From the NCBI GenBank assembly GCA_964016885.1, contig OZ024740.1, positions 384,772,001 through 384,836,000 on the forward strand: a stretch of 64,000 bases of DNA, in the 5' to 3' direction. The notes beneath the pieces are model-generated. The model was not told the DNA's origin, did no database searches, and worked only from the letters and a program-made list of their open reading frames with translations. Positions 1 to 64,000 of this stretch are shown here, piece by piece (the stretch's first letter is position 1; each line of letters begins with the position of its first letter). The position numbers and the translations under genes are program-made. Source of the DNA: Eledone cirrhosa. Its lineage: Eukaryota.

Positions 1-877
1 TTCCGTTCTCATACAAATACAAATCAACAAAACATTATTGTAAAATGCAAAATATTATCTTTTTATTCCATATATATATTAAAAATTCATAATACATAGA
101 TGGACACATATGAGAATGAACATAATATATAATATAATATACATATATAACACATATAATGTATATATAAATATATATATGAATGTGTGTGTATATGTAT
201 ATATATAGAGATATATATATGAATGTATGTATACTCTTTTACTCTTTTACCTGTTTCAGCCATCCGGCTGAGGCCATGTATATATATATATACCTATAAA
301 CATACGTATATCTCTCTCTACATATATCTATATATATATGTGTGTGTGTATGTGTGTGTTTCTGAGTGACTGTGTGTATTTATATATATATTTATATTTA
401 TATATATACATATATGTGTGTGTGTTTGTCTCTGTGTGTGCGCGTATGTGTGTGTGGGGGGGGGGTATACTATATTCTTATCGGGGAATTAGTCCAACAA
501 TTACATTTCACGTATATAAGTAATTCGAAAAATTATAAAAATATATCAGATTCGAAGGAGATCCAACCTCATTAATAACCAAGCAGATTTATTCGGTGTA
601 CAAAAAGCCTTCACATTTGGGGAAAAAATAAACTTTGGCGAGAGAATCAATATCTTTTAACATCCTAATGTAGCAAGATATACAAATGAGTTTCTCTCAA
701 CTTAACATTATCTCGTTGCCTATATATTCCAAATCCTTACACATAATCAAAGCATTGTACTTAAAGTATATAAATTATGTATATATTTATTTGTTTATAT
801 ACATATATATATATGTGTGAGTGTGTATCTGTGTGTATGTATGTATGAGTGTATGTGTCTGCATGTGTGTGTGTATA

Positions 878-960
<83 letters not shown>

Positions 961-1026
961 GTTATTCCGGGTTGAATCGGAGGTAACCACAGTAAGTAAG
1001 GTACTCAATACATAGCAGAGTATAAC

Positions 1027-1444
1027 AGTTTTAATATAGATGAGATTCTACAGGACTAGAACTGTTTCATTCATTAGAAATCATCAGGAATCTGGGTATC
1101 AAAAAATAAATATGGTATTTATAGGTCTCTACAAGTGGTAGGAGAGGGTGGGGAGTGGGATGGGTGCAGGTCCTTGGTTGATAGAAAAGGGAATTCATTA
1201 AAAGCTAATTGTACAAAGCTATAGTTAATTAACTATAGTTAATTAACTATAGCTTTGTAGAATTAGCTTTTAATGAATTCCCTTTTCTATCAACCAAGGA
1301 CCTGCACCCATCCCACTCCCCACCCTCTCCTACCACTTGTAGAGACCTATAAATACCATATTTATTTTTTGATACCCAGATTCCTGATGATTTCTAATGA
1401 ATGAAACAGTTCTAGTCCTGTAGAATCTCATCTATATTAAAACT
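1027..1444. mobile_element. 418-bp near-perfect palindrome (fold-back), probable PLE pLTR derivative with a hammerhead in each arm
   Basis: Arms are reverse complements about centre 1235/1236 (aacta|tagtt); one mismatch seen; flanked by (TA)n. Confidence 0.8.
1378..1428 (+). ncRNA. Type I hammerhead ribozyme (mirror copy on - strand at 1043-1093)
   Basis: AGATTC-CTGATGA-tTTC taat GAAt-GAAA-CAG ttctagtc CTG-TA-GAATCT; stem I AGATTC/GAATCT, stem III CAG/CTG. Confidence 0.8.
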
Positions 1445-1461
1445 ATATATATATATATATA

Positions 1462-2222
1462 TGCCACAGTTTTCAATTTGTCCGGCTATCTAACGTTATG
1501 TTACTACTCTGAGCACAGCTCATCGAGTACTTGGCTGTATAAATTCATAATTATATTTCGTTAGCTTGGCTACAGCCGAAACTTCGATTTTACTAAACTT
1601 CCATTTGTATTGTTATCTCCTAGGCCTAATAATTAATTAATTAATTTAATTAGACATTTCTATGGAGTGATTAATTATCTATGTTTGTTTAATAACGTCT
1701 GGTTGAGTGCTTCTTATTCGGTTTGTGCAGGGGAAATAGTTCCTCTGTCCATATTTTGAATTTGCCCGCCAAAAACCCGGGATTATTTCCCTTGTTGGGA
1801 AAAAGTACGTGATAGTTAAAGCATTCACCGCTGCTAGCAGCAGTGGCCTAATGCCTCATCTCACACCGGGTCAAGGCGCAGCAGAGTAACCTGTCGATAA
1901 GATGGATTCTTAGTTCGGTCAACAAACACCAAAACTTGCATACTTGCGCAAGTAGGATTGTTGATTTTGGTTCCATAGAAACCCATCGGAAGCACGGAGC
2001 TGTCCCTCCCAGATGGTCCAGGTTTGTTATTTAACCTAAAAGTGTTTTCGTTGCTTCGGTGTTGTGGCTAGGCTTGCCTGCCACAGTTTTCAAATCCACC
2101 TGATATCTAACGTATGTTACTACTCTGAGCACAGCCTCATCCAGTGCTTGGCTGCATAATTCCTGATTGTATTTCGTTAGCTTGGCTACAGCAGAAACTT
2201 CGATTTTACTAAACTTCTATTG
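1462..2222. repeat. Element with diverged ~150-bp direct terminal repeats (1462-1612 and 2079-2222), pLTR/LTR-like
   Basis: tgccacagttttcaa...ttactactctgagcacag...gaaacttcgattttactaaacttc occurs twice; a related reverse copy lies near 27050-27140. Confidence 0.55.
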
Positions 2223-2279
2223 TTATATATATATATATATATATTATGTATATAACACACACACATATATATATGTATG

Positions 2280-2350
<71 letters not shown>

Positions 2351-2357
<7 letters not shown>

Positions 2358-2912
2358 TATAGAGAAAAATACTGCAGGTAGCACATGGATAACATGTAAT
2401 GAAATAAGTCCCTCATCAGTGATTTGCCGAAGATCATAGATATTTCATTGCATTAAAAATCATATATCTCACTTCGGTGCAATAATAACCAAAATAAGTT
2501 ATTAGGACAATTAAAACGCGTAAAGCGAGTGAGACAGGAGAACAACCGAAAGTATAGCATACCGTAGGGGATAGAAACAAGCTTCAAAAATTATTCTGTT
2601 TAGCATAAGCTAGGTGAATATATGAGCGCTTAGAGAATGGAACCTACACGAACGAGGGCTATGAGCAGAGAGAGAAAAATATAGCGTTCGTGAGTGCAGG
2701 ATGAAATGAAGAGAAGAGGGAGAAAAACAGTGAGTGAGTGAAAGTGTGAGGAAGAGTTAACGGACAAGACAGAGGGGGAGAAACAGAGAGAATGGGGGAA
2801 CAGTAAGAGAGAGAGAAAAAAACACAGAATCGCAGTGGTAAATATATGTATTAAAATATACAGAAAAATACTGCAGGTAGCACATGGATAACATGTAATA
2901 AAATAAGTCCCT
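2351..2912 (-). repeat. Element with ~60-bp direct terminal repeats, related to 23608-24222; degenerate hammerhead-like motifs
   Basis: attaaaatat.agaaaaatactgcaggtagcacatggataacatgtaat.aaataagtccct at 2351 and 2850; shared internal blocks (catcagt...atcatagatatttc, aaataagttatt) with 23650-23750. Confidence 0.5.
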
Positions 2913-2931
2913 ATATATATATATATATATA

Positions 2932-3524
2932 TATATTAATAAGAGGAATTCCAACTTTGTCTGATTTACTCGTTTTATTTACAATCCTTTAAAATATATA
3001 TAATATGGTATTATAATGAAATAGTATGATAGAATATTAAATTCTAAGTATTAATTGAACAAGTACTTTCATGCTTTCGCAATCTTCAGGTTCATGATAT
3101 GTGGTGACAGTCGAGTTTGCAATTTTCAACTGTAATGAGATGGGTAAATTTACTACCTTTTATACATTTTATACAGAAAAAAGTGGCTCCAGAATGCAAA
3201 GCCCTGTAAACTGTATTTCGACCAATCTGATTGGTCGAAATACAGTTTACAGGGCTTTGCATTCTGGAGCCACTTTTTTCTGTATAAAATGTATAAAAGG
3301 TAGTAAATTTACCCATCTCATTACAGTTGAAAATTGCAAACTCGACTGTCACCACATATCATGAACCTGAAGATTGCGAAAGCATGAAAGTACTTGTTCA
3401 ATTAACACTTAGAATTTAATATTCTATCATACTATTTCATTATAATACCATATTATATATATTTTAAAGGATTGTAAATAAAACGAGTAAATCAGACAAA
3501 GTTGGAATTCCTCTTATTAATATA
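2932..3524. mobile_element. 593-bp near-perfect palindrome (fold-back) with a hammerhead in each arm
   Basis: Centre at 3228 (accaatc t gattggt); mirror ORFs 3092-3355(-) and 3101-3364(+) confirm the symmetry. Confidence 0.85.
3362..3400 (+). ncRNA. Minimal type I hammerhead ribozyme (mirror copy on - strand at 3056-3094)
   Basis: TGAAC-CTGAAGA-tTGC GAAA GCAt-GAAA-GTAC-TT-GTTCA; 5-bp stem I, GNRA-capped stem II, 1-bp stem III with palindromic GTAC loop. Confidence 0.88.
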
Positions 3525-3572
3525 ATCTTCTATACACAATCATACACACCCGTGTATATTTACCTATCTATA

Positions 3573-3671
<99 letters not shown>

Positions 3672-4039
3672 ATGTGTGTGTGTGTGTGTATGTATGTATA
3701 TATGTATGAGTGTATGGGTCTGCGCGTGTGTGTGTGTATATATATATATTGTATATATGTGTGTGTGTATGTGTGCGTGTATGTTTGTTTGGGGAATCAA
3801 TTCCGAAGTCGTTTCAAACATATATGTATTGTGTGTAATGAATGCAAGAATGCTGTTATATAATGTAATATACAAAATCATGAAAAGGATGAGAGATGCA
3901 TTAGAAGAATTGTACTTTGTTTCTAGAAGTACATGAAACGCGTGTATTGGTTGTTGGGGATAGTGTATATACATGGTACACATTATCAAATTATATTTGA
4001 TCTGAAATAGTGTAATGAATCAAAAATAATTCTTCTTCT

Positions 4040-7000
4040 TATTATTATTATTATTGTTCTTTGAGTCTCAGTCATTGATGTTAGTTAACTGGAAAGTTTG
4101 TTGAAATGAATATCAAGCCACTACCTGCAGCCTCAGATATTCAGGACGTATCGGAGGATTCTTGCTGTTCCCAGCAAGCATGCCTTTTGAAGCGTTCCAA
4201 AAAGCGTGGCGGGGCCAATTTTCTTTAACCATCCCTGGAAACTTTTTGAGATAGTACCTAGTGCGCCTATGACAATCGGGACCACTTTGACTTCATGGCA
4301 GTTCCAAAGCCTTTTAACTCCCACTTTAAGTCCTGGTTTCGGTTAATTTTCTCCCTCTCCTTCTCTTGCACTCTCGTGTCGAATGGGCAGGCCACATCCA
4401 CAATCAGGCACGATGTTTTTTTATTTGTCCAAAACCACCGGGTCAGGTCTATTGTGTTCCAGTTTCTTGTCCGTCTGTATCCTAAAATCCCACAGCACCT
4501 TCACCTGATCATTTTCTATCACCGACTCTGCCTTATGCTCTTACCACTTCTCAGAATGTGGTAAATTGTTTACTTTGCATAAGTGCCAGTGGATCACCCT
4601 GCCCATCACATCATGTCTCCAGCCCTTATAGTGAGTCTGGGCTAGGTGTTTACACTCGGATACAATGTGAGCCACAGTCTCCTCTCTCTCTCCACAGATC
4701 CTGCACAGTGGGCTAGCCTCCTCCTTGTAAATATGGTGTTTCAACCACTTCGTTTTGAGGGCCTGCTCTTGCGCAGCCATTAACATTCCTTCTGTAGCCT
4801 TTTTAAGGTCTCCTCTTTTCAACCAGTTCCATGTCTGTGGATCTCTGAATTCAGTTTTCTCAAAGAAGGAACTATGAAGGGATTTTTCATGAAGGCTGCT
4901 CTTTCTTCTTGTTGTTATTTCCCCCTGGTCTATTGTCCTCTCCTTCAGTACAATTCTGAGCATTGGCTCCTTACTATCAGTCACGTATTTGTGTAGGTTG
5001 TTTTTCTCCATCTGAACACAGTCCTCTATGCTGATAAGACCTCTTCCACCTTCAGATCTCCTTAAGTAGAGTCTATCGACATTACTCCTCTTGTGGAACA
5101 TGTTGTATATAGTCAATAGCTTCCTAGTCTTCCTATCCATTTCTGTTTGTTCAGCAACATTCCATCTCAGAATTCCCGCACTGTACCTAATAATAGACAC
5201 TGCTCGGGAATTTACTGCACTTATGGCATTCCTACTCTTCAGATGTGACTTTAATACGCTCCTTACTCTCCGAATGTATTCAGAACTTATCAATTCCTTC
5301 ATTTTTTTGTTCTTGATGTCATCAGCCTCCAGAACACCCAAATACTTGTATCCTTCTTCAGTGTCAATTTCCTTTATCATCTCACCTACTGGTACATGGA
5401 TTCCGTTGCTTCTGCTCACTTTACCCCTCTTCATCACAAGGACTCCACACTTACTAATACCAAATTGCATACATATATCATTGCTAAAAATACGGACAGT
5501 GTCAACAAGCACATCCAACTCCTTCTCACTCTTCCCGAAGAGCTTAAGATCGTCCATGAAGGGGAGGTGATTGATGGTATGCTCTCCCTTTCCCAAATTG
5601 TATCCTGCTCTCACTTTTCGCAGTATAATGGTCAGGGGCATCAGGGCAAGGACAAACAACAGAGGCGACAGACTATCTCCCTGGAAGATACCTCTCTTGA
5701 TCTTTACGTCACCCAAGGATTCTCCAGCTGATGTTAACTCTGTTTTCCAGGACTTCAAACTTTTGCCCAACAACTGTCTGATGTTATCTGCCACCTTGAA
5801 AATCTCTAGGATTTTGGTGATCCAAGAATGAAGCACCATGACAAATGCCTGTTTGTAGTCTATCCATCCCATGGCAAGACCAGTGTGTCTCCTCTTGCAA
5901 TTCCTCATTACCATCTTATCAATAAGTAACTGGTCCTTTGTACCACGGGACTTCTTTCGGCATCCTTTCTGTTCGTCCGGTAACAAGTTGTTTGTGTGGA
6001 GGTGATAGTAGATTTCCTCAGACATAATGCTTGTCAACAGTTTCCACATTACGGACAGACATGTGATAGGTCTATAGTTGGTAACATCATTACCCTTGAT
6101 TCAGTCTTTCATTTCCAGAACGGTGGTACCTTTTGTCAACCAGTCTGGTACCTCACCTGACATCAAACAGTCATTGAACATGGTTGTCAGTTTCGGGTGG
6201 AGGGATGTTATCATTTTAATCCAATACCCCTGCACACCATCTGGGCCTGGTGATTTCCAGTTGGTTAGTTTTTTGGCCTGCCCCTTAAGAGTTTCAATTG
6301 TGATACTCAAATCAGTATGTTGGTGTGCCTGTTCACTAAACTCCTTTTGTACTGTCTCAATCCACACTGCCTGGTCATTATGTTTAACATCCTGCTCCCA
6401 TATTCCTCTCCAGAATGTCTTAGTTTGTTCCGCCTCAGGTATCAAGTCGTTGCCTCTTTCTTTCCCTTCAAGCTGTCCAAACAGCATCTTCTGGTTGTTG
6501 TCAAACATGCGGTTCTGTCTATACTGACTGACTCTTCTCTCGTATCGCCTAATTTTTGCACTCTTTGCTACAATGCGTTGCTTCAGTTCCTCTATGATAA
6601 TATTTAGCTTTTTCCTCCTAGTTTTGTACTTTATTTCCAGTCTATTTTTAGTGTCTATGTTTTTTAGTGTCCCATTCAGTAGGGACTCAAGCTTTCCAAT
6701 GTCATTTCTCATTTCCCTGATTTGACCATTCAGTCGTTTCTTCCACCAAGGCTCTAGCCCGTCAGCATTCATCTCCTCAATGGCCGTATCTTTGTTCCAG
6801 GTATTATTTATTTCAGCATTCAGATCATTGTCTGCTTGGGAAGGTTCCTCCGTTCTCTCAACTTCTTCACCTTCATTTCCCACTGACTCGTTTGCCTGGC
6901 GTACTCCACTCTCCATTTCCAACCTTATCTCTCTGCTCAGTTCCTCCAGTTCCAGCTCACTTATCCACCCATTAGTTATTATTACCCGAGCCTGCCCGAC

Positions 7001-7380
7001 CAATTTTTGTTCATCTAATTTAAATAGACCAATCTCGTTCCAGATGTTATGCATCCGTTTCCTATAGCCTTTCTCCTTGGGGTTACTCTTCAGGTAACAT
7101 TGCATAACAGTTCTATTCAATTCTTTCGTCCAGTTGGTTCTGGTCCCTTTCTTTCTTCTTCTTCCTCCGACACCAGCAGTATTTGGTTGACAGCCACGTC
7201 CCTGCTGCTGAGCCAGGGAGCAGCTGCTGGGTGAGAGTCTGTCACATGACATTCCAGTCTCCTCTTCACCGTTATTCGAACTGTTTAGGTTCGACATTTA
7301 AACACTCTAATCGAGGATTGGTGAATGTATGGTTACATAACCACCGGTGATTTTAGTGTGGCACTATCACGCTGTAGACG
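4040..7380 (-). mobile_element. R4/Dong-like non-LTR retrotransposon (RT + CCHC + restriction-like endonuclease), near full length, disrupted
   Basis: ORFs 6101-7297, 4541-6049 and 4133-4324 carry [45 protein letters not shown] and C-terminal VVPIVIGALG; 3' (TAA)n tail near 4040-4054. Confidence 0.88.
4133..7297 (-). pseudogene. RT/RLE polyprotein of R4/Dong-like element, broken by frameshifts and stops
   Basis: Several consecutive ORF pieces carry the RT and endonuclease motifs. Confidence 0.85.
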
Positions 7381-8179
7381 AACATAAATAAACAAACAAA
7401 CAAATAGGTAAAAAAAAAAAAAGAATAAGCATAAGTTTCATTGTAATGTAATGTTTGAATGTCTGACTTATTTATTTATTTATTTATTTTTTTTTTCCTT
7501 CTCTGTCTGTCTGTTTTTCTTTTCATTTTTCTTTTCTTTACGATTTTCGTTGTTGCTGTGCTGTTTTGTTTTGGTTTTTTGATTTTTTGACCGGATCATC
7601 AAATCAGTCTATTTATATCTATGATGCCTTCCTCTTTTAGTGGGGACACTACGATGCATGTCTTAGCAGGAGGTAGTGGACAGAATAGCGGCGGTAGTGA
7701 TAATGAGGCAGTGGTGGTGGTGGTGGTGGTGCTGTGCTAGTAGTACTTAGCAGGAGGTAGTGGGAGAGAATAGCGGCGGTAGCGATAATGAGGCAGTGGT
7801 GGTGGTGATGTGATCGTAGTACTGTAGTGATGGTGTTGAAGTTGAAGTAGAAATAGAAGTTGAGGTAACTTGACTAGAGTGTTTGGCGTGGTAGTGATGA
7901 TGGTGGCGGTGGTGGTGTTGGTGGTGAAATTATTTGCCTGTCTGTCCCCTTAGCCATTTTCTCTTTTTCGACTATAACATTTCTGATCCAAAATTAAATA
8001 TTAAATATTGGGGCCCTATATCGTAAAGTAATACGTTATGGCTTGCTGGGCGTAAAAAATGTAATCTTATAGTTCATTTGTAATAAGAATTTTTCTATCA
8101 CAGTTGTTTTAAATAAGTAAAAATCAAAAACTTACGGGAGCGATTGCATAACGATATATATCCACCATGTGCGTTTTCT

Positions 8180-8287
<108 letters not shown>

Positions 8288-8738
8288 GCGACCTACGTAG
8301 TAAATCGTATCATCGCGAGCTCCGCAAAGGTTTGTTATTTTCAGTTGTTTAAAATTGCCATTTATGGAAAATTTATATTGTTAACTGTGCACATACATTG
8401 ATTTCTGAAAACAACACTCCAAAATATTGGGGCCTTGAGCCCAAAATTTAAACTTTTTATAATTATCAAACAAAACATTTTCTTTGAAAAATCATGGATG
8501 ATTCAGAGTCACTCCTTCCTCACAATCTAACACCTCACACCGACACTACCATTGTAAATATTGCTACGTTTGCCAACACTGGAAATGTAAGCAGTAGCAA
8601 TATTTTAAATTTGTCTCAGGCAGACGTTCATTTCCCGCCATTACCAATGACTGCAGGTATTAAAGCCGCCACCCCACCACCACCACAGCGACAACAGAAA
8701 CAAAAGAAAAAAATAAATAACTAACACGTGATATCGAA

Positions 8739-10409
8739 ATGAATTCAACCAAAATGAACTCTTCCACACCGAACACCACTGACACCACCACCACCACGAC
8801 TGAAAGTAAAATTAACAATAACAAAAATAACGATAACAACAACAGCAACAATGAAATTAAGAAAACTACCCTGAGTTTTGACAGAGTAGCAAAAACGTGC
8901 GAAGCGATTCAGGTAACTCAGGAGGAATTAGAAGAAGGCAAAGGAATGGTAAAGAAAGATGGGTACAGGGTCAGCCCCCCCCCCCCCCCACACACACACA
9001 CACCTAATAAAATGGACCATCGTCGCCTATGCACCGTGTCTTATGGGACAATTAAAATAAAATCGCGCCGAGTGGAACGGGCATCCGAGTCCCAAATCCA
9101 AAAAGCTTTTGGAGATGTGTGTGCAAAAAAAAACATCAGACGTGGGCAGAAATATGGAACCGTGGACGTGTTCTTTGAAACACCACAGGAGGCCAGAGAA
9201 CACTCCATGGCGCCATTAAGTAGTGACGACTTCACACTCGTCCCGAGCTATTGTGGCCTGAGACTTGTGAAGATCAGGGTGACCCACGTTCCACCGGCCA
9301 TCGAAATTCCCTGGCTAATGGCTGCCGTCCTCGCCGGCATCGAGGCCAACACCAATATAATTGAAATAGCGAAAGAAAAGCAGGAGAACTGGTCCGGATC
9401 TGGGATGGAGCTCCTGATGCAAGTGGACCATAAAAGCATTGAGGCGATCCCAGAGGTAATAGACCTCACTGACGGCAGCCACCTCACCGTAATCGTCGAG
9501 GGCAGAAAACCTAGGTGTGTCGTTTGTGGTGAAGGAACCCACCTAAGGGCTTTCTGCCCTCAGGTTAAAAGGTTGAGGCCACCTCTCTTACCCACCCCAG
9601 TGACTCAACCATCAACACAACCAGCAGCAGAAATGGCAGCAACAACAGAAGCAACTGTAACGGCAACAACCCCAGCAACAGTAGCCAAACCAACACCACC
9701 ACCACCCAACGCGCCAGATCTAGCACCAGAGCCTACACAATCCACCACGCCACAAAAAAAACCAACGCCTGTGGAGGATTTTCCACTCCCCGGCTTATCG
9801 CAACTGGTGACAGATTGTGACGACGAGGAGTGGGAAACGGTATCAGGAAGAAAGAAACCAAAAAAGAAAAAAATCTCTTCCTTCTCCTCCAAAAACAAAA
9901 TACAGAGGGAAACAAATAAATTATCAAACAAAAAAGTTAGGACAGATATGCCACCATCCACACCAGCATCACCAACCCCATCACCAGAAACACCAACACC
10001 ATCACCATCATTAACCCTAACACCACCATCACCAACACCACAAAAGTCACCAAAAAGCGTAACAGAAACAAACCCACAACAAACGCAAACAAAACAAAAC
10101 AACCAAAACGATACACACTACACCACATTAAATTTGAACAACAACCAATTATTACACTACATGCAACACAACACGAGCATCACAGAAAAAGACTACACAA
10201 CCACCCAAACGTTCGCACAACCTGCACACATACAAATCACTCGCATCACACAGAAAATGTACACTACACTAAAACAAAAATTCCCCAAAGACATCGGAGA
10301 CTTCCGACAAACACTCTCCAGGAGGATTTATAAGGACATCCTTCCGGAGGAGGCCACAAACAATGAAAAGGATGGACAAACCATCCTTCCTCTACGAGAA
10401 GTAATGTAG
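8739..10409 (+). CDS. LINE ORF1 gag-like protein with CX2CX4HX4C zinc knuckle and Pro/Thr-rich tail
   Basis: 556-aa open frame containing CVVCGEGTHLRAFC; lies upstream of ORF2. Confidence 0.8.
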   Translation: MNSTKMNSSTPNTTDTTTTTTESKINNNKNNDNNNSNNEIKKTTLSFDRVAKTCEAIQVTQEELEEGKGMVKKDGYRVSPPPPPHTHTPNKMDHRRLCTVSYGTIKIKSRRVERASESQIQKAFGDVCAKKNIRRGQKYGTVDVFFETPQEAREHSMAPLSSDDFTLVPSYCGLRLVKIRVTHVPPAIEIPWLMAAVLAGIEANTNIIEIAKEKQENWSGSGMELLMQVDHKSIEAIPEVIDLTDGSHLTVIVEGRKPRCVVCGEGTHLRAFCPQVKRLRPPLLPTPVTQPSTQPAAEMAATTEATVTATTPATVAKPTPPPPNAPDLAPEPTQSTTPQKKPTPVEDFPLPGLSQLVTDCDDEEWETVSGRKKPKKKKISSFSSKNKIQRETNKLSNKKVRTDMPPSTPASPTPSPETPTPSPSLTLTPPSPTPQKSPKSVTETNPQQTQTKQNNQNDTHYTTLNLNNNQLLHYMQHNTSITEKDYTTTQTFAQPAHIQITRITQKMYTTLKQKFPKDIGDFRQTLSRRIYKDILPEEATNNEKDGQTILPLREVM

Positions 10410-10443
10410 GTGGTCTTTCCCATCTTTTCCACTCCATTTCAAC

Positions 10444-13400
10444 ATGACCTCACTCAGAATAGGCAGCATAAATGCGCGTGGCTTGCGTCGTCATGGAAGC
10501 AGGGCCACCTGCTCAACGACCTCAGGTCACTAAACATAGATGTAGTGGCCATCAGCGAGACCAGAATCTCCGAAGCACGGGCCTTCGCACCGATCTTCGG
10601 CGGCTACGATGTGTACGCATCTCCCAGCCGTACGGAATCGGGGGGTGGAGTTGCTGTACTTTTTCGGAGAAGTTTGGATCTCGCCATCCGGGCCATCTTC
10701 CTGGACCCAGAAGGTAAGTTGGTGGTGCTAACGTGACCAGCGGAGACGGGCAATCTTTCAGGATAGTGGCCGTCTATGCCCCGAGAGGAGCAGTGCGGCC
10801 TGATTTCTTCCGGCGTCTGGAGACCTTTCTTGGAACGTCCTGCTCTTTAGTGTTAGTGGGCGACTGGAACGGGATCTTAGATGCACGCTGGGACTGTGTG
10901 GGATTAGCGGATAGGGGAGGAGGGTGCAAAAGCCTCACCAACCTGTTCAGGCGTTTTGAACTGTCTGACAGATACCGATTGGATTTCCCGAATGTGCCAA
11001 TGTGGACTTGGACAAATCGCATATGGTCATCCAGATCATATCTAGATAGAGTATTTTGTAGAGAAATAGATACGTCTAGCATAGGCTGTCCACAATTCAA
11101 GATAGTCAGCAACACGGACCACAAATTCGTGATCTGTGTGCTTGATTTAGATAGGCTTCATAGACGAGGACTCGGCTACTGGAAGCTAAACGCGTCCTTA
11201 CCAGCGCGCAAGGCTTACAGAGACCGGATGAGCGAACTAGTTAAGCGGGCGTTGACGGAGGCCATCGTCAACAACAAGTGATGGTTTGCTCTGAAAAGAG
11301 CAATTAGAATAGAGTCCATTAGGTTTAGTAAGGCTTTAGCAATAGAGAAAAATAGAGCAGAGGGAGAGAATTAGTTAGAAAATTATACGAGGCGCTTAGC
11401 ACAGGCATCGCGACCGACATACTTGCGGCGAAATTGGCCCTTCACCAATTCTTATATGCAAAGCACGAAGGCTGCATTGTCAGAGCTAGGGTGCATGCTC
11501 TCAGACACGAGGGGATGAAAGCCGTTCAATGGGCCCGAGTGGCGAAGGCACGTCGTGGCAACAAAGCCACGATCCGGTCTTTGGACCACGACGGGCGCAT
11601 GCTACTCGATCCCGGGAAAATGTGTGAAGCTTTTCAGCGACACTTCGGTCAGTTGTTCGGGGACAGCGGTGGACCGGATCGAGGGATGGACTTTAGTGTC
11701 TATCTCGACGGACTGCCGCGGCTCTCGGCCACTGAGGCGGAGTGTTGCGAAAAGCCGATAACAGCCGCTGAAGTACGGGAGGCAATGACTGGCTGCACAA
11801 GGGGTAAATCGCCTGGTTTGGATGGTCTGCCCTATGAACTTTACGTACAGGTGCCGGACATGTTCGGGGGCCTCTTGGCGGACGTCTCCTGCAACTGACA
11901 ACAGAACGGGAGAATTCCCAGCTCTGTGAGCCGAGGAGATGTGGCGCTGCTGAGAAAGGATCCGAACAAGGGGGATAACATAGATTATTTTAAGCCCATA
12001 ACTCTGCTAAACACAGAGTTCAAGATTTTGGCCAAGGTGCTAGCAAAGAGGTTGGCGCTTGTCGTTGGTGGTCTGGTGGGAGAGGCGCAGACATGCGCCA
12101 TTCCCGACAGATCCATCCACGACAACCTCCACCGAGGGAACCTGGCACGAGTGGGTCCTTGATCAATTTAGATCAGTCGAAAGCTTTCGATAGGGTCGAC
12201 CATAGTTACCTAGCGGCAGTCCTGAGGGCGGCTGGCTTTGGGCCCGTCTTCAGAGGCTGGATTGCTGCCATGCACAGCGACATCTACTCTGTGGTGAGAG
12301 TGAACGGTCACCTTTCGGAACCGTTCAACATCATGCGTTCCGTCCGCCAAGGATGTGCCCTCTCGTCCCTTTTCTACGTATTGACTCTCGAGCCATTACT
12401 GCACAAACTGGAGACGTTGAGGGGGGTCCCGCGCGAACTAGGATGCCGTAGGTCCGTTTTAGCATATGCGGACGATGTCACCCTAGTGGTGTCGAACGCC
12501 AAACACATCGAGGCGATCGGCACTACACTAAGAGAATACGAACCGGTGACAGGATCAATGATCACCAGGAAAAGTCAGTGGGCCTGCAGCTCGGCACCTG
12601 GAGAGCCAGGTCCATGCCGTCCAACAGCGTCGGCGGCCGCTGGACGGACGGACCGGTTAAATTGCTCGGAGTCTGGTTCGGTCCGGATCTCCAGACGGAC
12701 AAAAACTGGGACGAGGTGACGAGCAGGGTGGCTTCTCTCACCCAGAAATGGGCCGAGAGGAAGCTATCCCTGAAAGTTCGAGCTGAGGTGGCTAACGCGT
12801 ATATCGCGTCCGTCATCTACTACCGCCTGACCGTCGTACCTTGACCTAAGCCCCGCCAGACTGCGCTGGAGCGTTTGCTCTTTCGCCTTTTGTGGAAGGG
12901 ACGCGCTCCGATGGTCAGGCGGTCCATCTGCTGTCAACACCCGCTACGTGGAGTGCTGGGAATGCCGTGGCTGATGATGCGCAGACACGCGCTCAGGCTA
13001 CGACATCTCCACCTCTTCCTCGACGGTGATCAGGTGTGGTCGCCGTTTGCTAGGCGCGTCTTTCCCCAGCTCGTCTCCTTGACGGAGCTGCAGTCCAGGG
13101 TTAAGCGAAGATCGAGAGTGAGCGTTTGGAGACTGGAATGTCTTCAGGCGCTCACAGCCCTCGACCAATCGGGAAATGTGATCGGTGGAAACTCCAGCTT
13201 GGCGTTCTATAGAGGATTAGTGGAGGGGAAGAGCGACGACGTACCTGAGGAAACTCTAGGCGTCGACGAAAATCAACTAGCCAATCTCTTCGCAAGAACT
13301 TTCGGGCCGGGGCCTATGGACAACTTCCAGAAATCCCTAGCCCGGCAGTGCTACCGAGGAGCTTTGCCAGTTCGGGATAAACTCTACAGGCATGGAGGTG

Positions 13401-13800
13401 CCGTCAACCGGGCATTTCCGAGATTCGCGCAGGGCGACGAAACCGTCCTGCACGCACTCGTCCAGTGTCCGAGTATTGCTGACTTGTGGGTTATGTCGAA
13501 CACCTGCTGTCGCGTGTAGGACGGATCCAGCTATCAGCTGAGTCCATCGTGAGGATTGCCCCGCCGTCTTCCTTTAGCCGGGTAGGGCAGGCAGTATTTA
13601 TCTGTCTGATGGCCATGGCGAAAGAGATAGTATTGTGGACACGTTGGAAAAGGCTGAAGACGAGCTCTTACCTCTTCGGTGATGCCCTGATTAACTTTTT
13701 CTTATTTCATTTAAAAAGGAAAATCAGGGTGGAAAGGGAAGTGCTCTCTTCCCAGCATTTTGTTGAAAGATGGGTGAGAGAGGCAAGTATGGCCCGATAG
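10444..13800 (+). pseudogene. LINE ORF2 (AP endonuclease-reverse transcriptase), multiple frameshifts and stops
   Basis: MTSLRIGSINARGL, ISET, VYAP, GDWN, YLDR, TDHK, YWKLN, KSPGLDGLP, DQSKAFDRV, RQGCALS, YADD. Confidence 0.9.
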
Positions 13801-14079
13801 AATGGGCCTACTCTGAGTATGTGTCTGTAAATTAAAGGTAGAAAACTGGGAGAGGGCAGTTGCCCTAGTGGTCCGGGTCACTGTGGTTTTTTAAAGGGCT
13901 TTCTCCACGAATGTCCCTCGGAAGTCTCCCCCCTATTGGGGAATTTTTTCATTGTTCTATTATTACATCCTCTGTTTCTTGTTTTTTTACACGCAGAAAT
14001 GCCTATTTGTACCGTCCTGTGTTGTACTGTACTGTCCTTAATGTCTACTTTATGTAAACCCTTGTGGTTAATAAAGAAA

Positions 14080-14082
<3 letters not shown>

Positions 14083-14114
<32 letters not shown>

Positions 14115-15535
14115 ATTATTATTATTGTTCTTTGAGTCTGATATTCAGGACGTATCGGGGGGTTTTGCTGTTCCCAGAAAGCATGTCTTTGGAAATGTTC
14201 CAAAAAGCGGGGCTGGACTAACTTTCTTTAACCATCTTTGGAAACTCTTTGAGATAGTACCTAGTGCGCCTATGACAATCGGGACGACTCTGACTTCATG
14301 GCAGTTCCAAATCCTTTTTACCTCCCACATTAATTCCTGGTATCAGTTAATTTTCTACCTCTCCTTTTCTTGCACTCTCGTTTCAAATTGACAGGCTACA
14401 TCTACAATCAGGCACGATCTTTTTTCCTTGTCCAAAACCACCAGGTCAGGCCTATTGTGTTCAAGTTTCTTATCCGTCTGTATCCTAAAATCCCATAGCA
14501 ACTTCACCTGATTGTTTTCTATCACCGACTCTGGCTAATGGTCATACCACTTCTCAGAATGTGGTAAATTGTTTACTTTGCATAGATGCCAGTGGATCAC
14601 CCTGCCCATCACATCATGTCTCCAGCCTTTATAGTGAGTCTGGGTTAGGTGTTTATCTCGGATACAATGTGAGCCACAGTCTCCTCTCTCTCTCCACAGA
14701 TCCTACACATTGTAAATATGGTGTTTCACCCACTTAGTTTTGAGTGCCTGCTCTTGTGCAGCCATTAGAATTCCTTCTGTAGCCTGTTTAACCAGTTCCA
14801 TATGAGTGGATCTCTAAATTCAGTTTTCTCAAAGAAGGTACTATGAAGGGACTTTTCATGAAGGTTGCTCTTCCTCCTTGTTGTTATTTCCTCCTTGGAC
14901 ATCCCCTGGTCTATGTTCTCTCCTTCAGTACAATTCTGAGCATTGGCTCCCTACTGTCGCTCACATATTTGTGCAGGTTGTTTTTCTCCAACTGAACCCA
15001 GTCCTCTATGCTGATAAGACATCTTCCACCTTCAGATCGCTTTAAGTAGAGTCTATCGACATCACTCCTCTTGTGGAACATGTTGTAGATAGTCAATAGC
15101 TTCCTAGTCTTCCTATCCATTTCTTTTTGTTCAGCAACATTCGATTTCAGAATTTCCGTACTGTACCTAATAATAGACACAGCTCGGGAATTCACTTCAC
15201 TTATGACATTCCTACTATTTAGATGTGATTTTAATACTCTCCTTACTCTCCTAATGTACTCAGATCTTATCAATTCCTTCATTTTTTTTTGTTCTTGATG
15301 TCATCTGCCTCCAGAACACCTAAATATTTGTATCCTTCTTCAGTGTCAATTTCCTTTATCATCTCACCTGTTGGTACCTGGATTCCGTTGCTTCTGCTCA
15401 ATTTACCCCTCTTCATCACTAGGACTCCACACTTATTAATACCAAATTGCATACATATATCACTGCTGAAAATACGGACAGTGTCAACAAGTACATCCAA
15501 CTCCTTGTCACTCTTCCCAAAGAGTTTAAGATCAA
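14083..15535 (-). mobile_element. Second, 5'-truncated copy of the R4/Dong-like LINE
   Basis: Highly similar to 4135-5550 (DLKLFGKS...[21 protein letters not shown]); (TAA)n 3' tail. Confidence 0.88.
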
Positions 15536-15542
15536 AAATCAT

Positions 15543-16015
15543 TCTTCTTCTTCTTCTTCTTCTTCTTCTTCTTCTTCTTCTTCTTCTTCTTCTTCTTCTT
15601 CTTCTTCTTCTTGGGAGAGTCGTGGGGGCGGAGTCCTCAAACACTCTTTCCAGTGGCTCCTGTCAGAAGCAACCGTCTCCAACTGATCTAGCTGGATCTC
15701 CAAGCGAGACTAGCCAAGTTCATAGATCTTATCAAAACATCTTTATCGGGGTCTACCCTTGGGTCTCCTGGCGGTTGGTTTTGCCCATAAAATCTGTCCA
15801 GCGATTCTTTACTAAGACATTCTAAACCCATGCCCATAGTATTGGAATTGTGATCTCTCGATTCAGAGAAGTAGCTTCTCCACCTGGTTTGGCTCTCTGA
15901 TCTCCGATCTACGCACTCTATAGTGAGACAATACTCCAAGGACCCTTTGAGGAACCTCATTTCGGTCGTTTGTAGTTGCGATCGTTTTATTTCGGTCATT
16001 ACCGAAGATTCAACC
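15543..16015 (-). mobile_element. RTE-clade LINE 3' fragment with (GAA)n tail
   Basis: KRSQLQTTEMRFL and a degenerate C-terminus; (TTC)n at 15543-15612 on + strand. Confidence 0.65.
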
Positions 16016-17639
16016 ATTGGTATGTTTTGACACGAATACAGAATTGAAGATAACGAGTTTGACTTTTATCGTCCCAAAATTCCGTTATGAAATAGTTGAT
16101 ACTGAAAATATTTAAGCAGATATTTAGTCATTTCTCTTATTTTATGCATATTTTTTAACGGTATAGAAGATTAAGTATTGAAAATGTTCACCTTACCTTT
16201 ACTACAAAATGGTCACTAATACATTTATGCTAATATATGTTAGATGCAGCTGTTAGTCACTTCTCATGAACCTCACGGATATATTAGCCTGTTATCATGT
16301 TTTCTTCATATTTACACTAACATTTCACCTTCGCACACATTCTCTCTATATTTCTTTCGTAATCCCTTATATTTCCTATTTTACTAAGTTGTTCAACCCC
16401 AGAGAGATCGTGAATGAGTAAAATAAATATCAAAAACATTCAGGCATGAATATCCAATCTTTTTAGAGGTATCTAGAATTACATAATCAAATATGCCCTT
16501 CTCTTTCTTCAAATGGTTGTGTGTGCTTTGAGAGTTTCTAGTCTTAGCAGTTCGTGTAGCTATATAGAGGTTCCGTGGCTGGCTTGTTTTCTACAATGTT
16601 ATTTCCATTATTCTATCAACATGCTTTTCTTTCTTTCTCCTGTTTATTGTTTTTCATATAAATCTGCTTAAGCTTGCGTAAGTAACGTACTTAAATACTT
16701 ACCAAATAATGAATTCTAATTGAACACATGAACAGCAAATTGTAGTGGGAGAGAAACTGATTATATTAACTCCAATAATTATTCAATGTTACTATATTTT
16801 ATTGATCTCCAAAGAATGAATTGAACTCTGAACGTAAAGAGACAGAACAATTACTTCTAAGCATTTGTCCGACGCTCTACCTATTAAGTCACTCCACCAC
16901 TCTACGCTTACCTTATAATATTTCCTAACACTGGCACAAAACCAGAAATTTGGTACAAGCAGTATGCACCACCTTCCACTTGTCACATAACAGAATAAAA
17001 AAGTATTTCGTTTGACGGAAGAGCTGGAATGGCAGAGATTTACGTGAGAGAGGATTACTTTATTCAAGAACTAGTAAGGGTTTTCTAGTGATGGGTTGCT
17101 ACGTCCACTAGCTTCCCTTTGCTTATCTTTATTTCGAGACCTACTTTTCGGTCACTAATTATCAATTTGTCTTATTATGAAGCATTTCGTTCATGGCCCG
17201 AGGTGCTGTCTAGCATCACGTATAGATTTCACACGTTATATATATATATATTGAACATATTTATTTGCATTTCTGACAATATGTATACAGTAAGCTACAT
17301 ATAATTCAATTTTATGAAATTTAATTCTATTTATCTAATGTAGGTCAACAATGTTCTCAATAAAGTCAATAGTTATTGCCGACATATATTGAATAAATAT
17401 AACTATTATGAGTAGGTGTGGTCGTCTAGCAAGTAATTAACATCACTACCTTCCTCTGTTTAGCCGATCACGTTCTCACTCTCAACTTTTTCGTCTTTCT
17501 GGTGAGTTATACAAGCTGGTCAGTTAGCGTTGCAATTGGCACTCATGATTAGCCCAATTTATGCAAACAAGTTTCTAGACCACATCGGGCACATATTTCC
17601 TTGCACTCAGAGCTGTATTGTCACTATATTAATAATTGG

Positions 17640-18230
17640 ATAGTCGCTACCTGACTCACTAGATAATAAATTGATAGTTTCCTCCCTTGCAGTAACTCGT
17701 TTCTATCAGAATGTATTCGTACCATATTTGACACCTTTCAAGTTTTGCCCATCCCTGTCGATTGTCTCCACTTGTCCACCTCCGTCCACATCAATCCCAA
17801 AGACTCCCACTCGTATTTTCTCTGTCCCTTCTCTTAACCTAGACATACAAAATCCGGTACCCTGTTTCTGTATTCCTCCAACTTCAATGGTGATGTTGAT
17901 TTCATTCGGTCTTCAACTACAAACCTGATGAAAATGCCCCATTTTTCTTCAACTAAAAGTTCCTTCAATCAGGTGGAGGTTAACACTTCGCTATATCCCT
18001 GCTATCAAGGTTACTCGTTTACCCTCAATACATATCCTTACATACCGGATCCCGCTTTCCTTCACTTTCAACTACCCCAACGTTTCAACGGGCCGGGTCA
18101 CTCCATTAACTACTTTTCAACTTCAAGCTTTTTCCGCAAACCACAATGTATCATTATCAAAGAAACAAAAAAGGTAAAGGAATCATTTTCGTATTCTGAA
18201 TATTTCTCCTTTATTACTCCATCACATATG
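17640..18230 (+). mobile_element. Highly degenerate Penelope-like RT/EN fragment
   Basis: Weak remnants of the region preceding GIY-YIG (YPCY, GPGHS); by eye only. Confidence 0.25.
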
Positions 18231-19895
18231 CTTGAGTGTCATAAGTACACATATTTTTTATAGCGAAATCGTGTGTGTAAGATGCGAGCTGATAACTCAA
18301 CTTCCAATTTATATGTATGTGTTATCATACGTGTGAAAGTTCTACTATTTATATGTGTATGTATGTGTGTACCTCTATCTGAACATCTTCCCAGTATATA
18401 TTTGTAGAAAATTGTCTGTGTAAAACCTATTGACAAACTGCTTTCTGTATCACTGTGATGGCCAGCTAAATATCCATGCCAGCCTTATACTGTCAATTAT
18501 TATTTATCTGCCTACCTCCCCCTATTCTCTCACAGTCCTTCCTACCTCCTCTCTCTATCTCTCTGCACATTTGCCTCCTACATATGCACTACAATTAAGT
18601 CATCAATAGTTCCTGTCATTTACTGTTCTGTCTGCGCTGTCACATGAGTAAAAAACATTTTTACGCCCTTAGAAGTGCCGCCAATATATGTGTACATGTG
18701 TATGTGCGTGTATGTGTATGTGTGTGTCTTTGTGTATGTGTGTGAGGGTGTTCTTAGTGTGGGATGCATCGTGTGTTAAAAGAAAGTTATAAAGAAAAGT
18801 TCTTATTGTCATATATGAAATGAAATGAATTGAAATGAAAAAGCTTCGATGTGTCATTGAAATTGAATGTCACAGCTTCTGTACATAGGACTTTGACCAA
18901 TAGGCGTTCACTGCACCCTAGCAACCTAACTGTGAGTAACACATTATATATTTGAGCTTATAATAAGCCAAGTTAATTTCTTTCGTTTTTATAATTATTT
19001 CATCTTAATGTTTACATATTTATTTTTGCCTCTTAACTCTCTCTCCTCTCTTAGTATCCAATTTATTCTCTTTCGCCAGCCATATTCTCTTTCGCCAGCC
19101 ATTCTCCAATTATCTTTTTCGTTTCTTTTCTTTATTTTGTCTGACGTCATCAACGCTTTACCATTTTCTCCTACTCCCTTTATTTTTCCTTTCATTTTAC
19201 AATTTATAATCAATTACTCTTTCTGATTTTATTTTTACATTCACATTTTTAATTTGTTTTCTCTCCTCTTCGTATTCGTTATCTTATTTAGTTAGTTGTA
19301 GTTTATCTTGTTGTTGTTGTTTTATTTTTGTTTCAATTTCAACATATCTTGTTCTTAATTTCATTTAGTTTGTGTATTTCTAATTTTTTTTCTTTCTCTT
19401 TTTGTATATTTCATTTCATTATTGTTAATTAATTTGTCTTCACAACGAGATACCTTTAGGGTTTCCCGAAGAAAAATGTCAAACAGCTTCAGGGCTAATA
19501 GAATATGTAAATCTCAAGTGTCCACTTCGATAGAGATACGCGTGGCCTAGATTCAAATAATTATACACCCACATACACGCATTCACGTACACACACGCAA
19601 GCACGCACGTACAGACACACACACACAAACACACGCACACAAATAAACATGCAAACACACAAAACCACGTATGGATATATATATATATATATTCATAGAT
19701 CCGTCCATACAGAAAAGAGCACATACATACACTCACAAATGCGCAAAAATAACCTTCTACGCACACTACAAACATAGCAACAAGTCTGCGCTTGTCTATT
19801 ACATAGCAATCGTTCAAACGTATTTGTCTATTTATTTATTTATCTATCTATCTATATATCTCTCTCCCTCTCCCCTGTCCCCTTCTCTCTCTGTA

Positions 19896-19948
<53 letters not shown>

Positions 19949-20032
19949 TTATATATATATATATATACATATATATGAATATTCATATAACATAAATACA
20001 TTCATCTAAATACACACACATATATATATAGT

Positions 20033-20152
20033 GAAGGCGTGTGGCTGAGTGGTTAGAGAATTGTATTCGCAATCGTAAGGTTGTGAGTTCGATTCCTGGA
20101 CCAGGCGATGCGTTATGTCCTTGAGCAAGACACTTTATTTCACGTTGCTCCT
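20033..20152 (+). mobile_element. tRNA-derived SINE 5' part
   Basis: A box TGGCTGAGTGG, B box GAGTTCGATTCC, followed by gtccttgagcaagacact body. Confidence 0.75.
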
Positions 20153-20357
20153 TCTACCTGGAGTTGCGACCGATAAATAGTATTAGCAATTGGAAAGACC
20201 AACGGAAACATTGTTCCCTCGGTCCGATTTGACAACAAAGTCGATCGTTCCTATATATGTGTGTGTGTGTGTTTTATATACATATATATATACACATTTC
20301 TGAGTATTATATGTATATATGTGAATTTTATGTATATTATATATGAATATATATATA

Positions 20358-20402
<45 letters not shown>

Positions 20403-20514
20403 GATGATGATTTCTCCCGAATGAAACAGTTCTAGTCCTGTTGAAGCCATTTCTATATTACATATGTATACTATGCTATGCATTGACTACCCAACTATAT
20501 ATATATATATATAT

Positions 20515-21072
20515 ATTTGGGAGCAAAGATTGGGAATACGGAAGATGATGTGGTTGAGAGGATGACCAGCGTGCCACAGCTTGAGATCGGTGTCGAAGTC
20601 GGGCCTTCGTAAAGACCTGAAAATTCGCCTCTTCATTGCTGTGCTGGAGTATGTGCTGCTGTACGGGTCTGAGACTTGGACACTGACCAAGAAACTTACT
20701 CAGATGGTGGATAGGTGCTACACGAGAATGCTGAGGATGGCTCTGAACATTAATCAGTATACACTGAGGATGAAAAGCTCAGAGCTGTATGGGAGCCTCA
20801 CAAATGTCAGCTCAAAATAGAGACAGAGACGAGACTGAGGTTAGCTGGACATACTCACCGACATCCAGAGTTGACATTGCACTCAGTGCTCCTGTGGGAG
20901 CCCCTATATGGACACACTCGAAGAGGAAGACCAAGGTTAACGTATGTTGATGCCCTAAGGACAGATAATGGTCTGTTGGAGAGGCAGGACATGGCAGCGA
21001 TAATGAGGGACAGAGACCGCTGGAGAGAACTCGTCCATGGATCTCGGGAATTTTACCCGCCCTAGAATAGAA
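20515..21072 (+). mobile_element. RTE-clade LINE 3' fragment
   Basis: KIRLFIAVLEYVLLYGSETWTLTK and RRGRPRLTYVD; short (TAGAA) tail. Confidence 0.8.
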
Positions 21073-21183
21073 TATATATATATATATATATATATATGGA
21101 AAGTTATATTTAAATTGTTGGGTTACAACGAGTAAATATTTATAACTGATATAAAAGCACTCAACAAGTATTTGGAGTATATT

Positions 21184-21614
21184 TACGATATTAAATAAAT
21201 GGAAATTATATTTATAAAACCATATTTATTTCATTATATATATTTCAGGGATATCATATTAAAAATATGTTATGCCTTCTTCAGACAAAATACAATATAG
21301 ACAGTCTTATAAATAAATAGATTCGACATACCGTTCAACATCGACTTGCATTTGAAAAGTTGATTTGATACCAAATCAACTTTTCAAATGCAAGTCGATG
21401 TTGAACGGTATGTCGAATCTATTTATTTGATACCAAATCAACTTTTCAAATGCAAGTCGATGTTGAACGGTATGTCGAATCTATTTATTTATAAGACTGT
21501 CTATATTGTATTTTGTCTGAAGAAGGCATAACATATTTTTAATATGATATCCCTGAAATATATATAATGAAATAAATATGGTTTTATAAATATAATTTCC
21601 ATTTATTTAATATC

Positions 21615-21617
<3 letters not shown>
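21184..21617. mobile_element. Fold-back element with a hammerhead in each arm (+21509-21574, -21227-21292) and a tandem duplication next to the centre
   Basis: Arms are reverse complements; TATTTTGT-CTGAAGA-...-GAAA-TATATA-TA-ATGAAATA. Confidence 0.72.
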
Positions 21618-21663
<46 letters not shown>

Positions 21664-21665
<2 letters not shown>

Positions 21666-21993
21666 TGATATTAATAAATGGAAACTATATTTATAAAACC
21701 ATATTTATTCTATTATATCTATTTCAAGGGTACCAACACGTACGCTCTCATCAGATAAAATAAAAGCTTGTTTTATAAATATTGACATATCCAGGAATGA
21801 GACCTAACGGTTCAAGTTTTACCTGACTATCCAAGTAAAACTTGAACCGTTAAGGTCTCATTCCTGGATATGTCAATATTTATAAAAGTAGCTTTGTATT
21901 TTATCTGATGAGAGCGTACGTGTTGGTACCCTGAAATAGTTATAATAAAATAAATATGGTTTTATAAATATCGTTTCCATTTATTAATATCAT
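21664..21993. mobile_element. Imperfect fold-back of the same family with hammerheads (+21897-21952, -21706-21762)
   Basis: TATTTTAT-CTGATGAG-AGcGTAC gtgttg GTACcCT-GAAA-TAGTTA-TA-ATAAAATA. Confidence 0.75.
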
Positions 21994-22085
21994 TGATATT
22001 ATACTCCAGAAAACTTGTCGAGTGCTTCGAATTTGTTATAAATATATATATTTGTTGAATTACCAACAAATTAAATATCCCTTTG

Positions 22086-22158
<73 letters not shown>

Positions 22159-22357
22159 ATATATATACATACATAAATACATACATATATATATATAAGC
22201 AGAAGGGATATTCAATGTGTTGGTAATTCAACAAATATAAATGTTTATAATACTTATAATACAACAAATATAAATGTCTATTATACTTTCCAGGGATAAC
22301 TTGAACCGTTAAGGTATATTATCCTTGGTTATGTCAAATATTTATAAAACATTTTGC

Positions 22358-22416
22358 ATTTTATCTGATGATAGCGTACCAACATTTCGGTACGCTTGAA
22401 ATATATATAATAGAAT
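22358..22416 (+). ncRNA. Type I hammerhead ribozyme in a third copy of the 21-22 kb family
   Basis: ATTTTAT-CTGATGA-t-AGCGTACC aacatttc GGTACGCT-t-GAAA-TATATA-TA-ATAGAAT; 8-bp perfect stem II. Confidence 0.8.
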
Positions 22417-22456
22417 AAATATTGTTTCATAAAAATAGTTTCCATTTATTTAATAT

Positions 22457-22550
<94 letters not shown>

Positions 22551-22608
22551 CAAGTTAATATAAATTAATATATTTGATAAACACAAATACCAACATATCC
22601 ATGTTTGT

Positions 22609-22705
<97 letters not shown>

Positions 22706-23607
22706 CATACATACAAAAATACATACATACATATATATATATGGATGTATTTAGGTATGTATGTATATAATAAAGGGAAATTTATTTTTCACAAACATGA
22801 TTTACAGTGATTGACTATTATTGTGCTCATTTCTTTTGGGTCTCCCACGCATCAAAATATTCCAATACATTTTATGTCAACCGTATTATTTACATTTCTA
22901 GCTACAGGTTTAACATCTTTTTAAATGACAGAATAGCTAGTCAAAGGCACTTCAGAATAATTGTGAAATATCCGAGATATTTCGTGCATCTATTCATTTT
23001 TCTCAGTCTCCCAGTGTATTTTATCCTATTTTCTCAATTATTTATAATGACTGTCTATTACAATGCTCATTTGATTTGGGTCACACAGATTTCATATTTT
23101 CCAATTGGTTATTAAGTCAATCGCTTTGTTTATCAAAACCTAGGTTTCCAAATAGTGATATTCTGAATTGCATATGCACTTTTACACCCGTGAGCCTTCT
23201 CAAGCAAATGTAAATGCATAAATTTAAATGAAAATGGACAACACTCAAAAGCACATGTGAGCCTATTGACAGGCATGCTTACACAAACGTACTCAACAAT
23301 ACAAGTAAATGTATATACATACATCGCACAAACTCAGACACAAAGCTGTACATACACAGACAAAGAAGCATGCATGCTGCAAATGACATGTCCTTTCATG
23401 TATAATGTAACACACAGACTAATTTATGTCCACTAAGTTAATTGCACTCTCACACACACATAAAGGTGCATATTTATATATACCCACACAGATACATACA
23501 TATATCCATTCTAGCGCACAGACACAGGCACAACACACACACACACACATATGTATATCTATATCTATATATATATATATATAGAAATAATAATAAATTA
23601 TATATAT

Positions 23608-24222
23608 ATATATATAATAAAGAATTAGAAATAGAAGCCAAGACTATCCATCATCAGTGGTCTACTAGCCATCATAGATATTTCTTCGCATTACAGACCA
23701 TATACCTCCAGCTAGGGCAATACAATAACTAAAATAAGTTATTGGGATAAAAAGAGTTGGGTGGAGAAAGAGAGACAGGTAAACAAACACGAATGGTGAG
23801 GCAACGAACGTTAAGAGAGGAAAAAATGGGAAAAACAAGTCAATGATTCATTTTGAACATAAGAACGTGCGAATATTGACGAGAAGGCAAAAGACACATC
23901 TTGGCCGTGCGAATGTGAGGGAAGAAAGAATTTCGTACGGTGTGGGACGATGGAGGAAATGAGACAGAGGGTGAGTAGCAGAGAGTGAGTGAGTAAAATT
24001 TTGAGGAAGAGGCTAGCCGAGAGCGGGTGACTAGCAGATGGGGTGAGTGAAAGTAAGAGGGAGAAGGAGAGAGAAAGAGGATAGCAGTAAAGGAAGAGAT
24101 AAATGCAGGTCACAACGAAGGGGAAAGCATATATGAATGAAAAATGGCGTGCTGTGTTATTGCATATATGATATATATAATAAAGAACTAGAAATAGAAG
24201 CCAGGACTATCCATCATCAGTT
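23608..24222 (-). repeat. Element with ~50-bp direct terminal repeats ending in catcatcagt, related to 2351-2912
   Basis: taaagaa.tagaaatagaagcca.gactatccatcatcagt at ~23617 and ~24181. Confidence 0.5.
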
Positions 24223-24581
24223 TATATCGGAATTATCCCAGTTTACTGAGTTGCTTTCTCCTAGAAAAATACCCTGACAAAGGCTCGGGGTCCTTCACTC
24301 CCAGTGGTTTAACTGTGCGATCGGGTGTCCAGTCCGAGTATTTCTATGTCCCCGCGCACGCACCCATAAGTATATACATATTTACACACTTTTGGATGGC
24401 CGTTGACTCTTATGAGTTCTTCCGCCTTTTGTCAGGTTTTGTTTTATGTCCTGCCGGGTGTCCAAAATCACCCTCCTAATCAAGTAAACTTGGTGGTGCT
24501 GCCGGTTTAGGCACCGACGACCCGACCATGCGATAGGTTGTACTGGGTTACATGTTACCAGTAGCACTCAAGAGTGACCCG
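24222..24581 (-). mobile_element. Dispersed non-autonomous repeat (probably RTE-related), copy 1
   Basis: Homologous to 30556-31135 and 34098-34722 (gagttgc.ttctcctagaa...gttaccagtagcactcaagagtgacccg). Confidence 0.6.
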
Positions 24582-24747
24582 ACATACATACATACATGCA
24601 TACATACATACATACACACATGCATACATATATACATACATACACACATAGATGCATACATGCATACATACATACATTCATACATACATACATACATATA
24701 TAATACATATATACACAGATACATACATACATACAAAGATGAGGATT

Positions 24748-26830
24748 ATAGCGTCTTCACAGACAATTGCCGTCTCTTATTGATTCATCGTCTTCATCCC
24801 ATCTGAGTCCATGACTTCGTAGATGACTTTGTAGACCAGCTGTAGATTTGCATGGTTTACGACACAGGTGACAGAAGAGAGTCGTGCATTCCACAGGTTC
24901 GGTGGGATCACTCTGTGGAACACAATCTTTGTGTACCACCATGCTTTTTTTAGTCCGGAACTAGTTCTACACACTTTGTTGCATAACACGCAAATTGTTC
25001 CGCCAGGTCTTTGTTGAATGGTGTTGCTGGTGTTTATCCTTTCCTGTGAATTCAGATGATTTATATGACCAGCCTTTGAGAGGAGTACACGCTAAAATCT
25101 AATGCCCAGCTACTGATGACTCCATCAAGACGGTGAGCACAGCCCTTTCGGAACTGACGCTTCAGTTGTTTATATTCTAGACGACATTCCTCAAAAGTTT
25201 TGCAACTGCCCGTTATGTGCTTTCTCCATGCAGCACTATGTAATTATATCTCCTCCCAGTTGTCTATATCAAATGCCAGCTCTTTGAGGTTCTTCTTTAT
25301 GCTGGCCCTGAACCTCATTTTAGGTTTGTGTTGAGGTTTTCCCAAGATGGAGCTCGCCGTAGAACAGTTGCTTCAGGATCCTGCTTTCTTTCATGCGGAT
25401 GATATGTCCTGTCCAGCACATTTGAGATGATGTTACTTGGGACCAAATGATTGGACATTCTGCTTTGATGATGTGAGTGAAAGTAAGAGGGAGAAGGGTG
25501 TCAGGAGTTATGTCTTGCCACATGATGTTGAATATGCGCCTTAAACAGTCCTGCTGAAAACGCTCAAGCAATTTGTTGCGTTTGCAAATAGCGCCCAAGT
25601 TTCGGAGGAGTATAAAAGAGCAGACAGAACACATGATCTATACACACACACGGTTGCACGCACATTTGCTCGCTTCGGTTTGATGGCATCAATGCGTTTC
25701 GGTGCTTTCACTTCATTCATACGAATTCTTGTGCGAATACTCATCTTGAACTTTCCTCGCACTAATTTGTGGTCAGTGCTACATTCTACACACATCACTT
25801 AGATCTCGTTTACGAGTGATGATGAAATCAATCATGTGTCCATGCTTGGATCTTGGATGATACCAGGTAGCTTTATATTTGAGCTTCTGACGGGAAAAGG
25901 TGTTGCAGATGGTTAAGTTGAGTTCTGAACAGTTCAAGCAAACTCAGGCCGCTGGTGTTCATTTTACCAATACCAAAGGGACGGAGGACGCCTCACCTCT
26001 CGTAATCATAACCCACACGAGCATTACAATCACCGAGAAGTAACAATTTGTCGTCAGCAGGTGTGCATACACTGATAGCACGAAGCGACTCATAGAAAAA
26101 AGCAAGGACCACCTCACTGGCCTGTAGGGTTAGTGCATAAACAGATAAAAGCGTTATATAAAGTTATGTCTCAGAGTAATGCGAAGTTTCATAATGCGAT
26201 CAATTACACCAGTAGGACATTCCATACGATCAAGCAGGGATGTTCTAATGGCGAAGCCAACACCGCTCTTTCTCCGTTCAGCTATGGGTTTACCTATCCA
26301 AAAAAGAGAGAATCCTGATGATACTTCTGTTAATTGATCTCCCGCCAAACGTGTTTCAGATAAAGCTGCTATGTCTATGTTCTGAGTTCTTTTGTCACAA
26401 TTGCAGTTCTCCGTTCCGGATGTCCACACGTGTGTCTGTCCAGGAGTGTCCTAACGTTCCAACAACAAATGTTGAGTTTGACTCGATCTTTCGCGTATTT
26501 TGGGATTTTACTTTATTCTAATTCTTACTCGAGTGAAGCAAAGTAAATTCAGGCTGCCTGTGTGTAGACTTGTAACTTTAAGCTTCCAACTGCTCAGGTT
26601 TGCACATGTTACTATTCGTCTATCACCGCAGTATTTCAGAAATATTATAGACGAAGAAAGATGTAAGAGACATCTATACACAGTATATTATAGTGGTAAA
26701 CGTTTGTACAACACAAGCACCACTCTCTGAGTATCCGCAACTAGAGTCCAGTGACATGCCAAAGCAAGATGACTGGGAGTTGCTTGAACAGCAGGTTTTA
26801 AGGAGGTTCCTTCTCACTTAATGACACCCA
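24748..26830 (-). mobile_element. RTE (BovB/AviRTE-like) LINE, degenerate, RT core internally deleted
   Basis: APE motifs NIDIAALSETRL and SGVGFAIR; jumps near 25660 to VYRSCVLSALLYSSETW; LKQLFYGEL; C2H2 finger CHLCRKPCKSTAGLQSHLRSH. Confidence 0.82.
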
Positions 26831-26948
26831 TACATACGACACAACACACACACTCACTCTCACTAACACAAGCACACGCATACTCACAGAAACACATATA
26901 CATACAAACAAACACACACAAGCCACTCAATTAGACACACACACACAC

Positions 26949-27032
<84 letters not shown>

Positions 27033-27387
27033 CATTGACGAAGCTTTAGTATACGGCCAAGCTAGCGTATATGCATAATCGGTCTGTAGCTTTAACACTC
27101 GGATGAGGTAAGATACCAGAGTAATAACATTACGTTCAGAGAGCTTAGCATATCAGATATAGTAGTCGGCAGTCCAACCGCATTACCAGAGCAACGAAAA
27201 TACAGGACCCAGGAAAAGATTTTATATATATATATAACAAAGAAAGTGTGCCAAGAAACTAGGTGGACCATAACGCACCAGAGTACTTGATACTTAGGGT
27301 AGTAGGGTGGGTAATAGGAAAAGAGCCAGGACCCCGACGGCTGAGCTCCGGCCGTTACGACAGCTAGATCCTTACTCTTTTCTTATA

Positions 27388-27652
27388 TATATTTCGTTTC
27401 TGAATTTGTTTAGCAAGATTCTTTATCTGAAAACGTGTGTTGAAACCGATATTGTTATACTTTGTGAGGGTCATGTTGCCAATAAGAAACACACTCACCA
27501 GTTGCTTTCACTCAAATTTATTATAAATTAAATTTATAAATTTATGAATTTATGAATTTCCGGTTGGTTGGTTGGTTGGTTCCACAACCGGACGGTTGTT
27601 CATATATTGTCAAAGTGTGTTTCTTATTGGCAACATGACCCTCCCAAAGGAT

Positions 27653-27660
<8 letters not shown>
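27388..27660. mobile_element. Solo fragment of the Penelope pLTR family found at 44.7-56 kb, with a short inversion
   Basis: Matches ttgttatacttt.(g)gagggtcatgttgccaataagaaacac; inverted copy at 27615-27660. Confidence 0.8.
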
Positions 27661-27714
<54 letters not shown>

Positions 27715-27720
<6 letters not shown>

Positions 27721-27960
27721 ATACTTGAGGAGGGTCATATTGTTGTAATAATATTGCCAGAATTAATAACAGAACACACTCACTGTTTGGTTGGTGTTCG
27801 CTTCTGTATCTTTTATATCAGTTACTTTATTCGGTCCTTAATATTTACCATTGACTGACTAACGGTCAAAAATACAGATATAATATAGACACAAACACAT
27901 ATATATAGGCTAACACAATTCTTTCGTTGCACATCTGCAACATCGTCAGTGGTGTTATTA
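27715..27960 (-). mobile_element. Diverged pLTR relative with a degenerate hammerhead (27911-27957)
   Basis: Minus strand CTGACGA-t-GTTGCA gatg TGCAAC-GAAA-gaat; cleavage-site region imperfect. Confidence 0.5.
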
Positions 27961-28024
27961 TGTTCCTCCTGTTGTATTGTATATCTACGCCATCTTTTCG
28001 TATATATATAAATATATATATATA

Positions 28025-28266
28025 CTAGCAGATGTACCCGGCGTTGCTCGGGAAATGAATGACAGCCTGAATTGTTCAAGGTCGTTTATGGCTTAGCTAG
28101 CAATTTCTGAGTGCATGTCAGCTTATGTCAGCTAATTGGCTAGCCAATGAGAGGTCGCCTCAATAGCACGTGCCAAATCGGCCTAGTACTTCAAAAGTTA
28201 AAAGGAGCCTAGTATTTTTACACAGACAGACACACACACAGACCGACTTGCTTTTATATAAATAGA
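28025..28266 (-). mobile_element. Non-autonomous Helitron
   Basis: Minus strand 5' TCTATTTATATAAAA ... CCCGAGCAACGCCGGG hairpin ... CTAG 3'. Confidence 0.75.
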
Positions 28267-28770
28267 CTAGCAGAAAACCACTCGATGGGCGGTTTCTGCT
28301 AGCAAATCTAGTGTATATACTGATATTGTTGAGATTTGGATGAGAAATGTTTTCGGCACCACATGTTCACCGTCTCTCGGTGTGTCTTTTATGCATGTAT
28401 ACATATATATGTTATCTATACGGTGAAATCTTTGAAATAAATATATGTTAAAACGAAAAAGGAGAAAAAGAGATTAGTGACGGAAATATAAACTTGATGA
28501 TACATAAACGTTATGGTATAACGATGGAAATATATCTTCAAATGGTCCTTGGCATGGTGTCAAGTCAGAACCACCTCGAACTGGTTACTTCTGGCTTGTG
28601 CAAGGTGTCTCTATCGCAACCAGCGATTCCCTTGGCCTCAGTGACCAAAGTCAGTGGAGAGGGGAAGGTAATGTTTCTATAGCGACAGTGTTTCTCTTGG
28701 TAGTACCAAAGTGGAGAAAGGAAGGGGAAGGTAATATTTCTGTAGCACCTACATTTGAGTTTTAGGGAAG

Positions 28771-28812
<42 letters not shown>

Positions 28813-28821
28813 GAAATGCCC

Positions 28822-28903
28822 ATATATTTCTTTGTGTGTATATATATATTTATATATATATATATATATATATATTCCACACGCAGAAATGTATATATAT
28901 TTC

Positions 28904-28948
<45 letters not shown>

Positions 28949-29100
28949 CACACACAGAAATGTATATATATTTCTGTGTGTATATATATATATATATATT
29001 ACACACACAGAAATGTATATATATTTCTGTGTCTATATATATATATTTCTGTGTGTGTATATATATATACATTACACACACAGAAATGTATATATATTTC
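28822..29100. repeat. Minisatellite of self-complementary units (acacacagaaatgtatatatatttctgtgtgt) interleaved with (TA)n
   Basis: About 5 units visible. Confidence 0.7.
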
Positions 29101-29215
29101 TTAGAACAAAATTATTATTAATGTTTTGTTGTTTATAACAATTTGAATTGAAAAATTACTTTTGAAATTATTAGTTGTTTTACTAATGCTTAGATATGTA
29201 AAAATGAAGCAATGT

Positions 29216-29412
29216 TTCTAATAATTGTTTCTACTTTTGGCACAAGGCCAGCAAACACCCAGTACATTACTGGTACTTTATTTTATCGACCCCGTGAGGA
29301 TGAAAGGCAAAGTTAACCTCGGCGGTATTTGAACTCAGACCGTAAAGGGAGTAACTCCATGCTATGAAGCATGGTGTCCGACTCTCTACAGATTCTGCCA
29401 ATCCACCGCCCT
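29216..29412 (-). mobile_element. tRNA-derived SINE (cephalopod-type); other copies at 29700-29870(+), 35830-36040(-), 41913-42105(-)
   Basis: B box GAGTTCAAAT; shared body aactttgcctttcatcc..cggggtcgataaaataaagtaccag. Confidence 0.8.
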
Positions 29413-29699
29413 AATGTCTGTACGTAATGAGGGAGTGAGAGGGGAGCAAAAGAAAGGCATAGGTGAAGTGAAGAAGTGACTCTCACCTCCTCCTCGTCCT
29501 CCATCTCCCCATTCGTCACAGTGATAGAGGGGAGGAATGTTAGTGTGTTACAAAGAGAAAGAGTGAGAGTGAGAGAAACAGACAGACTAAAAGAGAGGGA
29601 TAGCTGGAGAGAGAGAGAGATAGCAACCACGCGCGCACGTGTTTCCACTATCGGACAGACAGACAGAGAAATTGCTGGTTATATATTATAAGGAGATAT

Positions 29700-29870
29700 A
29701 TGGGTCGGACGCCATGCTTTGACGTATAGAGTTACGGCCATTGCCATTCTGAGTTCAAATCACGCCGAGGTTAACTTTGCCTTTCATCCTTACGGGGTCG
29801 ATAAAATAAAGTACCAGTAATACACTGGCTAATTGCTGGCCTTGTGACAAAAGTAGAAACAATTATTAAT
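29700..29870 (+). mobile_element. tRNA-derived SINE copy, inverted relative to 29216-29412
   Basis: ctgagttcaaatcacgccgaggttaactttgcctttcatccttacggggtcgataaaataaagtaccag. Confidence 0.8.
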
Positions 29871-30555
29871 ACTATAGATTATTAATACTATAACTGTTGA
29901 CTTTTGAAAGCGTCGGTACAATTGAAGCTGTTAGTGTGTTTCTGTTTAGATTTATCGTTTCGTTGTTGTTCTTGTTGTTTTTATAAGTTTTGATAGTTTT
30001 GACTGAGTGGTGGTGGTGGTGGTGGTGGTGGTGGCAGTTGATGTTGTTTGGCTTTTTATCGTTTTGACGATGCTGCTGTTATTGTAGATGTTGATGTTTG
30101 TTGAACGTTTTGACTGAGTGGTGGTGTTGCCAGTTAATGTTGTTGTTTGACTTTTTATCGTGCTGATGCTGCTGCTGTTGTTGTTGTTATGGATGTTGAT
30201 GTTCATAATCTCTGACCCGGTCACTAAACACCTGTCTATTTAAGGATTGCTCTCCTCTTCCTTTCAAATTTCTGGGAAAGGACCTTATTGACATTCAGGT
30301 AGAGTTTTCTTTCTTTTCACCATATTTAAAACAAAGCACATGAGATTATTATTCAGTTTGAAAAATTCAAAATCGATAAAAAGTACTTTACTCGTTGCAT
30401 GTATGACAGAATCTTGTTTCAGGGTGTCTGGGTAGTTTCCTTAGCCAAACAATGGAATGAAATAAGTATACGAAAAAGCCGAAATAAAACGTAACAGACA
30501 TACACAAAACTCCTGACGATATAACAGCATGAGCTCAAACACTCATACATACATG

Positions 30556-31135
30556 ATGGCTGCCCCCTCGTTATTTCCCGATATACCATTATTAATAATT
30601 ATTAATTAATTCTATCGTGATTTTTGTGTTAAGTCAGGAAAGACTGCGCACTGAGCCAATCCCACTCCCTGAGCGACAGTAGGTATAACTCGAAAAGAAG
30701 AAAAGATCAACAACATCGGTGACTACTGAACCGCAGGTTTTATGTCGGAGTTATCACAGTTTCCTGAGTTGCCTTCTCCTAGAAGAATGCGCTGACAAAG
30801 GCTAGGTTTCTTTCACTCCCAGCGGTTTAACCGAGCGATCGGGTATCCAACCCGACTATTTCTATATCCTTGTGCATATACATACACATGCACACATGCA
30901 TATACGTACATATGTACATGTGTATATATACATATTTACACATTTTTGGATGGCCGTTGACTGTTATGAGTGCTTTCGCCTTTTGCCAGGTTTTGTTTGT
31001 TTCCTGCAGGGTGTCCAAAATCACCCTCCTCACCTAGTAAACTTGGTGGGAATTGCCGGTTTAGTCACCGACGACCCGACCATGTGACAGGTTGTACTAG
31101 GTTACATGTTACCAGTAGCACTCAAGAGTGACCCG
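30556..31135 (-). mobile_element. Dispersed non-autonomous repeat (probably RTE-related), copy 2, in (CATA)n context
   Basis: Homology to 24222-24581 and 34098-34722. Confidence 0.6.
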
Positions 31136-31804
31136 AAATAACATACATACATACATATATAGATACATGCATACATACATAAATACATACATACATACAT
31201 ACATACATACATACATACATACATACATACATACATACATACATACATTAGGTTGTGTAGAAATTAATGCAGGAGCTATGTTTTTACTTGTTTCTGCAAT
31301 TTTTAAGCATAAAAGCTCACGCAGTGTGTGTTAAATTATTTATGATCGTGAAGCTTATGCTTTCTTTTCATTCTATGTAATTCAATTTAAATAACGATTG
31401 CATTTCTGTGAATTTCCAGATCTTTCAATTTAAGATGTCAAAACAGGATTTTCCATAAATCTATTCCTCAGATTTTGAACTCAGCTGCACTGTGGCACAA
31501 ACGTCGAGAAGTTTGGGGCCAAGGACGTATTAATGAATGCATTCCTGACGTAGTTGAATGCACTATCAGCTTTTGATATAACACCATATTTGCTGGCTGT
31601 TCCCGAAGCGATTTTTTTATTCTATATCTTCTATTTTATATTTGGGTTAAAGGTAATCCTGTTACATAATTCTGCAAATAACATCTAATGCGATCGCTTT
31701 CTCTTGCATCATAATCGGATGGGCCATTGAAATATGTCTAGTGATTTCGCAGAATTAAAATTCTACAGTAAATTTTCCAATCCGGAAAATTTACTGTAGA
31801 ATGT

Positions 31805-31850
<46 letters not shown>

Positions 31851-32190
31851 CATATATACATGTATATATTGTACCTTTTGATTTTTAATTGTAATTTTAA
31901 TGTTGGTAAAGGTATATTATTATAATGTATTATGTTATATTACATTGTGTTATATATAATTCCTACTCTATATAACCACATTTGTTTAGATTTAGGTTAG
32001 TTGCTTTGGACTATATTTGTAATATGGTTCTTAATGTTATATACATCCTTAGTTATTCTTATTATATATTTTTATTATTTTTATTTTTATTTTTATTATT
32101 ATATATTTTTGCAAGACTTTAGTGTATGTACACTCCATATTCTTCGGAGCTTCCGGCTTGTATCTGCCGATATTACTTCTTGTTGTTTTG

Positions 32191-32235
32191 ATTGCCCTGA
32201 TGTGTCCTTAATAGGACGAAACATTGTCGGCTAAT
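32191..32235 (+). ncRNA. Type I hammerhead with one core change (CTGATGT)
   Basis: GCC-CTGATGT-GTCCT taat AGGAC-GAAA-CATTG-TC-GGC. Confidence 0.6.
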
Positions 32236-32290
32236 AAAAACTTTTGATGTATTAAAGGATTCTTTGTTTTACTCTCTTAATATATATATA

Positions 32291-32372
<82 letters not shown>

Positions 32373-32378
32373 GCACAC

Positions 32379-32529
<151 letters not shown>

Positions 32530-33718
32530 GTAACAACTGTGACATATACAGCTTAAATGTCATTGGAGTATACACCACAACTCATATATCCAGTTACATG
32601 AAATGAAAATAGTTACCTCCCTAGATTGTTTTGAGGTTGTTAGAAAGATACGCGAGACTTATTTAAGGGCTGGTAATTTCGAATTTAGCTATAAATAAAC
32701 AACATTTTTAGATAATGTAAAGAGAGGTAACTATAGTATATACATATATACATTTATATATATATATATGTGTGTGTGTATGTGTTGTTTTTTTTAATAG
32801 ATTTTGGATGTATGTATGCCTTGTCCCATTGCCATTTCTGACACAAACGAAATATCACAAAGTGACTGGCACATACATGATCTATATAATCTAAATGGAT
32901 CTCGTATCACTCATTGAACTCTAAGGTTAATAGATGAGAATTTAACACAGATTCCTACTCATAAACTGATCAACATTAGAATAAGCATAACACAGGATGG
33001 AACTAGGCTGTACTTGTACAGACTCCAACAACTGGCTGTCACACAGTTCCCATCTACGTAAGTTCACCCACATATATTGATAGGAAATATGTCTATGAGT
33101 ACAAGACACATTCTATGTGCGCCATGCTGAGCGATCGAAATAGGGACAGCATGATTGCAAAGGGAATTTCTTTAGCATTCTCTTATAAATGTGGCTTAAT
33201 AGGAACGCCAGCGTAGAAGTACACATGCAGATATGCACACACGCTCGCACACAAACACATACAAACACATACACACACATACACAAAGATAAACAGAAAG
33301 CAAATACATATGGGAAATGATTACAAATGAAGAAGCAAACATTTACACACGTACATAGGCGCTCACACGTAGTCAAACACGCGTGCACGCTTGCATACAC
33401 ACAGACGCACACACATACAGATGAACACAGGGCAAACTCATATGGAAAATGATTACAAATTAGGAAGTAGAATGTCGAAAGAATGCCGAAGTAAATCAAT
33501 GGATGCGAAACCTTTTCGGCATGCATTGCTGGAGACGACATTTAAAAAATACAAATTAGAATTATGAAATACAAAGGCTGCATAGTCTGCTTAAGCTATC
33601 CTAAAATCTGATTAGCTGTACACATGAATGCTCTCACAAACTGTATATAGAAACATTTGCAATGAATTTTTATATTGGCAGAAACATACCTAGATACAAG
33701 TATTTAACTTGCTATCAA

Positions 33719-33836
<118 letters not shown>

Positions 33837-34097
33837 AGTGTGCGTGTATAGGTATACACATACGCACGCTCATACACATATACATACATATATATATATA
33901 TGTGTGTGTAAAAAATAAACGGATAAACAACGCCCGTAGACAATACATACAATGAAGCTATATATTAGTTTAAGATTGATATATTAAGAAAAGACTCTCA
34001 ATATTTCGGACATTAGTCCGTCACCAGAAGATAAATCAGACATAAAAGAACATAAAGATTACATCAATACATACGTCCGTACATATATACACACATA

Positions 34098-34722
34098 ATG
34101 GCTGCCCCCTCGTTATCGAGTATGGCCACTTCACTATATAACATTATTAATAGTTAGCAATTAATGCTATCGTGAAATGCATGTGCGTGAAGATTTTTTT
34201 TAAAGTGAGGAATGACTGTGCACTGAGCAAATCCCAATCTCTGAGAGACAGTAGCTATAACCCGAAAAGAAAGAAAGATCAACATCATCGGTAACTACTG
34301 AGCCGCAGGTTTTATGTCTGAGTTATTCCAGTTTCCTGAGTTGCCTTCTCCTAGAAGAATGCCCCGACTAAGGTTAGGGGTCCTTCACTCGCAGTGGTTT
34401 AACTACGCGATCCGTTATCCAGCCCGATTATTTCTATTTCCCTGCATATGTATATACATATTGTATACATGTACATAAATATATACATATACACATATAT
34501 ACACATGTATATACATAAATATACACATATATATACATATTATACACATATATACACATGTATATACATATTTACACATATTTGGATGGCCGTTGAATTT
34601 TATGAGTTCTACCTCCCTTTGTCAGATTTTGTTTTTTGTCCTGCAGGCTGTCCAAAACCATCCTCCCCTCTCAGTAAACTTGGTGGGGTTGCCGGTTATG
34701 TCGCCGACGACCCGACCATGCG
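34098..34722 (-). mobile_element. Dispersed non-autonomous repeat (probably RTE-related), copy 3
   Basis: Homology to 30556-31135 from tggctgccccctcg to cgacccgaccatg. Confidence 0.6.
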
Positions 34723-35199
34723 ACATATATATATACATACACAGTGAAAGCCAAATCGTGTCCAAGTACGGCCACTTCTGAAGTAAAAATGGACACTGAC
34801 AAAAATGTCTTGTTGATGTTGCTGTCACTGATGTCGCCATAAATCGCTTGTCAAACCAGGAATTGACTTACATGTCATATCATAGAAATCATGCGGTAAA
34901 AATCATTGACAGACGATATTTAAAGAAATTCGGCAATTACGTTTGAAGAATTATCTTTTTAAAAGATTGCATTTTAGTTTTTAACATTGGCACAATGCAA
35001 AATGCGAGTGTGAAATTTTCCTAAGAGAAGTTTGGAAGATATATTTACTGCTGTGTGTCGAGTCAACATCAGAATATAGCGGCAGAAAAACGTCAGCCAG
35101 GAGGAGATGAACAAAAATAGTCGGAATTAGGATATAGAAAAGAGACATGGGTGACACTTGATAAGGAAGTATTGTGAAAACTGCCTATAGTATGTAAGT

Positions 35200-35760
35200 A
35201 TTTAGATATTTTTAAATGTAACGACTCTTGAAAAGCAATGAAAAGATTCTCAGTTTGTGATAGCTTGTTTAAACGAGAAGAAGCATGTGTGTTGTATGAT
35301 GTTGCATTTTATTTTTATCGCAGCCGGGTTCGATTGTTTCATGAACCAAACGTACATTTATAATTCATCTGTATATCACGTCTATGTCAGTTTTAAGGAC
35401 AGTATTTGGGGATAAAAAACAAAACTTAAATGTTTTCTCGGTTTAACTGTTATATATTTTGAGTGGTTTTCTGTTTGTACTTTAGCGTGATAAACCAAAT
35501 ATTTCAGAAAGCAATTACTATTGTTCGAAGCAATATAATCACATGTGGGAGGAGATACTTTATTATTGTTAATGGCACGTATATTTGCATTGGAGTGATT
35601 GATAGAACAGGCAAAATTCTTGCTGCAAGAATAGCTGACTTTGACTCTACTTTTGTTAAACATATTGACGATTTGACAGGAAAAACTAAGGAAATTAAAT
35701 TGAGAAATATTTGAATAATTTTTGTCCTTATATATAAATATTTCCAGATCTATTCTTACA
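35200..35760 (-). mobile_element. Degenerate Penelope-like C-terminal/GIY-YIG fragment
   Basis: FNKSRVKVSYSCSKNF...CFLKYLVYHAKV...KYI. Confidence 0.55.
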
Positions 35761-36057
35761 CTTCAATGATTGTATTGTTGCGGAATGAATTTTATTTGTA
35801 AAGCCATTAGCACTTAAATCTACATTATAATAATGGTTTCTGATTTAGGGACAAGGCCTGCAAATTTTGGAGGAGGGTAAAGTCGATTAAACCGACTCCA
35901 TTGCGTGACTGTTACTTTATTTTGTCTACCCCGTAAGGATGAAAAGCAAAGCTAACCTCAGCGGGATTTGAACTCAGAAGGTAAATGGTCGTAACTCTAT
36001 ACTGCAAAGCAAGTTGTCCAACGCTCAGAGAGGCGGTAATAGATGCATAGATATATT

Positions 36058-36099
<42 letters not shown>

Positions 36100-36725
36100 T
36101 GTGTGTATAAATAAATACATGTATATGTATATCTATATATATAAAATTAAGTATGTGTGTGTGTGTGTCTGTGTATTTCATATAGGGGCCTACATTTACG
36201 ACCGATTTTCATGAAACTTTACAGGCTCGTGAATTAGTCATCGGGGAGTCTTTTCTATATATCAGCGTATCGTTCTTTTTATTCCGGTGTCATTAAATAT
36301 TCAAAAATAAGTCAACCAAATACACAAAATCTTAGTTAAAACAAATTAAAGGGAAGTAAACCTTGATACCTAACAAGCAGGACAGAAGGAATTATTTCCC
36401 GTTGATAGTTACTCTAATCGGTTAAAACAATTGCCACACAATGACAAATGTCTTCTTGGTCGCTCTGTCAGCTAAAAATACATTGAACAAAATATTTAAG
36501 TAAAATCATCTTAAGAAACATCAACATTCTATTATGAGACACTACTAATGTAAAAGGACGAATGTAGGAGAAATCGTCAATCCATATAAACTTTCACCAT
36601 TAACTCAGCAGACGACATCACTTAATATCTACACTCCTACATCGATCTGTATGTTAATTCTCTCTCTCTCTCTCTATTATATATATATAATCTTTCTCTC
36701 TATTTTATATATATCTGTATATATA

Positions 36726-36783
36726 TAAATGTAAGTATGTATGTATACGTACATACATATATGTATACAGACGTACAGTAGCA

Positions 36784-36830
<47 letters not shown>

Positions 36831-37261
36831 GTACACATATATATATGCACGCATCAGTTTAGCGGATGCTTATTATAACGCCGCTTTGTTCGTTTGTAAA
36901 CAAACTGAACAGCCTGAATTTATGCCATACGGTGTTAAGGCAACCACGTCACCTTTTTGTTCAACACTGACACAGGAACGATGTACTAGTTTCAAGCTTG
37001 TTAGCTATCATCAGCACCGTATACCCATCTAACAGATAGTTGAACGTTCGAAAGTATATACTTTCCTTATGAAAATTAACGGCTGAGCAGCCTAATTTGC
37101 ATATTGAGTGAGTTAAATCGGTCAGGCATACCGAAAACGATAAGTTGAAAAAAAAAATGAAAACGAAATTTCATTTCTCACTCTTAGTATGGCACTTACA
37201 TAAATGTAAGTATGTATGTATACGTACATACATATATGTATACAGACGTACAGTAGCATGC

Positions 37262-37292
<31 letters not shown>

Positions 37293-38186
37293 TATACATA
37301 CAGGTACACATACATATATGCACGCACCAGTTTAGCGGACGCTTATTATAACGCCGCTTTGTTCGTTTGTAAACAAACTGAACAGCCTGAATTTATGCCA
37401 TACGGTGTTAAGGCAACCACGTCACCTTTTTGTTCAACACTGACACAGGAACGATGTACTAGTTTCAAGCTTGTTAGCTATCATCAGCACCGTATACCCA
37501 TCTAACAGATAGTTGAACGTTCGAAAGTATATACTTTCCTTATGAAAATTAACGGCTGAGCAGCCTAATTTGCATATTGAGCGAGTTAAATTGGTCAGGC
37601 ATACCGAAAACGATAAGTTGAAAAAAAATGAAAACGAAATTTCATTTCTCACTCTTAGTATGGCACTTACTTAAATGTAAGTATGTATGTATACGTACAT
37701 ACATATATGTATACAGACGTACAGTAGCATGCATATATATATACATATATATACATACAGGTACACATACATATATGCACGCATCAGTTTAGCGGACGCT
37801 TATTATAACGCCGCTTTGTTCGTTTGTAAACAAACTGAACAGCCTGAATTTATGCCATACGGTGTTAAGGCAACCACGTCACCTTTTTGTTAAACACTGA
37901 CACAGGAACGATGTACTAGTTTCAAGCTTGTTAGCTATCATCAGCACCGCATACCCATCTGCCAGATAGTTGAACGCTCGAAAGTATATACTTTCCTTAT
38001 GAAAATTAACGGCTGAGCAGCCTAATTTGCATATTGAGTGAGTTAAATCGGTCAGGCATACCGAAAACGATAAGTTGAAAAAAAATGAAAACGAAATTTC
38101 ATTTCTCACTCTTAGTATGGCACTTACTTAAATGTAAGTATGTATGTATACGTACATACATATATGTATACAGACGTACAGTAGCA

Positions 38187-38230
<44 letters not shown>

Positions 38231-38313
38231 CAGGTACACATACATATATGCACGCATCAGTTTAGCGGACGCTTAATATAACGCCGCTTTGTTCGTTTGT
38301 AAACAAACTGAAC
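36726..38313 (-). repeat. Tandem array (~3.4 units, 457-473 bp) of a hammerhead-containing retrozyme-like repeat homologous to the 467-bp satellite
   Basis: Repeats at 36978, 37451 and 37908; each has a HHR and ATGCAAAT on the - strand. Confidence 0.88.
36978..37020 (-). ncRNA. Minimal type I hammerhead (copies also at 37451-37493 and 37908-37950)
   Basis: ACGGTG-CTGATGA-t-AGCT aaca AGCT-t-GAAA-CTAG-TA-CATCGT. Confidence 0.85.
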
Positions 38314-38445
38314 AGACGTGGTTGCCTTAACACCGTATGGCGTAAATTCAGGCTGTTCAGTTTGTTTACAAACGAACAAAGCGGCTTTATAATAAGCGTC
38401 CGCTAAACTGATGCGTGCATATATGTATGTGTACCTGTATGTATA

Positions 38446-38542
<97 letters not shown>

Positions 38543-38661
38543 GCATGCTACTGTACGTCTGTATACATATATGTATGTACGTATACATACATACTTACAT
38601 TTAAGTAAGTGCCATACTAAGAGTGAGAAATGAAATTTCGTTTTCATTTTTTTTCAACTTA
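38314..38661 (+). repeat. Inverted partial unit closing the 36.7-38.3 kb array
   Basis: Reverse complement of the preceding unit (gacgtggttgccttaacaccgtatgg...tttcaacttat). Confidence 0.85.
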
Positions 38662-39913
38662 TTGTATATATATAAATTTATATACAATTTCACTCAACAT
38701 TTCGCCATTTGCTACACCTTACGACCGATTTTCAAGAAACTCGCCAGCACATGAATTTCTAACCAGGTTTTATTCCTACTTGGACTCCGTTCATCCCAGT
38801 TCACACTATTGACCTCTACTACAACCGGGTGTCAACGATAATTCTTTAACTTTTTAAGTCTACGATAAATTGTTACTTTGTACAATCCGGCTATACTGTT
38901 CTCTGCATTAATCTCTTTCATGGGTGCTATTCCAGACGTGCTTAAACTACGCTTTAGATAATACCTCCGAGGAAGAGTAACAAAATTGGTCGGAAAACGG
39001 TGCGAGGTAGAAGTATCACAAATAGACGAGAAAGTGTGCCACTACAAAATGCCGAAATAAGACGAACTAGAAACGCAATGTCCACGGACGCTGTACGCGC
39101 TGCAGAAACGGAGGATCGGCGCGTCCGCAGAGAGACAAGAGACGCTGTGTCGAAGGCTAGTGCACGAGCTTCTGAAAATGACGTTCAGTGCGTTCGCAGA
39201 CAAAGAAGAAACGCAATGTCGACGGCCAGTGCACGAGCATCTGAAAATGAGGTTCAGCGCGTTCGCAGACAAAGAAGAAACGCAATGTCGACGGCCAGTG
39301 CACGAGCTTCTGAAAATAAGGTTCAGCCCGTTCGCAGGCAAACAAGAAACGCAATGTCGATGGCCACTGCACGGGCTACGGAGACATAATCCGAAAGGTG
39401 TGATCGATTGCAGAGTAATCTTCAAAGAAGCCTTTCCAGAAATGGTCTTTCAAGGCCTTCCAGTTCGTGATGGCTACTTAAGGCGTTTGAATATAGCCCA
39501 ACCTTCAATTATGCCACCCATGCTCATGTGATCATTGGCGATATGTCCACCATTTGCACCTACTGCAAGCAATGAAGTGGCCAGGTGAACCATCTGGGAT
39601 GTGCTGCGCGAATGGAAGTTCAGCTTACCTTTCCTCCTTGATCCACCTGAGCCATTGAAGACGTATCTGGCAGGTGAAACAGCGGAGTCTAAGTACTTCC
39701 TTGAAAATATCCAGAAATACAAATGCGCCTTTCAGATGACATCGTTTGAAGCAAACATTGTTAAGGAAGACGGTTTGATGTCCACATTTAAAGTTGAGGG
39801 GCAACTGTGTGTGGTCATAGATGCGTCATCGAGAAGCAGTCGCCAAGATCAACACCTTTTCATCACAGCAGATATTATTTTACCTACCCAGGCAGCGCTG
39901 GGTACTGCTGCTA

Positions 39914-39914
<1 letters not shown>
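38662..39914 (+). mobile_element. Internally deleted Helitron retaining the RepHel N-terminus
   Basis: RASENxVQxVRRQRRNAMST repeats, then PPEPLKTYLAGETAESKYFLENIQKYKCAFQMTSF...FKVEGQ; 3' hairpin CCCAG gcagcg CTGGG and CTAG|T end; 5' end approximate. Confidence 0.8.
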
Positions 39915-39989
<75 letters not shown>

Positions 39990-40049
39990 GTGCGTGTGTG
40001 TCTGTGTGTGTGTGTGTGTAGTTGTATGTATCTATCTATCTCTCACTCA

Positions 40050-40140
<91 letters not shown>

Positions 40141-40439
40141 TCTGTGTATATATATATATATATATATCGTAAGTTAGTTTCATCGGAGGGATTTTCAAGG
40201 TTGGAAATAAAACGCACGTCCTCGAGTATGGTTTCCTAATTAGCTGTAGAAATAAATCTATACTGAACTCGTGCTTTTGACTGAGTGCTCTACCTGTCTA
40301 TATTGAATGTATATTTATTGAACTTATTTATGTTAACTTCTTTAAATTGTAAACGTGTGATTGTTTATTCTTTAGTTATTCTACTCCTTCTAATACCTAA
40401 CTTTCCCATATATACACATTACTACGAGCTCCCTTAGAC

Positions 40440-40735
40440 CTCCTCCATATAATTAATCACTCCACGTATATAACTGGAACATCATCTATTGCATTAAATA
40501 TTTTTTCTGCGGTCTCATATATATCGGAGAAACCGGCCGTGGTTTAGCAAATAATTCCAACGAAAATCCGCTTAAGTAACATCACATAACCTGTTGCTCC
40601 TTATTTCAACTCAACTACTTACTTATTTCCAATTTATTGGTCTGTACCTTTATTTGATGGCTCACCTACTTCGCACTATCACAAGGAGCGACGTCTAGCT
40701 TTCTGCCTTGGCAGCTCTATTCCATTTGGTTTAAA
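40440..40735 (+). mobile_element. Degenerate Penelope-like GIY-YIG fragment
   Basis: NIIYCIK...YIGETGRGL. Confidence 0.6.
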
Positions 40736-40736
40736 T

Positions 40737-41054
40737 CAGAGGTCTGCAACAGGTGGTCCGCGTCCCACAAAGCGGCCTCCCAGACAGGCAGAGTGGCCCG
40801 CGATGACCGTCTTTAATTTTTATCTTGTAGGCTTATTTAGAAATCTTTTCGTAACCGTAATACAATTTTCTGTTAGTTGACCTATACTAAAGGACTTCAC
40901 TGATAGGGTTATGTGTGTTATAATCTCCCAATTCCATGTTATGGAAAGAAGTTATGGTGAATCTTTGGAATAGTGCTTAATAAATATTAATGGCCCTAAT
41001 AGTTGTTCCAATGTTCAAAAGTGGCCCAGCAATAGAATATGTTGCACACTCCTG
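40737..41054. mobile_element. hAT-like MITE
   Basis: Imperfect TIRs CAGAGGTCTGCAAC / GTTGCACACTCCTG; TSD not clean. Confidence 0.45.
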
Positions 41055-41720
41055 ATGAAACAGTGTTTAAACCATTACACCCTTTCATTTCACACCCTAA
41101 TCCAGTCCTTTTTTCTTGCTCCCTACCATCACAAATCTGTTCATTTTGTGTCTCATACATCAGCACACCAACGCCCTACCTAACTCCATAAGCACTCATA
41201 ATTTTAAATATAAATATTGTAAATCCTTCCTATCAATTACATAGATCTCCTAGTACATATCTACACTCAAAAACTCTCTCCTTCTTTCCAGCCTTCCGTC
41301 GTCAATTTGTTTCTCTACTTATTCACGCTATCTCACTCTCTCCATGAATTTCCACCACCATCGAGTTCTATACTTCTGGTCCCTCCGTCTACCTGCTATC
41401 TTTGCAGCCTTGTATGTTTGGCAACTTCCTGCCCTAAGGATCACAAGCTGCAGTCATTCAAAACACTTACCTCTTCAATACGGTATCGTTCTGAGTGATT
41501 TTCTTATATCTTATTCTTCTCTTTTCTTAAGGTACTTTTAAGAAAGGTCCCATCCAACACATTAGATCTTTCCTTTTCTGTTCTTATCTTGTGCAAATAT
41601 TTTTTTTTCAATACGTATCCTTTTTTCATAAGTGTGTTTTTCCAACTTTTCGTTTACACTGTTTTGAACACTTAACTATCTTTTAACTATTTGCTCCGCC
41701 ATTAAAGATTTTATTCAGAG

Positions 41721-41765
<45 letters not shown>

Positions 41766-42689
41766 GTGTCATAGACAAATCACTGTAGGGTAGATAAAGC
41801 ATCATTCCCTACGGGTATATTCACATTCACGCAACTTAAATCTCTTTTTACTGAGATGTTTTGTATATTCGTGACAATTTTAATTATGTATTATAATAAA
41901 TAATGCTCCTAAATAATTGTTTCTACTTGTTGGCACAAGGCCAGCAATTACCCAGTGCATTACTGGTTCTTTATTTTATCGACCCCGTAAGGATGAAAGG
42001 CAAAGTTAACCTCGGCGGTATTTGAACTCAGAATGGTAAGGGCCGTAACTCTATGCATCAAAGCATGGCGTCCCACCCTCTACCGATACTGCCAATCCAC
42101 TGCCAAATAATGCTCCTAAATAATAGTGAGGTGATTGGGCGACCCGCATTGACTGCTATTCCTAGCGGTATTTTAGGACTGTCTTTTTCTTCGTTTATAC
42201 AGATATTTAATTGTTGATAGGTTCACGCATGCGTGCGGTATTATTATTTTTAATTTGAATGCAACATGCTGGATCGATGAAAGATGAAAAAAAATCCTCT
42301 TAACGGGTATTTATATTTATTTGTTCTTATACCGCACAGAAACTCTCCGATGAAGAATTGGTTCTGGTAATGATTGTCATATCAATTCAGAAAATGCAAT
42401 TCGGGTCGAGGAATTGGTATGGTAATGATGACCTTATCAATCTATTGAAACGGGCTGATTTATTTGTTTTCAATTCAAAAACTGCAATAACGGTCAGGAA
42501 TGCTTGGTAAAGTTTCTTATATTTAAGTTGTTTGAATGTGTGTATATCCTGAGGGAGTGATGCTTTATCTACCCTTCAGTGATTTGTATATGATCCTTTC
42601 TACATATATTGATTTCTCTGAATAAAATATTTTAACAATCTATTTTCATTGAGATGTTATGTATATTCGTGACATTTTTAATTACGTAT

Positions 42690-42753
<64 letters not shown>

Positions 42754-42913
42754 GTATATATATATATATATATATATTCATCCGACCTTTAGTAGTAAAG
42801 ATAGAATTCTGTGTGAAAAGTTGAAACCTCCACCACTACCACCACACGTGAACCTGATGTAACTGTGAACAATTTCTTCCTGTGTTGTGTTTGTATCAGT
42901 TGTTATATATGTA

Positions 42914-42964
<51 letters not shown>

Positions 42965-42966
<2 letters not shown>

Positions 42967-44659
42967 GGAAAAAATGAAATTTCATTTCTCACTCTTAGTA
43001 CGGCTGATACTTAAATATAAGTATGTATGTACACGTACATACATATATGTATACAGACGTACACTAGTATGTATATACATACATACATGCACACATATAA
43101 ATATGTACGTATGGGTTTACCGAACATTTATTATAATGTTCGGTTAGTTTGTAAACAAACAGCCCGAATTAAGCCGTACAGTGTTCGGCAACCATGGTTG
43201 CCCTTTAGTTCAACACTAACAAAGGAAGGATGAACTAGTTTATAGCTTACTAGCAGTAAAGCCCGGCGTTGCTCGGGGTCGCTCAGTAGCTGTGTTAAAG
43301 TTACAATGTTAAGTTTCTTTTTTGGCTTAAAAACTGTCGTGTCTACTGTGCAGACTTGCATGTGGTGTTTTTGATTAATATTCCCTCAAACAACAATATG
43401 CCTTATGAAGTTAAGAAAACATAACGATAACCCGAATGTTATAACAAAAGAGGATGCTGGGGATAAAAACTGCACTGGTTATTTATTAACAAAGATCGAA
43501 AATGTAAACACTGCAACGCAGAGAAAAACATTAGCGTAACCAAATTATCAGTTATGTCTGTCTGCACGCCTATATCACCTCTCTGCACGACTGTCTGTCT
43601 GCACGCCTATATCAACTCTCTGCACGACTGTCTGTCTGCACGCCTATATCACCTCTCTGCACGACTGTCTGTCTGCACGCCTATATCACCTCTCTGCACG
43701 ACTGTCTGTCTGCACGCCTATATCATCTCTCTGCACGACTGTCTGTCTGCACGACTGTCTGTCTGCACGCCTAACGAAATTTACAGATACATATATTTTA
43801 AATAAACTTATATAATTTTTGCTTTTTTTTTACGAAATATTTGCTTGTTTTACGTAGTCTTTAAATAGACTTGTTTTCAAGTAAAAATATTGTTTTAAAA
43901 GGCTTTAAATGGAAATGAAGCAAAACGGAAGCTTAGTGTTCGAACTGATGAATTTTGCAGGTCAAAATTTTGCTGGCTCGACAACTGTTCGTGTATTGTG
44001 TTAATGTCATTTTAAACGCTGAGAAAGCCAGCGTAATTTTTTTTATTTTTGCCAGCGTAATTTTTTTAATTTTTGCACGCAGAAAATGTAAACAGAACGT
44101 AAGACGCTACGCTGAATGTAAACAGAACAAAGGGAAATCATTTTTTTTATTTTTGCACGCAGAAAATGTAAAGAGAACGTAAGACGCTACGCTGAATGTA
44201 AACAGAACAAAGGGAAATTACTGATCACTTACGCTCAAAAATCGATACATTATATTCGATGTCGTCAGATAGGGCGGGTCAATTTGAAATATTTTTTTCC
44301 GATGTCTTCGCTAGGGCTCAATGTACAAGTATAGCAATTTCGGTGCAATTCCGTGAGAGATTCTAAGAGGAGATGTGTGCCAAAAATCGATAGACAGACA
44401 GACAACCTCAGTTTTATATATATAGATTAGCACTCATCAGCACCGTAAACCTTCCTGTCAGTCGCTTGAACTTTTGAAAGTATATACTTTCCTCATGCAT
44501 ATTAATGACTGAGCAGCCTAATTTGCATATCGAGTGAGTTAGTCGGCCAGGCGTACCGAAAACGATAAATGGTAAAAAAGAAATTTCATTTCTCACTCTT
44601 AGTACGGCTGATACTTAAATATAAGTATGTATACGCACATACATATATGTATACAGACG

Positions 44660-44665
<6 letters not shown>
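42965..44665 (-). repeat. About 1.2 units of the retrozyme-like family, split by a Helitron
   Basis: 42965-43249 and 44427-44665 rejoin into a unit homologous to 36.7-38.3 kb, including atttgcat and the HHR. Confidence 0.8.
43250..44426 (-). mobile_element. Non-autonomous Helitron with an internal 37-bp tandem repeat (43555-43772)
   Basis: Minus strand A|TCTATATATATAAAA ... CCCGAGCAACGCCGGG ... CTAG|T; A|T target. Confidence 0.85.
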
Positions 44666-44735
<70 letters not shown>

Positions 44736-44742
<7 letters not shown>

Positions 44743-47700
44743 ATACTTTGGGAGGGTCATGTTGCCAATAAGAAACACACGCACCAGTTGCTTTCACTTC
44801 AATTTATTATATATTTATAAATTTATAAATTTACAAATTTACAAACTTATAAATTTCTGGTTGGTTGGTTGGTTCCACAACCCGATAGTTGTTTATATAT
44901 AGTCATAGTCCTTTCGACACACACTCTGTGACCTCTTCAGTGACTGGGGATTCCTTTCTTTGTTTCTGTGCCTTTCCTTTCTTTTATCCTACGCCATTTT
45001 GTTTCTGTGTGTGTGTTGTGTGCTCAGTTTGCGCATGCGCCATATCCGGGTGTCTGTGTGTGTTTGTGTTCATTTATCTATTTGTTTATTTATTTATTTA
45101 TTGTTGGTTGGTTGTTTGTTCTATGTGTGTGTGTGTTTTCATTTTGTCCTGTGTGTGTTTTTATTTTGTCCTTAATTGTAAGTTGTTTGTTCTATGTGTG
45201 TGTGTGTTTTCATTTTGTCCTGTGTGTGTTTTCATTTTGTCCTGTGTGTGTTTTCATTTTGTCCTTAATTGTAAGTTGTGATGTTGCTGTTCCACTCATA
45301 TTTTCTATTTAATTTTGGTTTTAATTCTTTTATGCTTACTGCCTCTGTAATTTGCCTAAACATTGCGTCTTTTCTGTGTGTGGATTCTATTTTTATTTCT
45401 ATGTTCTCTAATCTACCCCTGTGTTCTATCTTAGCATGTTGGTAGAGCACAGATGATTCTTTATTATCTTGGAGGTCTCGCCAGTGTTCATTTATTCGTT
45501 CCCCTATAATACGACCTGTCTCACCTATGTACACTATATTTTTGTTTCTACATTGTCCTTCAGTACATCTTATGCTATACACTACATTTCTAGTTTTACA
45601 GTTAATATGGGGGCTTATTTTACAGGTTATACATTTCTTATCTATACATGAGGGTCTTTGGAACGGGTATGTCTTGCTAATAAGTGTTTTTACGGAGGTA
45701 CCTGGTCTTTCTACTATCTTAATATTGAGATTATGTTTATTTAGGGCCCTTCTAAATTTATAGGCTAGTTCTCCTCTAGGGGTTGTATTACACTCTGGTA
45801 TTTATTGCTATCATACCATGAGTTTATTCTATTGGCCTTGTTCCTAGTTCTTTCTATGCTATTCCAAAATTTGCTCCTATACAAGGGGCAGGTCCCATTT
45901 ATGTCATTATTTACCATTTTTTCCCATTTGGTTCTGGCTCCTTTATACACTCTGATTCTATCTCTCTGATTGTAGCCAGAGAACTGCATACGGGGGATGG
46001 AGTGTTGTATGTGTCTCTCTAGTTCTTCGGGGTTGCACATGCGGGACACATTTCTCATCACCCGTACCAAATCCGCAATCAATATGTTGATTTTGATATG
46101 GTCCGAAATGGCCGAGTTTCGGTGGATCAGATGTTTGGAAGTCATGGGTTTGGCATAATGGGAATGGAGGATTTGTTTTTTGTTGTTAATGGTATCTAAC
46201 CAGAGCTCTGTGTCTAGTACAGGTAATCGATGGTTGGGGTGTCTACTTGGGTAGTCTATAGTAACTCTAATGCTCTGGTGGATGGAGTTTGCTATTTGCT
46301 GGATGCTTTCCATTGTGTTTTTCTCTAGTTCCTGACTGTTCTTTAGTGGGGGTGTCTTAACTACGATGTTTATATGATCTGCGTAGCGGGAGTACATTAT
46401 CAGGGTTAAGCTGTCTTCTAATTGTCCTTTAAGTTTTTGTTTAAGTCTACTGTCCCACCATACCATGAATAAGTTAGCTATGTCGCCTGCAATGCTAACA
46501 CCAATGGCTGCTCCTTCCTCTTGGGCATATGTTTTACCATTAAATTTGAACATATGTTCCTTAAGGGTTAATATTATGCTGGCCCCTACCGCATGTGCAA
46601 TCATTTTCTTCAGTTCATCGTGGTTTTCGGGTGTCCGTATGGCTCTGGTCCACCCGTTCCATCTATCTGTGTGGGTTTTCTTGGCCATTGAGGTAATGGT
46701 AGGTGGTCTGCCTCTTGCTGGTCTTGTAGGGCACAAGTTGCTAAGGTCATAAGTGTCTAGGTAACTATTACTATGGGTAAGCTTAAGTAGAAGTCCCAGC
46801 TCACTGGTATCAATCCCACGGAACTCAACCTTGCTCTCGCTGATCATTTCTACGCATTTCTCCACAGCAAAATCCACGTCAATAGATGGATACAGGGACA
46901 CAACATCCATACCACCTATTATGCAGTTTGTTAGGTCCCCAGATCGGTTACCCGCGCCGATTCTGCTGAGGAGGTCCTCCGTGCTGTCACACACATCTGG
47001 GGACATCTCAATGATGGGGCGATGATCAGGGAGAGGAAGTAGGACAGTCTGTAGTTACTAGCAATGTTAGCCCCACAGACTGGCCGTGTTGGTGGTCACG
47101 GGACAGGGTCCCAGCCCGTTTTATGGTCTTTTCGAAGCCCATACAACGCCGGCACGTCATTGTTCCAGGCCTGGAAGTTGTTGGCAGTCCTTTTGTTGGG
47201 CTGCATTATATTCGTCCACATCACCATATGGGCATTGAGGGCTTTTTCTCTATCCTCATGCTCCTGTGGTGTTACCTCTCTTGTGTTAGTGATGTGGGTT
47301 GCATTGCCTGGATGTAGTTTGGCAGGCTGTCAACCGACATTCTGCCAGACTTGTCTGTTGGAAAACATGCTATCTCTCCATTACGCGAGCGCTGCATGAG
47401 CTTACGCAAGCCATTTGCAGATTTTTCTCCCAGTTGCTGGGCCTCTATTCTATTATGCTTCTTGCTATACTGTTCTATAATATTTCTAAGTTCGGATTTA
47501 GCTATACTAAATTGTGTTTGTTTGTTCATCGACCTGCGACGGCAACTGCGTGCGTTTGTTAAATGGCAAAGTCGTGGCGTGGACTCGTCGTAGGTCGAAT
47601 GATTTATCGGAGGGGTTATAAAACGGAGAGTTCCAGGCTGCTGCTTTATGTGTACTAGTGCTATTATTATTGTTAGTTGTGTTGTTTCTATTTCTATTTC

Positions 47701-48100
47701 CACCAACAGCCTCATGGTTGTTTCTATGTCTCTCATAATTACTCCTGTCTCTTTCCACTGGCTCAATGTTGTTATCTACCCTATTTTGTGTGTCTGTGTG
47801 TTCGTCTTGGTTATTCTCTTTGTCCTTAGTCTCCCATCTCCTTTTGTTGTTGATGTGTGTGTTGTTGTTATTGTTGTCTCTGTGTGTGTTATTGTTGTTG
47901 TGTGTGTTGTTATTGTTGTTTGTGTCTGCGTGTCTGTTGTTGTATCTGGGTATGTTGCTATTGTTGTTGTTGTTGATGTGTGTGTTGTTGTTATTGTTGT
48001 TTGTGTCTGTGTGTCTGTTGTTGTTGGAAAACATTGTAGCGAAAAGCCAACAGTATTCCATAATATATAAGTGACTATAGCGTCAAAATGGGAAAATAGT
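44736..48100 (-). mobile_element. Penelope-like element copy A (longest 5' extent, frameshifted) with 3' pLTR
   Basis: ORF pieces 47272-48061, 45765-47006 and 45265-45582 carry RT ([21 protein letters not shown]) and GIY-YIG (YSIRC...YIGETGR); Asn-rich N-terminal repeats. Confidence 0.9.
44901..44945 (-). ncRNA. pLTR minimal hammerhead of PLE copy A
   Basis: AGTCA-CTGAAGAG-GTCACA gagtg TGTGtC-GAAA-GGAC-TA-TGACT. Confidence 0.75.
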
Positions 48101-48264
48101 TAACGTAAGTTGTGGGAAAAATAATTCAAATTCATCTCAAAGAGAATCAGGATATAGATTCATCCACAGAATTTAGTAAAATCCAGGGGAAAATCAATTG
48201 AACCTTAACTCATGATAAAATAAAGTTAAAAATACTCATCCTTCAAGTTGGAAAAACTTTAAAT

Positions 48265-48344
48265 GCTCTGTATAGTCTTAAAGACTATTTCACGAAAACT
48301 TTCAGTGGAGATGGTCACGGTTGGAATCCGATCCTCAGCAGAGC
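48265..48344 (-). ncRNA. Type I hammerhead with a full 5-bp stem III, upstream of PLE copy A
   Basis: GCTCTG-CTGAGGA-t-CGGA...TTCG-t-GAAA-TAGTC tttaa GACTA-TA-CAGAGC. Confidence 0.7.
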
Positions 48345-48452
48345 TCAACGCGATAACCAAGATTCTCACAGATTAATATGCCAAAAAGGGAATTTAAAAC
48401 AGGCTAGTTCACACTCATGCGTGATTATGAAAAATAAAACGCACATGAGGAA

Positions 48453-48535
<83 letters not shown>

Positions 48536-48537
48536 TT

Positions 48538-48568
<31 letters not shown>

Positions 48569-48587
48569 ATATATATGTATATATATA

Positions 48588-49315
<728 letters not shown>

Positions 49316-49829
49316 TTTATATATATATATATATATATATTGTTACACTTTGGGAGGGTCATGTTGCCAATAAGAAACACACGCACCAGTTGCTTTCACT
49401 TCAATTTAATTTATTAAATATTTATAAATTTCTGGTTGGTTGGTTGGTTCCACAACCAGATAGTTGTTTATATATATATAGTCATAGTTCTTTCGTCACA
49501 CACTCTGTGACCTCTTCAGTGACTGGGGATTTCTTTCTTCGTTTCTGTGCCTTTCCTTTCTTCTATCCTACGCCATTTTGTTTGTGTGTGGGTTGCGTGC
49601 TCAGTTTGCGCATGCGCCACATCCGGGTGTCTGTGTGTGTTTGTGTTCATTTTTCTATTTTTCTATTTATATTTTTCTATTTGTTTGTTTATTTATTTAT
49701 TTATTGTTGGTTGGTTGATTGTTCTATGTGTGTGTGTGTTTTCATTTTGTCTTGTGTGTGTTTTCATTTTGTGTGTGTTTTCAATTGTAAGTTGTTTGTT
49801 CTATGTGTGTGTGTGTTTTCATTTTGTCC

Positions 49830-51803
49830 TTAATTGTAAGTTGTGATGTTGCTGTTCCACTCATATTTTCTATTTAATTTTGGTTTTAATTCTTTTATGC
49901 TTACTGCCTCTGTAATTTGCCTAAACATTGCGTCTTTCTTGTGTGTGGATTCTATTTTTATTTCTATGCTCTCTAATTTACCCCTGTGTTCTATCTTAGC
50001 ATGTTGGTAGAGCACAGATGATTCTTTATTATCTTGGAGGTCTCGCCAGTGTTCATTTATTCGTTCCCCTATACTACGAGCTGTCTCACCTATGTACACT
50101 ACATTTTTGTTTCTACATTGTCCTTCAGTACATCTTATGCTATATACTACATTTCTAGTTTTACAGTTAATATGGGGGCTTATTTTACAGGTTATACATT
50201 TCTTATCTATACATGAGGGTCTTTGGAACGGGTATGTCTTGCTAATAAGTGTTTTTACGGAGGTACCAGGTCTTTCTACTATCTTAATATTGAGATTATG
50301 TTTCTTTAGGGCCCTTCTAAATTTGTAGGCTAGTTCGCCTCTAGGGGTTGTATTGATGAACATTACACTCTGGTATTTATTGCTATCATACCATGAGTTT
50401 ATTCTATTGGCCTTGTTCTTAGTTCTTTCTATTCTATTCCAAAATTTGCTCCTATACAAGGGGCAGGTCCCATTTATGTCATTATTTACCATTTTTTCCC
50501 ATTTGGTTCTGGCTCCTTTATACACTCTGATTCTATCTCTCTGATTGTAGCCAGAGAACTGCATACGGTGGATGAAGTGTTGTATGTGTCTCTCTAGTTC
50601 TTCGGGGTTGCACATGCGGGACACATTTCTCATCACCCGTACCAAATCCGCAATCAGTATGTTGATTTTGGTATGGTCCGAAATGGCCGAGTTTCGGTGG
50701 ATCAGATGTTTGGAAGTCATGGGTTTGGCATAATGGGAATGGAGGATTTGTTTTTGGTTGTTAATAGTATCTAACCAGAGCTCTGTGTCTAGTACAGGTA
50801 ATCGATGGTTGGGGTGTCTACTTGGGTAGTCTATAGTAACTCTAATGCTCTGGTGGATGGAGTTTGCTATTTGCTGGATGCTTTCCATTGTGTTTTTCTC
50901 TAGTTCCTGACTGTTCTTTAGTGGGGGTGTCTTAACTACGATGTTTATATCATCTACGTAGCGGGAGTACATTATCAGGGTTAAGCTGTCTTCTAATTGT
51001 TCATTAAGTTTTTGTTTAAGTCTACTGTCCCACCATACCATGAATAAGTTAGCTATGTCGCCTGCAATGCTAACACCAATGGCTGCTCCTTCCTCTTGGG
51101 CATATGTTTTACCATTAAATTTGAACATATGTTCCTTAAGGGTTAGTTTTATGCTGGCCCCTACCGCATGTGCAATCATTTTCTTCAGTTCATCGTGGTT
51201 TTCGGGTGTCCGTATGGCTCTGGTCCACCCGTTCCATCTATCTGTGTGGGTTTTCTTGGCCATTGAGGTAATGGTAGGTGGTCTGCCTCTTGCTGGTCTT
51301 GTAGGGCACAGGTTGCTAAGGTCATAAGTGTCTAGGTAACTATTACTATGGGTAAGCTTAAGTAGAAGTCCCAGCTCACTGGTATCAATCCCACGGAACT
51401 CAACCTTGCTCTCGCTGATCATTTCGACGCATTTCTCCACAGCAAAATCCACGTCAATAGATGGATACAGGGACACAACATCCATACTGCCTATTATGCA
51501 GTTTGTTAGGTCCCCAGATCGGTTACCCGCGCCGATTCTGCTGAGGAAGTCCTCCGTGCTGTCACACACATCTGGGGACATCTCAATGATGGGGCGTATG
51601 ATCAGGGAGAGGAAGTAGGACAGTCTGTAGTTACTAGCAATGTTAGCCCCACAGACTGGCCGTGTTGGTGGTCCCGCGACAGGGTCCCAGCCTGTTTTAT
51701 GGTCTTTACGAAGCCCATACAATGCCGGCACGTCATTGTTCCAGGCCTGGAAGTTGTTGGCAGTCCTTTTGTTGGGCTGCATTATATTTGTCCACATCAC
51801 CAT
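49830..51803 (-). CDS. Penelope-like RT + GIY-YIG protein (copy B, 5'-truncated)
   Basis: 657 aa; [47 protein letters not shown]...YIGETAR. Confidence 0.88.
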
Positions 51804-52052
51804 ATGGGCATTGAGGGTTTTTCTCTATCCTCATGCTCCTGTGGTATTACCTCTCTTGTGTTAGTGATGTGGGGTTGCATTGCCTGGATGTAGTTGGGCA
51901 GGCTGTCAACCGACATTCTGCCAGACTTGTCTGTTGGAAAGCATGCTATCTCTCCATTACGCGAGCGCTGCATGAGCTTACGCAAGCCATTTGCAGATTC
52001 TTCTCCCAGTTGCTGGGCCTCTATTCTATTATGCTTCTTGCTATACTGTTCT

Positions 52053-54251
52053 AGAATAGAGGCCCAGCAACTGGGAGAAGAATCTGCAAATGGCTTGCGT
52101 AAGCTCATGCAGCGCTCGCGTAATGGAGAGATAGCATGCTTTCCAACAGACAAGTCTGGCAGAATGTCGGTTGACAGCCTGCCAAACTACATCCAGGCAA
52201 TGCAACCCCACATCACTAACACAAGAGAGGTAACACCACAGGAGCATGAGGATAGAGAAAAAACCCTCAATGCCCATATGGTGATGTGGACAAATATAAT
52301 GCAGCCCAACAAAAGGACTGCCAACAACTTCCAGGCCTGGAACAATGACGTGCCGGCGTTGTATGGGCTTCGTAAAGACCATAAAACAGGCTGGGACCCT
52401 GTCGCGGGACCACCAACACGGCCAGTCTGTGGGGCTAACATTGCTAGTAACTACAGACCGTCCTACTTCCTCTCCCTGATCATACGCCCCATCATTGAGA
52501 TGTCCCCAGATGTGTGTGACAGCACGGAGGACATCCTCAGCAGAATCGGCGCGGGTAACCGATCTGGGGACCTAACAAACTGCATAATAGGCAGTATGGA
52601 TGTTGTGTCCCTGTATCCATCTATTGACGTGGATTTTGCTGTGGAGAAATGCGTCGAAATGATCAGCGAGAGCAAGGTTGAGTTCCGTGGGATTGATACC
52701 AGTGAGCTGGGACTTCTACTTAAGCTTACCCATAGTAATAGTTACCTAGACACTTATGACCTTAGCAACCTGTGCCCTACAAGACCAGCAAGAGGCAGAC
52801 CACCTACCATTACCTCAATGGCCAAGAAAACCCACACAGATAGATGGAACGGGTGGACCAGAGCCATACGGACACCCGAAAACCACGATGAACTGAAGAA
52901 AATGATTGCACATGCGGTAGGGGCCAGCATAAAACTAACCCTTAAGGAACATATGTTCAAATTTAATGGTAAAACATATGCCCAAGAGGAAGGAGCAGCC
53001 ATTGGTGTTAGCATTGCAGGCGACATAGCTAACTTATTCATGGTATGGTGGGACAGTAGACTTAAACAAAAACTTAATGAACAATTAGAAGACAGCTTAA
53101 CCCTGATAATGTACTCCCGCTACGTAGATGATATAAACATCGTAGTTAAGACACCCCCACTAAAGAACAGTCAGGAACTAGAGAAAAACACAATGGAAAG
53201 CATCCAGCAAATAGCAAACTCCATCCACCAGAGCATTAGAGTTACTATAGACTACCCAAGTAGACACCCCAACCATCGATTACCTGTACTAGACACAGAG
53301 CTCTGGTTAGATACTATTAACAACCAAAAACAAATCCTCCATTCCCATTATGCCAAACCCATGACTTCCAAACATCTGATCCACCGAAACTCGGCCATTT
53401 CGGACCATACCAAAATCAACATACTGATTCCGGATTTGGTACGGGTGATGAGAAATGTGTCCCGCATGTGCAACCCCGAAGAACTAGAGAGACACATACA
53501 ACACTTCATCCACCGTATGCAGTTCTCTGGCTACAATCAGAGAGATAGAATCAGAGTGTATAAAGGAGCCAGAACCAAATGGGAAAAAATGGTAAATAAT
53601 GACATAAATGGGACCTGCCCCTTGTATAGGAGCACATTTTGGAATAGAATAGAAAGAACTAAGAACAAGGCCAATAGAATAAACTCATGGTATGATAGCA
53701 ATAAATACCAGAGTGTAATGTTCATCAATACAACCCCTAGAGGCGAACTAGCCTACAAATTTAGAAGGGCCCTAAAGAAACATAATCTCAATATTAAGAT
53801 AGTAGAAAGACCTGGTACCTCCGTAAAAACACTTATTAGCAAGACATACCCGTTCCAAAGACCCTCATGTATAGATAAGAAATGTATAACCTGTAAAATA
53901 AGCCCCCATATTAACTGTAAAACTAGAAATGTAGTATATAGCATAAGATGTACTGAAGGACAATGTAGAAACAAAAATGTAGTGTACATAGGTGAGACAG
54001 CTCGTAGTATAGGGGAACGAATAAATGAACACTGGCGAGACCTCCAAGATAATAAAGAATCATCTGTGCTCTACCAACATGCTAAGATAGAACACAGGGG
54101 TAAATTAGAGAGCATAGAAATAAAAATAGAATCCACACACAAGAAAGACGCAATGTTTAGGCAAATTACAGAGGCAGTAAGCATAAAAGAATTAAAACCA
54201 AAATTAAATAGAAAATATGAGTGGAACAGCAACATCACAACTTACAATTAA
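52053..54251 (+). CDS. Penelope-like RT + GIY-YIG protein (copy C, 5'-truncated, open frame; possibly Naiad/Neptune-related)
   Basis: Uninterrupted from the fold-back centre to the stop; same motifs as copy B; the first ~53 aa of the 785-aa ORF come from the opposite arm. Confidence 0.9.
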   Translation, partial: RIEAQQLGEESANGLRKLMQRSRNGEIACFPTDKSGRMSVDSLPNYIQAMQPHITNTREVTPQEHEDREKTLNAHMVMWTNIMQPNKRTANNFQAWNNDVPALYGLRKDHKTGWDPVAGPPTRPVCGANIASNYRPSYFLSLIIRPIIEMSPDVCDSTEDILSRIGAGNRSGDLTNCIIGSMDVVSLYPSIDVDFAVEKCVEMISESKVEFRGIDTSELGLLLKLTHSNSYLDTYDLSNLCPTRPARGRPPTITSMAKKTHTDRWNGWTRAIRTPENHDELKKMIAHAVGASIKLTLKEHMFKFNGKTYAQEEGAAIGVSIAGDIANLFMVWWDSRLKQKLNEQLEDSLTLIMYSRYVDDINIVVKTPPLKNSQELEKNTMESIQQIANSIHQSIRVTIDYPSRHPNHRLPVLDTELWLDTINNQKQILHSHYAKPMTSKHLIHRNSAISDHTKINILIPDLVRVMRNVSRMCNPEELERHIQHFIHRMQFSGYNQRDRIRVYKGARTKWEKMVNNDINGTCPLYRSTFWNRIERTKNKANRINSWYDSNKYQSVMFINTTPRGELAYKFRRALKKHNLNIKIVERPGTSVKTLISKTYPFQRPSCIDKKCITCKISPHINCKTRNVVYSIRCTEGQCRNKNVVYIGETARSIGERINEHWRDLQDNKESSVLYQHAKIEHRGKLESIEIKIESTHKKDAMFRQITEAVSIKELKPKLNRKYEWNSNITTYN

Positions 54252-54556
54252 GGACAAAATGAAAACACACACACACATAGAACAAACAACTTACAATTGA
54301 AAACACACACAAAATGAAAACACACACAAGACAAAATGAAAACACACACACACATAGAACAAACAACCAACCAACAATAAATAAATAAATAAACAAACAA
54401 ATAGAAAAATATAAATAGAAAAATAGAAAAATGAACACAAACACACACAGACACCCGGATGTGGCGCATGCGCAAACTGAGCACGCAACCCACACACAAA
54501 CAAAATGGCGTAGGATAGAAGAAAGGAAAGGCACAGAAACGAAGAAAGAAATCCCC

Positions 54557-54601
54557 AGTCACTGAAGAGGTCACAGAGTGTGTGACGAAAGAACTATGAC
54601 T
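54557..54601 (+). ncRNA. pLTR minimal hammerhead of PLE copy C (mirrors at -49480-49524 and -55742-55786)
   Basis: AGTCA-CTGAAGAG-GTCACA gagtg TGTGAC-GAAA-GAAC-TA-TGACT. Confidence 0.85.
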
Positions 54602-54798
54602 ATATATATATAAACAACTATCTGGTTGTGGAACCAACCAACCAACCAGAAATTTATAAATATTTAATAAATTAAATTGAAGTGAAAGCAACTGGTGCGT
54701 GTGTTTCTTATTGGCAACATGACCCTCCCAAAGTGTAACAATATCGGTTTCAACACACGATTTCAGATAAAGAATCTTGCTAAACAAATTCAGAAACG

Positions 54799-54856
<58 letters not shown>

Positions 54857-54875
54857 ATATATATGTATATATATA

Positions 54876-56056
<1,181 letters not shown>

Positions 56057-56412
56057 TAACAACAACGAAACTAGTTCAATATTCCTTGTCTGGCTTTCTG
56101 GAGAATAGAGGAGAGGTGTTTCCTCAAAAACCAGTATGACTCTAAAAACCGGTTTGTCTGTGTGTTTACATACAGAATAGCTGGCCACTCACAGTAAAGT
56201 GACCAGTGAAAAAACTTGGTACACCTACATATGTATACGTGTGTGTATTCATATACATACTAGTATTTCAGTATACATATATGGATGTACATCTTTAACT
56301 TAATTGTTTAAGCGTCAGTCATACAAAAGTGAGTTACAAACGAAACGAAATTTAATTTCGTTTCGTTATTTGTTTTTATCGTCTCCGTTGAACCGGTACT
56401 TACTCACACTCT

Positions 56413-56420
56413 ATGCAAAT
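56413..56420 (+). promoter_or_regulatory. Octamer ATGCAAAT (snRNA-type distal element candidate), once per unit
   Basis: ctATGCAAATtag; also conserved in diverged family members at ~37097, ~37568, ~38025 and ~44521 (- strand). Confidence 0.55.
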
Positions 56421-56505
56421 TAGTCTGCCCACTACTAATTTTCATAGAAAAAGCATATAACGATATGTGCTTTTACGATTCTCTAGAGAGGCCGGAAGAT
56501 AGGTA

Positions 56506-56550
56506 AATATTGCTGATGAGTTGTAACAACAACGAAACTAGTTCAATATT
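56506..56550 (+). ncRNA. Minimal type I hammerhead ribozyme, repeated every 467 bp (16 complete copies)
   Basis: AATATTG-CTGATGA-GTTG taacaa CAAC-GAAA-CTAG-TT-CAATATT; predicted cleavage after 56543. Confidence 0.93.
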
Positions 56551-59500
56551 CCTTGTCTGGCTTTCTGGAGAATAGAGGAGAGGTGTTTCCTCAAAAACCA
56601 GTATGACTCTAAAAACCGGTTTGTCTGTGTGTTTACATACAGAATAGCTGGCCACTCACAGTAAAGTGACCAGTGAAAAAACTTGGTACACCTACATATG
56701 TATACGTGTGTGTATTCATATACATACTAGTATTTCAGTATACATATATGGATGTACATCTTTAACTTAATTGTTTAAGCGTCAGTCATACAAAAGTGAG
56801 TTACAAACGAAACGAAATTTAATTTCGTTTCGTTATTTGTTTTTATCGTCTCCGTTGAACCGGTACTTACTCACACTCTATGCAAATTAGTCTGCCCACT
56901 ACTAATTTTCATAGAAAAAGCATATAACGATATGTGCTTTTACGATTCTCTAGAGAGGCCGGAAGATAGGTAAATATTGCTGATGAGTTGTAACAACAAC
57001 GAAACTAGTTCAATATTCCTTGTCTGGCTTTCTGGAGAATAGAGGAGAGGTGTTTCCTCAAAAACCAGTATGACTCTAAAAACCGGTTTGTCTGTGTGTT
57101 TACATACAGAATAGCTGGCCACTCACAGTAAAGTGACCAGTGAAAAAACTTGGTACACCTACATATGTATACGTGTGTGTATTCATATACATACTAGTAT
57201 TTCAGTATACATATATGGATGTACATCTTTAACTTAATTGTTTAAGCGTCAGTCATACAAAAGTGAGTTACAAACGAAACGAAATTTAATTTCGTTTCGT
57301 TATTTGTTTTTATCGTCTCCGTTGAACCGGTACTTACTCACACTCTATGCAAATTAGTCTGCCCACTACTAATTTTCATAGAAAAAGCATATAACGATAT
57401 GTGCTTTTACGATTCTCTAGAGAGGCCGGAAGATAGGTAAATATTGCTGATGAGTTGTAACAACAACGAAACTAGTTCAATATTCCTTGTCTGGCTTTCT
57501 GGAGAATAGAGGAGAGGTGTTTCCTCAAAAACCAGTATGACTCTAAAAACCGGTTTGTCTGTGTGTTTACATACAGAATAGCTGGCCACTCACAGTAAAG
57601 TGACCAGTGAAAAAACTTGGTACACCTACATATGTATACGTGTGTGTATTCATATACATACTAGTATTTCAGTATACATATATGGATGTACATCTTTAAC
57701 TTAATTGTTTAAGCGTCAGTCATACAAAAGTGAGTTACAAACGAAACGAAATTTAATTTCGTTTCGTTATTTGTTTTTATCGTCTCCGTTGAACCGGTAC
57801 TTACTCACACTCTATGCAAATTAGTCTGCCCACTACTAATTTTCATAGAAAAAGCATATAACGATATGTGCTTTTACGATTCTCTAGAGAGGCCGGAAGA
57901 TAGGTAAATATTGCTGATGAGTTGTAACAACAACGAAACTAGTTCAATATTCCTTGTCTGGCTTTCTGGAGAATAGAGGAGAGGTGTTTCCTCAAAAACC
58001 AGTATGACTCTAAAAACCGGTTTGTCTGTGTGTTTACATACAGAATAGCTGGCCACTCACAGTAAAGTGACCAGTGAAAAAACTTGGTACACCTACATAT
58101 GTATACGTGTGTGTATTCATATACATACTAGTATTTCAGTATACATATATGGATGTACATCTTTAACTTAATTGTTTAAGCGTCAGTCATACAAAAGTGA
58201 GTTACAAACGAAACGAAATTTAATTTCGTTTCGTTATTTGTTTTTATCGTCTCCGTTGAACCGGTACTTACTCACACTCTATGCAAATTAGTCTGCCCAC
58301 TACTAATTTTCATAGAAAAAGCATATAACGATATGTGCTTTTACGATTCTCTAGAGAGGCCGGAAGATAGGTAAATATTGCTGATGAGTTGTAACAACAA
58401 CGAAACTAGTTCAATATTCCTTGTCTGGCTTTCTGGAGAATAGAGGAGAGGTGTTTCCTCAAAAACCAGTATGACTCTAAAAACCGGTTTGTCTGTGTGT
58501 TTACATACAGAATAGCTGGCCACTCACAGTAAAGTGACCAGTGAAAAAACTTGGTACACCTACATATGTATACGTGTGTGTATTCATATACATACTAGTA
58601 TTTCAGTATACATATATGGATGTACATCTTTAACTTAATTGTTTAAGCGTCAGTCATACAAAAGTGAGTTACAAACGAAACGAAATTTAATTTCGTTTCG
58701 TTATTTGTTTTTATCGTCTCCGTTGAACCGGTACTTACTCACACTCTATGCAAATTAGTCTGCCCACTACTAATTTTCATAGAAAAAGCATATAACGATA
58801 TGTGCTTTTACGATTCTCTAGAGAGGCCGGAAGATAGGTAAATATTGCTGATGAGTTGTAACAACAACGAAACTAGTTCAATATTCCTTGTCTGGCTTTC
58901 TGGAGAATAGAGGAGAGGTGTTTCCTCAAAAACCAGTATGACTCTAAAAACCGGTTTGTCTGTGTGTTTACATACAGAATAGCTGGCCACTCACAGTAAA
59001 GTGACCAGTGAAAAAACTTGGTACACCTACATATGTATACGTGTGTGTATTCATATACATACTAGTATTTCAGTATACATATATGGATGTACATCTTTAA
59101 CTTAATTGTTTAAGCGTCAGTCATACAAAAGTGAGTTACAAACGAAACGAAATTTAATTTCGTTTCGTTATTTGTTTTTATCGTCTCCGTTGAACCGGTA
59201 CTTACTCACACTCTATGCAAATTAGTCTGCCCACTACTAATTTTCATAGAAAAAGCATATAACGATATGTGCTTTTACGATTCTCTAGAGAGGCCGGAAG
59301 ATAGGTAAATATTGCTGATGAGTTGTAACAACAACGAAACTAGTTCAATATTCCTTGTCTGGCTTTCTGGAGAATAGAGGAGAGGTGTTTCCTCAAAAAC
59401 CAGTATGACTCTAAAAACCGGTTTGTCTGTGTGTTTACATACAGAATAGCTGGCCACTCACAGTAAAGTGACCAGTGAAAAAACTTGGTACACCTACATA

Positions 59501-62500
59501 TGTATACGTGTGTGTATTCATATACATACTAGTATTTCAGTATACATATATGGATGTACATCTTTAACTTAATTGTTTAAGCGTCAGTCATACAAAAGTG
59601 AGTTACAAACGAAACGAAATTTAATTTCGTTTCGTTATTTGTTTTTATCGTCTCCGTTGAACCGGTACTTACTCACACTCTATACAAATTAGTCTGCCCA
59701 CTACTAATTTTCATAGAAAAAGCATATAACGATATGTGCTTTTACGATTCTCTAGAGAGGCCGGAAGATAGGTAAATATTGCTGATGAGTTGTAACAACA
59801 ACGAAACTAGTTCAATATTCCTTGTCTGGCTTTCTGGAGAATAGAGGAGAGGTGTTTCCTCAAAAACCAGTATGACTCTAAAAACCGGTTTGTCTGTGTG
59901 TTTACATACAGAATAGCTGGCCACTCACAGTAAAGTGACCAGTGAAAAAACTTGGTACACCTACATATGTATACGTGTGTGTATTCATATACATACTAGT
60001 ATTTCAGTATACATATATGGATGTACATCTTTAACTTAATTGTTTAAGCGTCAGTCATACAAAAGTGAGTTACAAACGAAACGAAATTTAATTTCGTTTC
60101 GTTATTTGTTTTTATCGTCTCCGTTGAACCGGTACTTACTCACACTCTATGCAAATTAGTCTGCCCACTACTAATTTTCATAGAAAAAGCATATAACGAT
60201 ATGTGCTTTTACGATTCTCTAGAGAGGCCGGAAGATAGGTAAATATTGCTGATGAGTTGTAACAACAACGAAACTAGTTCAATATTCCTTGTCTGGCTTT
60301 CTGGAGAATAGAGGAGAGGTGTTTCCTCAAAAACCAGTATGACTCTAAAAACCGGTTTGTCTGTGTGTTTACATACAGAATAGCTGGCCACTCACAGTAA
60401 AGTGACCAGTGAAAAAACTTGGTACACCTACATATGTATACGTGTGTGTATTCATATACATACTAGTATTTCAGTATACATATATGGATGTACATCTTTA
60501 ACTTAATTGTTTAAGCGTCAGTCATACAAAAGTGAGTTACAAACGAAACGAAATTTAATTTCGTTTCGTTATTTGTTTTTATCGTCTCCGTTGAACCGGT
60601 ACTTACTCACACTCTATGCAAATTAGTCTGCCCACTACTAATTTTCATAGAAAAAGCATATAACGATATGTGCTTTTACGATTCTCTAGAGAGGCCGGAA
60701 GATAGGTAAATATTGCTGATGAGTTGTAACAACAACGAAACTAGTTCAATATTCCTTGTCTGGCTTTCTGGAGAATAGAGGAGAGGTGTTTCCTCAAAAA
60801 CCAGTATGACTCTAAAAACCGGTTTGTCTGTGTGTTTACATACAGAATAGCTGGCCACTCACAGTAAAGTGACCAGTGAAAAAACTTGGTACACCTACAT
60901 ATGTATACGTGTGTGTATTCATATACATACTAGTATTTCAGTATACATATATGGATGTACATCTTTAACTTAATTGTTTAAGCGTCAGTCATACAAAAGT
61001 GAGTTACAAACGAAACGAAATTTAATTTCGTTTCGTTATTTGTTTTTATCGTCTCCGTTGAACCGGTACTTACTCACACTCTATGCAAATTAGTCTGCCC
61101 ACTACTAATTTTCATAGAAAAAGCATATAACGATATGTGCTTTTACGATTCTCTAGAGAGGCCGGAAGATAGGTAAATATTGCTGATGAGTTGTAACAAC
61201 AACGAAACTAGTTCAATATTCCTTGTCTGGCTTTCTGGAGAATAGAGGAGAGGTGTTTCCTCAAAAACCAGTATGACTCTAAAAACCGGTTTGTCTGTGT
61301 GTTTACATACAGAATAGCTGGCCACTCACAGTAAAGTGACCAGTGAAAAAACTTGGTACACCTACATATGTATACGTGTGTGTATTCATATACATACTAG
61401 TATTTCAGTATACATATATGGATGTACATCTTTAACTTAATTGTTTAAGCGTCAGTCATACAAAAGTGAGTTACAAACGAAACGAAATTTAATTTCGTTT
61501 CGTTATTTGTTTTTATCGTCTCCGTTGAACCGGTACTTACTCACACTCTATGCAAATTAGTCTGCCCACTACTAATTTTCATAGAAAAAGCATATAACGA
61601 TATGTGCTTTTACGATTCTCTAGAGAGGCCGGAAGATAGGTAAATATTGCTGATGAGTTGTAACAACAACGAAACTAGTTCAATATTCCTTGTCTGGCTT
61701 TCTGGAGAATAGAGGAGAGGTGTTTCCTCAAAAACCAGTATGACTCTAAAAACCGGTTTGTCTGTGTGTTTACATACAGAATAGCTGGCCACTCACAGTA
61801 AAGTGACCAGTGAAAAAACTTGGTACACCTACATATGTATACGTGTGTGTATTCATATACATACTAGTATTTCAGTATACATATATGGATGTACATCTTT
61901 AACTTAATTGTTTAAGCGTCAGTCATACAAAAGTGAGTTACAAACGAAACGAAATTTAATTTCGTTTCGTTATTTGTTTTTATCGTCTCCGTTGAACCGG
62001 TACTTACTCACACTCTATGCAAATTAGTCTGCCCACTACTAATTTTCATAGAAAAAGCATATAACGATATGTGCTTTTACGATTCTCTAGAGAGGCCGGA
62101 AGATAGGTAAATATTGCTGATGAGTTGTAACAACAACGAAACTAGTTCAATATTCCTTGTCTGGCTTTCTGGAGAATAGAGGAGAGGTGTTTCCTCAAAA
62201 ACCAGTATGACTCTAAAAACCGGTTTGTCTGTGTGTTTACATACAGAATAGCTGGCCACTCACAGTAAAGTGACCAGTGAAAAAACTTGGTACACCTACA
62301 TATGTATACGTGTGTGTATTCATATACATACTAGTATTTCAGTATACATATATGGATGTACATCTTTAACTTAATTGTTTAAGCGTCAGTCATACAAAAG
62401 TGAGTTACAAACGAAACGAAATTTAATTTCGTTTCGTTATTTGTTTTTATCGTCTCCGTTGAACCGGTACTTACTCACACTCTATGCAAATTAGTCTGCC

Positions 62501-64000
62501 CACTACTAATTTTCATAGAAAAAGCATATAACGATATGTGCTTTTACGATTCTCTAGAGAGGCCGGAAGATAGGTAAATATTGCTGATGAGTTGTAACAA
62601 CAACGAAACTAGTTCAATATTCCTTGTCTGGCTTTCTGGAGAATAGAGGAGAGGTGTTTCCTCAAAAACCAGTATGACTCTAAAAACCGGTTTGTCTGTG
62701 TGTTTACATACAGAATAGCTGGCCACTCACAGTAAAGTGACCAGTGAAAAAACTTGGTACACCTACATATGTATACGTGTGTGTATTCATATACATACTA
62801 GTATTTCAGTATACATATATGGATGTACATCTTTAACTTAATTGTTTAAGCGTCAGTCATACAAAAGTGAGTTACAAACGAAACGAAATTTAATTTCGTT
62901 TCGTTATTTGTTTTTATCGTCTCCGTTGAACCGGTACTTACTCACACTCTATGCAAATTAGTCTGCCCACTACTAATTTTCATAGAAAAAGCATATAACG
63001 ATATGTGCTTTTACGATTCTCTAGAGAGGCCGGAAGATAGGTAAATATTGCTGATGAGTTGTAACAACAACGAAACTAGTTCAATATTCCTTGTCTGGCT
63101 TTCTGGAGAATAGAGGAGAGGTGTTTCCTCAAAAACCAGTATGACTCTAAAAACCGGTTTGTCTGTGTGTTTACATACAGAATAGCTGGCCACTCACAGT
63201 AAAGTGACCAGTGAAAAAACTTGGTACACCTACATATGTATACGTGTGTGTATTCATATACATACTAGTATTTCAGTATACATATATGGATGTACATCTT
63301 TAACTTAATTGTTTAAGCGTCAGTCATACAAAAGTGAGTTACAAACGAAACGAAATTTAATTTCGTTTCGTTATTTGTTTTTATCGTCTCCGTTGAACCG
63401 GTACTTACTCACACTCTATACAAATTAGTCTGCCCACTACTAATTTTCATAGAAAAAGCATATAACGATATGTGCTTTTACGATTCTCTAGAGAGGCCGG
63501 AAGATAGGTAAATATTGCTGATGAGTTGTAACAACAACGAAACTAGTTCAATATTCCTTGTCTGGCTTTCTGGAGAATAGAGGAGAGGTGTTTCCTCAAA
63601 AACCAGTATGACTCTAAAAACCGGTTTGTCTGTGTGTTTACATACAGAATAGCTGGCCACTCACAGTAAAGTGACCAGTGAAAAAACTTGGTACACCTAC
63701 ATATGTATACGTGTGTGTATTCATATACATACTAGTATTTCAGTATACATATATGGATGTACATCTTTAACTTAATTGTTTAAGCGTCAGTCATACAAAA
63801 GTGAGTTACAAACGAAACGAAATTTAATTTCGTTTCGTTATTTGTTTTTATCGTCTCCGTTGAACCGGTACTTACTCACACTCTATGCAAATTAGTCTGC
63901 CCACTACTAATTTTCATAGAAAAAGCATATAACGATATGTGCTTTTACGATTCTCTAGAGAGGCCGGAAGATAGGTAAATATTGCTGATGAGTTGTAACA

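Follow-up and report, generated by a model that had tools for sequence, protein, structure and literature searches.

A hammerhead-bearing tandem array with an inverted end in Eledone cirrhosa: a likely retrozyme, probably moved by a Penelope-like element

A tandem array on contig OZ024740.1 of the octopus Eledone cirrhosa (assembly GCA_964016885.1) ends in an inverted partial copy of its own unit. This raises the question of what kind of element it is and which enzyme placed it there. The window, that is the whole stretch of DNA analysed, covers 64,000 nucleotides (384,772,001 to 384,836,000 of the forward strand), and all coordinates below refer to it. Animal retrozymes are well described and another family, in octopus, would be routine; what this locus adds is a different kind of evidence on the mobilising enzyme, namely the shape of the insertion. 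Penelope-like elements (PLEs) were called ‘a strong candidate’ for moving retrozymes in 2020, from co-occurrence (PMC7229834, in the parts covered here), while a later study argues from homology and, in its covered parts, deems the mechanism unsettled (10.64898/2026.07.22.740005). The reading developed here is that the array, family A, is a non-LTR retrozyme that was probably inserted in trans by a PLE (RT plus GIY-YIG) via target-primed reverse transcription. Our literature search found no cephalopod retrozyme; the supplements of retrozyme papers could list one, and the one work found on cephalopods, Penelope and hammerheads together concerns Naiads.

The repeat array and its hammerhead

36726..38315, minus strand: long arm of family A, 3.4 tandem retrozyme units (tandem repeat detection), lying between unit position 72 and the short 3' end site at 243
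37904..37955, minus strand: first type I hammerhead, with C3 at 37944 and cleavage predicted after 37914
37447..37498, minus strand: second type I hammerhead, with C3 at 37487 and cleavage predicted after 37457; helix I of 6 bp, U·U at 10.1–11.1, palindromic helix III hexamer, GUA triplet
36974..37025, minus strand: third type I hammerhead, with C3 at 37014 and cleavage predicted after 36984
56052..64000, plus strand: sister array B with 17 copies of a 467-nt unit, 14 identical among the 16 that are complete; G10.1–C11.1, GUU triplet

Tandem repeat detection places the array at 36725–38315, with a period of 473/457, 3.4 copies and 95% matches. The H17 positions of its hammerheads, on the minus strand, are 37914, 37457 and 36984, giving spacings of 457 and 473 nt. 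The initial annotation had described about 3.4 minus-strand units of 457–473 bp sharing a set of blocks with a 467-bp unit, and every block it named is present. It had also named a non-significant pairwise alignment as the outcome that would tell against this kinship. That alignment, when run, has 304 identical columns out of 426 aligned and a local score of 259, which none of 500 dinucleotide shuffles reaches (mean 64.9, maximum 100.5; z 23). With the hammerhead and microsatellite segments removed, the two remaining segments still give z values of 7.1 and 13.1.

A retrozyme is expected to have two or more units in succession that each carry a complete hammerhead, and family A has three hammerheads. 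The interval 36726–38662 is non-coding—its single 113-aa stop-to-stop frame lies over a microsatellite—and the insert has a GC content of 0.33–0.38 and no LTR architecture, its ends forming an inverted rather than a direct repeat. The units differ by 1–2% (5–8 positions per pair), and neighbouring units share derived variants. On these sequence-level tests family A is likely to be an animal non-LTR retrozyme.

In the motif, helix I has 6 bp and, beyond a bulge, a further 2 bp distally; then come the core CUGAUGA, a four-position helix II capped by a loop of 6 nt, the GAAA box, the palindrome ACUAGU as helix III, and H17. The type I core (CUGANGA, GAAA, NUH) and helices I and II are present in all three copies, with GUA as the triplet; helix I contains a G·U wobble, and the first copy has a second. 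This agrees with the anatomy described for metazoan type I hammerheads: a 6-bp helix I, a four-position helix II and a short palindromic helix III (PMC4209133).

In register, stem II of family A reads U·U, A-U, G-C, C-G and that of family B reads G-C, U-A, U-A, G-C. The pairing proposed initially (AGCT/AGCT versus GTTG/CAAC) was off by one base, which conceals the U·U at 10.1–11.1. The closing pair G10.1–C11.1, described as highly conserved (PMC4209133), is thus absent from A and present in B. The 6-nt loop is common to both families, as had been claimed for the core and loop together; the claim does not extend to the cleavage triplet, which is GUA in A and GUU in B.

That the stems differ in sequence and still pair is borne out. 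Six pairs in helices I and II (three in each) show two-sided changes in A relative to B, with pairing kept at every one. None of 500 shuffles reaches six of six and slid controls reach 0–1, although the shuffles ignore relatedness and the whole is one comparison of two lineages; the covariation is therefore below R-scape grade. Within these terms, the earlier proposal that the ribozyme fold has been under selection across the two subfamilies is supported by their sequences.

No match at the Rfam gathering level to a hammerhead occurs in the window for the A, B or PLE motifs. The best is to HH9, at 20.2 bits (E 0.081, gathering 52), found on two of the three family A copies among the best 150 of 183 matches. 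The hammerhead assignment of family A therefore stands on the motif and the covariation. Rfam matches at E 10, mostly microsatellite-driven miRNA, were discarded.

Closing helix III in a family A monomer would cost +5.4 kcal/mol, whereas the self-duplex of the hexamer is favourable at -4.8 kcal/mol. For this reason the hammerhead is predicted by the model to act as a dimer, as is described for metazoan type I hammerheads (PMC4209133). The axolotl hammerhead HHR_Amex2, whose helix II has U·U at its base too, cleaves 22% as a monomer and better as a dimer (PMC7229834, in the parts covered). Since a natural U·U variant cleaves, the mismatch is predicted, by analogy, to lower the rate of family A cleavage while type I membership is kept. 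In the predicted folds of family A the hammerhead core is sequestered.

The predicted RNA, the octamer and related copies

37457..37913, minus strand: predicted 457-nt monomer between two cut sites; branched multi-hairpin circular fold, z -5.7
36984..37456, minus strand: predicted 473-nt monomer with a longer TA tract; circular fold z -9.1
37568..37575, minus strand (also 38025–38032 and 37095–37102): octamer ATGCAAAT, 5' arm of a hairpin common to the sister unit; candidate promoter element
42971..44735, minus strand: decayed copy A', 78–80% identical; GAAA box mutated, hammerhead loop II split by a 1.18-kb Helitron-like insert (44426 to 43250)

Circular folds have z values of -5.7 and -9.1 for the A monomers, where the TA tract inflates the score, and -8.7 for B, as against -3.3 and -5.7 for the antisense (60 shuffles each). 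Hairpins appear by eye at corresponding places in A, A' and B. In a pair-transfer test, which scores the pairs predicted on one sequence on the other, whole units of A and B gave p values of 0.002 and 0.004, and A against the 3' half of A' kept 58 of 63 pairs (p 1e-4). The 5' half of A' gave no signal (p 1.0), the A/B comparison minus the hammerhead gave p values of 0.055 and 0.51, neither of them significant, and the whole-unit test is passed by the antisense strand as well. On account of these results, structure outside the hammerhead is graded as likely, on modelled folds, to be conserved among A, A' and B.

The octamer ATGCAAAT is found in A, in A' and in 15 of 17 B units, against 0.03 expected per unit. 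Its block is no longer than other identical A/B blocks, which measure 13, 11 and 11 nt, and it doubles as a hairpin arm, so that its role as a promoter element, drawn by analogy, is a possible one and serves as a lead. No PSE was identified near the family A octamer. A Pol III promoter was considered and dropped, on the inference that T-runs within the unit would stop transcripts short of a full monomer.

Two variations touch the octamer region. Among the 16 complete units of array B, the sole variable site (2 of 16) abolishes the octamer, and the two units lie exactly eight periods apart; this spacing may reflect a higher-order repeat or an assembly effect. In family A the 3' arm of the octamer hairpin (37541–37551) carries, in run X1, two common variants at 37545 and 37547 that look linked, each at about 54% of depth; either form keeps one mismatch and lies one base from an octamer.

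Of 24 runs, four were compared with one family A unit and gave matching contigs, numbering 4697 (X1), 71, 21 and 2; the 2 (X6) span 36 nt and are not counted as carrying the family, and the 21 (X5) are of low depth and of no use for host range. Across the four runs there are 37 variant rows, in which hammerhead variants fall at N7, in loop II, at helix I position 2.3 and in the bulge or distal stem. N7 is the sole core position that varies and no invariant core base is hit; the rows are few, and this agreement with core constraint is consistent with it without reaching significance. No strand-change joint appears among the contigs of these runs, which are unable to show absence. A hammerhead pattern scan of metagenome contigs gave 0 matches. 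The view that the family is dispersed and mobile rather than a static satellite gains from the copy at 42971–44735, from the thousands of variant contigs in one run and from the 15-nt duplication described below.

The 5' part of copy A' was not found within the 64-kb window. The insert within it (43250–44426) begins with TC and ends with CTAG after a small GC hairpin, lies between A and T and has no duplication; these we take to be Helitron-type ends. At 44735 (44660–44738) a PLE short end lies within a (TA)n tract inside copy A', and therefore a PLE appears to have inserted into this retrozyme copy.

The insertion and the enzyme behind it

36716..36730, unstranded: left copy of the 15-nt target-site duplication (TSD), an exact match to 38663–38677; its last 6 nt also match the 3' end of the element
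38315..38662, plus strand: inverted arm, unit positions 34–301, without a hammerhead; joined head-to-head to the long arm via one common base, 38 nt out of register
38605..38662, plus strand: 58-nt extension, a candidate PLE-type tail, at the end of the inverted arm alone; stops at the long 3' end site
38663..38677, unstranded: right copy of the 15-nt TSD, abutting the inverted arm

The inverted partial unit noted at the end of the array is thus an arm covering unit positions 34–301. Set against the closest unit, it has 2 substitutions over 348 positions and a different TA length, and these exclude a folded-back read. The two arms meet at unit positions 72 and 34. Both outer ends of the insert are RNA 3' ends, at unit positions 243 (short) and 301 (long), offset by 58 nt in the arm and the first unit and by 60 in the second. 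The long site has been seen three times: in the inverted arm, at the 3' end of copy A' (42971), where (TA)n follows, and as a loose end in run X4, probably on one contig. The short site has been seen once, and lies within 37665–37775, a stretch excluded from the contig comparison as repeat. TTA[AT] sites number 7 per family A unit. By our own estimates an end offset of 30–85 nt has a chance of about 0.2–0.3 and an in-register junction one of about 0.17. The insert brings neither a poly(A) nor a simple-repeat tail with it.

Array and inverted arm together are bracketed by the 15-nt direct repeat, which has no further plus-strand occurrence in the 64 kb and exceeds the TSD of more than 4 bp expected of a non-LTR retrozyme. 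The 15-mer is AT-rich and of low complexity. Among random pairs a match of this kind arises in 6 of 1500, under a strict fixed-register null in 30 of 4164 (two of which are this pair) and, under a loose null with free sliding among short TA runs, in 203 of 2082.

PLE insertions, in the published descriptions covered, comprise an inverted 5'-truncated copy, a tail on one end and a TSD (PMC3846280; 10.1101/2021.04.23.441226). The tail length is the distance between two internal RT start sites, with both strands cut and extended (PMC11167929), and published tails measure 30–40 nt (10.1101/2021.04.23.441226; PMC11167929). The suggestion that the family A inversion is PLE-like is supported by the candidate one-sided tail and by the near-register junction. 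A PLE-type neighbour lies in the window:

51894..54800, plus strand: Penelope-like element with RT, CX4CXXC linker, GIY-YIG and terminal repeat; its hammerhead, of the minimal type, is at 54562 and its tail measures 60 nt; outside the family A insert

Its RT and GIY-YIG both fall below the Pfam cut-off (E 2.5e-4); the RT protein has its best match in a protein of Octopus vulgaris (69% identity, against 49% for the second match). The CX4CXXC motif is a mark of the Neptune and Nematis PLE clades (10.1101/2021.04.23.441226, in the parts covered). The element is a candidate source of the enzyme for family A. All ten copies of this element's terminal repeat in the window end at two sites 60 nt apart (six short, four long), and each of three independent inverted PLE pairs, a local duplicate removed, has one short and one long end. 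The family A offset of 58–60 nt fits this pattern, which suggests a PLE-type tail, seen once and at a chance of about 0.2–0.3. In three small hammerhead-like palindromes one side runs straight into (TA)n and the other reaches it after 67, 80 or 84 nt; since local tails range this widely the 60-nt match names no single partner. Spacers between palindrome arms in the window are 0, 1, 23 and 42 nt, that of the family A insert being 37. On either strand neither A nor B has detectable similarity to the neighbour's terminal repeat, with 49–167 of 200 shuffles reaching the score.

The window is rich in related structures. The three small palindromes (1027–1444, 2932–3524 and 21178–21623) are perfect; both arms hold hammerhead-like motifs, and on one side an extension precedes (TA)n. 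They are likely to be non-autonomous PLE derivatives; the motifs at 1384 and 3367 have U·U at the base of helix II. Further hammerhead-like motifs at 21754, 21905 and 22365 form another family, in opposite orientations and near TA tracts. Between 45243 and 55602 lie nested PLE palindromes, including arms of 2486 nt with 100% complementarity and a 1.2-kb duplicate at a distance of 6.3 kb, which may reflect recent activity or an assembly effect. At 56052–56057, where a 6-nt microhomology links array B to an inverted PLE terminal repeat, the array opens within hammerhead helix II. Such a join could come from a template switch or from B having entered a duplicated PLE arm. A chimeric twin-priming product was considered for this junction and set aside; the PLE arm lies within the 1.2-kb duplicate (97%) of 48587–49830, so that insertion of B with 5' microhomology suffices. 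The DNA flanking the family A insert (36100–36715 and 38678–39920) has a 23-nt motif on both sides and a 69-nt tandem repeat. Its motifs resemble those of a decayed Helitron-type element, an identity for which Pfam gave no support.

From the repeat, the motif, the compensatory pairs, the duplication, the inversion and the end offset, all of which are observed, we infer transcription, cleavage, a circle and an enzyme acting as follows. A multimeric family A transcript would be cut where two hammerheads pair via the palindromic helix III, yielding monomers of 457–473 nt which a host ligase would circularise. The PLE protein would then nick both strands of an AT-rich target, 15 nt apart, and each nick would prime one cDNA at an internal site, one at unit position 243 and the other at 301, some 60 nt away. 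Repeated passes of one cDNA on a circle or multimer would give the long arm, and the head-to-head joining of the two cDNAs, nearly in register, would leave an inverted arm with a one-sided tail; later gain or loss of whole units may alter the arm lengths. The long arm is three units longer than the inverted arm and still in register, a difference that rolling on a circle or later unit-length exchange would each allow. One pass on a single circle would be insufficient, as the units differ at 5–8 positions per pair and neighbours share variants, and later exchange or a mixed template would be needed.

It is also conceivable, if unlikely, that a PLE moves family A while the hammerhead is largely silent, through linear read-through transcripts and unequal DNA exchange with no circle. 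This is near the model of Li et al. (2026), in which a terminal repeat amplifies locally; the absence of similarity between family A and the neighbouring PLE terminal repeat does not favour it. The derived variants common to neighbouring units would suit it, as would the anole PLE, for whose insertion in vitro hammerhead cleavage is dispensable (PMC11167929, in the parts covered), and the Xenopus dimers, of which one in nine cleaved in vitro, leaving eight uncleaved (10.64898/2026.07.22.740005, likewise). The U·U mismatch and weak helix III point the same way, but the mismatch has an active precedent (PMC7229834, in the covered parts). The predicted folds sequester the core, yet that core has been kept over 30–40% divergence with six of six compensatory pairs, and among contigs of the four runs N7 alone varies in it.

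Twin priming by L1 likewise inverts the 5' part and leaves a duplication of some 15 nt. A LINE could therefore have inserted family A in this way, which we consider improbable. The window holds RT-bearing ORFs lacking a GIY-YIG match (4544–6100 and 11994–12716), and LINEs are left possible in the covered parts of PMC7229834; the 6-nt match between the duplication and the element's end would also suit such priming. Twin priming expects the end of the inverted piece to equal the start of the forward piece, whereas the positions found, 301 and 72, are about 230 nt apart. In the RNA the two pieces do not adjoin, and the insert lacks a poly(A) or simple-repeat tail, so that a LINE fits less well; the 5' ends are in register, like those of the PLE palindromes in the window.

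A static satellite with a repair-made fold-back, or an assembly chimera, with the 15-mer match due to chance in AT-rich DNA, is very improbable: the 15-mer is of low complexity with a permissive loose null (203/2082), and palindromes are frequent in the window, but the strict null (30/4164), the 2 of 348 differences and altered TA length of the arm, and the other flanks of further copies stand against it.

Insertion by a PLE can be taken a step further, in a proposal that we hold tentatively and think somewhat less probable than its contrary. Octopod retrozymes may carry their own pair of PLE-type RT start sites about 60 nt apart, and may be copied in trans by a Neptune/Nematis-type PLE with no detectable common sequence, as SINE-like parasites of the PLE. 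The PLE reading predicts a countable trait: throughout the family the two arms should stop at different fixed 3' ends, some 60 nt from each other. If the proposal of parasitism is true, the enzyme behind the movement of animal retrozymes would be identified by a fingerprint of inverted arm, tail and duplication, and the neighbouring RT–GIY-YIG region, which is intact, would form with the near-identical array B a matched enzyme and template pair for reconstitution. Families A (U·U, GUA) and B (G-C, GUU) and the decayed A' also form a natural set bearing on how much catalysis a retrozyme needs.

Comparison with known systems

The promoter of newt satellite 2 reportedly contains an octamer. This satellite is a hammerhead-bearing tandem repeat transcribed from an internal snRNA-type promoter (Coats 1994, via PMC2220036, as far as covered). 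The octamer in families A, A' and B recalls it, the A/B octamer being also a hairpin arm.

Metazoan non-LTR retrozymes (PMC7229834) resemble family A closely: in the parts covered their tandem units are non-coding, each bearing one canonical type I hammerhead, and they have GC below 45%, a highly self-paired predicted circle, a TSD of more than 4 bp and PLEs in the same genome. The U·U at the base of helix II is also a feature of axolotl HHR_Amex2, and the one-pair helix III with a palindromic tetraloop of HHR_Amex1 resembles that of family A. The family A units, at 457–473 nt, are slightly longer than the RNAs of 170–400 nt reported there, and the word ‘cephalopod’ is absent from that main text as covered. 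PLEs are proposed there from co-occurrence, and the covered parts do not describe an inverted arm or tail like the arm and candidate tail of family A; our search found no published account of an inverted or tailed animal retrozyme insertion.

The vertebrate retrozymes of Li, Clavereau and Pollet (2026, 10.64898/2026.07.22.740005) are, like family A, tandem type I repeats beside PLEs. Few-unit arrays are the commonest vertebrate form, and 24 of 57 Xenopus families match repeats. That study, which in its covered parts includes no mollusc, argues from co-occurrence and terminal-repeat homology, whereas the evidence for family A is insertion anatomy, with no homology to the neighbour's terminal repeat.

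Insertions of EN+ PLEs (PMC3846280; 10.1101/2021.04.23.441226; PMC11167929) are described, in the parts covered, with a TSD of 8–10 bp in rotifer examples, internal RT initiation at two sites and mobilisation in trans. The published mobilisation in trans uses the element's own terminal repeats, whereas family A lacks such homology to its neighbour. Family A further differs in having no ORF, a canonical rather than a minimal hammerhead, and a candidate tail of 58–60 rather than 30–40 nt. It shares with these elements the head-to-head inverted, 5'-truncated copy and the AT-rich target, and its candidate tail, too, is one-sided.

Follow-up and report, generated by a model that had tools for sequence, protein, structure and literature searches.

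The window, by which we mean the whole 64-kb stretch of DNA analyzed, ends within a plus-strand tandem array (family A, 56052..64000) that comprises 17 head-to-tail units of 467 bp, each bearing one hammerhead. Tandem-repeat analysis of this array, which runs past the window end, returned a period of 467, 17.0 copies, and 99% matches. Fifteen of the 17 units are identical and the other two carry a single G>A, found in the unit comparison at 59684 in copy 8 and again at 63420 in copy 16; this sole polymorphism among the copies, which the initial annotation overlooked, falls inside an octamer, which then reads ATACAAAT. The unit is short, non-coding, and AT-rich (467 bp, GC 0.35), as retrozyme units are, and searches detected neither an ORF of 150 aa or more within the array nor a tRNA in its unit.

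A type I hammerhead motif was located in unit A at 56495..56566 on the plus strand (core 56506-56550), both by a match to RF02275 (Hammerhead_HH9) and by direct reading of the sequence. The match covers the full model with 37.7 bits and an E value of 5e-8, under the gathering score of 52, and bears out the hammerhead repeat described in the initial annotation; at gathering thresholds, Rfam gave no matches across the 64-kb window. Helix I is formed by AATATTG/CAATATT, the core CTGATGA starts at 56513, helix II is formed by GTTGT/ACAAC and is accompanied by GAAA, and helix III has only 2 bp with the palindrome ACTAGT (ACUAGU in the RNA). Cleavage is predicted after GUU, between 56543 and 56544. 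The motif in the 467-bp repeat is thus a hammerhead, predicted to cut its own RNA.

Two diverged relatives of this unit lie on the minus strand of the window. The family B array (36725..38315) holds 3.4 units of 457-473 bp, each combining an octamer (37095-37102, 37568-37575, and 38025-38032), a hammerhead with a GUA site, and the helix-forming pair GTATGGCA/TGCCATAC (e.g., 37853-37860 with 37658-37665). Abutting its 5' end, an inverted partial B unit on the plus strand (38316..38660) ends beside TA-rich sequence in a Penelope-style insertion structure. Family C is represented by one decayed copy (42965..44660), which the initial annotation had not set apart, with an octamer at 44521-44528 and the pair GTACGGCT (43172-43179) and AGCCGTAC (42998-43005). 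Its hammerhead is interrupted by an insertion of ~1.18 kb (about 43248-44427), bears TAAA instead of GAAA, and looks dead. Both B and C have TA-rich ends. In the three-family alignment, pairwise identity is 59% for A-B, 63% for A-C, and 78% for B-C; a type I hammerhead recurs in each tandem-repeat unit, with the ribozyme cores intact in A and B despite their 59% overall identity.

Upstream of array A, we found a Penelope-like element ORF with RT and GIY-YIG regions (51894..54251, plus strand), which constitutes a candidate mobilizing element and has an inverted partner at 49830-51824. Its Pfam matches, RVT_1 and GIY-YIG, both fall under the curated cut-offs. Among its 55 homologs, the best match is to a protein of Octopus vulgaris, at 69% identity; therefore, the host is probably an octopod, in line with the molluscan host assumed at the outset. 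A Penelope-like pseudo-LTR piece (55476..56057, minus strand) with its own hammerhead at 55753-55781 meets array A, at the latter's 5' end, through the microhomology AGTTGT. RT and GIY-YIG ORFs associated with hammerheads of their own adjoin the array, a co-occurrence characteristic of retrozymes. Similarity between the unit and the local pseudo-LTR is confined to 21 nt at the pseudo-LTR end (18/21, E 0.023) and, unlike Penelope-like elements, the unit has no ORF.

These observations can be set against the element classes described in earlier reports. In metazoan non-LTR retrozymes, as here, non-coding units are arranged in tandem and contain a single type I hammerhead apiece, the GC content stays below 50%, the predicted circle is strongly self-paired, and Penelope-like elements reside in the same genome (Cervera and de la Pena 2020, PMC7229834; Li, Clavereau and Pollet 2026, bioRxiv 10.64898/2026.07.22.740005); mussel retrozymes of 350-390 bp provide a molluscan precedent. 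The 457-473 bp of the present units slightly exceed the 150-450 bp given in PMC7229834, and 467 bp lies within the 51-972 bp range of bioRxiv 2026.07.22.740005. Octopus, cephalopods, and a promoter of the elements' own are absent from the accessible text of both papers, and neither this family nor an octamer in an invertebrate retrozyme came up in the literature searched, a body of text outside which most subscription papers fall. The hammerheads of Penelope-like pseudo-LTRs are also type I, with a small palindromic helix III, and are expected to act as dimers (Cervera and de la Pena 2014, PMC4209133), which agrees with the motif described above. Similarly, the insertion pattern reported for Penelope-like elements in Craig et al. 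(bioRxiv 2021.04.23.441226), an inverted 5' partner plus a microsatellite, matches family B, and its features of inverted 5' partner and TA-rich ends match B and C. In terms of sequence, all features of metazoan non-LTR retrozymes are present in the 467-bp repeat, with cleavage and circles as predictions, and by this measure the unit is a non-LTR retrozyme repeat, representing a further family of an already known element class.

Words of the unit were also found in 20 of the 24 sequencing runs listed (17 organism labels, 16 studies), none of which is recorded as RNA, a fact that counts neither for nor against transcription. Runs X5, X12, and X16 yielded 11, 1, and 3 contig pieces of the unit at low depth, each run with a 467-nt back-joint, and the raw reads of run X21 gave no unit pieces in the roughly 1% of the run that was read. 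These outside runs show close tandem or circular copies beyond this assembly. They do not show cross-species conservation, because another sample carrying the label of one of the holders gave nothing. Four of the 24 runs serve as evidence here, and the outside variants discussed below come from the three contig sets, with pieces too few for per-position conservation. A search with the ribozyme pattern recovered 16 loci in metagenome contigs, 13 in prokaryote genomes, and none in viral contigs, and the octamer-plus-ribozyme pattern recovered at least 120 loci in viral contigs. Among the 149 loci listed, only one metagenome contig (L012) resembles the unit, over the 38-nt ribozyme only; when read by eye, it places the same ribozyme type directly behind a stretch resembling a GIY-YIG end. 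The octamer located 155 nt downstream of the L012 ribozyme was treated as chance. No listed locus passed a strict hammerhead filter, L012 included.

The most conserved feature of the unit is the block TATGCAAATTAG (56412..56423, plus strand), which harbors the exact octamer ATGCAAAT at 56413-56420, where the initial annotation had placed it. In the alignment of the three families, no other invariant run reaches the 12 nt of this block, the next being two runs of 9 and 8 nt in the ribozyme cores and the 8-nt TGTTTACA; the earlier claim that the octamer belongs to the best-conserved block is accordingly sustained, and the quoted contexts in the diverged relatives correspond to the minus-strand octamers of B (three) and C. 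Conservation above background, as had been proposed, is also indicated, since an invariant run of 12 or more was reached in 1.1% of 20,000 column shuffles, a figure that is optimistic given only three lineages, with 78% identity between B and C. When both strands are counted, an exact octamer occurred in 2-5% of 3,000 dinucleotide shuffles of one unit, and three exact octamers were found in the 52,302 nt of the window outside the repeat family. Outside the ribozyme core, a hand count from the run list gave six invariant eight-base windows out of roughly 450. Given this shuffle rate and the scarcity of invariant windows, a chance coincidence of octamer and invariance is unlikely, even in an estimate that allows for several motifs a reader might notice.

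Both the octamer and the motif that the initial annotation likened to a PSE turned out to be arms of predicted RNA helices, which had been overlooked. A hairpin is predicted in which the octamer block is the 5' arm; the inverted partner arm (56435..56446, minus strand) reads TATGAAAATTAG and contains a second, 7-of-8 octamer. The covariation check on A, B, and C detected two-sided changes in none of the 11 pairs of this hairpin; the octamer arm is constant across the three families, its partner arm shows differences at four of its 12 places, and in A and B the octamer C has no pairing partner. As no covariation is observed, pairing alone does not account for the octamer invariance, and the block is, on this comparative evidence, sequence-constrained beyond the needs of its hairpin; it may still be a transcription-factor site. 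Among close A copies, 3 of 18 variable places fall in the 12-nt block (12 of 476 nt, P about 0.01), two of them within the 8-mer itself. Those seen in the outside contig sets are an A>G at 56419, which occurs in one contig at a depth of 4.3 and may be an error, and an A>G at 56422 (two runs); both retain pairing as G-U.

The PSE-like motif ACCAGTATGACTCTAAAA was found on the plus strand at 56597..56614, and its family B counterpart CACCGTATGGCATAAA at 36924, 37397, and 37854 on the minus strand, within the contexts quoted for the relatives. Its position ~180 nt downstream of the octamer was likewise borne out, since the octamer-to-CC distance in the three-family alignment is 185 nt in A, 170 nt in B, and 168 nt in C, within the human snRNA range. 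We scored the sites at the ten SNAPc-contact positions of the human U6-1 PSE, a template from which the host PSE may differ, using the contact bases given in a SNAPc structure paper (PMC9652321). By this measure, the motif in A matches 2-3 of the 10 contact bases, a level that 715 or 442 of the 934 unit sites reach and that is therefore background, and its candidate has one additional base between CC and GT. The B site matches 6/10 (13 of 914 sites as good) and presents CCGT with an A/T-rich 3' half at the contact positions, and the C site matches 5/10 (57 of 842). A partner strand near 56312-56329 gave the top score in A (7/10) and was rejected as a PSE, its register not being common to B and C and its distance to an octamer not being snRNA-like; it illustrates how common such scores are. 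No usable mollusc PSE sequence was found in the literature searched, and the flatworm PSE is quite different from the human one according to PMC5460494. Given that difference from the human template, the host PSE could still match the motif.

In a predicted long-range helix of eight pairs, the core of the motif, GTATGACT (56601-56608), supplies the 5' strand and AGTCATAC, at 56784..56791 on the plus strand, the 3' strand. The same helix is predicted in each family, being formed by GTATGACT/AGTCATAC in A, by GTATGGCA/TGCCATAC in B, and by GTACGGCT/AGCCGTAC in C, and RNAalifold returned it unprompted. In single-unit circular folds, the pairing probability is 0.85-1.0 for 23 of the 24 pairs and 0.63 for the remaining one, and it drops to 0.4-0.6 in one other B monomer. 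All 32 of the 32 alignment cells are paired and three of the eight pairs have changed on both sides; this covariation score was matched by 11 of 500 shuffles, which falls short of the strictest level of the test, and slid-partner controls were 12-38% paired. With three lineages, two of them 78% alike, and with related sequences able to beat shuffles even where there is no structure, we regard the covariation evidence for the helix as good, not conclusive. Folding of the whole monomer points in the same direction, with z values of -10.2, -7.5, and -10.7 on the ribozyme strand and of -6.0, -3.1, and -3.5 on the other (25 shuffles each), so that a highly self-paired monomer circle (z -7.5 to -10.7) is predicted, as for retrozymes. 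Substitutions at predicted paired sites keep the pairing in 8 of 12 cases and break it in 4 of 12; considering transitions, 8 of 10 keep it against 54% expected, a weak tendency (P 0.09). None of the 17 outside substitution places, in three contig sets of which two cover the motif fully, fell within 56597-56614, which would fit an RNA helix or a DNA site alike.

Since an RNA helix whose strands change in compensation explains why the PSE-like motif is conserved, we consider it likely that the motif is kept as a strand of this predicted long-range helix and not as an snRNA core promoter. The PSE call is not supported, with 2-3 of 10 contact bases in A and a core that coincides with a strand of the covarying helix. 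An RNA helix could nonetheless coexist with a second role of the motif as DNA.

The same structural data bear on the notion that the array is an inert satellite whose octamer block and helices are relics, conserved through shared descent and chance. A dead-looking, interrupted ribozyme in copy C and the failure of variants among close copies to spare the octamer would be expected of such a relic. Its compensatory changes and strand-biased folding, the intact ribozyme cores of A and B at 59% overall identity, and the tandem joint in three of the four outside runs examined argue against it, and we hold this possibility to be very improbable.

A second reading, the one advanced in the initial annotation, has each unit carry an snRNA-type pol II promoter in which an Oct-bound octamer and a SNAPc-bound PSE direct initiation near 56650-56660, with the PSE dual-coded as a DNA site and an RNA helix strand. 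Vertebrate snRNA promoters combine a DSE (POU2F1 octamer and ZNF143 motif) with a PSE (PMC3499247, PMC9652321), and the unit shares with them an exact ATGCAAAT, which is separated from the candidate core by a comparable distance. If the PSE register is assumed with CC at -62/-61, the octamer would lie at -247 in A, -232 in B, and -230 in C; in human snRNA genes, most octamers fall between roughly -200 and -240, and that of U8 is at -249 (PMC3499247, Figure S9). In addition, the exact octamer is the longest invariant block, its 5' arm staying constant while the partner arm varies at 4/12 places, and at the positions contacted by SNAPc family B offers CCGT and a 3' half rich in A/T. PMC2220036 supplies precedents for the transcription of such repeats, one newt and one schistosome repeat, the former being newt satellite II with an internal snRNA-type promoter (Coats, Zhang and Epstein 1994, as cited there). 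On the other hand, in A the core fits the human contact bases at background level and covariation explains the motif; unlike vertebrate snRNA promoters, the candidate is repeat-internal and forms an RNA helix. The variable places concentrated in the octamer block also count against this reading. Furthermore, an octamer is not universal in invertebrate snRNA promoters: in sea urchins, an E-box serves as the distal element of U6 (bioRxiv 2023.01.09.523328), and the Schistosoma japonicum 'OCT' is imperfect (PMC5460494).

The arrangement of the elements within the unit is a further point of divergence. Newt satellite 2 is a hammerhead tandem repeat with a short palindromic helix III and an octamer inside the unit, and its ribozyme reportedly follows the start site instead of separating an octamer from a PSE. 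The present family is like it in being a hammerhead tandem repeat with a short palindromic helix III and an internal octamer. Unlike it, the PSE here is only a candidate and the ribozyme lies between the octamer and the PSE-like site. Taken together, octopod retrozymes with an Oct/SNAPc promoter of their own straddling the ribozyme, both DNA sites doubling as RNA stems, seem to us an unlikely reading.

The invariant TGTTTACA (56630..56637, plus strand) invites yet another promoter interpretation, in which TTTACA, near -30, would play the part of a TATA box and form, together with the octamer and the PSE, a U6-like pol III promoter yielding an RNA of ~190 nt that ends at the T-run at 56840-56844. 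The invariance of this element in A, B, and C, its location by hand count at the expected U6 TATA place in A and B, the start of TTTACA 33 nt (A) and 32 nt (B) after the PSE-like CC, near the PSE-TATA layout of type 3 promoters, and the T-runs of 5-9 that follow in A and B are all compatible with it. However, the spacing is 26 nt in C, 6 nt closer by the hand count, so that the fixed PSE distance of a type 3 TATA box is not observed (33/32/26 nt); the motif is non-canonical as a TATA box, coincides with the loop of a small predicted hairpin, and follows a poor PSE fit in A. Moreover, a ~190-nt pol III RNA would lack ribozyme and promoter and could not propagate the unit. The interpretation fails on the spacing in C and on this lack of propagation, and we give it very little credence.

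We return to the reading in which the PSE-like motif is a strand of RNA architecture and the region is that half of a 467-base, retrozyme-like repeat which carries the ribozyme. From the element class and its link with Penelope-like elements, as described in PMC7229834, bioRxiv 2026.07.22.740005, and PMC4209133, we infer a cycle of array transcription, dimer cutting, circularization, and re-copying by a Penelope-like RT. RNA polymerase II would read through the array; the hammerheads, with their 2-bp palindromic helix III, would work in pairs and cut the transcript into monomers of 457-473 nt, which would circularize and pair extensively with themselves; and a Penelope-like element, for instance the adjoining one, would copy the circles back into TA-rich sites. 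Within such a circle, the 8-pair helix would close a domain of ~175 nt.

The role of the octamer is a separate matter. If the RNA-helix explanation holds, we lean somewhat toward reading the octamer as an element of the RNA or as a stem that changes slowly, and regard it as somewhat less probable that it is a POU-factor site aiding transcription through a core promoter other than the PSE-like motif. An enhancer-like POU site acting with another core promoter is, overall, a tentative proposal that we deem rather unlikely; when all readings are considered together, the chances that the octamer contains a functional POU site are close to balanced.

How animal retrozymes are transcribed is a question that bears on this octamer-carrying family, and a cephalopod family with an exact octamer as its most conserved block may offer a compact, testable case. 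Since the PSE-like motif is predicted to pair with a remote part of the RNA, its mutants need versions with and without restored pairing. If the promoter were real, hammerhead repeats would have recruited the snRNA transcription machinery a second time, independently and outside amphibians, and this would account for the high-level, all-tissue transcription of animal retrozymes. Should no promoter emerge, the array would simply be a new retrozyme family of the ordinary sort, with a helix backed by covariation.

In the hammerhead repeats around the PSE-like site, which the initial annotation had regarded as a candidate snRNA promoter element (56597-56614 in array A, built of 467-bp units), a CRE/ATF-like TGACGT lies immediately upstream of this site in family B, the diverged minus-strand array (37876-37881, 37419-37424 and 36946-36951, all minus strand). 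At this place the motif was present in family B only and absent from array A and from copy C, the single decayed relative. The newt satellite 2 promoter carries an ATF/CREB site. Within array A, the two copies with a G>A change in the octamer (59684 and 63420) are separated by exactly eight units, a spacing that points to duplication of a block inside the array or to an effect of the assembly.

The hammerhead of copy C is interrupted in helix II by an insertion of ~1.18 kb (43248-44427, plus strand), whose ends presumably resemble those of non-autonomous Helitron-type elements. Disrupted reading frames with 69-bp repeats were also observed at 39061-39900 (plus strand); we take them to resemble the N-terminal region of a Rep/helicase of the Helitron type, and a Pfam search with one piece of these frames returned no match. 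A short interspersed repeat, probably one that is known from octopus sequences, occurs in two copies (35850-35990 and 41930-42050). Five more hammerhead-like cores (CTGATGA/CTGAAGA...GAAA) cluster at 21243-22401 in short inverted and direct repeats, at first sight unrelated to families A-C.

Outside the window, words of the 467-bp unit were present in sequencing runs under 17 organism labels (from among runs X1-X24, with the library type on record for few), and other samples under two of these labels were devoid of them. The presence looks sample-specific and of low depth; carry-over, prey or environmental DNA, and a patchy element are the options. The hammerhead type of unit A (CTGATGA, a stem II hairpin and GAAACTAGTA) was also found in two metagenome contigs (L012:701-738 and L002:701-738), in L012 directly behind what seems to be the GIY-YIG terminus of a Penelope-like element.

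In the window, 44616-56057 is occupied by one Penelope-like family with nested direct and inverted copies. Two long ORFs of this family, both with RT and GIY-YIG and inverted relative to each other, lie at 49830-51824 on the minus strand and at 51894-54251 on the plus strand, and its pseudo-LTRs hold six hammerhead cores. A 6-nt microhomology (56052-56057) connects array A to a pseudo-LTR piece of opposite orientation; this joint, known at one end since the far end of the array lies beyond the window, reflects either insertion of the array into the Penelope-like element or a template switch by the element's reverse transcriptase. The final 21 nt of the pseudo-LTR before (TA)n (54782-54802) match the GAAACGAAAT hairpin of unit A (56338-56375) at 18/21 positions (E 0.023), and the 3' ends of copy C and of the inverted partial unit beside family B map near the equivalent hairpin. 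The Penelope pseudo-LTR and the A/B/C repeats may possibly have a 3' recognition signal in common.
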